A DNA stretch of 32,583 nt from a virus (taxonomy: Duplodnaviria > Caudoviricetes): IMG/VR virus record IMGVR_UViG_3300045789_000375, positions 1-32,583 of that record. One strand, given 5' to 3'. The notes under the pieces are model-generated. The model was not told the origin of the DNA, ran no database searches, and worked only from the letters and a program-made list of their open reading frames with translations. Within the stretch, counting starts at the first letter, position 1. The number at the start of each line of letters is the position of its first letter. Made by a program: the position numbers and the translations under genes. This document shows positions 1 to 32,583 of the stretch, piece after piece.

Positions 1-2
1 GC

Positions 3-536
3 GGTGTTCTATCTGTAGGAAACGTTGCTGCAACAGAAGTTATCGGTACTGCAGTTGTAAACGCCGATGCTCGACTAAGTAACTCTCGTATCCCTACCGG
101 CTCAGCTGGTGGAGACCTGACTGGGACGTACCCAAACCCAACTCTAGATGTTTCAGGTGTGACTGCCGGCTCATACACCAGCGCAAACATCACCGTAGAC
201 GCTAAGGGCCGGATCACGGTTGCAGCCGACGGAGCAGGTGGAGGCGCAAGCCTTGCTGTATCGTCAACCCCTCCAACGGGAGCAGTCGAAGGTGACCTGT
301 GGTTTAACAGCGAACAAGCTGGGATTTACGCATACTATGACGGCTACTGGGTACTAACATCCGGTGAGGCTGGCCCACAAGGTCCAGTTGGTCCAGTTGG
401 CCCCGCAGCTCTAGCTCTTCCTGTTGGAGGAACAACCGGTCAGTATCTAGCTAAACTCTCTAACACAGATAACGACACAGATTGGGTCTCGCCACCTGAA
501 AAGATTGATATACTTATCATCATGGGCGCGTACTAA
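3..536 (+). CDS. Tail fibre-like protein, C-terminal part (5'-truncated by window edge)
   Basis: The frame is open from base 3 (GVLSVGN...[15 protein letters not shown]...[21 protein letters not shown], typical fibre repeats). It then has a P..EGDLWFN...YAYYDGYWV module and a short GPx collagen stretch. The GTG at 159 is internal. Confidence 0.75.
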
Positions 537-567
537 ACAATTTAAATATTAAAGAAAGTAGTAATTA

Positions 568-885
568 ATGGCTATCATATCATCAGCTCTGGCTAGGACA
601 GCCTTTGCCCTGACAGAGGGCACCCTCTTTCAACCCCCAACAGATGACACAACTACAATTATCACAAACATAGTTGTAGTCAATACTGCAGCATCTAGCG
701 CTAACTTCACTATATTACTAGACGACACAGAGCTGTTCAGTAATACCGTTATTCCTGGAAACTCCACTGTCTCTATCGACCTGAGGCAGGTTCTAGATGC
801 TCAGCCTGCACCGAGAAAAAAAATCACTGGGTTCGCAACAGCCACCACAGTCAAAGTCCACATCAGCGGAGTTGAGATAATCTAA
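568..885 (+). CDS. Small virion/fibre-associated beta-sandwich protein (hypothetical)
   Basis: 105-aa beta-rich ORF (IITNIVVVN...VKVHISGVEI). Its stop overlaps the next ATG (TAATG). Confidence 0.6.
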   Translation: MAIISSALARTAFALTEGTLFQPPTDDTTTIITNIVVVNTAASSANFTILLDDTELFSNTVIPGNSTVSIDLRQVLDAQPAPRKKITGFATATTVKVHISGVEII

Positions 886-3800
886 TGAGTATAGAACAGA
901 TCCCAGCAGTAAGTTCAAGATTCAACCCAATCGAGACGCTTCTCGATCCAGTAAACAAATTCCGCGTCTCACAGGCGCAGGCGCTGATTGACACCGACTT
1001 CGAGTACGGTATTCAGCAGTCAAAATGGGAGAACCTGGCCGTTACTAATAACCGGCCTTTCTCGTATCCTACGGCAGCACCGATGCCAAACCTTAACCTT
1101 GTAACGATGCTACAGGGAAGCAGAACTGTAACTGTAGACTTAACCACAAGGTCAGCAGTGGTCAATGCTGCTAGCCCTTCCAACCCTGAAGCTGGTGACG
1201 TTACTTACACAACTACCACCAACCACCTTTTCAATACAGGAGAGTTTGTTACTGTTACCGGATCTAACATTTCGGGGTATAACGGCACATTTATGGTGAC
1301 GCAGGTTCTGACTTCAAACACGTTTACAGTAGATAACTTCACTACCGGGACCGAATCCTTCAGCAATGGACTGGCAGTTTTTGGCGTAGCTCCAGTCAAC
1401 GGAACTCCTATAGCCATTCAGGACGCGTTCCTTGCCAATGCAAATGGTAACTTTATCGTCGAGTCTGGTGGCGGCACTGGTACCTTTACGTATGTTGGTC
1501 GCTCTCAGAACAGAACTGTCATCCAAGACCTAAGAGACGTCAACAAGACTGCTATTTTTCCTGGTGTTCTATACACTGACGCCAGAATCGGACTTGCTCC
1601 AACAATTTCTAACTCTGGGCTAGCAGTTACAATAACGACAACTGTCCCTCACGGATTGTCAATAGGTAACACTATTGCTGTCAACGGAGTCACTGGAACT
1701 AATGCGCCAAACGGAGCGTATCAGGTAGCAACTGTAGCCACTCCAGACAGCTTTATGTATTTTGCCGATCCAGGTGAGGGCACGCCTTCTGGCCTTTCTT
1801 CCACTGCTGCGTCAATATTCGTCAGACCACAGGGGCAGTTCTTGCACCGTCCGTTTGATGGTGGAGTGATCTTCTCTTCTAACTCAACTTCCAACTATGA
1901 AGCTGCAATCCGTCAGACCAGACGTTACTTTAGGTATCAGTCCGGTAAGGGATTGCAGATCTCATCTGGAACAATCTTGAAGCCGTATCAGACTGTTGAT
2001 GGGCTCACATCTACTGGCTTGACAGCCACAGTAGTGTCTAAAGAGCAGCACAACCTTTCACCGGGAACCGAAATACTAATTGAAGGCGCAAATGAAGCGG
2101 CCTACAACGGTACTTTCACTGTGACTGAGATTACTGGATTTAACTCTTTTAATTACCTAATCGCAGAGGCTGCCCCATCTCCAGCAACAGGAATTATCAA
2201 CCTAAATGTTAACAAGTGGTACGGCGGCACTAACAGGCTTGGAGCTTTTGACTTCCAAAACGGAATCTTCTGGGAGTACGATGGTCAGCAGCTTTGTGTA
2301 GTTAGAAGGTCATCTACTCAGCAGATCTCAGGTAGATCTTCTGCGGTGCAAGGATCCAACACTGTGGTCCGCACTAGTGAGTCATTCCCTACCTCATACT
2401 CAAGCCAGTTAATTCCTGGTGACTATGTTGTAATTCGCGGTCAGTCATACAGAGTTACCGCAATTGATGACCTGTCAGTTACACCTAACTTCACCATCTC
2501 CCCGTCATATAGAGGAGCAACTGCAGAGCACATAACCGTGTCTAAAACTGTAGAAACCAGAATCCCTCAGTCTGAATTTAATTTAGACACGGTAGACGGT
2601 AACGGACCTTCAGGCTACAACATAGACCTGACCAAAATGCAGATGTTCTACATTGACTACTCTTGGTATGGTGCCGGATTTATCCGTTGGGGTCTTCGTG
2701 GCATTAACGGCGATGTCTTCTATGTCCACAAACTGCCTAACAACAACCTTAACAACGAAGCATACATGCGATCCGGTAACTTGCCTGCAAGGTACGAGTC
2801 AGCAACGCTTCCACCGAGCACCCGTCTAGAGGCCACTTTCTCAAACTCGGGCTCGACAATGACTGTATCCTCTACCGCTGGGTTCCCACCTACAGGGACC
2901 ATAGTGATTAGGCCTAGCACCGTATCCAACCAAGCAACCCTCCTTCACGAGTATGTGAACTATACCGGGGTGACAGCTACGTCATTTACTGGAATAACCA
3001 GGGCTCAAGCTGGTGCAACCGTGACTACAACTTGGCTTGTAGGCTCAAACGCGGGCACGGTATCTAGTGCTACCGGTATACAAATTGGTCAAAGGGTAAC
3101 ATCTACTGTGTCACCTAATCCAGTACCAGAGGGTTCATACGTTACCGGGATAGCTGGCACTATTATTACCCTAAATAATGCGCTAACTGCGGCAAATCCT
3201 GGATTGATCTTCGCGCCTATGGGGGCAACTTCCGGTCAGGCGTACACATACAGTGCTCCGTCACCTACAACAGTAGAGTTGGCATTCCCTTCATTTGCAC
3301 CGACTATCTCCCACTGGGGAACGTCGATGATCATGGATGGTAAATTTGATGATGACGCTTCCCTTGTGTTTACATATGGTCAAACAGGCTCAGTAACAAT
3401 TGGAGCGGGTAGATCTAGAGCATTGTTCTCAATTAGACTGGCACCATCTGTTGACAATGGGTCTGTTGGAAGCTTTGGTCAGCGAGAGCTGATCAACAGA
3501 ATGCAGCTAAAACTCAACACTATTGGAATGACGACTACCTCACAGAACACAAACTACCTAGTTCGTCTGTATCTAAATGCTATTCCTTCTAGACTGGTTC
3601 TTTGGGGTTCACCAACTGCCTTCGAGCCAGGAACTGGTAACTCGTCACTATCGCAGATTGCTGACTACAGAACAGTAGGAACAGTACTTGTTTCAGGTGG
3701 TGAGATCACTGGTGGATTCTTGTCAGCCGGTACAGACTCCATTAGCCTAGAAAAAGTTCGAGACCTAGGTAACTGTATTCTTGGCGGTGGAGGCTCTTCT

Positions 3801-3917
3801 GCCGAAACCGGAGTGTACCCTGACGGTCCAGACACCATTACTGTAGTAGTTACCAACTTGTCGACTAACACGGCGTCCTTCCAGGGTCGTCTGTCATGGA
3901 CGGAGGCACAGGCCTAA
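885..3917 (+). CDS. Large virion structural/appendage protein, paralog A (1010 aa)
   Basis: Thr/Ser/Gly-rich beta protein with repeated T..H.L..G..V...G.....YNG.F.V modules. It is colinear with 15390..18374 (shared ALIDTDFEYGIQQ, RQTRRYFRYQSGKG, MFYIDYSWYGAG, SWTEAQA end). Confidence 0.7.
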   Translation: MSIEQIPAVSSRFNPIETLLDPVNKFRVSQAQALIDTDFEYGIQQSKWENLAVTNNRPFSYPTAAPMPNLNLVTMLQGSRTVTVDLTTRSAVVNAASPSNPEAGDVTYTTTTNHLFNTGEFVTVTGSNISGYNGTFMVTQVLTSNTFTVDNFTTGTESFSNGLAVFGVAPVNGTPIAIQDAFLANANGNFIVESGGGTGTFTYVGRSQNRTVIQDLRDVNKTAIFPGVLYTDARIGLAPTISNSGLAVTITTTVPHGLSIGNTIAVNGVTGTNAPNGAYQVATVATPDSFMYFADPGEGTPSGLSSTAASIFVRPQGQFLHRPFDGGVIFSSNSTSNYEAAIRQTRRYFRYQSGKGLQISSGTILKPYQTVDGLTSTGLTATVVSKEQHNLSPGTEILIEGANEAAYNGTFTVTEITGFNSFNYLIAEAAPSPATGIINLNVNKWYGGTNRLGAFDFQNGIFWEYDGQQLCVVRRSSTQQISGRSSAVQGSNTVVRTSESFPTSYSSQLIPGDYVVIRGQSYRVTAIDDLSVTPNFTISPSYRGATAEHITVSKTVETRIPQSEFNLDTVDGNGPSGYNIDLTKMQMFYIDYSWYGAGFIRWGLRGINGDVFYVHKLPNNNLNNEAYMRSGNLPARYESATLPPSTRLEATFSNSGSTMTVSSTAGFPPTGTIVIRPSTVSNQATLLHEYVNYTGVTATSFTGITRAQAGATVTTTWLVGSNAGTVSSATGIQIGQRVTSTVSPNPVPEGSYVTGIAGTIITLNNALTAANPGLIFAPMGATSGQAYTYSAPSPTTVELAFPSFAPTISHWGTSMIMDGKFDDDASLVFTYGQTGSVTIGAGRSRALFSIRLAPSVDNGSVGSFGQRELINRMQLKLNTIGMTTTSQNTNYLVRLYLNAIPSRLVLWGSPTAFEPGTGNSSLSQIADYRTVGTVLVSGGEITGGFLSAGTDSISLEKVRDLGNCILGGGGSSAETGVYPDGPDTITVVVTNLSTNTASFQGRLSWTEAQA

Positions 3918-4783
3918 TGCCAATTGACTTTCCCGCCGAACCCGCAGTTGGTGATGCGTATACCTTTAACAACCGAACCTGGCTTTGGTCAGGCGAGGTT
4001 TGGACTCCAGATCGAGCAAAGTACACTGTAGACCGAGACATTGTCACGGACGTAGATGGTTATTTAGTGGCATCAGTCACTACCTCAACCGAGGTGGGCT
4101 ATCTTGCTGGGGTGACATCCTCTGTACAGGTTCAGCTAGATGAGAAGGCTCCAAGCCTTAGTCCTGTTTTCACTGGTGACCCTACTGCGCCAACGGCAAA
4201 TGCAAATCAAAGTGATGCTCAAGTTGCTACAACCGCTTTTGTCATTGGGCAAGCCGCCTCTGTTGCTCCGCTATCTGATGGAGCGAGTGCTGCTATTGGC
4301 ACATCTGTCAAGTACGCAAGGCAGGACCACGTCCACCCAACCGATACTTCTTTGGCGACAAAGGCCAGCCCTACTTTTACAGGCACAGTTACTGTGGCAG
4401 CCGAAGGTATTCAGTTCACCGATGGGGTACAGTTAAAACAAGGCACCCCGTCACTTACAGTGATTAAGCCTGCCATAACATCAAACGCAACTACCTCAAC
4501 ATTGTCTTCCCCTCTCACGTATAGAGATGCCCTAGTTGCAGTAGCAGGAGCATTCACAATCACGGTTGACCCTGACACTACTAACTCCGTCACCTTTCCC
4601 ATAGGAACTAGCCTCAACTTCTACCAAAGCGTAGGAACTGGAGGCGCGTCCATAGTAGCTGGAAGCGCGAGCGTTACTCTACTAGTGACGCCTGGATTGG
4701 TCTTCAGAGACCTGAACTCTTCAGTCTCTCTGACAAAAATTGCAGCAAATACTTGGTTGGTTTTCGGCGACCTAAAGGCCTAA
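3917..4783 (+). CDS. Tail fibre protein (start revised to MPIDFP at 3917)
   Basis: The ATG overlaps the upstream TAA and has GGAGG at 3902-3906. It carries an N-terminal IDFP..P..G..Y...W.W.G..W module, SPVFTGDPTAPT and YARQDHVHP fibre motifs, and a C-terminal ...NTWLVFGDLKA module shared with 12452..14224. Confidence 0.75.
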   Translation: MPIDFPAEPAVGDAYTFNNRTWLWSGEVWTPDRAKYTVDRDIVTDVDGYLVASVTTSTEVGYLAGVTSSVQVQLDEKAPSLSPVFTGDPTAPTANANQSDAQVATTAFVIGQAASVAPLSDGASAAIGTSVKYARQDHVHPTDTSLATKASPTFTGTVTVAAEGIQFTDGVQLKQGTPSLTVIKPAITSNATTSTLSSPLTYRDALVAVAGAFTITVDPDTTNSVTFPIGTSLNFYQSVGTGGASIVAGSASVTLLVTPGLVFRDLNSSVSLTKIAANTWLVFGDLKA

Positions 4784-4795
4784 TTAAATTTAAGG

Positions 4796-4801
4796 TAGAC
4801 T
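4796..4801 (+). promoter_or_regulatory. Putative -10 element (TAGACT) for a near-leaderless transcript of 4810..6156
   Basis: ggTAGACT lies 8 nt before ATG 4810 in an AT-rich gap with no well-placed SD. It matches the actinobacterial TAnnnT consensus. Confidence 0.45.
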
Positions 4802-4809
4802 GACATACT

Positions 4810-6156
4810 ATGAGCAAAGAACCAGGTAAAAGGTCCCAGCAGCAGAACGACTTTCTAGAGCCGGGAACCCCGATAAATGTAGTGGCAACTAACGTTGGCA
4901 CAGATCGACCATTCAATGATGGTGCTGCGTCCATATCTTTTGAGATACCAGCTGGGTCACCTCCAGTAGATCTATACACCGTAACTGTATATAGAGGTGC
5001 CACTGCTCAGGATGCAACTGCCACAAATACGACTGGCACATCTTCCCCTATCGTTGTAGGCGGACTAGACTCAAACGTTCAATATAGATTCACAATCAGC
5101 GCAAGCAACACATCTGGAGCTACTCCAGAATCAGACTCTACCCCTCTAATACTTATAACAACAGTACCAGCCACCCCCGGTGCTCCTGCCATACAGAACT
5201 TCTCAAATGACCAGAATGACTACTTAAGTTGGAGCCACCCAACAAACGGCGGCACAGTGCTGCTTACATATTTCTGGGAGAGTAACGACAGCAAGTCTGG
5301 TAGCGTTGCCTACAATGGCACAACAGCAGTCGTACCCCAAGAAGGTGGCACTCAGCAGCAGTACCGACTTAGAGTTACAAATGCTAATGGCACCTCGGAG
5401 TTCTCTGCCTTTTCTGTTGTAGCCTTTACTCCTCCATTCTTCCCGCCGTTCTTCCCATTCTTCCCACCATTCTTCCCATTCTTCCCGTTCTTCCCACCAA
5501 GCTTCCCATTCTTCCCATTCTTCCCGCCTGCCTTCCCGTTCTTCCCATTCTTCCCACCTAGGTTCCCGTTCTTCCCGTTCTTCCCACCTAGGTTCCCGTT
5601 CTTCCCGTTCTTCCCACCTAGGTTCCCGTTCTTCCCGAACTTCCCTAGGTTCCCGTTCTTCCCGCCTAGGTTTAAGAGTCGCTGTCTAGCCGCAGAGACG
5701 CCTCTATTCTCGGTTGACGGTACTTGGATTTTTGCAGATAAAGCAAAAGTTGGAGACAAGCTTATGACGATCTCAGGTGCGCATATTGACATGCAGAAGC
5801 TTGTAGATACCAAGCTGTCCGCAAAACTGCCAGAACATGTAGAACTAGTCGAAACAGAAATTGTTTCTATAGAAGTGAAGACTTCAGTGTTGGTCGGATT
5901 CAATGTAAGCAGAATTACAGAAAAGAGATACTCTGTGACTCAGCCGATCCTTGTTGAGATCGCTACCGGCCTGACTTACGTGAATGCAGGAGATGTCAAA
6001 CTAGGAGACGTACTAATAGGAGTCCTAGAAGACGGTCGTGTGACAAGGACCACAGTCGAGTCTATAGAGCTTGACGATGTTGAGTCTGAGGTATTCGATA
6101 TTAGAACCTCACCTCTGCCTTGGTTCCTTGCTGAGAACTTCATAGTAATAGCCTAA
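4810..6156 (+). CDS. FN3-FN3 / Pro-Phe repeat / C-terminal Hint-domain protein
   Basis: Two fibronectin type III-like domains (PGTPINVVAT...YRFTISASN; PATPGAP...YRLRVTNANGTSEFS) are followed by an 81-aa Pro/Phe tract. A Hint-like domain then starts at Cys292 (CLAAETPLFSVDG...KVGD...AGDVKLGDVL...VFDIRT...FLAENFIV). Confidence 0.8.
   Translation: MSKEPGKRSQQQNDFLEPGTPINVVATNVGTDRPFNDGAASISFEIPAGSPPVDLYTVTVYRGATAQDATATNTTGTSSPIVVGGLDSNVQYRFTISASNTSGATPESDSTPLILITTVPATPGAPAIQNFSNDQNDYLSWSHPTNGGTVLLTYFWESNDSKSGSVAYNGTTAVVPQEGGTQQQYRLRVTNANGTSEFSAFSVVAFTPPFFPPFFPFFPPFFPFFPFFPPSFPFFPFFPPAFPFFPFFPPRFPFFPFFPPRFPFFPFFPPRFPFFPNFPRFPFFPPRFKSRCLAAETPLFSVDGTWIFADKAKVGDKLMTISGAHIDMQKLVDTKLSAKLPEHVELVETEIVSIEVKTSVLVGFNVSRITEKRYSVTQPILVEIATGLTYVNAGDVKLGDVLIGVLEDGRVTRTTVESIELDDVESEVFDIRTSPLPWFLAENFIVIA
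5431..5673 (+). repeat. 30-nt coding tandem repeat encoding FPPxFPFFPF decamers
   Basis: There are six in-register units at 5461-5640 (x = F,S,A,R,R,R). Units 5551-5580 and 5581-5610 are identical (ttcccacctaggttcccgttcttcccgttc). 73 of 81 codons are Pro or Phe. Confidence 0.95.
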
Positions 6157-6166
6157 AAAGATAGGA

Positions 6167-6201
6167 GGGAGGTGGCTTCGGCTACCTCCCTTTTATTTTT
6201 T
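6167..6201 (+). terminator. Rho-independent terminator
   Basis: Stem gggaggtggc / gctacctccc with a cUUCGg tetraloop, followed by ttttatttttt, about 10 nt after the 4810..6156 stop. Confidence 0.9.
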
Positions 6202-6259
6202 ACTATACTTATGCAGCACAAAACCGCAAACTCCAATGCAAATATCTATAAACTTGGTA

Positions 6260-6265
6260 TAAGAT
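6260..6265 (+). promoter_or_regulatory. Putative -10 element (TAAGAT), leaderless start of the oxygenase cluster
   Basis: TAAGAT + 6 nt + ATG (6272), with no SD, located just downstream of a terminator. Confidence 0.55.
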
Positions 6266-6271
6266 ATAAGT

Positions 6272-7021
6272 ATGGAAAATTACGATTGGTTTACAAAGGA
6301 CAGATCTGAGACTTCAGCCAATAGGCTGCCAGACAGAGTGATCCCCCAGCACCCTGAGGTTACAGTAGCTAATGTGGCTCTGGGCATAAATGTCTATAGC
6401 GGAGCAATAACCAAAGCCCAAGGGCAGAAGCACATAGACACCTTAGAGTCCAAACTTTCTGGGCAGGGTGGATACCAGTGGAATGGCGCAATGGTAACCA
6501 ACTCCGCAGAGGTAACTGTGAGTGCACGTAACGCTCTAGACTTTAAAATGAACTCTACAGCCTTCGGTCCTCGCAACCAGGATAACGCAGAGCTGTATGA
6601 CATGCACGAAGAGGTGTTTAGGGCTGTAAAAAAGTGCGTAGACGATTACGGTAACAACTGGGGCGTAGGCATTGCATCCTATGAGGCCTTCAACTTTGTT
6701 AAGTATGACGGACCTGGTACGCACTTTAAAGTTCACGCTGACCATGGCCCAACATATGTGTGCACCATCTCAGTTTGCGTGTATCTAAATGATGACTATG
6801 AAGGAGGAGAACTTTGGTTCCCTCGCATGGACGGACTGACCATAAAACCTAAAGCCGGGGATATAGCGGTCTTCCCATCAACATACATATACGAACACGC
6901 CTCAGAAGAAATGATCTCAGGAGTGAAGTATGCAGTAGTCATCATGACCGACTACAATGACCGAGATGATGTGAATCACAAGGTCTCTCCTGTTATACAA
7001 GACTACGAACTAAAATACTAA
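6272..7021 (+). CDS. 2OG-Fe(II) oxygenase, prolyl-4-hydroxylase-like (1)
   Basis: HxD (KVHADH), YLNDDYEGGELWF, distal His (YEHAS) and GVKY (2OG-binding basic residue). Confidence 0.9.
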   Translation: MENYDWFTKDRSETSANRLPDRVIPQHPEVTVANVALGINVYSGAITKAQGQKHIDTLESKLSGQGGYQWNGAMVTNSAEVTVSARNALDFKMNSTAFGPRNQDNAELYDMHEEVFRAVKKCVDDYGNNWGVGIASYEAFNFVKYDGPGTHFKVHADHGPTYVCTISVCVYLNDDYEGGELWFPRMDGLTIKPKAGDIAVFPSTYIYEHASEEMISGVKYAVVIMTDYNDRDDVNHKVSPVIQDYELKY

Positions 7022-7032
7022 AGGACTGACGC

Positions 7033-7791
7033 ATGGACGTACAAGAGCACGTTGGAGCTCCAGATGAAGAAATGCAAGGTCAAATGGACGCTCACAACCG
7101 GAGACTGCAATCGTGGTACAAGATAGACGAAAAGACCTGGTCAGACGCTAGAGAAGTAGTGCCAGGGTCAGGTATTTGGGTCTATGAAAACGTCATACCA
7201 AAGACTCTAAATGTGATAAACAGGCTAGAAGAAGTTTTGACTAGCCCAAATAATAACTATAGGTATGCGGAAGCGCTAGTAGGGTACGGCGTTAAGATGC
7301 CTGAATACCGAGACTGCTTTGACTTTAAGTACAAGAAGACAGACATTGAGTCAGACAGATCAGAAGCTGGGCAGAAGTTAGTGCAGCTTTGGGAAGACAC
7401 CCACTACAGGCAGCTCCAGGCCGTAAGGGACTACACACAAAGGTATAACATTGGAGAGCTCCGCTACTGGGAGGCTACAAATTATGTCAAGTACGGTCCA
7501 GGACAGCACTTTCAGGAGCATCACGACCACGGATACTCGTATAACTGCGTAGTCTCACTAGTCGCATTCCCCAATGATGACTACGAAGGTGGCGAGCTGG
7601 CTTTTAGTATTCAAGGAGTCACTGTGAAAGCAAAAGCTGGAGACCTGTACGTGTTTCCATCTAATTTTATGTATCCACACCGAGCCATGCCCGTGACTTC
7701 TGGGACTAAGTACTCAATGGTCACAATGCTTGACTACTCTGATAAGTATCACAGTGCGAGGTTTTACCAAGAAGAAGAGACTGGAATTTAG
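7033..7791 (+). CDS. 2OG-Fe(II) oxygenase, prolyl-4-hydroxylase-like (2)
   Basis: HxD (EHHDH), NDDYEGGELAF, FPSNFMYPHRAMPVTSGTKY. SD aaagga upstream. Confidence 0.9.
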   Translation: MDVQEHVGAPDEEMQGQMDAHNRRLQSWYKIDEKTWSDAREVVPGSGIWVYENVIPKTLNVINRLEEVLTSPNNNYRYAEALVGYGVKMPEYRDCFDFKYKKTDIESDRSEAGQKLVQLWEDTHYRQLQAVRDYTQRYNIGELRYWEATNYVKYGPGQHFQEHHDHGYSYNCVVSLVAFPNDDYEGGELAFSIQGVTVKAKAGDLYVFPSNFMYPHRAMPVTSGTKYSMVTMLDYSDKYHSARFYQEEETGI

Positions 7792-8513
7792 TGAAAAAGG
7801 TTTTTGCCTATACTAACGGTGGCAATGGGATTGTAGAGCAGCTACCACTGCAGCGGTCTTGGATGGATGCCACATTTTCTCGTCACGCCTATCACTGCTT
7901 CCCAGTTTCTATTTCTAATAGGCTCGGCTGGGGGCTGTCTTTCCCAGAGGATATATCTTTTATATGGGACGGCATAACTGACGAGAGAGATAGCCACGTA
8001 AAAATTCTATCTGGCGATCAGTATGCAAACTCTAGGCGTGGAAGTGCGACCGTTAGTTTTGAGACAGACATGACCTTCGTGGGAGAGAACGGTGAAAATC
8101 TGACCTTGCTGACCATGCCAGTTCCAAATCAATTTATTAGAGGCGCTCAGTGCATGACTACAACACTTAGCACATCAGTTCTAGCTGGAGACTTGCCAAT
8201 TGCATGGATGATTACCGAGCCAAATATTGTAATAACAATACCGGCTTATACACCAATAGCAGCAATCATCCCAATATCTCTTACAGACATCCAAGATCAT
8301 GAGCTAGAGATCACAAAAGGCGGTAGGCCAACTTTCGAAACAGAAGAGTTTATGGAGAAGATGAAGGGGAGAGCTGAAGCCAGCATGCAGTTAAACTCTA
8401 AAGGAGAGTGGACACACTTCTATAGAGACGCTGTTTGGCCCGATGGTGCCCCAGCAGGAAAACATGAAGCTAAAAAAATTGTAATGAAGATAAACTACAT
8501 TGCCAAAAATTAA
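7791..8513 (+). CDS. DUF6065-like protein (dUTPase-like beta fold, function unknown)
   Basis: R.WMD...HAYHCFPVSISNRLGW...P.DI, P.PNQF and IPAYTPIAAIIP motifs recalled as typical of DUF6065. The GTG start overlaps the upstream TAG. Confidence 0.6.
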   Translation: MKKVFAYTNGGNGIVEQLPLQRSWMDATFSRHAYHCFPVSISNRLGWGLSFPEDISFIWDGITDERDSHVKILSGDQYANSRRGSATVSFETDMTFVGENGENLTLLTMPVPNQFIRGAQCMTTTLSTSVLAGDLPIAWMITEPNIVITIPAYTPIAAIIPISLTDIQDHELEITKGGRPTFETEEFMEKMKGRAEASMQLNSKGEWTHFYRDAVWPDGAPAGKHEAKKIVMKINYIAKN

Positions 8514-9231
8514 ATTTGTCAGAAATAGGCCATGGCTTACGGTGGAGAGTGACTCTTCACCTAGACCGACAGTGAGGACATTGCCTGATTGGTACCGTAA
8601 AGCAGACCGTTTTGCCATAAACCCACATACCAATGAGCACTGGGAAGATCCCCAAGTCGGAGGAAAAATCCCTACGTGGAAGGCATGTCCGGCAATTTTT
8701 GACATCATGGGGGCAGGGTACGTTTACCGAACTCCCTGTGACATAGAGTTTTACGAAGAGAATGGTCAGCTTAAAGTAAAAGTTTCTGATTTCAAAAATC
8801 AACAGTTTGTCTCAGTCAGACCGCCTATGTATCAGTTTACTCCCCCAATGGGATACCATGAAGCTCATTTTGCATGGTGGGCTGATTGGGCCGTAGAGGT
8901 TCCGGATGGGTACAGCGTTTTGTACTCTCAGCCATTTAATCGTTTTGAGCTACCATTCCTGACAACTAGCGGGATTATAGATAACGATAAAGTCAATTTG
9001 CCTGGCACTATGCCATTCTTTATTGTCAAGGGCTTTACTGGTATCATCCCGGCGGGTACGCCGTACGCTCAGATGCTGCCTTTCAAGAGAGAGAACTGGG
9101 AGTCTGAGACAGATGATAGCGTAAAGATGTCAGACATGTCAGTAATAAACGAAAAAAATAGTGAAAAATATCGAGTAGCAAATGGCGGGGTGTACCAAAA
9201 AGAAGTATGGGAAAGGCGTACCTATGAGTGA
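8500..9231 (+). CDS. DUF6065-related phage protein (second, divergent)
   Basis: PDWY...TWKACPAIFD...GY...TPCDI, P.NRF.LPF...SGIID.D and IPAGTPYAQMLPFKRE.W show the same motif order as 7791..8513. TTG start with a 14-nt overlap. Confidence 0.55.
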   Translation: MPKIKFVRNRPWLTVESDSSPRPTVRTLPDWYRKADRFAINPHTNEHWEDPQVGGKIPTWKACPAIFDIMGAGYVYRTPCDIEFYEENGQLKVKVSDFKNQQFVSVRPPMYQFTPPMGYHEAHFAWWADWAVEVPDGYSVLYSQPFNRFELPFLTTSGIIDNDKVNLPGTMPFFIVKGFTGIIPAGTPYAQMLPFKRENWESETDDSVKMSDMSVINEKNSEKYRVANGGVYQKEVWERRTYE

Positions 9232-9237
9232 TGTAAG

Positions 9238-9924
9238 ATGAGTGATATGAGAGATAAAAAAATATCTAATGAAAATCACCAAGAAGAGCCCAGGGTGTCA
9301 GTCACCCCTTCCGGTTTTTTCGGGTCATCCGCAAACAACATAGTCACCCTGGACAACTTTATGACAGAAGAAGAACTGTCCTACCTTAATAACTTTGCAC
9401 GGAACAATACTACGTGGGACCACACCGAGTCGCACTACAATGAGGACGGCCTTTGTATATACGATGCTTCCTATTGGGCAGATCGTGTCGCCACTGATGA
9501 CTCCCTAAACTCAGCAGATCCTAACGTCGTTGGTATAATTGTGGGCATGCAGGCCCGCCTGAAGGTAGAAGTAGATAAATTTTTTAATGTAGACGCCCTT
9601 CCTACTAGTGCTGCAGTAGTTAGATGGCTTCCGGGCCAGTTCCAAAACCCTCACGCAGACAAAGAGCTACACGAGGGAGAGAATAAAGGTAAACCTAATG
9701 ACTTTCCTTACTACGACATCGCCGGGTTGTTCTACATAAACAACGACTACGAAGGTGGAGAGCTATATTTCCCAGAGCAAGGCATACAGTTTAAGCCAAA
9801 AGCTGGGTCAGCATACTTTTTTCCAGGAGATATGAACTACATTCACGGAGTTTCCGAGATTGTGTCTGGAATTAGGTACGTTTGTCCTTTTTTCTGGACA
9901 ATCTTACAACATAAAGGAGAATAA
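9238..9924 (+). CDS. 2OG-Fe(II) oxygenase, prolyl-4-hydroxylase-like (3); start may be ATG 9247
   Basis: HxD (NPHADKE), YINNDYEGGELYF, YIHGV...GIRY. TAAGAT at 9234-9239 lies 7 nt before ATG 9247. Confidence 0.9.
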   Translation: MSDMRDKKISNENHQEEPRVSVTPSGFFGSSANNIVTLDNFMTEEELSYLNNFARNNTTWDHTESHYNEDGLCIYDASYWADRVATDDSLNSADPNVVGIIVGMQARLKVEVDKFFNVDALPTSAAVVRWLPGQFQNPHADKELHEGENKGKPNDFPYYDIAGLFYINNDYEGGELYFPEQGIQFKPKAGSAYFFPGDMNYIHGVSEIVSGIRYVCPFFWTILQHKGE

Positions 9925-9925
9925 A

Positions 9926-10660
9926 ATGTCGTTTTTTGTTGACAAGGTAGACGTCAGTACTTTTAAGATATACAAAGATGAGCCAACCACTATTAGCGAG
10001 TTGGGTATTAAGCAGAATAAGATCATAGAAATACCTAACTTTGTGACGCCAGAAGGCGCACAGAAAATGATCGACTACATCGAGTCGTATTCTGACCTCT
10101 GGGGAGGTATTGCTTTTTACGGCTCTTTAGGTATGGGTCTACATCCAGACGACCCTAAACTAGCTGAATTTGGACTACCTCCGATGTATTTTGACTCTTT
10201 GAGGAACAGGTTCCAAGAAGCAATAGAGCTAGTTTTTGAGCGACCAGTGAAAGCAAACACATCACATGCCCAGAAATGGGATGTTGGCGGCTTTGCTTCT
10301 CCACACTCGGACAATTCCGATTTTGATGGGAAGCCCAACGCTTTTGAGATCAATAAGTACGTCGGGATTCTATACCTCAATGGGGACTACGAGGGTGGAA
10401 ATCTGTTTTTCCGAGACCATAACATATCCTTTCAACCTGAAGCTTATTCGCTCATCTGCTTTCCAGGCGGGGTAGAGAACATACATGGAGTAGAAGAGAT
10501 ACTGAAAGGCACCAGATACACGATGGTATCTTTCTGGGACTTCAAAGAAGCAGTGTACTCTGATGATAAGGAAGCCGCCTGGGTAGAGGAGATCGCAGGG
10601 ATTCGGGGAGAGCAAGCCGAGCAGAAAATCGAATGGGATAAGGGCAACAAGTACGCCTAA
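9926..10660 (+). CDS. 2OG-Fe(II) oxygenase, prolyl-4-hydroxylase-like (4); start revised to 9926
   Basis: SD aaggag precedes ATG 9926. HxD (SPHSDNS), YLNGDYEGGNLFF, NIHGV...GTRY. Confidence 0.9.
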   Translation: MSFFVDKVDVSTFKIYKDEPTTISELGIKQNKIIEIPNFVTPEGAQKMIDYIESYSDLWGGIAFYGSLGMGLHPDDPKLAEFGLPPMYFDSLRNRFQEAIELVFERPVKANTSHAQKWDVGGFASPHSDNSDFDGKPNAFEINKYVGILYLNGDYEGGNLFFRDHNISFQPEAYSLICFPGGVENIHGVEEILKGTRYTMVSFWDFKEAVYSDDKEAAWVEEIAGIRGEQAEQKIEWDKGNKYA

Positions 10661-10711
10661 CTTAGATACAGAGCATTTAACGGTAGGCCGTAACTCACCA
10701 TAGCGTATCTC

Positions 10712-10738
10712 GGGTAAAATATAAGAGACACTTTACCC
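10712..10738 (+). promoter_or_regulatory. Putative promoter (ggTAAAAT -10) inside a 7-bp inverted repeat
   Basis: TAAAAT at 10715-10720. gggtaaa (10712-10718) and tttaccc (10732-10738) are reverse complements. The site is where structural genes resume. Confidence 0.4.
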
Positions 10739-10752
10739 TGAGGGACAGTCGC

Positions 10753-11112
10753 GTGCGCTATTTTAACTCAAATGTTTATGACATCCTTGTAGATCAAGGC
10801 TCAACGCTCCACCGCGCTCTGTTTTTAAAGACTTCAGCGAAAAAGCCAATAGACCTTAGCGGGTACATAGGCAGAATGCAGATAAGAGACTCCAAAGACT
10901 CTAGCGTAATAGTTCAGGTTTTAACAACTGAAAATAATGAAATTGTAATATATGAACTACTTGGAAGAGTGGACATTCTACTACCACCAACGGATACGGA
11001 AGCCCTTGAGGCAAAGGACTACGTCTACGATCTAGAATTAGAGTCACTGGAAGGCGATGTGACAAAAATAGTCTCAGGAAAACTAACTGTAAGAGCGGAG
11101 GTGACTTTCTAA
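10753..11112 (+). CDS. Virion beta-sandwich protein (fibre-attachment, BppU/LtfC-like)
   Basis: Y.I.VDQGST...PIDLSGY.GRMQIR...YVYDLEL...G.LTV..EVT pattern, common in front of phage fibre genes. Confidence 0.6.
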
Positions 11113-12451
11113 TGCTTTCAGATGATTACGCATACTTAGTCGTTACTGCACCCGGTCCTCAAGGGCCTGCTGGTTCAGGGATCTTACAAGAAGGGGATGT
11201 AGTAGCTGGCGCTACCGGCCCAACAGGTGCAACTGGCTCCACGGGGCCCACTGGTATTGCTGGAGATACAGGTATTACTGGCCTCCAAGGAGCTACTGGC
11301 CCAACTGGTGCAACTGGTGCCATAGGTTCAACCGGTGCAGCTAGCACTGTTGCTGGTCCAACAGGTGCAACCGGTGCAACCGGCTCCACTGGTGCAACTG
11401 GTGCCATAGGTTCAACCGGTGCAGCTAGCACTGTTGCTGGTCCAACAGGTGCAACCGGTGCAACCGGCTCCACTGGTGCTTCCGGCTCAGTGGGCCCAAC
11501 AGGGTCAACAGGGTCAACAGGGTCAACAGGGTCAACAGGTTTGACTGGCGCGACTGGTGCAACTGGTGTTGCAGGTGCCGTAGGCCCAACGGGCTCAACT
11601 GGTACTTCCGGATTGACAGGTTTACAAGGTGCAACTGGTGCGACTGGTTCAACCGGTACCGCTGGTGCAGTTAGCACCGTTCCAGGACCCACAGGCGCAA
11701 CCGGTTCAACTGGCTTAACAGGTCTTCAAGGAGCAACTGGTTCAACTGGCTTGGCAGGCTCAACAGGTGCGACCGGCTCAGCAGGGCTGATCGGACCGAC
11801 AGGTGCGACTGGTTCAACCGGACTAGCAGGCTTACAGGGATCAACAGGTCCAACTGGTGCAACAGGTGTTGCAGGTCCAATTGGCCTAATCGGTCCAACT
11901 GGGGCAACAGGTGTTGCAGGTATTGCTGGTCCAACCGGTTCAACTGGCTCCACGGGTTCAGTAGGCCTGACTGGTGCAACTGGTGCAACTGGTGCAACTG
12001 GTGTTGCAGGGTCAACTGGGCCAACAGGCACTACTGGATTAACGGGTCTTCAAGGGCCAACAGGTCCAACTGGGTCAATTGGTGCCACTGGCTCAACAGG
12101 CCCAACAGGTCCAACTGGGTCAATAGGTCTGACAGGTGCGACAGGGTCGACAGGACCTACTGGTGCTCAGGGTACATATACAGTTAGCGACAGCCCCCCG
12201 TCCTCCCCGAGTGAGGGCGATGCCTGGTTTAACACAGTAAACGCAAAATTCTTTATTTACTATGACAACTTCTGGATAGAGGTTGCAACCGCTGACATTG
12301 GTCCAACTGGTCCAACCGGCTCAGCTGAGTCCTTAAGCGAGATTGCAGACGTAGAGTTAACTATTTTAGTAGAGAATGGTGAGCTACTTGCTTATAACTC
12401 CTCGACTTCTAATTGGGAAAATGTAAGTGTTATTGATGGAGGAACACCCTA

Positions 12452-12452
<1 letters not shown>
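11112..12452 (+). CDS. Collagen-like fibre protein 1
   Basis: About 320 aa of G-x-T triplets (GPT/GAT/GST), then PSEGDAWFN...YYDNFWIE and an IDGG end. Confidence 0.85.
11304..11479 (+). repeat. Exact 84-nt tandem duplication within a collagen gene
   Basis: The unit starting actggtgcaactggtgccataggttca occurs at 11304 and 11388. A (tcaacaggg)n 9-mer run follows near 11497-11540. Confidence 0.85.
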
Positions 12453-14224
<1,772 letters not shown>

Positions 14225-14253
14225 TATGACAAACATAGATAGGTGGTCACAAA

Positions 14254-15390
14254 GTGGCAATTAACTTTCCAGACAACCCCGTTCTGAATGACCAATTTAC
14301 CTCGGGTGGCACCGCTTGGGACTGGAACGGCTCCGTGTGGAGCGTTGTTCGCAGCGGAATTATTGGGCCGACAGGTGCAACAGGACTGACAGGACCTACT
14401 GGCGCAGCTGGGCAAGGTCTGGATGTTTTAGATACTTATGCCACATATGCAGATTTAATTGCTGCACACCCAACTGGTTCAGTTGGAGATGCTTATACAG
14501 TAGGCATAGAGCTGTATATTTGGTCGACTAGTGCCTCTAACTGGGCGAGCCTTGGGGACATAGTAGGTCCAACTGGTCCGACAGGATTAACGGGCCCAGA
14601 CTCTACCGTCGAAGGACCAACAGGACCGACTGGATCCGAGGGGCCTATTGGCGTGACTGGACCGACTGGGCTAACCGGTGGTTTTGGTCTGACTGGGTCT
14701 CAGGGAAGCCCTGGAGTACAAGGGCCTACTGGTGCCCAAGGGGTTATTGGAGTTACTGGCCCAACAGGGTCAACCGGTCTAACTGGCGCACAGGGACCAA
14801 CGGGTGCCGTAGGTTCGCAGGGTCTAATCGGAATCACGGGACCAACCGGGCCAATAGGTATCCAAGGCGTGACTGGCCCAACTGGTTCAATCGGATTTGA
14901 TGGGCCAACAGGACCGCAAGGATTTACTGGTGACATCGGGTCAACAGGTCCAACCGGAACGACGGGCCCTGACGGAACCTTTTACGCCTCAGAAACCGAA
15001 CCAGTTGGTCCAGTTGAAGGCGATGTTTGGTATGACACTACCGTAGGTAACACTTACGTCTACTACGACTCTTTTTGGGTTGGCACTGGTGGGGGAACTG
15101 CGTACGGTAACTGGAGCTACGTAAACGCCAATAGAGTTGCCCTGGCAAACGAAGGCTTCCTGGCAGATACGTCTAACGGAAGCTTTACAATCATCTTGCC
15201 TGAAGCACCTCAAGTGGGGGAGTCTGTTGCTATAATTGACCTAGAGAAGTCATTTAAGAGAAATGGCTTAATCTTGTCTGGCGGTGCATCGCTAATAGAA
15301 GGAAGAACCGACAACATGCTATTGAACGTTGATGGGGCTTCGGTACTCCTCAGATATGTTGGATCTTCTTACGGATGGAGAATCGTATAA
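14254..15390 (+). CDS. Collagen-like fibre protein 3
   Basis: GTG start with SD aggtgg. INFP module, GxT collagen, EGDVWYD module and a C-terminal DTS.G.FTI.LP..P.VG...D...GW domain of the kind seen in long tail fibres. Confidence 0.85.
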
Positions 15391-18374
15391 TGACACAATT
15401 TTTATCAAACTTTAACCAGAATTTTGCCCCCTCTCAGGAGTTTACTGATCCAGTAGGTAAACTTCGTGTCTCTCAGCCGCAGGCCCTTATTGACACTGAC
15501 TTTGAGTACGGCATCCAGCAGACCAAGTGGGAATCCCTATCCATGATCAACAATAGGCCCTTTGCCTATAATTCTGCTATCGCCTTAAAGAACGTTGCTA
15601 GCATGTTGATGACTGCTGGGTCGAAGATTGTAACTGTGAACCTGACCACTAAAGCGAAGTCAGTAAACGCAGTTACCATATCGGAGCCAGCAACCGGGTA
15701 CGTCACATACACGACGAGCACAGACCATGGATTTATTATTGGAGAGTACGTCAGCCTCTCAAACCTAACTTCTGCATATAACGGTCTCTACCAAATTGTT
15801 GAAGTCGCATCGGCTACCACATTTGCCGTAGTCAATGCCAGCACAGCTACTGTTACTGACTCTGCTGGTACTGCTATTTCTGGATATGCACCTCCAACTG
15901 GCTCTATCATTACTGTGATTGACACACTACTCAAGCCTGCAGATGGTACTTTTCTAATTGAGAGCGGTGGTGGCAGTGCTCAGTTCACTTACTATGCTAC
16001 TTCTGAGAACATTTCATCATTTACATCCATTGTTGATGACAATAAGACATCCATCTTTTCTGCAACAGCATATTCATCTTCCGCTATAGGGGCTGCCCCA
16101 ACTGTGACGTATAGCGGGCTGGCTGTTACCGTGGAGACCACCGTGCCTCATGGGCTGTCAATAGGAAATACTGTTGCGCTGACGGGCACCACGGCTACTA
16201 CTAATGCCCCAAACGGTTCTTGGACCGTGTCGACCGTGCTGGATCCAACAACCATAATCTTTTATGCTGATGCTGCGCCAACAGGCACTATTGCTGGGAC
16301 CGCTGTTCTATATGTCAGGCCTCAGGCGACCTTTGCGCATAGACCGTTTGATGGTGGAGTGATCTTTTCTACGAACGGCAACTCTAATAACCAACAGGCC
16401 ATTCGTCAGACCAGACGTTACTTTAGGTATCAGTCCGGTAAGGGATTGCAGTATAGCTCTGGTAGCTTGCTAAAGCCTTCGTTCCAGCTCGATGAACTCT
16501 CTTGTGTTGGCGACACTATAACAATTCAGACAAAAGAGGCGCACAACCTAGTTCCAGGCGTTGGGATTAATATTATTAACGCTGATACAACGGGGTACAA
16601 CAACTCTTATACCGTTGACTCAGTTTTAACCTACAACAGGTTTACTGTAAAGACGCTTATATCTCTTGACGCACGTGCTACTGGAAGATACTATATAACC
16701 GTCAGCGATTGGACTGGCTCCGTAGTAAGGATCGGTCTATTTGACGATCAAAACGGAATCTTCTTTGAGTACGACGGTCAAGAACTCTACGCCGTACAGA
16801 GAAACTCTACCTACCAAATCGCTGGAAGAGTCACCGTAACCAATGGCGGTAACACCGTATCTCAGACGAGCATAGACTATCCAACTAACTTTAATAGCCA
16901 AGCAGCTCCAGGGGACTATATCGTTCTTCGAGGTCAGTCGTATAAGATTCTCAGTATTGAGAGCGACACTAGCCTAACCATTGCTCCTTCATATCGAGGA
17001 GTGTCTACTGCTAACGTTGTTGTTTCTAGAACGTTTGATAAGAGAATCCCTCAATCAGAGTGGAACATAGACAAGGCAGATGGTACTGGATTCTCAGGGT
17101 ATGAAATTGACCTAAATAGAATGCAGATGTTCTACATTGACTACTCTTGGTATGGTGCTGGTGCAATCCGATGGGGCATGCGTGCAACCAACGGTGAAGT
17201 TACCTATCTACACAAAGAGATAAACAACAACAATAATCTAGAGGCATACATGCGCTCTGGTAACCTCCCAGGTCGCTACGAAACCAACACCGTTCCAGTT
17301 TACACGAAACTGTACAGCACCCTAGGCGCTCTAGACACCACGCTGTATGTTGACTCTACTGCAGAGTTCAACGATTCAGGCACTCTAACCATTAGAAATG
17401 GTAGCAGTATAGAGATCGTGAACTACTCTAGCAAGAGCGCCAGTTCATTTAATGGACTTGTTCGCGCAAAATCAGGAAATCCTTCTGTAGACCTTACTAT
17501 TGCTATTGGATCTTCTGTGGGTACAGTGTTTGCTGAAGTAGATCTAGTGAATATCCAAATTGGGCAGAGAGTTATTTCAAATAGTTTTCCCGAGGGTACG
17601 TTTGTAGTTGGTATAGCCGGAAGCGTTATTACATTTAGCAAGGCAGCAACCACTGCTAACCCTACCGGAGTTATTTTTGCACCCCTAAGTTCATTGGGAC
17701 AGAGCTTTGCTTTCTCCACAACTGCACCAGTAATTGTAGAGAACTCGTACCCTGGATTCTCCCCAACAGTCTCGCACTGGGGGACTTCTGTAATTATGGA
17801 CGGAGGGTTTGATGACGATAAGTCGTTGGTGTTCACCTACGGACAGAAAAACAGCATCTCTATTGCTCCGGGAGTTACTAGAGCTATATTCTCAATCCGA
17901 ATAGCACCTTCTGTGGACAATGGTTTAATTAGTCAATTTGGTGGCAGAGAGATAGTTAACAGGATGCAGTTGATTCTAAGAAGCCTAGGAATATCTGCAA
18001 GGACTAATGGTAACTTCTTGGTACGCGCAATTCTTAACGGTACGCCAGCAACTACTCAAAACTGGACAGATGCTATCGGTGGAGTGGGCGCACAATCTAA
18101 CTCATCGTTAGCGCAGATTGCCGACTACAGCTCTAGAGACATTCCAATTCTTGGCGGAGAAGTAGTAGCTGGGTATTTTGTTGCTGGAACTGGAAGCTTA
18201 GATCTCTCCCTAGTGCGAGAGCTTGGAACTTCCATCTTGAGCGGTGGAGTGCCAGCAGTACGCGAGCAGATATTCCCAGATGGTCCAGACGTTCTTACAA
18301 TCATTGTGACCAACACAGGTTCTAGCACAGCACAGATGCTTGGTAGAATCTCTTGGACAGAAGCTCAGGCATAA
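15390..18374 (+). CDS. Large virion structural/appendage protein, paralog B (start revised to 15390)
   Basis: The ATG overlaps the upstream TAA and has GGAG upstream. It is a full-length paralog of 885..3917. Confidence 0.7.
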   Translation: MTQFLSNFNQNFAPSQEFTDPVGKLRVSQPQALIDTDFEYGIQQTKWESLSMINNRPFAYNSAIALKNVASMLMTAGSKIVTVNLTTKAKSVNAVTISEPATGYVTYTTSTDHGFIIGEYVSLSNLTSAYNGLYQIVEVASATTFAVVNASTATVTDSAGTAISGYAPPTGSIITVIDTLLKPADGTFLIESGGGSAQFTYYATSENISSFTSIVDDNKTSIFSATAYSSSAIGAAPTVTYSGLAVTVETTVPHGLSIGNTVALTGTTATTNAPNGSWTVSTVLDPTTIIFYADAAPTGTIAGTAVLYVRPQATFAHRPFDGGVIFSTNGNSNNQQAIRQTRRYFRYQSGKGLQYSSGSLLKPSFQLDELSCVGDTITIQTKEAHNLVPGVGINIINADTTGYNNSYTVDSVLTYNRFTVKTLISLDARATGRYYITVSDWTGSVVRIGLFDDQNGIFFEYDGQELYAVQRNSTYQIAGRVTVTNGGNTVSQTSIDYPTNFNSQAAPGDYIVLRGQSYKILSIESDTSLTIAPSYRGVSTANVVVSRTFDKRIPQSEWNIDKADGTGFSGYEIDLNRMQMFYIDYSWYGAGAIRWGMRATNGEVTYLHKEINNNNNLEAYMRSGNLPGRYETNTVPVYTKLYSTLGALDTTLYVDSTAEFNDSGTLTIRNGSSIEIVNYSSKSASSFNGLVRAKSGNPSVDLTIAIGSSVGTVFAEVDLVNIQIGQRVISNSFPEGTFVVGIAGSVITFSKAATTANPTGVIFAPLSSLGQSFAFSTTAPVIVENSYPGFSPTVSHWGTSVIMDGGFDDDKSLVFTYGQKNSISIAPGVTRAIFSIRIAPSVDNGLISQFGGREIVNRMQLILRSLGISARTNGNFLVRAILNGTPATTQNWTDAIGGVGAQSNSSLAQIADYSSRDIPILGGEVVAGYFVAGTGSLDLSLVRELGTSILSGGVPAVREQIFPDGPDVLTIIVTNTGSSTAQMLGRISWTEAQA

Positions 18375-18377
18375 TCC

Positions 18378-19442
18378 ATGGTAGCTATAGACTTTCCAGA
18401 CGCTCCTGAAACGGGCGATAAATATATTGTCTCGGGTAAAGCTTGGATATGGACCGGAACTGCCTGGGACATTTTTGGAGCTGTATCTACAGGTCCAGAA
18501 GGCCCAATAGGCCCAGTCTCCGTCACACCTGGCCCCACTGGGCCAACGGGGTCAATAGGCTTTGGCGGACCAACCGGGCCAACAGGTGCTGCTGGCCTTG
18601 ACGGATCCGGTATAACAATCTTAGGAGTTTTAGCTAACACTGGAGAGCTGCCTTCGAGCGGAAACTCTGTTGGAGATGCCTACCAAATTTCTGGAGATCT
18701 CCACATTTGGGACAACACTAATTCAGTGTGGGTGAATATAGGACCAATTACGGGCCCAACTGGACCAACCGGGCCTACTGGTGCTCGCGGAGTGGACTCT
18801 ACGGTTATTGGGCCAACCGGACCAACGGGGCCAACGGGCCCGACAGGTGCTGCCGGCATTGGGTACGACGGATTAGTACTTTCCATTTCCAGCTTTAGCG
18901 GGGGCACCTTATCCGGAACTTTAAATAAGCTTGGAGCAATCATCAACGGGTCAACCGTTCGAGTTATCTCCAATGCAAACCCCTTGGTTTTTGCTGATGG
19001 AACTATTTTCTCCATCACTAATCTAGACGTATCTATAACAATATTCTTCGACGAAACAGGCGGAACTCTAGGGTCCTTAGTTAATCCAAAACTCAGCTTG
19101 TCTGCCCAGCAGGGACCGACAGGACCTTCAGGTTCCGTGGGTTCAACTGGGCTTACCGGAGCTACGGGGCCGACCGGTGCGACTGGTGCCTCGGGCCCAA
19201 CAGGGTCAATAGGACTACAAGGCCCACTTGGTTCGACAGGACCTACTGGTGCACAAGGAATTACTGGACCAACTGGTAGCATCGGTGTGGTGGCAGCAGA
19301 TCTGCCACTGTCCTATGCAAATCAAACTGTAAGCATGGCTTCTGGCTTCGTGTACTACACAACTGGCGCTACATACAGAAAACTATATGTAGGCCTTCAG
19401 CCCAGTTCTCCCGTAGTCGGAGATGTCTGGATTCAAATTTAA
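18378..19442 (+). CDS. Collagen-like fibre protein 4
   Basis: IDFP module, interrupted GPT collagen and a VGDAY...L.IW module shared with 14254..15390. It ends in [13 protein letters not shown]. Confidence 0.8.
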
Positions 19443-19511
19443 GGTGTGCTCTAATAAAGAGCTCCGAGTTCTAAGTGTTCATATGTTTTCTGTGTATAGG
19501 AGGTAGCCTAA

Positions 19512-21131
19512 GTGCCAACAACTAGTAGCGCCTTCTCCAAAAGAAGTGTCCACAGACTGAGCCTGATTATAAACTCACCCTCAAGCTCAGCCACACAAAC
19601 TACCTATAATTATAATGCGACGATGGTCACAAGCAACAACACTTTAAAGCCCTTTGCAAGCGGTCTACTTTGGAAAATAGAGGTATATAGCGGCGGCTCA
19701 CTTGTAACATCTAAGGGTAGCGGGTCATATTCCTACGACTTCAGAACCGGTAGCACGAATGCGACCAAGGCAATCACACCCGGGTCTGGCAGTTTTACTA
19801 TTAATAGACCAGCGTCTGGTTCATCAGGTATCACTTATGAATTTAGATTTACAGCCAACACAGCAAATGCAGGAGCAGAGCTAATTGGCATAGCCAGCTC
19901 CTCGCAGACTTTTACAACAGCCGCCCAAGACCCCCCTCCAACTCCAGCACCTAGTTGGTCTACAGCGTCAAGAACAGACAACGCCACAGTAGGAACAACA
20001 TTCAGTAGAACTTACACTGCTACGGGGATTAATAGTAGTAACGCATACTCTTTAGCAAGCGGCAGTTTTCCAAACTCGTTAAGCCTGAATACTACTAGCG
20101 GTACAGTCAGCGGGACCGTGGCCGCCGGGGCAGATCAGAGTTTTACTTTTAGATTAAATGCCACAGGAGCAGGCGGCACTACTCAATCTCCGTCGTACAC
20201 TATAAGTAGAATTCAATCAGCCCCGGTATGGACTACAACATCATTTACTGAAATAGCCAGAGTAGGTGAAGAGTACTCTAAGCAGCTTTCAGCAACCAGT
20301 GCTGACAGCTATTCTCTAGCTTCAGGGAGCCTGCCGTCAGGAATTACGCTTTCCAGTGCCGGGTCCTTATCTGGAACCCCATCAGCCGGGACATCGCAGG
20401 CATTTGATTTCACAGTTAGTGCAACCGGTACCGGTGGAAGCACTACATCACAAAGTTTTAGATTAAACAGAAGGCAGCCGCTTCCCGTATGGTCTGATGA
20501 AACGCTCTCTGCCGCAGGCCGTAAGGTGGGCGATTTTTACTCGGACTCAGTGGTAGCCACTAATGCTAGCTCTTATTCTGCTACAGGACTACCCCAAAAT
20601 GGCTTAAGCCACTCTGGTGGCACAGTTAGCGGAACCCCAACATCTACTAATCAAATATTCTTTGACATAACTGCCTCAAACTCAGACGGTGACACCTTAA
20701 CTAAGAGCTTTAGCTTCACGGCACAGCCAGCTGCACCTGTTTGGGTAGATCAGACTCTTGCTACCACCACGATAAAAGCCGGTCAAAGCTATTCTGATGG
20801 CGTATCTGCAACAAATACAACCAGCTACTCTCTATTTAGCGGAACGCTACCACCAGGAATTACGTTAGACGCCAATACTGGCGTACTGTCTGGCGTGCCT
20901 ACAACAGCCGATGTGCAGCCTTATACCTTCGTACTGCGAGCTACTAACTCAGCGAATGAGTCTATATCTACAAACACACTGAGCATAACAGTACAGCCAG
21001 CTGGGTCGGGGAAGGTTTGGAACGGCAGCGCTTGGGTCTTAGCACCATTCAAAGTTTGGAGCGGCAGCGCCTGGATAGAGGCGCAGGCAAAGGTATGGAA
21101 CGGTTCTATCTGGGCGGACCCAGTTAGCTAA
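19512..21131 (+). CDS. Ig-like (putative Ig/He_PIG) repeat virion protein, candidate adhesin
   Basis: SD aggagg with a GTG start. Four repeats of P.W...YSL.SG.LP.G..L...G..SGTP, and three C-terminal KVW.GS.W repeats. Confidence 0.8.
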   Translation: MPTTSSAFSKRSVHRLSLIINSPSSSATQTTYNYNATMVTSNNTLKPFASGLLWKIEVYSGGSLVTSKGSGSYSYDFRTGSTNATKAITPGSGSFTINRPASGSSGITYEFRFTANTANAGAELIGIASSSQTFTTAAQDPPPTPAPSWSTASRTDNATVGTTFSRTYTATGINSSNAYSLASGSFPNSLSLNTTSGTVSGTVAAGADQSFTFRLNATGAGGTTQSPSYTISRIQSAPVWTTTSFTEIARVGEEYSKQLSATSADSYSLASGSLPSGITLSSAGSLSGTPSAGTSQAFDFTVSATGTGGSTTSQSFRLNRRQPLPVWSDETLSAAGRKVGDFYSDSVVATNASSYSATGLPQNGLSHSGGTVSGTPTSTNQIFFDITASNSDGDTLTKSFSFTAQPAAPVWVDQTLATTTIKAGQSYSDGVSATNTTSYSLFSGTLPPGITLDANTGVLSGVPTTADVQPYTFVLRATNSANESISTNTLSITVQPAGSGKVWNGSAWVLAPFKVWSGSAWIEAQAKVWNGSIWADPVS

Positions 21132-23833
21132 AAAGCGTTCTTTGAGAACCTAACTTCGTTACTCCAATTTATCTCTGCTGGGCTAGACACTAGTCTGGGT
21201 AGCAATGAGTGATCATGCAGTTCTGCCTTAGAGCCTTGACCAATAATCTTCATAGCCCTGTCGCTTAGCTTACGCTGGAATGCAATCTGAGTCATTGGAC
21301 GCTCTCCACGTACATCACTCCACTTCCTGTATACATTGTAGAGCTCTCCAATAGTGACAGATGCTCCTTCAGACCTCTTAGTCTCTTCTTCAAAGAAGAG
21401 TCCAATCCTGTCTTCATTCTTTCTGTACACATCTGCAGCCTCTTTAACAACAGCGCACCAACCAAGTGGGTCTTTAGCGGAAGAGTTCAAGTACTTAATT
21501 GCACCATCGACTGCCCATGAAAGAACTGCAGGTAGACCGCCTTCTGGGTCAGATAGGTACGGACGTAGGTCTTTGTCAGGATTCTCAGGGATGTTGGTTA
21601 GAGGAATCGGACGTAGACGACGCCACATAGCATCATCCGTAATAATAGGACGGTGGTTAGTTGTGACCCAAAGCTTGCCTTGAGACCTGAAAGTGAATGG
21701 ACGTTCTCCAGGAGATCTTCCCTGGAGGGTGCCAGAACCGGTCATTTTCTTGACCTGGTTCTCCTTAAGACGCTCTGACTCTGGGAGCTCATCTACCCAA
21801 ATCATACGACGACCACGTAGCTCAGCCATGTGGTATTCGTCTGTTCTGTTTGATTGACCGTCACCGGCAGCAAGTACAGATGAATCTAGAGTCCATGAAT
21901 ACTGCTGAGTGCCCATGGCGTTCACGATGGTCTCAACGAATGTTGTCTTACCAGACCCCGGAGGGCCATAAACTAGGAATAGAGCGTCTTGGCTGTTTAG
22001 CCCAGTCAGTGTGTAGCCAACTGCACGCTGCAACCACTCTTGGAATTCTTTGTCACCATTAGTTGCAAAGTCTAAGAACTGCTCAAATCTTACGTTACGT
22101 AGCCCAGGGGTATACGCAACAGGAGCTCGCCTTGTTATATACAAGTCTGGTCTACCGCTTAGAAGCTCTCCAGTCCTGAGGTCAACAACTCCGTTAGTGA
22201 CACCAAGAAGGTCCACGTCACCGTCCCATTGCTCTACAGGGACAACAACTCTTTTGTCTGAAATGGCACTCTTCATCATGTTGGAGATTCGGCTGTTTGA
22301 TTTAGCCTGCTTAGCCCAGTTGATGATGTCATTCACCTTAGGATCGTCAATGTTGTATCTGCCAACTTCAGTAGCTATTACAGGTGCAATCCTCTTAGCT
22401 AATTCTTGTAACTCTAAGTTTTCGATGTCCGGCTTCCAGTAGTTGCCATCCCAGTAGAACCAACCCAGGCCAGGTGTGTATCTAATTGCAGATCCAAATG
22501 TGTCCACTAGCCTTCTGCTATTACCGACGTCGGTAAGAGTTCTGTCGCCAGGCGTTCCGCCATCCTCAGGGTCGATGGCGTCTTGGTCATCTGGTAGCCC
22601 CATGTTACCGCCACCAATTGCTTCTGCTACAGATAAGCCGCTCTTGACCAGACCAGCTAGTCGGTCACCGATAAGCTGCCTGCCCATAGATTGAGCAACA
22701 TGGTCTGCATCAGAGTTAGTCATAGCTGGGTATGAGCTGGAAACCACATCATCTGAAGTTAGTTCGATGCTAGACCCAGCTACGCCAGCAGCTTGAGCCT
22801 TGTTGGCCCACTCCATTCCTTGGTTGTCTACCCAGTTGGACAGGCCCTTCCACCGTAGATTGACTTTAGGGTTCTTAGCAACAAAATCCATTGCACGGTT
22901 GACGTGCATAAGCAGTGAGTTTGAGCCCTCTAGCTCCATAGGAGGCTTTACGGCCTCGTGGTTGAATCTAATCATCATAGATTCAATAGCGTTTCTAGAG
23001 ATCGGGTCAGTGCCCATCTTGTTTGCAAGAGCACAGGCCAGCCTGTATACCTCTACAGCACGGTGGCCCTCTTCAATGCCTTCTTCCATGATCTTGTTGA
23101 TGTCAATCTTCTCGCCATCGTATTCAAGATCCTGAAACGCTTCCCAGCTACCCTCTTTGTAGTACCTAGAACCGCCAGTTACACCAACGCCTCCACTGCT
23201 TTTACTGTTGCCAGATCTTAGGACAGCAAGAAGTTCTTCTGGTGCGTCTGCTATTTCCCTCTCCCAGGGAGCATGTCCAGGCTTCCAGTCATAAGTAACA
23301 CCTGAGAAGTGCCTGGATGGGGCAATAAGTATGTACCCATTGTGCTTTACGTCTATGCCGTCAAGCCCGGCCTTCTTGAAGTTCCCAATAAACTTCTCGT
23401 TTGGGTCACACTTATAGATTAGGTGACGGCCGTGGACGCCCTTACCCTTTACGTTGTATATACCGGTTACTGCTTCGACAGTGTCGGGCAGAGCACCCTC
23501 GGCACGCTCTTCTAGCTTCAAGAAAGCTTCGTCGCCGCCGTTACGTGGGTCAATATCGATTACTAAGAATCCAGACTCTCGGCAAAAGACGCCAACATTG
23601 TAGTCAGGGTTCTCTGTCCACCAAGAATTAATTTTGTCGATGTCAGAAGTCGCCTGAGTGTGCCAAGAATTGATTGCCGGGTGCTTTCCGCGTTCCCTGC
23701 CGTCCTTGTGGACGGTGCCACAAGTACACTTACCGTTTACTACACCGTGAACAGGAAGGACCTTCCAACCCTTGTTGGCGTACCAAGCGGCACCAGTAGC
23801 TAGTCTGCCAGCTGCAGAATCTACTTCTCCCAT
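21128..23833 (-). CDS. Bifunctional DNA primase/polymerase fused to a D5/P4-type SF3 helicase
   Basis: N-terminal Prim-Pol (GWKVLPVH, CTCG, GKHP, NVGV...VIDIDPRNGG, APSRH.SG..Y.W), D5_N region (TDVGNSRRL, W.YWDG..W), Walker A GPPGSGKT, Walker B WVDE and TNHRP...AMWRRL. Confidence 0.92.
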   Translation of the reverse strand: MGEVDSAAGRLATGAAWYANKGWKVLPVHGVVNGKCTCGTVHKDGRERGKHPAINSWHTQATSDIDKINSWWTENPDYNVGVFCRESGFLVIDIDPRNGGDEAFLKLEERAEGALPDTVEAVTGIYNVKGKGVHGRHLIYKCDPNEKFIGNFKKAGLDGIDVKHNGYILIAPSRHFSGVTYDWKPGHAPWEREIADAPEELLAVLRSGNSKSSGGVGVTGGSRYYKEGSWEAFQDLEYDGEKIDINKIMEEGIEEGHRAVEVYRLACALANKMGTDPISRNAIESMMIRFNHEAVKPPMELEGSNSLLMHVNRAMDFVAKNPKVNLRWKGLSNWVDNQGMEWANKAQAAGVAGSSIELTSDDVVSSSYPAMTNSDADHVAQSMGRQLIGDRLAGLVKSGLSVAEAIGGGNMGLPDDQDAIDPEDGGTPGDRTLTDVGNSRRLVDTFGSAIRYTPGLGWFYWDGNYWKPDIENLELQELAKRIAPVIATEVGRYNIDDPKVNDIINWAKQAKSNSRISNMMKSAISDKRVVVPVEQWDGDVDLLGVTNGVVDLRTGELLSGRPDLYITRRAPVAYTPGLRNVRFEQFLDFATNGDKEFQEWLQRAVGYTLTGLNSQDALFLVYGPPGSGKTTFVETIVNAMGTQQYSWTLDSSVLAAGDGQSNRTDEYHMAELRGRRMIWVDELPESERLKENQVKKMTGSGTLQGRSPGERPFTFRSQGKLWVTTNHRPIITDDAMWRRLRPIPLTNIPENPDKDLRPYLSDPEGGLPAVLSWAVDGAIKYLNSSAKDPLGWCAVVKEAADVYRKNEDRIGLFFEEETKRSEGASVTIGELYNVYRKWSDVRGERPMTQIAFQRKLSDRAMKIIGQGSKAELHDHSLLPRLVSSPAEINWSNEVRFSKNAF

Positions 23834-24075
23834 TTATTGAACCTCTACGTCATTAAGAAAGACTAGCTGCCAGTAATGCACAGCCAGTAGGACCATCATA
23901 CACTTTAAATACACAAATGCAACTTATTGATTGAAAAACTAAAATGAGCTGCGAACCTAATGGACGTATGCACAGTTAAATGACCTATGTCAATATAAGG
24001 TAAAATATTATAAACAGAGATATAAGGTGCGAAACTAATCGTATTCCAAAATCTTCTAGAGAAACAGTATATTAG
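23834..24075. promoter_or_regulatory. AT-rich divergent promoter region
   Basis: A 242-nt gap between divergent genes. It has TATGAT on the - strand (atcata 23895-23900) and ggTAAAAT on the + strand (23999-24006). Confidence 0.5.
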
Positions 24076-24453
24076 ATGACTTCAGATCTTATTATGACCC
24101 TTGCATCCGTCATAACCGCCTTGGCCGCAATTGCCGCTTCAGCTTTCGTAATCTATAGAGTAGCTAAAAGAATAGACGCGGCTCTCGGTGTTGACGAAAA
24201 GGGCAGAACCATATCAGATCGCTTGGCCAAGGTCGAGCACCAACTTTGGGAGAACGGCGGCAGCTCACTAGCCGATCGAGTCAATAACATTGAGCACCAC
24301 GTAATTAAGGTGTCGACAGAGATTGACCTTATTAAGAACCTCACTTTGGGACTACACAAGTCCGCTGCATATAACCCACCCACTGGCTTAATAAAGGTCA
24401 CCCCAGAGCCGCTTACAAAGAAGCGCGTAACAAAAGCTAGGAAAGCTAGCTAA
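24076..24453 (+). CDS. Membrane protein with N-terminal TM helix (DUF2746-like, possibly lysis-associated)
   Basis: Hydrophobic LIMTLASVITALAAIAASAFVIY, then the ENGGSSLADRV motif recalled from actinophage membrane proteins, and a basic tail. Confidence 0.55.
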   Translation: MTSDLIMTLASVITALAAIAASAFVIYRVAKRIDAALGVDEKGRTISDRLAKVEHQLWENGGSSLADRVNNIEHHVIKVSTEIDLIKNLTLGLHKSAAYNPPTGLIKVTPEPLTKKRVTKARKAS

Positions 24454-24505
24454 AATTTAAAAAGTGTAGTAGCATGTTCTCAACTTGTACTTTTAAGGAG
24501 AGATA

Positions 24506-24784
24506 ATGTCACTAGCCGGGCGAATTGGCCAAGCTAATTCAGAGTACCACACTAAATTCATCTGCAAGCTCATGAGGGTCACATTGGACCCTAAGTTGTC
24601 TCAGGGTGACATAGATGCCCTCATTACGACAATCAATTCACCGCCATTGAGCGAAAATCATATAGCATCAAATAGATTGGCGTTAGCCTTGCGTGCAGAA
24701 GGTTATGATGTTAGTATTAGCGCAGTAGAACGTCACCGACGTGGTAGCTGCCCATGCAGCAGGATTAAGGAGGGGCAACTGTGA
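24506..24784 (+). CDS. Small hypothetical protein, possible HTH/Zn-binding
   Basis: SD aaggag. It contains ICK...LRAEGYDVS.SAVERHRRGSCPC and overlaps the metallophosphoesterase start (GTGA). Confidence 0.55.
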   Translation: MSLAGRIGQANSEYHTKFICKLMRVTLDPKLSQGDIDALITTINSPPLSENHIASNRLALALRAEGYDVSISAVERHRRGSCPCSRIKEGQL

Positions 24785-25980
24785 GTTTGTCCGAGAAGCT
24801 AGAGAAATTAAGAATGCCTGGTCAGAGTGGGTCAGATGTTCGAGCCACTAAGACCCCCGAGGACTGGCGTCCAAGGATGGACCTAGATACTGCCAAGGGC
24901 GGTTTCGTAGTAGGCATGCCTAGGCCAGAAGGCGAAGCAACAGACGCCACTACTATCCTAGAAGAGTTCGGCCTAAGTCCCGACGAGTGGTCTGTGACCT
25001 CAATGCGTCGAGGCAAGTGGCAGAGATACGACGGAGACTGGCTAGAGTCAGTGCGGGTTAACCTGTCACCCACTGGCCTAATCCAGGAAGACCTTTTAGA
25101 TGTTGAGGCTTTAGCAGAACAGCTACGCAAGTGGCGTCCGGCTAAGGGCACAAAGAAGTCAACTGGCGAGGGCGCGTTCCTCATTGTTGCCGCCGATCAG
25201 CAGATTGGTAAAAAGGCTAATGGTCTCGACAGTAGCAACTCGGTTGATCGAATCCTGACACTTACAGAAAAAGCAGTACATAAGCTTGAGAGCTATAAAA
25301 AAGCTGGCGTTGCTCCTGGGACTATCTGTCTTGCCCTACTGGGTGACCACGTTGAAGGTAACGTCAGTCAGGGAGGAAGACTCCAAGGACTCGCTGCGTC
25401 CGATCTCGGCCTTACAGAACAAACAAGAGTTGCCCGTAGACTCCTATTGGCGCAAATAAAAGCACTAGCTCCTCTAGTAGACCGTCTCATTGTTCCAGTA
25501 GTCAATGGCAACCACGATGAAGTGACTCGCCAAGTAGCTGCTGACCCTGCTGATGGTTGGAACGTTGAGATTGCCTCAGCCGTACAAGACATCTGTGCAG
25601 AAAACCCAGAGCTGTCTCACGTTGAGTTTAGGTATCCAAGTTCTGGGCACCAGACCCTAACTATTGACGTAGAAGGTTCAATGCTTGGAATGTTCCACGG
25701 ACACCAGGCTAATCAAAACAACATCATGAAGTACCTTTCTCAGCAGGCTGCAGGTCAGACTGCTCTAGGCGGAGCAGATCTTTGGATCTCAGGACACTTC
25801 CACAACTTCAGGACCATGGACATCGCAGATCGCCTATGGGTCCAAGCTCCAACTACAGACCCAGGAAGCGATTGGTTCCGTGACCGCGCTGGAATGACAT
25901 CGAAGCCTGGAATGCTGACAATGATGATTGGTGGCAGTTTCGAGCCACGTGAATTTATCAGTGTGTTAGCGGTTAAGTAG
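24781..25980 (+). CDS. Calcineurin-like metallophosphoesterase
   Basis: Motifs ADQQIG, LGDHVEG, NGNHDE, FHGH and GHFH occur in canonical order. Confidence 0.85.
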   Translation: MSLSEKLEKLRMPGQSGSDVRATKTPEDWRPRMDLDTAKGGFVVGMPRPEGEATDATTILEEFGLSPDEWSVTSMRRGKWQRYDGDWLESVRVNLSPTGLIQEDLLDVEALAEQLRKWRPAKGTKKSTGEGAFLIVAADQQIGKKANGLDSSNSVDRILTLTEKAVHKLESYKKAGVAPGTICLALLGDHVEGNVSQGGRLQGLAASDLGLTEQTRVARRLLLAQIKALAPLVDRLIVPVVNGNHDEVTRQVAADPADGWNVEIASAVQDICAENPELSHVEFRYPSSGHQTLTIDVEGSMLGMFHGHQANQNNIMKYLSQQAAGQTALGGADLWISGHFHNFRTMDIADRLWVQAPTTDPGSDWFRDRAGMTSKPGMLTMMIGGSFEPREFISVLAVK

Positions 25981-26000
25981 CGTCAACTAAAGGATTAGCC

Positions 26001-27068
26001 TTGAAAATTGCAGTTTACACAATAGCCCTAAACGAAGAACAGTTTGTGGAGGCGTGGTTTGAGTCTGCTAAAGACGCGGACTACCTCCTCATAGCCGATA
26101 CCGGGTCTCAAGACGGTACTGTAGAAAAAGCTAAAGCCCTTGGAGTAAACGTAGTAGAGGTGTCAATCAAGCCGTGGAGGTTTGATATGGCTAGAAACGC
26201 CTCACTGGCAGTGCTTCCAGCTGACATTGACTATTGCATTGCCCTTGATATGGATGAAGTACTCCTACCAGGATGGCGTGAGGAGCTAGAGAAAGCTTTC
26301 TTGGAGGGCACAACTAGGCCACGTTACCAGTACACATGGAACTGGAAAGACGAAGAAAAAGGCATTCCCGGACTTCAGTATGGTGGAGATAAGATCCACT
26401 CTCGTTTTGGCTACAAGTGGAAGCACCCAGTCCATGAAGTACTTATGCCCTACGGCGAGACCAAGGAGACTCAGTCTTGGGTGGGACTAGAGATCCATCA
26501 CCATGCTGACAACTCCAAACCGAGGTCGCAATACTTGCCACTACTAGCTCAGGCTGTCCAGGAGGACCTTGAGGACGATAGAAACGCGTACTACTACGCT
26601 AGGGAGCTCTTTTTTTACGGGCTCTATAGCGAGGCTCTGGTGGAGTTTAAGAGGCACTTGGCTCTTAAGAGGGCTGTCTGGCCACCGGAACGTGCTGCCT
26701 CGTTGAGGTACATAGCCAAGATGGATACAAGCAACGCTATAGACTGGCTAAAGAAGTCAGTAAATGAGTCCCCCGGAAGACGAGAGTCTTTGGTTGACTT
26801 GGCGCAGGCCTACTACGCCGAGAACAGCTGGGAACTATGCCTAGAGGCGTCAGAGAAAGCCCTGAAGATCACTGAAAAGCCGCTTGACTATCTGTGTGAG
26901 GAGTTTGCTTGGGGTGCTGCGCCGCATGATCTAGCAGCAATATCGGCATACAACCTAAAGAAGTACGAACTGGCCCTAGAGCGTGGAAAAATGGCAGTGA
27001 CGTTGTCTGACGGTGATAGCAGATTAGAAGCTAATCTTGCTTACTATCTCGCTGCTGTTGCTTCTTAG
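26001..27068 (+). CDS. GT2 glycosyltransferase with C-terminal TPR repeats
   Basis: I..NEE, DTGS.DGT, F..ARN, LDMDE (DxD) and HPVHE, then TPR-like helices (AYYYARELF, LVDLAQAYY). SD aagga with a TTG start. Confidence 0.88.
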   Translation: MKIAVYTIALNEEQFVEAWFESAKDADYLLIADTGSQDGTVEKAKALGVNVVEVSIKPWRFDMARNASLAVLPADIDYCIALDMDEVLLPGWREELEKAFLEGTTRPRYQYTWNWKDEEKGIPGLQYGGDKIHSRFGYKWKHPVHEVLMPYGETKETQSWVGLEIHHHADNSKPRSQYLPLLAQAVQEDLEDDRNAYYYARELFFYGLYSEALVEFKRHLALKRAVWPPERAASLRYIAKMDTSNAIDWLKKSVNESPGRRESLVDLAQAYYAENSWELCLEASEKALKITEKPLDYLCEEFAWGAAPHDLAAISAYNLKKYELALERGKMAVTLSDGDSRLEANLAYYLAAVAS

Positions 27069-27507
27069 CCTCTAAAGCAAAGTACGCATCAACAGCATTA
27101 GCACTTGTCCTGCTCTGCCACGTAAACTCGCAGTTGTTGCAAGTTACAATCCTCATAGTCGACCAACGACCGCCATCAGGCCTGTCTATAGTTGAGCTCT
27201 GCAAGTGCTCAGTCTTTGCCTTGCAGTATGGGCAGAGAGGAAATCTCTTGTGACGCATCTCTTGGCCCTCCCAGTTAACAGAGAGAGTTCTTCTAATTTC
27301 CTTATATCCCAGTCCACCCCAGATACCCCAGAGCTGTTTTTCATTGAGCGCCCACTGGGCACACTCTTTTCGAACGGGGCATGCGCCACATAGTTTTTTT
27401 GCCTGGTACTGCTGAGCAGGTTTATTTGCAAAAAAGTTGTCCATGAGCTCGGCATTTTTTGGCTTAGCGCATTCTGCGTCTTCGTGCCAATCTTGGGGTT
27501 CAAACAT
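27031..27507 (-). CDS. whiB: WhiB-family transcription factor with C-terminal zinc ribbon
   Basis: W...AEC...FF...AKKLCGACPVRKEC...WGIWGG gives four Cys plus the GIWGG turn. An extra CPYC...CNNC follows. Confidence 0.9.
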   Translation of the reverse strand: MFEPQDWHEDAECAKPKNAELMDNFFANKPAQQYQAKKLCGACPVRKECAQWALNEKQLWGIWGGLGYKEIRRTLSVNWEGQEMRHKRFPLCPYCKAKTEHLQSSTIDRPDGGRWSTMRIVTCNNCEFTWQSRTSANAVDAYFALEAKKQQQRDSKQD

Positions 27508-27847
27508 CGTTAGACACCTCTACAAAAGTGACGGGCAGTATGCTATCCGCTATTGAGCCGGACTCAGTCAGGCCATTTTCATCGCAGATCTCTGGGTACA
27601 TCTCACCGGGGAAAGACCCTACCCACCCTTGAGAAGTTATACCGTTGTCTATAGAGATAAACCCTTCAAATAGTGAGTAGACCAGTCCGTCTCTCTGTAT
27701 AGAAGATGCTAGGGCTTTCTTCACAACGTCATGCTCTAAGTCGACATGAGCTTCCGTGTAGTAGACAACTGACTCATTGAGTCCAGAACTATATCCTTCG
27801 CCCTCCCACATAAACCAGAGGCACTCACCAATTCTAGAATCTTTCAT
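27500..27847 (-). CDS. Hypothetical protein
   Basis: 115-aa acidic ORF overlapping the whiB start. It is preceded by TAGAAT + 6 nt + ATG. Confidence 0.6.
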   Translation of the reverse strand: MKDSRIGECLWFMWEGEGYSSGLNESVVYYTEAHVDLEHDVVKKALASSIQRDGLVYSLFEGFISIDNGITSQGWVGSFPGEMYPEICDENGLTESGSIADSILPVTFVEVSNDV

Positions 27848-27853
27848 ACATTG

Positions 27854-27859
27854 ATTCTA
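27854..27859 (-). promoter_or_regulatory. Putative -10 element (TAGAAT), leaderless transcript of 27847-whiB
   Basis: The - strand reads cTAGAATcaatgtATG, with no SD. Confidence 0.55.
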
Positions 27860-27895
27860 GATCGTAATACTGCATAACCTACCGTAGATTACAAA

Positions 27896-28147
27896 TTATA
27901 GTGGTCGGACTACGCCCTGCTTTAAGGTTCCGTACACTGTTATTTCGTATAGATCAGTCGACTCAGACCAAAGAGGCTTTTTTGTATCCTCACCTATGTC
28001 AATAGTCTTAATTCTTAGTTCTACGTCAGCCCTGTCAGGAACGTCTGAAGGTTCGCACTCAAGGAAAGAAGAGATGTGTTCGTATGCTGCCTTTTTAGCC
28101 TCTATTAGGGTAGATGCCAGTAAATTTAACTCAAAACTTGCACGCAA
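27896..28147 (-). CDS. Hypothetical protein
   Basis: 83-aa ORF with a TTG start 2 nt after the upstream stop. It fits the operon packing. Confidence 0.55.
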   Translation of the reverse strand: MRASFELNLLASTLIEAKKAAYEHISSFLECEPSDVPDRADVELRIKTIDIGEDTKKPLWSESTDLYEITVYGTLKQGVVRPL

Positions 28148-28149
28148 GG

Positions 28150-28584
28150 TTATGCCTTCCTGATTCTTTTTTCTAGTTTGTATGGCGAGTAGTGAACGCC
28201 CTTAAGTGGTGGACTCTTTTTGTCAGTATCGTTGACAATGACGTCTCCGTACCTAATACCAATAACTACACCACGCCTACCGTTGTGAATAGTGCCTAGT
28301 TTCTCAGCAAAAGCATCTAGCTTAACTTTTACTATGTCACCAACAACAATGTTTCCTGGCTTTAAATCAATCCACTGATAGTCATCTTCTGATTCTTCCT
28401 CAGATAAGGGGATACCCGATACAAGCTTCGGGAACACGTCTAAAACTTCTTTGAGGATAGCAGGGGACAGGCTAGGCAGCTCCTCCCATGCGTCAAGCAT
28501 TTTTAGGATGGCCTTACCTGATCCAACTTTGACCTTTGCGGCCTCTAGCTGCTCTTGTATCCACTCGCGGTTTAACTCTGGCAT
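28150..28584 (-). CDS. Hypothetical protein with SH3/KOW-like C-terminal barrel
   Basis: IVVGDIVKV...HNGRRGVVIGIRYGDVIV pattern. SD gagagga upstream. Confidence 0.6.
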   Translation of the reverse strand: MPELNREWIQEQLEAAKVKVGSGKAILKMLDAWEELPSLSPAILKEVLDVFPKLVSGIPLSEEESEDDYQWIDLKPGNIVVGDIVKVKLDAFAEKLGTIHNGRRGVVIGIRYGDVIVNDTDKKSPPLKGVHYSPYKLEKRIRKA

Positions 28585-29604
28585 TTAAATCCTCTCCAAA
28601 CTTCTGTCTAGTATACCTGTTTTAAAGCTGTCAATAGTGTGCTTTTTATTTTTTAATGAGCTCTGGTATGAGTCTAGCTGATCCGCTGCAACTCTTTTAC
28701 GGTCTGCTTCGCTCATGTCTTCCAGTTGATACCCGAGGTGTGCCCAGGACTCATGAAAAGTATTAGTGTCTACCCATTCTGTGACAATTGGGGTGTGCGA
28801 GTTCAGCCCTTGGATCTGTCTATATGACCACCAGCTCCCAACCCCTCTGTCTTGAGGGGCAACAATTAAACCGAGTGCAGTTCTCATAGCAGATGTTGCA
28901 TCAGAGTCGGAAAGTCGTCTAGACACCTTTAGGGGGACCACAGGGCTCCTAACAGACTTACTAAGCTTGCTGACCCATTGGCTCTTCTCGTTATCTACAG
29001 CCCAAAAATCCCCTCTAGTGTATAGAGAGTACGGCTCTGGGTTGAGCAAGATAGCGTCTAGATTCACACCCACAAAACTCTCGGAAGCGCCGAATCCCAG
29101 TGAAGACACAGCTCGTTCATGTGACGTCCAAGGCAGTGCTGGGTAGTACGTGATTGGCCAAACGTCTGCACTAAAGAGCTTTGAGGCCTTCTCTATGCCT
29201 TGCCTTTTTTTAGGGTCACTCACTAGAGAGTACTCTGCCCTCTTGGAGTAGAAGTCAGTAAATAACTTAGAGACATCCCTTTTAATGTACTCAATACTAT
29301 TCTTGTACTGCCAAATCTGCTGTCCATCCACCACAAGACGTAGCTTAGGCGAGTCAAACATTTCTCCCAAGACATGCATTGCGCCATATATCTTGTTAGC
29401 GCTTAGCGCTGTGGGAGGGATAAATCCAAAAAATACTAGATCAAAACTGTCTAGGTCTGACTTGGTCCACGAGACCTTAGGCGGAGCCCAGATAACTTCA
29501 GCGAAGCCTTCTACGGCTTTAGCAATCGTGTTAAAGAAACTGACATTGCCCTTTGATGAGCAATGCGATGAAGCCATGCCTGTAAATAAAATTTTCATTT
29601 TCAC
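28585..29604 (-). CDS. Putative GT-B-fold glycosyltransferase (possibly DNA-modifying); start may be ATG 29598
   Basis: Rossmann-like start KILFTG, D.FDLVFFG, and a C-terminal GLIVAP...GSWWSYR..QGL...TPIV segment resembling the GT-B nucleotide-sugar-binding region. It lies in the replication operon. Confidence 0.45.
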   Translation of the reverse strand: MKMKILFTGMASSHCSSKGNVSFFNTIAKAVEGFAEVIWAPPKVSWTKSDLDSFDLVFFGFIPPTALSANKIYGAMHVLGEMFDSPKLRLVVDGQQIWQYKNSIEYIKRDVSKLFTDFYSKRAEYSLVSDPKKRQGIEKASKLFSADVWPITYYPALPWTSHERAVSSLGFGASESFVGVNLDAILLNPEPYSLYTRGDFWAVDNEKSQWVSKLSKSVRSPVVPLKVSRRLSDSDATSAMRTALGLIVAPQDRGVGSWWSYRQIQGLNSHTPIVTEWVDTNTFHESWAHLGYQLEDMSEADRKRVAADQLDSYQSSLKNKKHTIDSFKTGILDRSLERI

Positions 29605-29606
29605 CT

Positions 29607-29648
29607 TAGCTAGCAGAAGCGGGGCACCATAGATGCCCCGCCTAGCTA
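29607..29648 (-). terminator. Stem-loop downstream of ssb (terminator/attenuator or mRNA stabiliser)
   Basis: gcggggca (29619-29626) pairs with tgccccgc (29634-29641), extended by tagctag / ctagcta. The U tract is weak. Confidence 0.6.
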
Positions 29649-29653
29649 TATGT

Positions 29654-30220
29654 TTAGAACGGTTGTTCTGCAGCAGTCACTGGTGAGACTGGTGCTGGGG
29701 CTGGTGCAGGTGCTGGGGCAGCTGCAACCGGTGCTGGTGCAGGTGCCGGTGCTGGTGCAGCTGCAACTGGTGGTGCGCTAGCTGCAAAAGGTGTCTCTAC
29801 AGCAGCCTGGCTTGCAAAGTAACGCTTGATTTCGTTGCTTTCCGTGCCATTGTAGGTGCGCTTTCCTAGGGTTGCACGGAAGCTACGACCATTCAGTGCT
29901 GTCTCTACCTGAGGGTTAGTAGGGTTTGCATCCCAGAATGTACGACCAAGGCCCATTGCAGCAGCCTTCATGAAGAACATGTTCATGGCCTTCGGGTTGT
30001 CAGTAGTTACTACTAGCTGGTCCCATACACGACGGTTAGCAAACGGGCCGCCCTGAACTTCGTTGGTCACCTTGAACATGATCTTGCCAGTAGATGTGGT
30101 TGTAGCTGCGGCCTGTACGACCCTTAGTTCGTAGTCACCGTCTGGCAGTGGCTCGAAGTTGGTGCTTGATGCGGTGTCTCCGGCCTGCTTGACCAGATCT
30201 GACCAATTAATTGTGCTCAT
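29654..30220 (-). CDS. Single-stranded DNA-binding protein (DUF669-like OB fold)
   Basis: FEPLPDGDY...TSTGK.M...G....R..W...Y.G...NEIK, an Ala/Pro linker and a terminal EQPF. It follows the Sak4-like gene. Confidence 0.75.
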   Translation of the reverse strand: MSTINWSDLVKQAGDTASSTNFEPLPDGDYELRVVQAAATTTSTGKIMFKVTNEVQGGPFANRRVWDQLVVTTDNPKAMNMFFMKAAAMGLGRTFWDANPTNPQVETALNGRSFRATLGKRTYNGTESNEIKRYFASQAAVETPFAASAPPVAAAPAPAPAPAPVAAAPAPAPAPAPVSPVTAAEQPF

Positions 30221-30228
30221 GTCTCTCC

Positions 30229-31002
30229 TTAGTTTGATTTCTTATTTGTTGTTACTTCTGTAGCCTTCTCACCGAAGACCATGTCCAGCATACGTTCGAC
30301 TCCAAGGTCTCCCTGCTGTACTACTTTACCTAGACGCCCTTGGACGCGCTCTCCAGCCTCCCACTCAGGTGTGCGTTCGACGTACATACGTCGTACCTGA
30401 TAGGGGGCCTGCATTGGATCTGGATTTGGTTCCGTTTCCACTGTAAGAGCGCCAAGGATGTCATAGAAATACGGGGCCTGAATCGCTAGCTGGCCTTGTA
30501 GGTAAGGACGGTAAACGCCGTCCTGACCCTTACGCGCCATAGCGGTTAGAACCACGGCCTCAAGAGGCTGGGTAGGGTGCATCGTAAGGTCACGCAGGTC
30601 ACGAAGTAGTGCACCCATGTGGCGAAGTAGCTCGCCCCACTGTTGCATCTTCATTTGCTCTGTACCAGCGATGTTTTCCATGCACTTGACCTGCAGCTCC
30701 GAGATGGAGTCGATGATCAAGGACTTGAACTGGTGCTTCCCTGACTGAAGCCACTGGAAAGCCTTTATGACAACGTCATAGTTTCGGACTTGGACTACAA
30801 CAGTGTCCCAGGTACCGTCAGCTTGCGGTGGTTCTTCAGTTAGCGGATCCCAATACTTGATGGTGACAGGCAGGAAACGATGCCCACCTTCAACGTCAAG
30901 CATGAGACGTGGGTATGGAGATGTTACAGCAAAGCTGGACTTGCCAACCTTTGATTCGCCATAAACCATAATTGTTAAACTGCGATCTACTGTACTACTC
31001 AT
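30229..31002 (-). CDS. AAA_24 / Sak4-like recombination ATPase
   Basis: Walker A YGESKVGKS, LDVEGG, Walker B LIIDSISE and QQWG. It sits between the nuclease and SSB genes. Confidence 0.8.
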   Translation of the reverse strand: MSSTVDRSLTIMVYGESKVGKSSFAVTSPYPRLMLDVEGGHRFLPVTIKYWDPLTEEPPQADGTWDTVVVQVRNYDVVIKAFQWLQSGKHQFKSLIIDSISELQVKCMENIAGTEQMKMQQWGELLRHMGALLRDLRDLTMHPTQPLEAVVLTAMARKGQDGVYRPYLQGQLAIQAPYFYDILGALTVETEPNPDPMQAPYQVRRMYVERTPEWEAGERVQGRLGKVVQQGDLGVERMLDMVFGEKATEVTTNKKSN

Positions 31003-31943
31003 TACTCACTTCCCTTCTTTTCTTCTATTCCGTAGTAACCGTATGGGTCGGATGACTCAAACGAATCGCTCAGAGCGGCCTCTGCTGCCGAGCCGTCGTC
31101 AAACAGCGGGCAGATAGCGAAGAATTGACACTTCCATTTGCAGTCTTTGCTAGGAGTTGGGTAGGTATTTGCATAGTGACTACCTCCCTCGTCAAGAGCA
31201 TCACGGACACGAAGCATATCAGTAAGTGTCCCTTCTAGCTGCTCTAGGAATGCACGAAGTGTAAATCTATTGTGACGGACTTCAATCTGGTCATAGAACG
31301 GTGGCTTAGCATAAGCACCACGCTTGACCTTACGAAGCATAGTAAAGATGGCACCGTCAGTGCGAGTTCCGTCTTCTGACCCCTGTGCTTCATCTAGAAG
31401 CATGTAAGTCTTGACTTGCTCGTTCATGTGAGCCATAGAACCGAAGTCAGCGAAAGAGCCACCAACGGTCTTGAAGTCACGGATCATGCGAGCACCGTCA
31501 ATCTTACGACGGACGCGCATATCAATCTTGCCCTGGAGGATGACTTTGCCATCCATCATTGGGCGTTCTAGGATCTCTTCGGTCGAGATCATCTCAAGTT
31601 CAGCGTCAATGCCCTCTTCTTCTACCCACTCTAGGTAGCCTTCAAGCATAATGCGACCAAGCTCGGCTTCGGTCTCCAGCGATGATGTGTCTCTGTACGA
31701 GTCGTTTAGCTTCTTTAGGTCGTCCCTGACTAGGTCAGTGTGCGCCTCTAGAAGGTCCTGACCAGTCGAGTAGTGTCGGTCTAGAGCTTCGTGGATACGT
31801 GATCCCAGTGCGAGCGCACCTGTAAAGTTCTGTACCTTTGGTCGCATACGTCGATAGTAGGTCAACCACCAACGCCTACGGCAGTCTTTAAATGTTTGAA
31901 TCTCTGAGTTAGAGATCCTTACTGGTCCTGTTGCTGTTGTCAT
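31002..31943 (-). CDS. PD-(D/E)XK exonuclease, Cas4/AddB-like with Fe-S cysteines
   Basis: SNSEIQTFKDCRRRW, GSRIH, GKID, DFKT, Q...Y and a C-terminal CKWKCQFFAIC. Confidence 0.85.
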   Translation of the reverse strand: MTTATGPVRISNSEIQTFKDCRRRWWLTYYRRMRPKVQNFTGALALGSRIHEALDRHYSTGQDLLEAHTDLVRDDLKKLNDSYRDTSSLETEAELGRIMLEGYLEWVEEEGIDAELEMISTEEILERPMMDGKVILQGKIDMRVRRKIDGARMIRDFKTVGGSFADFGSMAHMNEQVKTYMLLDEAQGSEDGTRTDGAIFTMLRKVKRGAYAKPPFYDQIEVRHNRFTLRAFLEQLEGTLTDMLRVRDALDEGGSHYANTYPTPSKDCKWKCQFFAICPLFDDGSAAEAALSDSFESSDPYGYYGIEEKKGSE

Positions 31944-32581
31944 TATTTACCCGGTACTCCGTTCTTTAACATTTCCATTAGCTTTGCTCTGTCTCGTACA
32001 ATTTCATCGAAGTTATCAGACTTTACATCTAAAGCTTCAATAACTCTTTCTTCTATGGTTCCCTCTGTAACATAGTCAGTGATTATGATCGAATCATGAA
32101 TCTCTGAGCCAATCCTGTGTACTCGGTCCAAGGCCTGCCTGTGATCTACAAGCGACCATGGTCTTTGAAGCATAACAAGACGTCTAGCTTTTGTCAAGGT
32201 AACTCCAACACCACCCGCTTGGGCAGTAAACAAGATCCACTTAATTTTCCCGGCTTGGAAATCATCGATAGCCTGTTGACGCTCGTCTCCCGACTGAGCA
32301 CCAGTAATTAGGCCGTGGTTGATACCCTCTTTAGTCAAGCGTGCGCTCAGTATCTCAATAAGCTGACGAGATACGGCACAGACTGCAACCGAATCATCAC
32401 CAAAGTCGCCATTCTTCATGTCATCCATGAGAGCGTCAACCTTACAAGAGGGGTCGGACAGTCGAATCTTTTCCTCGCCGCTCTCGGACACCTCTACTTG
32501 AGCGTAGGCACTAGCAAACTGCAAGAGCCTAATCGCTTGAGTCAGAGGGTTAGGAGCTACAACTGCGTCTCCAGTCATCTC
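31943..32581 (-). CDS. SF2 (SNF2-like) helicase, C-terminal domain (5'-truncated by window edge)
   Basis: ITG...ERQQAIDDFQ.G, AGGVGVTLT.A, QALDRVHRIG and GTIEE. The frame is open to the window end. Confidence 0.88.
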   Translation of the reverse strand, partial: EMTGDAVVAPNPLTQAIRLLQFASAYAQVEVSESGEEKIRLSDPSCKVDALMDDMKNGDFGDDSVAVCAVSRQLIEILSARLTKEGINHGLITGAQSGDERQQAIDDFQAGKIKWILFTAQAGGVGVTLTKARRLVMLQRPWSLVDHRQALDRVHRIGSEIHDSIIITDYVTEGTIEERVIEALDVKSDNFDEIVRDRAKLMEMLKNGVPGK

Positions 32582-32583
32582 TT

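Follow-up and report, generated by a model that had tools for sequence, protein, structure and literature searches.

A phage fibre-region cassette of oxygenases and DUF6065-like proteins predicted to tailor a Pro/Phe tract

Introduction

The closest known system to the locus described here is the tandem dioxygenase array of cyanophage Syn9, which its authors proposed to synthesise secondary metabolites (Iyer et al., 2010, PMC2938197; consulted as an excerpt). The array was described in 2010 without a known substrate, and many 2OG-Fe(II) oxygenases of aquatic phages likewise lack one. The same excerpt describes bacterial operons that combine a beta-hydroxylase and a sulfotransferase with collagen-like or tail-collar proteins, and predicts that the surface protein is hydroxylated and then sulfated. 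In Chlorovirus PBCV-1, a eukaryotic virus with a single prolyl 4-hydroxylase (P4H), hydroxyproline was undetected in purified virions although the enzyme was active (PMC7019647, from an excerpt). Our literature search found no paper on 2-oxoglutarate-dependent hydroxyproline formation in bacteriophage virion proteins.

Here we analyse a window of 32,583 nucleotides, the whole of a stretch from an uncultured tailed phage whose hosts are probably actinobacteria. In this window, tandem 2OG-Fe(II) oxygenases and a predicted dUTPase-fold protein with a conserved Cys, as in Syn9, follow a gene for a protein with a long Pro/Phe tract. An earlier note on this DNA had proposed that these genes form a RiPP-like cassette, in which hydroxylation of the repeat is followed by its release or conjugation through a Hint domain.

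Results

The repeat protein and its tract

The gene at 4810..6156 (the genes and elements of the locus all lie on the plus strand) encodes a putative virion appendage protein of 448 aa, the putative substrate, in which two FN3/Ig domains are followed by the tract and a Hint domain. When 8000 candidates were scored, 351 homologues were found at E<=1e-3. The claim of two FN3 domains held in part. The first (aa 37-111, 4918..5142) matches Pfam fn3 with E 2.3e-5 and 24.9 bits, marginally below the cut-off of 25 bits, whereas the second Ig-like domain has no Pfam score in this copy and does score in homologues (PKD_6; two fn3 stretches in lineage L423). The tract itself (aa 208-288, 5431..5673) consists of x-F-P and x-F-P-P units. 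Our recount agrees with the composition reported before: 81 aa (F40 P33 R5 S1 A1 N1), of which 90.1% are Pro or Phe, with the prolines arranged as 9 PP pairs and 15 lone Pro. An antisense ORF with G-K-N repeats (5352-5903) was rejected as a gene and is read as the reverse of the tract, because the same pattern lies opposite other tracts.

Across relatives, the tract is carried by proteins with FN3 or PASTA domains or by large fibre proteins; some relatives have short genes that consist of the tract alone. The tract is also internal in large, unrelated fibre-like proteins, with folded domains on either side. Thus, it appears to be a portable tag and not a precursor core.

The Hint domain (5683..6153) was assigned from Pfam, ESM Atlas and alignment. 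Its Pfam matches are weak (E 2e-4 and 5e-3), and its Atlas neighbours fall in PT-HINT/intein clusters (0.92-0.93). The C-terminal domain seen earlier is therefore present with its Cys292, but its active site is degenerate. Each of the 82 tails aligned has Cys (77) or Ser (5) at position 1. Block B reads S-V-T-Q, with Gln in place of the His of the T-x-x-H found in N-cleaving Hint domains, and Gln also occupies this site in 66/82 tails. A C-terminal His-Asn is seen in only 24/82 tails; the protein studied here terminates in ...F-I-V-I-A, without His-Asn and without an extein, and so lacks what intein splicing requires. Compared with Hedgehog/BIL-type Hint domains, the domain is alike in lying C-terminal to a displayed segment and in keeping Cys1, and differs in the block-B Gln and the missing His-Asn. 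The domain is also optional, being found in about 25/116 lineages. Other relatives hold at its position a short S-x-R-[FLY]-K tail, a motif like that at the start of S74-type intramolecular chaperones; as these tails are short and have no Pfam score, the likeness is one of motif only.

Four oxygenases and two DUF6065-like proteins

Six enzyme-like genes follow. OX1 (6272..7021; H155 D157 H209 K219), OX2 (7033..7791; H163 D165 H216 K226), OX3 (9238..9924; H139 D141 H203 R213) and OX4 (9926..10660 from its ATG, the longest ORF beginning at TTG 9860; H127 D129 H187 R197) all pass PF13640 (31.6-49.3 bits, cut-off 27). As had been claimed, the HxD...H motif is intact in all four, together with a distal K or R. 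The description of the four as P4H-like appears to suit OX1, whose nearest solved structure is the Bacillus anthracis P4H (E 3e-4), but not the others, two of which seem closer to prolyl 3-hydroxylase. OX2, a paralogue of OX1, weakly matches PiuC and lysyl hydroxylase LH3 in the PDB; OX3 weakly matches PiuC and prolyl 3-hydroxylase 1; and prolyl 3-hydroxylase 1 (P3H1) is the sole solved-structure match of OX4 (E 3e-8). The PBCV-1 P4H was not among the solved-structure matches of OX1-OX4. Sequence variants of OX1 are mostly silent (20 synonymous vs 1 non-synonymous).

Two DUF6065-like genes lie between OX2 and OX3, as first described. D1 (7791..8513), with invariant H32 and C36, matches PF19541 (86.6 bits, E 2e-24). 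D2 (8500..9231), with invariant C63, D161, D163 and Q191, belongs to phrog_7084 and has no Pfam match; it is tied to DUF6065 by the Atlas and by hhalign (probability 94.9, E 4.5e-8). Within the D1 lineages, OX2 is universal (116/116) and OX4 is accessory (31/116).

An alignment-based model of D2 (pLDDT 92.4; a single-sequence fold with pLDDT 32.6 was set aside) resembles the trimeric dUTPase/dCTP deaminase superfamily (VIA Z 9.4, rmsd 2.4-3.2 Å over 119-126 residues), and the best 22 rows of the structure comparison all belong to this superfamily or its derivatives. On this model, DUF6065 has a dUTPase fold. D2 shares G-x-I-D-x-D and G-T-P-x-x-Q with the superfamily and differs from it by an extra invariant Cys; D1 lacks the Asp pair. 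Active dUTPases carry five catalytic motifs, including the motif-3 Tyr and a Gly-rich C-terminal motif. The D2 alignment contains neither a Tyr after D-x-D nor the Gly-rich motif, and D2 has no dUTPase Pfam match; it has the fold but not all five motifs of an active dUTPase. When the PDB was searched with profiles of D1 and D2, no match was significant; WSSV dUTPase came closest (E 0.43). Our literature search found no paper mentioning DUF6065.

In bacteria, a polyproline protein lies within 2.5 kb of a DUF6065 gene at 35/80 loci, compared with 3 beyond that distance, against a background of 3-4 such polyproline runs per genome; the other 45 of the 80 loci have none within 2.5 kb. The carriers are unrelated to one another and include polyproline autotransporters and FecR proteins. 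We found no paper that links polyproline and autotransporter in Sinorhizobium. An oxygenase of the present type occurs at 1/80 of these loci, and one bacterial DUF6065 gene sits after a gene for a collagen-like protein. D2-like genes also occur without a PP tract.

Transcription signals and surrounding genes

Behind the repeat gene, at approximately 6156..6205, lies a hairpin with a T run that resembles an intrinsic terminator (-26.2 kcal/mol; z -5.6, 0/200 shuffles as stable). An extended -10-like element, TGGTATAAG, follows at 6255..6263, 8 nt upstream of the OX1 ATG; a stricter form of this motif is present in 42/54 relatives vs 3.8 in shuffles. From this spacing, the OX1 mRNA would be leaderless or near-leaderless. 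These results bear out the earlier view that the block has its own terminator and promoter-like signals. That a terminator parts the substrate from the enzymes had been raised as a caveat; this is no longer persuasive, as relatives commonly have both a hairpin and an extended -10 ahead of their first oxygenase. A simple terminator scan missed the hairpin, and the same scan detected none after 10660.

By PHROGs, the neighbours are virion and fibre genes, in agreement with the earlier placement of the block. Upstream (885..4783) are a virion structural protein gene (phrog_5838) and a tail-fibre-like gene; downstream (10753..19442; PHROGs and Pfam) are a fibre-assembly-like gene, collagen-like fibres and a second phrog_5838 gene. 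Pfam and PHROGs detected no peptidase, transporter or leader-binding gene in the cassette. The collagens of the window, previously named as an alternative substrate, have Pro at X in 87/290 triplets and at Y in 1/290, counting the collagen stretch at 3-533, and collagen does not track the cassette across loci (6/24 vs 18/56, p 0.6). We therefore rejected collagen fibres as the main substrate, though their X-position Pro may be modified.

Linkage of repeat and enzymes across relatives

The proposed co-occurrence of repeat protein and enzymes was confirmed from both sides. An enzyme gene lies within about 4 kb downstream in 77/80 loci chosen by the repeat protein, so that the repeat gene is seldom found without the cluster, and all 72 testable loci chosen by OX1 have a tract upstream. 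Among 80 loci chosen by a neutral anchor gene, 24 have both tract and enzymes, 46 have neither, and none has the D1 and OX2 cassette without the tract. When the whole records of nine tract loci without nearby enzymes were searched, most of them incomplete, D1 was found in one only. The pairing is kept in lineage L173, where another protein carries the tract. The covered parts of the contigs of four sequencing runs contained no junction deleting tract or cassette. No RNA data set was among the public runs listed as containing the phage, an absence that is uninformative about expression. Neither the repeat protein nor D1 had a match in any isolated phage of the annotated collection.

Repeat type also varies with the enzyme set, as the earlier note had predicted. 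Sister phages with an FN3-tract-Hint protein whose tract is a PP-free (FGFSP)n have no orthologue of D1, OX1, OX2 or OX3 (best 66-116 bits vs medians of 334-376). Instead, 58/63 (FGFSP)n loci hold another family, present in 4/282 of the earlier loci, which we call oxygenase-like from an H-D-H...H motif recognised by eye; it has no Pfam, PHROGs or PDB match. OX1 goes with lone-Pro tracts (89/91 vs 1/25). On a quick tree, from which 2/116 lineages were left out as too short, the absence of OX1 requires four changes, with one independent pair on well-supported branches. Since the phages are related, independent events are few, and the PP/FGFSP swap could be one event. Finer correlations were not seen: 1/88 tests of minor tract residues against enzyme families gave p<0.005 (Tyr vs one family, p 0.004, which did not survive correction), and oxygenase number (1-12) is unrelated to tract length (Spearman 0.08, n=65). 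Beside tracts in relatives we found a sulfotransferase, an Asp/Asn beta-hydroxylase, a methyltransferase and an APS kinase, and glycosyltransferases are co-inserted in relatives' cassettes as well.

Discussion

We propose that the block tailors the virion surface, with the adjacent oxygenases predicted to hydroxylate prolines of the tract in the fibre region; we put the probability of this model at roughly 55%. Different repeats in related phages go with different enzyme sets, which makes it likely that the repeat is decorated by these enzymes on the virus surface. In this model, an extended -10 promoter of its own would drive the cassette, and the enzymes would thus be present ahead of the late virion proteins. 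The four 2OG-Fe(II) oxygenases would hydroxylate tract prolines and possibly other residues, with PP pairs handled by OX2, OX3 and D1 and lone Pro between aromatics by OX1. D1 and D2 would bind the proline-rich stretch or process it. Relatives may go on to glycosylate, sulfate or methylate the hydroxyls so formed. The Hint domain would be an exchangeable C-terminal cap that cannot splice and at most cuts itself off at Cys292, after which the protein would end in the tract. The decorated tract may change adhesion, receptor contact or protease resistance.

The cassette could instead travel with the repeat gene as a shared inherited island, its oxygenases acting on host metabolites or proteins, nucleotides or other fibres. 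The small number of independent tree changes is consistent with this, as are the nucleotide-enzyme fold predicted for D1 and D2 and the position of the Syn9 array, likewise after fibre genes, which are Gly-rich and not Pro-rich there. That array was proposed to make secondary metabolites (PMC2938197, excerpt). Collagen would be one candidate target among other fibres, given the bacterial DUF6065 gene behind a collagen-like protein and the many X-position prolines in this window. P3H-type enzymes act on collagen X-position Pro. However, collagen does not follow the cassette, the enzyme set found at one and the same locus switches when the repeat type does, the pairing survives a change of carrier, and the bacterial link between DUF6065 and polyproline is independent of phage ancestry. 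We consider simple hitchhiking rather unlikely. It is also conceivable that the cassette, above all DUF6065, helps to make, fold or solubilise a tract that is chemically unchanged when mature. Ribosomes stall at PP motifs, and EF-Tu is a target of some bacterial prolyl hydroxylases; the aid could be relief of stalling, chaperoning of a polyproline-II rod or hydroxylation of host translation factors. Bacterial DUF6065 adjoins polyproline autotransporters and FecR proteins almost always without an oxygenase, tracts without PP go without D1, and the promoter-like element would suit such a role. Yet we think this explanation improbable, as it does not account for the 4-12 divergent oxygenases, for the co-inserted sulfo-, glycosyl- and methyltransferases or for the oxygenase family dedicated to PP-free tracts.

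The RiPP-like model, with the repeat as a precursor core that undergoes hydroxylation before it is freed or conjugated through the Hint thioester, seems very unlikely to us. What stands of it is the clustering of enzymes with a repetitive candidate substrate; a short leader/core precursor with proteolysis is not seen, since the tract is fused, internal in several large proteins, and accompanied by no peptidase or transporter that Pfam or PHROGs detected in the cassette. The Cys or Ser kept at Hint position 1 and the tract-only genes would fit the model. The block-B His is essential for many inteins but not all, and its loss can be offset by bulky -1 residues, here Arg (PMC6333167, excerpt). 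Release or conjugation is nevertheless hard to reconcile with the rarity of the domain and its degenerate site, and because Hint lies C-terminal to the tract, cleavage would keep the tract on the FN3 domains.

Returning to virion-surface tailoring, we tentatively suggest a wider version of it, a tag-and-tailor code, that is possible although doubtful. Many virion proteins would have received short aromatic/proline repeats as portable tags, and every repeat grammar would have its own enzymes: D1, OX2 and OX3 for PP pairs, OX1 for lone Pro and the separate family for FGFSP. DUF6065 would be an undescribed cysteine-dependent enzyme on a dUTPase fold that acts on proline tracts, and bacteria may use it on polyproline autotransporter linkers too.

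With this locus there is a specific candidate substrate, and individual enzymes can be assigned predicted targets: OX1 on F-P-F, OX2 and OX3 on F-P-P-F, and none of these on FGFSP. If the tailoring model is true, phages would encode a sequence-programmed hydroxylation of their virion proteins, and the cassette would be a source of peptide hydroxylases that act on proline sequences without Gly. Through its link with polyproline, the unassigned family DUF6065 gains a testable function, for which Sinorhizobium, cultured and harmless, would be a suitable bacterium.

How does the locus compare with known systems? With the beta-hydroxylase/sulfotransferase operons, as excerpted in PMC2938197, it shares a co-encoded low-complexity surface protein as the proposed substrate, and its relatives add the sulfotransferase, Asp/Asn beta-hydroxylase and APS kinase. 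It differs in that the candidate substrate is a phage protein's Pro/aromatic tract, free of Gly, and that PF13640 oxygenases and DUF6065 form the core of the enzyme set; this window has no sulfotransferase. The likeness to Syn9 extends to gp43, which matches phrog_7084 as D2 does. According to the excerpt, Syn9 also has a JmjC protein and two tryptophan halogenases; a Pfam scan of this window found none of these. The genes gp32-gp40 of Syn9 have no Pro/Phe tract. Unlike Syn9, this phage has a dedicated repeat, and that repeat varies with the enzyme set.

Results

The repeat gene and the enzyme genes are coupled

All seven open reading frames described in the earlier note were found in the window. 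The repeat gene (4810-6156, + strand) carries the tract of about 90% Pro/Phe that had been claimed for it: residues 208-288 of its product are 90.1% Pro/Phe, with nine Pro-Pro (PP) pairs and 15 lone prolines. The antisense frame of the tract (5352-5903, - strand) reads as collagen-like G-K-N repeats, which we regard as a by-product of the code.

The earlier note had also tied the repeat to the enzyme cluster, and its homologues bear this out. An enzyme gene lay within about 4 kb downstream in 77 of the best 80 of 194 repeat-protein relatives; in two of the other three loci the contig stops at the gene, and in the third (L070) oxygenases lie about 7 kb upstream. A tract was found upstream of OX1 in 72 of the best 80 of 736 OX1 relatives, the remaining eight having too little upstream DNA. 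Scanning for the repeat pattern alone gave 125 loci, 80 of them with flanks: 55 had both enzyme classes, seven had one, 15 had none and three had no called tract. Nine of the 15 enzyme-free loci were searched across the whole record, and D1 lay elsewhere in one; seven of these records are 5-53% complete, and one, complete at 455 kb, has only a short tract-like ORF. Around a neutral anchor, the upstream virion gene (best 80 of 388 loci), 24 loci had both tract and enzymes, 46 had neither (a class that may take in loci with the block more than 10 kb away), four had D2-like genes only, four oxygenases only and two the tract only. These linkage counts include near-copies, and 184 loci collapse into 116 D1 lineages; by best profile label, OX2 is present in 116, OX3 in 114, D2 in 97, OX1 in 91 and OX4 in 31. 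Repeat and enzymes form a real, tightly coupled module. The presence of collagen fibres showed no association with that of the cassette (6/24 versus 18/56 loci).

A strong hairpin lies 3' of the repeat gene and an extended -10-like element 5' of OX1. Of 60 short-gap lineages, 27 passed a strict hairpin test, and the -10-like motif occurred in 42 of 54 relatives versus 3.8 in shuffles. Because this layout is common to relatives, the cassette is likely a separate transcription unit.

The oxygenases

OX1 (6272-7021), OX2 (7033-7791), OX3 (9238-9924) and OX4 (9926-10660) all passed PF13640 and keep HxD...H, so the four intact oxygenase sites proposed earlier stand. The distal basic residue is Lys in OX1 and OX2 and Arg in OX3 and OX4. 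The nearest solved structure to OX1 is the Bacillus anthracis P4H (E 3e-4) and to OX4 prolyl 3-hydroxylase 1 (E 3e-8); OX2 and OX3 gave weak matches only, to PiuC, LH3 or P3H1. The description 'four P4H-like oxygenases' is therefore right in number, but not all four are P4H-like, and from these matches they would best be called collagen-hydroxylase-type. Synonymous changes make up 28 of the 37 variants listed within the genes of the module (20/21 for OX1 alone); a further 16 variants lie outside that list. In two loci, OX1 has a long N-terminal extension, glycosyltransferase-like by eye (L071 3212-4750; L068 4074-5612); Pfam scored the oxygenase part alone.

Tract carriers and tails

The tract is a portable tag, found in relatives on FN3 and PASTA-domain proteins and on fibre-like proteins of 900-1400 residues. 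It is often present several times in one genome, and in many cases folded domains flank it on either side. What follows it in the 116 lineages is a short tail in 60, a Cys-rich segment in 27, an S74-like start in four and a Hint in 19 by rule plus six Hint-like by eye, the Hint count being a lower bound since at least one further Hint tail (L156) was binned as Cys-rich. The best 120 homologues comprised 82 Hint tails, 28 other tails and 10 without a called tract. Of the 82, 77 have Cys at position 1 and five have Ser; block B carries Gln in 66 tails and His in the other 16, and 24 end in His-Asn. The window Hint has Cys292 and the block-B Gln and is without His-Asn. Many inteins need the block-B His, a need for which a bulky preceding residue can compensate, according to excerpts of PMC6333167. 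The window Hint is unable to splice, and it may self-cleave. The Hint is dispensable for the repeat-enzyme system. One genome with a PP cassette also encodes a protein of 1021 residues in which a (PTF)n tract, a third repeat grammar, is followed by a Hint (L126 568-3633).

Repeat type and enzyme set

The earlier note asked whether repeat composition varies with the enzyme set, and both do change together. At three anchor loci, the same FN3-tract-Hint gene bears an FGFSP-type tract free of PP, and the cassette is missing. Scanning with one of these found 71 loci; eight weak matches were dropped and the other 63 analysed. Orthologues of D1, OX1, OX2 and OX3 were found in 0/63 (best 66-116 bits versus medians of 334-376), and a different oxygenase-like family was present in 58/63 (22 lineages), a family seen in just 4/282 earlier loci. 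D2-like pairs occurred in 11 of 55 FGFSP-type loci with at least 4 kb downstream. In this sister system (L423 8521-11932; L459-L521), the FN3-(FGFSP)n-Hint gene precedes between one and three members of an H-D-H...H family, which had no match in Pfam, PHROGs or PDB, and another oxygenase.

Within PP-type lineages, at least 20% lone-Pro units were found in 89/91 with OX1 versus 1/25 without. Whole-record searches of ten phages lacking OX1 gave closest matches to OX1 of 37-46% identity, which were the OX2 orthologue where checked. Because a quick D1 tree accounts for OX1 absence by four changes, with one independent pair on starred branches, the association is not significant and we take it as suggestive. 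Oxygenase number and tract length showed no relation.

DUF6065 proteins

D1 (7791-8513) is a DUF6065 protein by Pfam and D2 (8500-9231) its homologue. The D2 model (pLDDT 92.4) matches the dUTPase/dCTP deaminase fold, and an invariant Cys is aligned in the two. In Sinorhizobium medicae, a DUF6065 gene begins 10 nt past an autotransporter whose linker is polyproline. Among the best 80 of 565 bacterial DUF6065 loci, a sample biased to kin of the S. medicae protein because it was ranked by likeness to it, a polyproline stretch (at least 15 Pro in 25 residues) lay within 2.5 kb in 35 (379 kb examined), and 45 had no such neighbour; farther away there were three (612 kb). Among the carriers checked were autotransporters, FecR proteins and a TPR protein. 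Five of these genomes have 3-4 sites each with a run of nine Pro codons. An oxygenase of the cassette type was found at just one of the 80 loci. DUF6065 thus tracks proline runs without depending on phage ancestry or on oxygenases, a pattern that supports a functional tie to the tract.

In these 35 loci, bacterial DUF6065 genes lie directly downstream of, or facing, polyproline autotransporters, FecR proteins and others (L289 6448-9729; L293-L372). In some genomes the autotransporter is two ORFs split near the proline run (L295 3600-6831; L296 4157-6855; L305 up to 2312), which may reflect slippage, phase variation or assembly error. In L337 (5453-13469) and in related loci of Xanthomonadales, DUF6065 is flanked by a TldD/PmbA-type protease gene and yhdP-rng, is encoded on the opposite strand and has no polyproline neighbour.

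D2-like genes are less tied to the tract: they are found at the tail-module edge in haloviruses, in Syn9 and at tract-free sites beside glycosyltransferases. In HF1/HF2-type haloviruses, the D2-like gene stands alone and faces the tail module (L288 6848-7738; L291 5857-6690). In L432 (15062-18875), three D2-like genes surround a PF11397 GlcNAc-transferase and an oxygenase, and no Pro/Phe tract was called up to 10 kb away. An HRTV-7 tail-region protein near a D2-like gene is Gly-rich, as are Syn9 gp36, gp38 and gp39. D2-like proteins may be associated with polyglycine segments in addition to polyproline ones.

Genomic setting

By Pfam and PHROGs, this 32.6-kb virus record encodes virion and fibre proteins, primase/helicase, a glycosyltransferase and WhiB, the last of which suggests an actinobacterial host. 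The stretch is present in public runs labelled mostly ice, seawater and marine metagenomes, with one freshwater run. A GGTAAAAT motif followed by an AT-rich run, possibly a phage promoter, lies upstream of the downstream fibre block (10716-10731) and of the gene at 24076 (24013-24030). Thr occupies most Y positions of the collagen-like fibres (11112-19442), and a family-2 glycosyltransferase that has TPR repeats is encoded at 26001-27068; the genome may encode a second, separate system for glycosylating fibres.

Discussion

We propose that the module is best read as virion-surface tailoring, with a probability of about 0.55. Accessory genes in relatives include sulfotransferases, an Asp/Asn beta-hydroxylase, methyltransferases, SDR, glycosyltransferases and APS kinase; locus L173 combines a non-FN3 tract protein with two D2-like genes, a sulfotransferase, two hydroxylases, a methyltransferase and APS kinase. 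Such a set would be expected of a pathway that hydroxylates and then decorates. A transcription unit of its own would fit enzymes made before the late proteins and, equally, host-directed genes. That the oxygenases act on other targets and are merely co-inherited with the repeat gene seems unlikely to us.

It is rather improbable that the cassette helps the cell to make the proline-rich tract, a role with which bacterial DUF6065 agrees in lying beside proline runs nearly always without oxygenases. The earlier note favoured a RiPP-like release of the repeat through the Hint. As the Hint is optional among lineages, unable to splice and dispensable, we have removed this part of the reading and consider it very improbable. 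The module's worth lies in its enzyme-by-enzyme predictions, which are within reach of simple peptide assays.

We found no literature on the repeat-enzyme pairing or on DUF6065 in a search that left most subscription journals outside. According to excerpts of PMC7019647, the PBCV-1 P4H is active on Pro peptides and hydroxyproline was not found in virions. For bacterial hydroxylase/sulfotransferase operons, the proposed substrates are collagen-like or tail-collar proteins (PMC2938197). The same paper describes the Syn9 array of ten dioxygenases and a dUTPase-fold Cys protein, for which secondary-metabolite synthesis was proposed (Iyer et al. 2010); the window likewise combines tandem oxygenases with a dUTPase-fold Cys protein. 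Phage oxygenase arrays are already known, and the repeat-coupled module is a variant of that kind.
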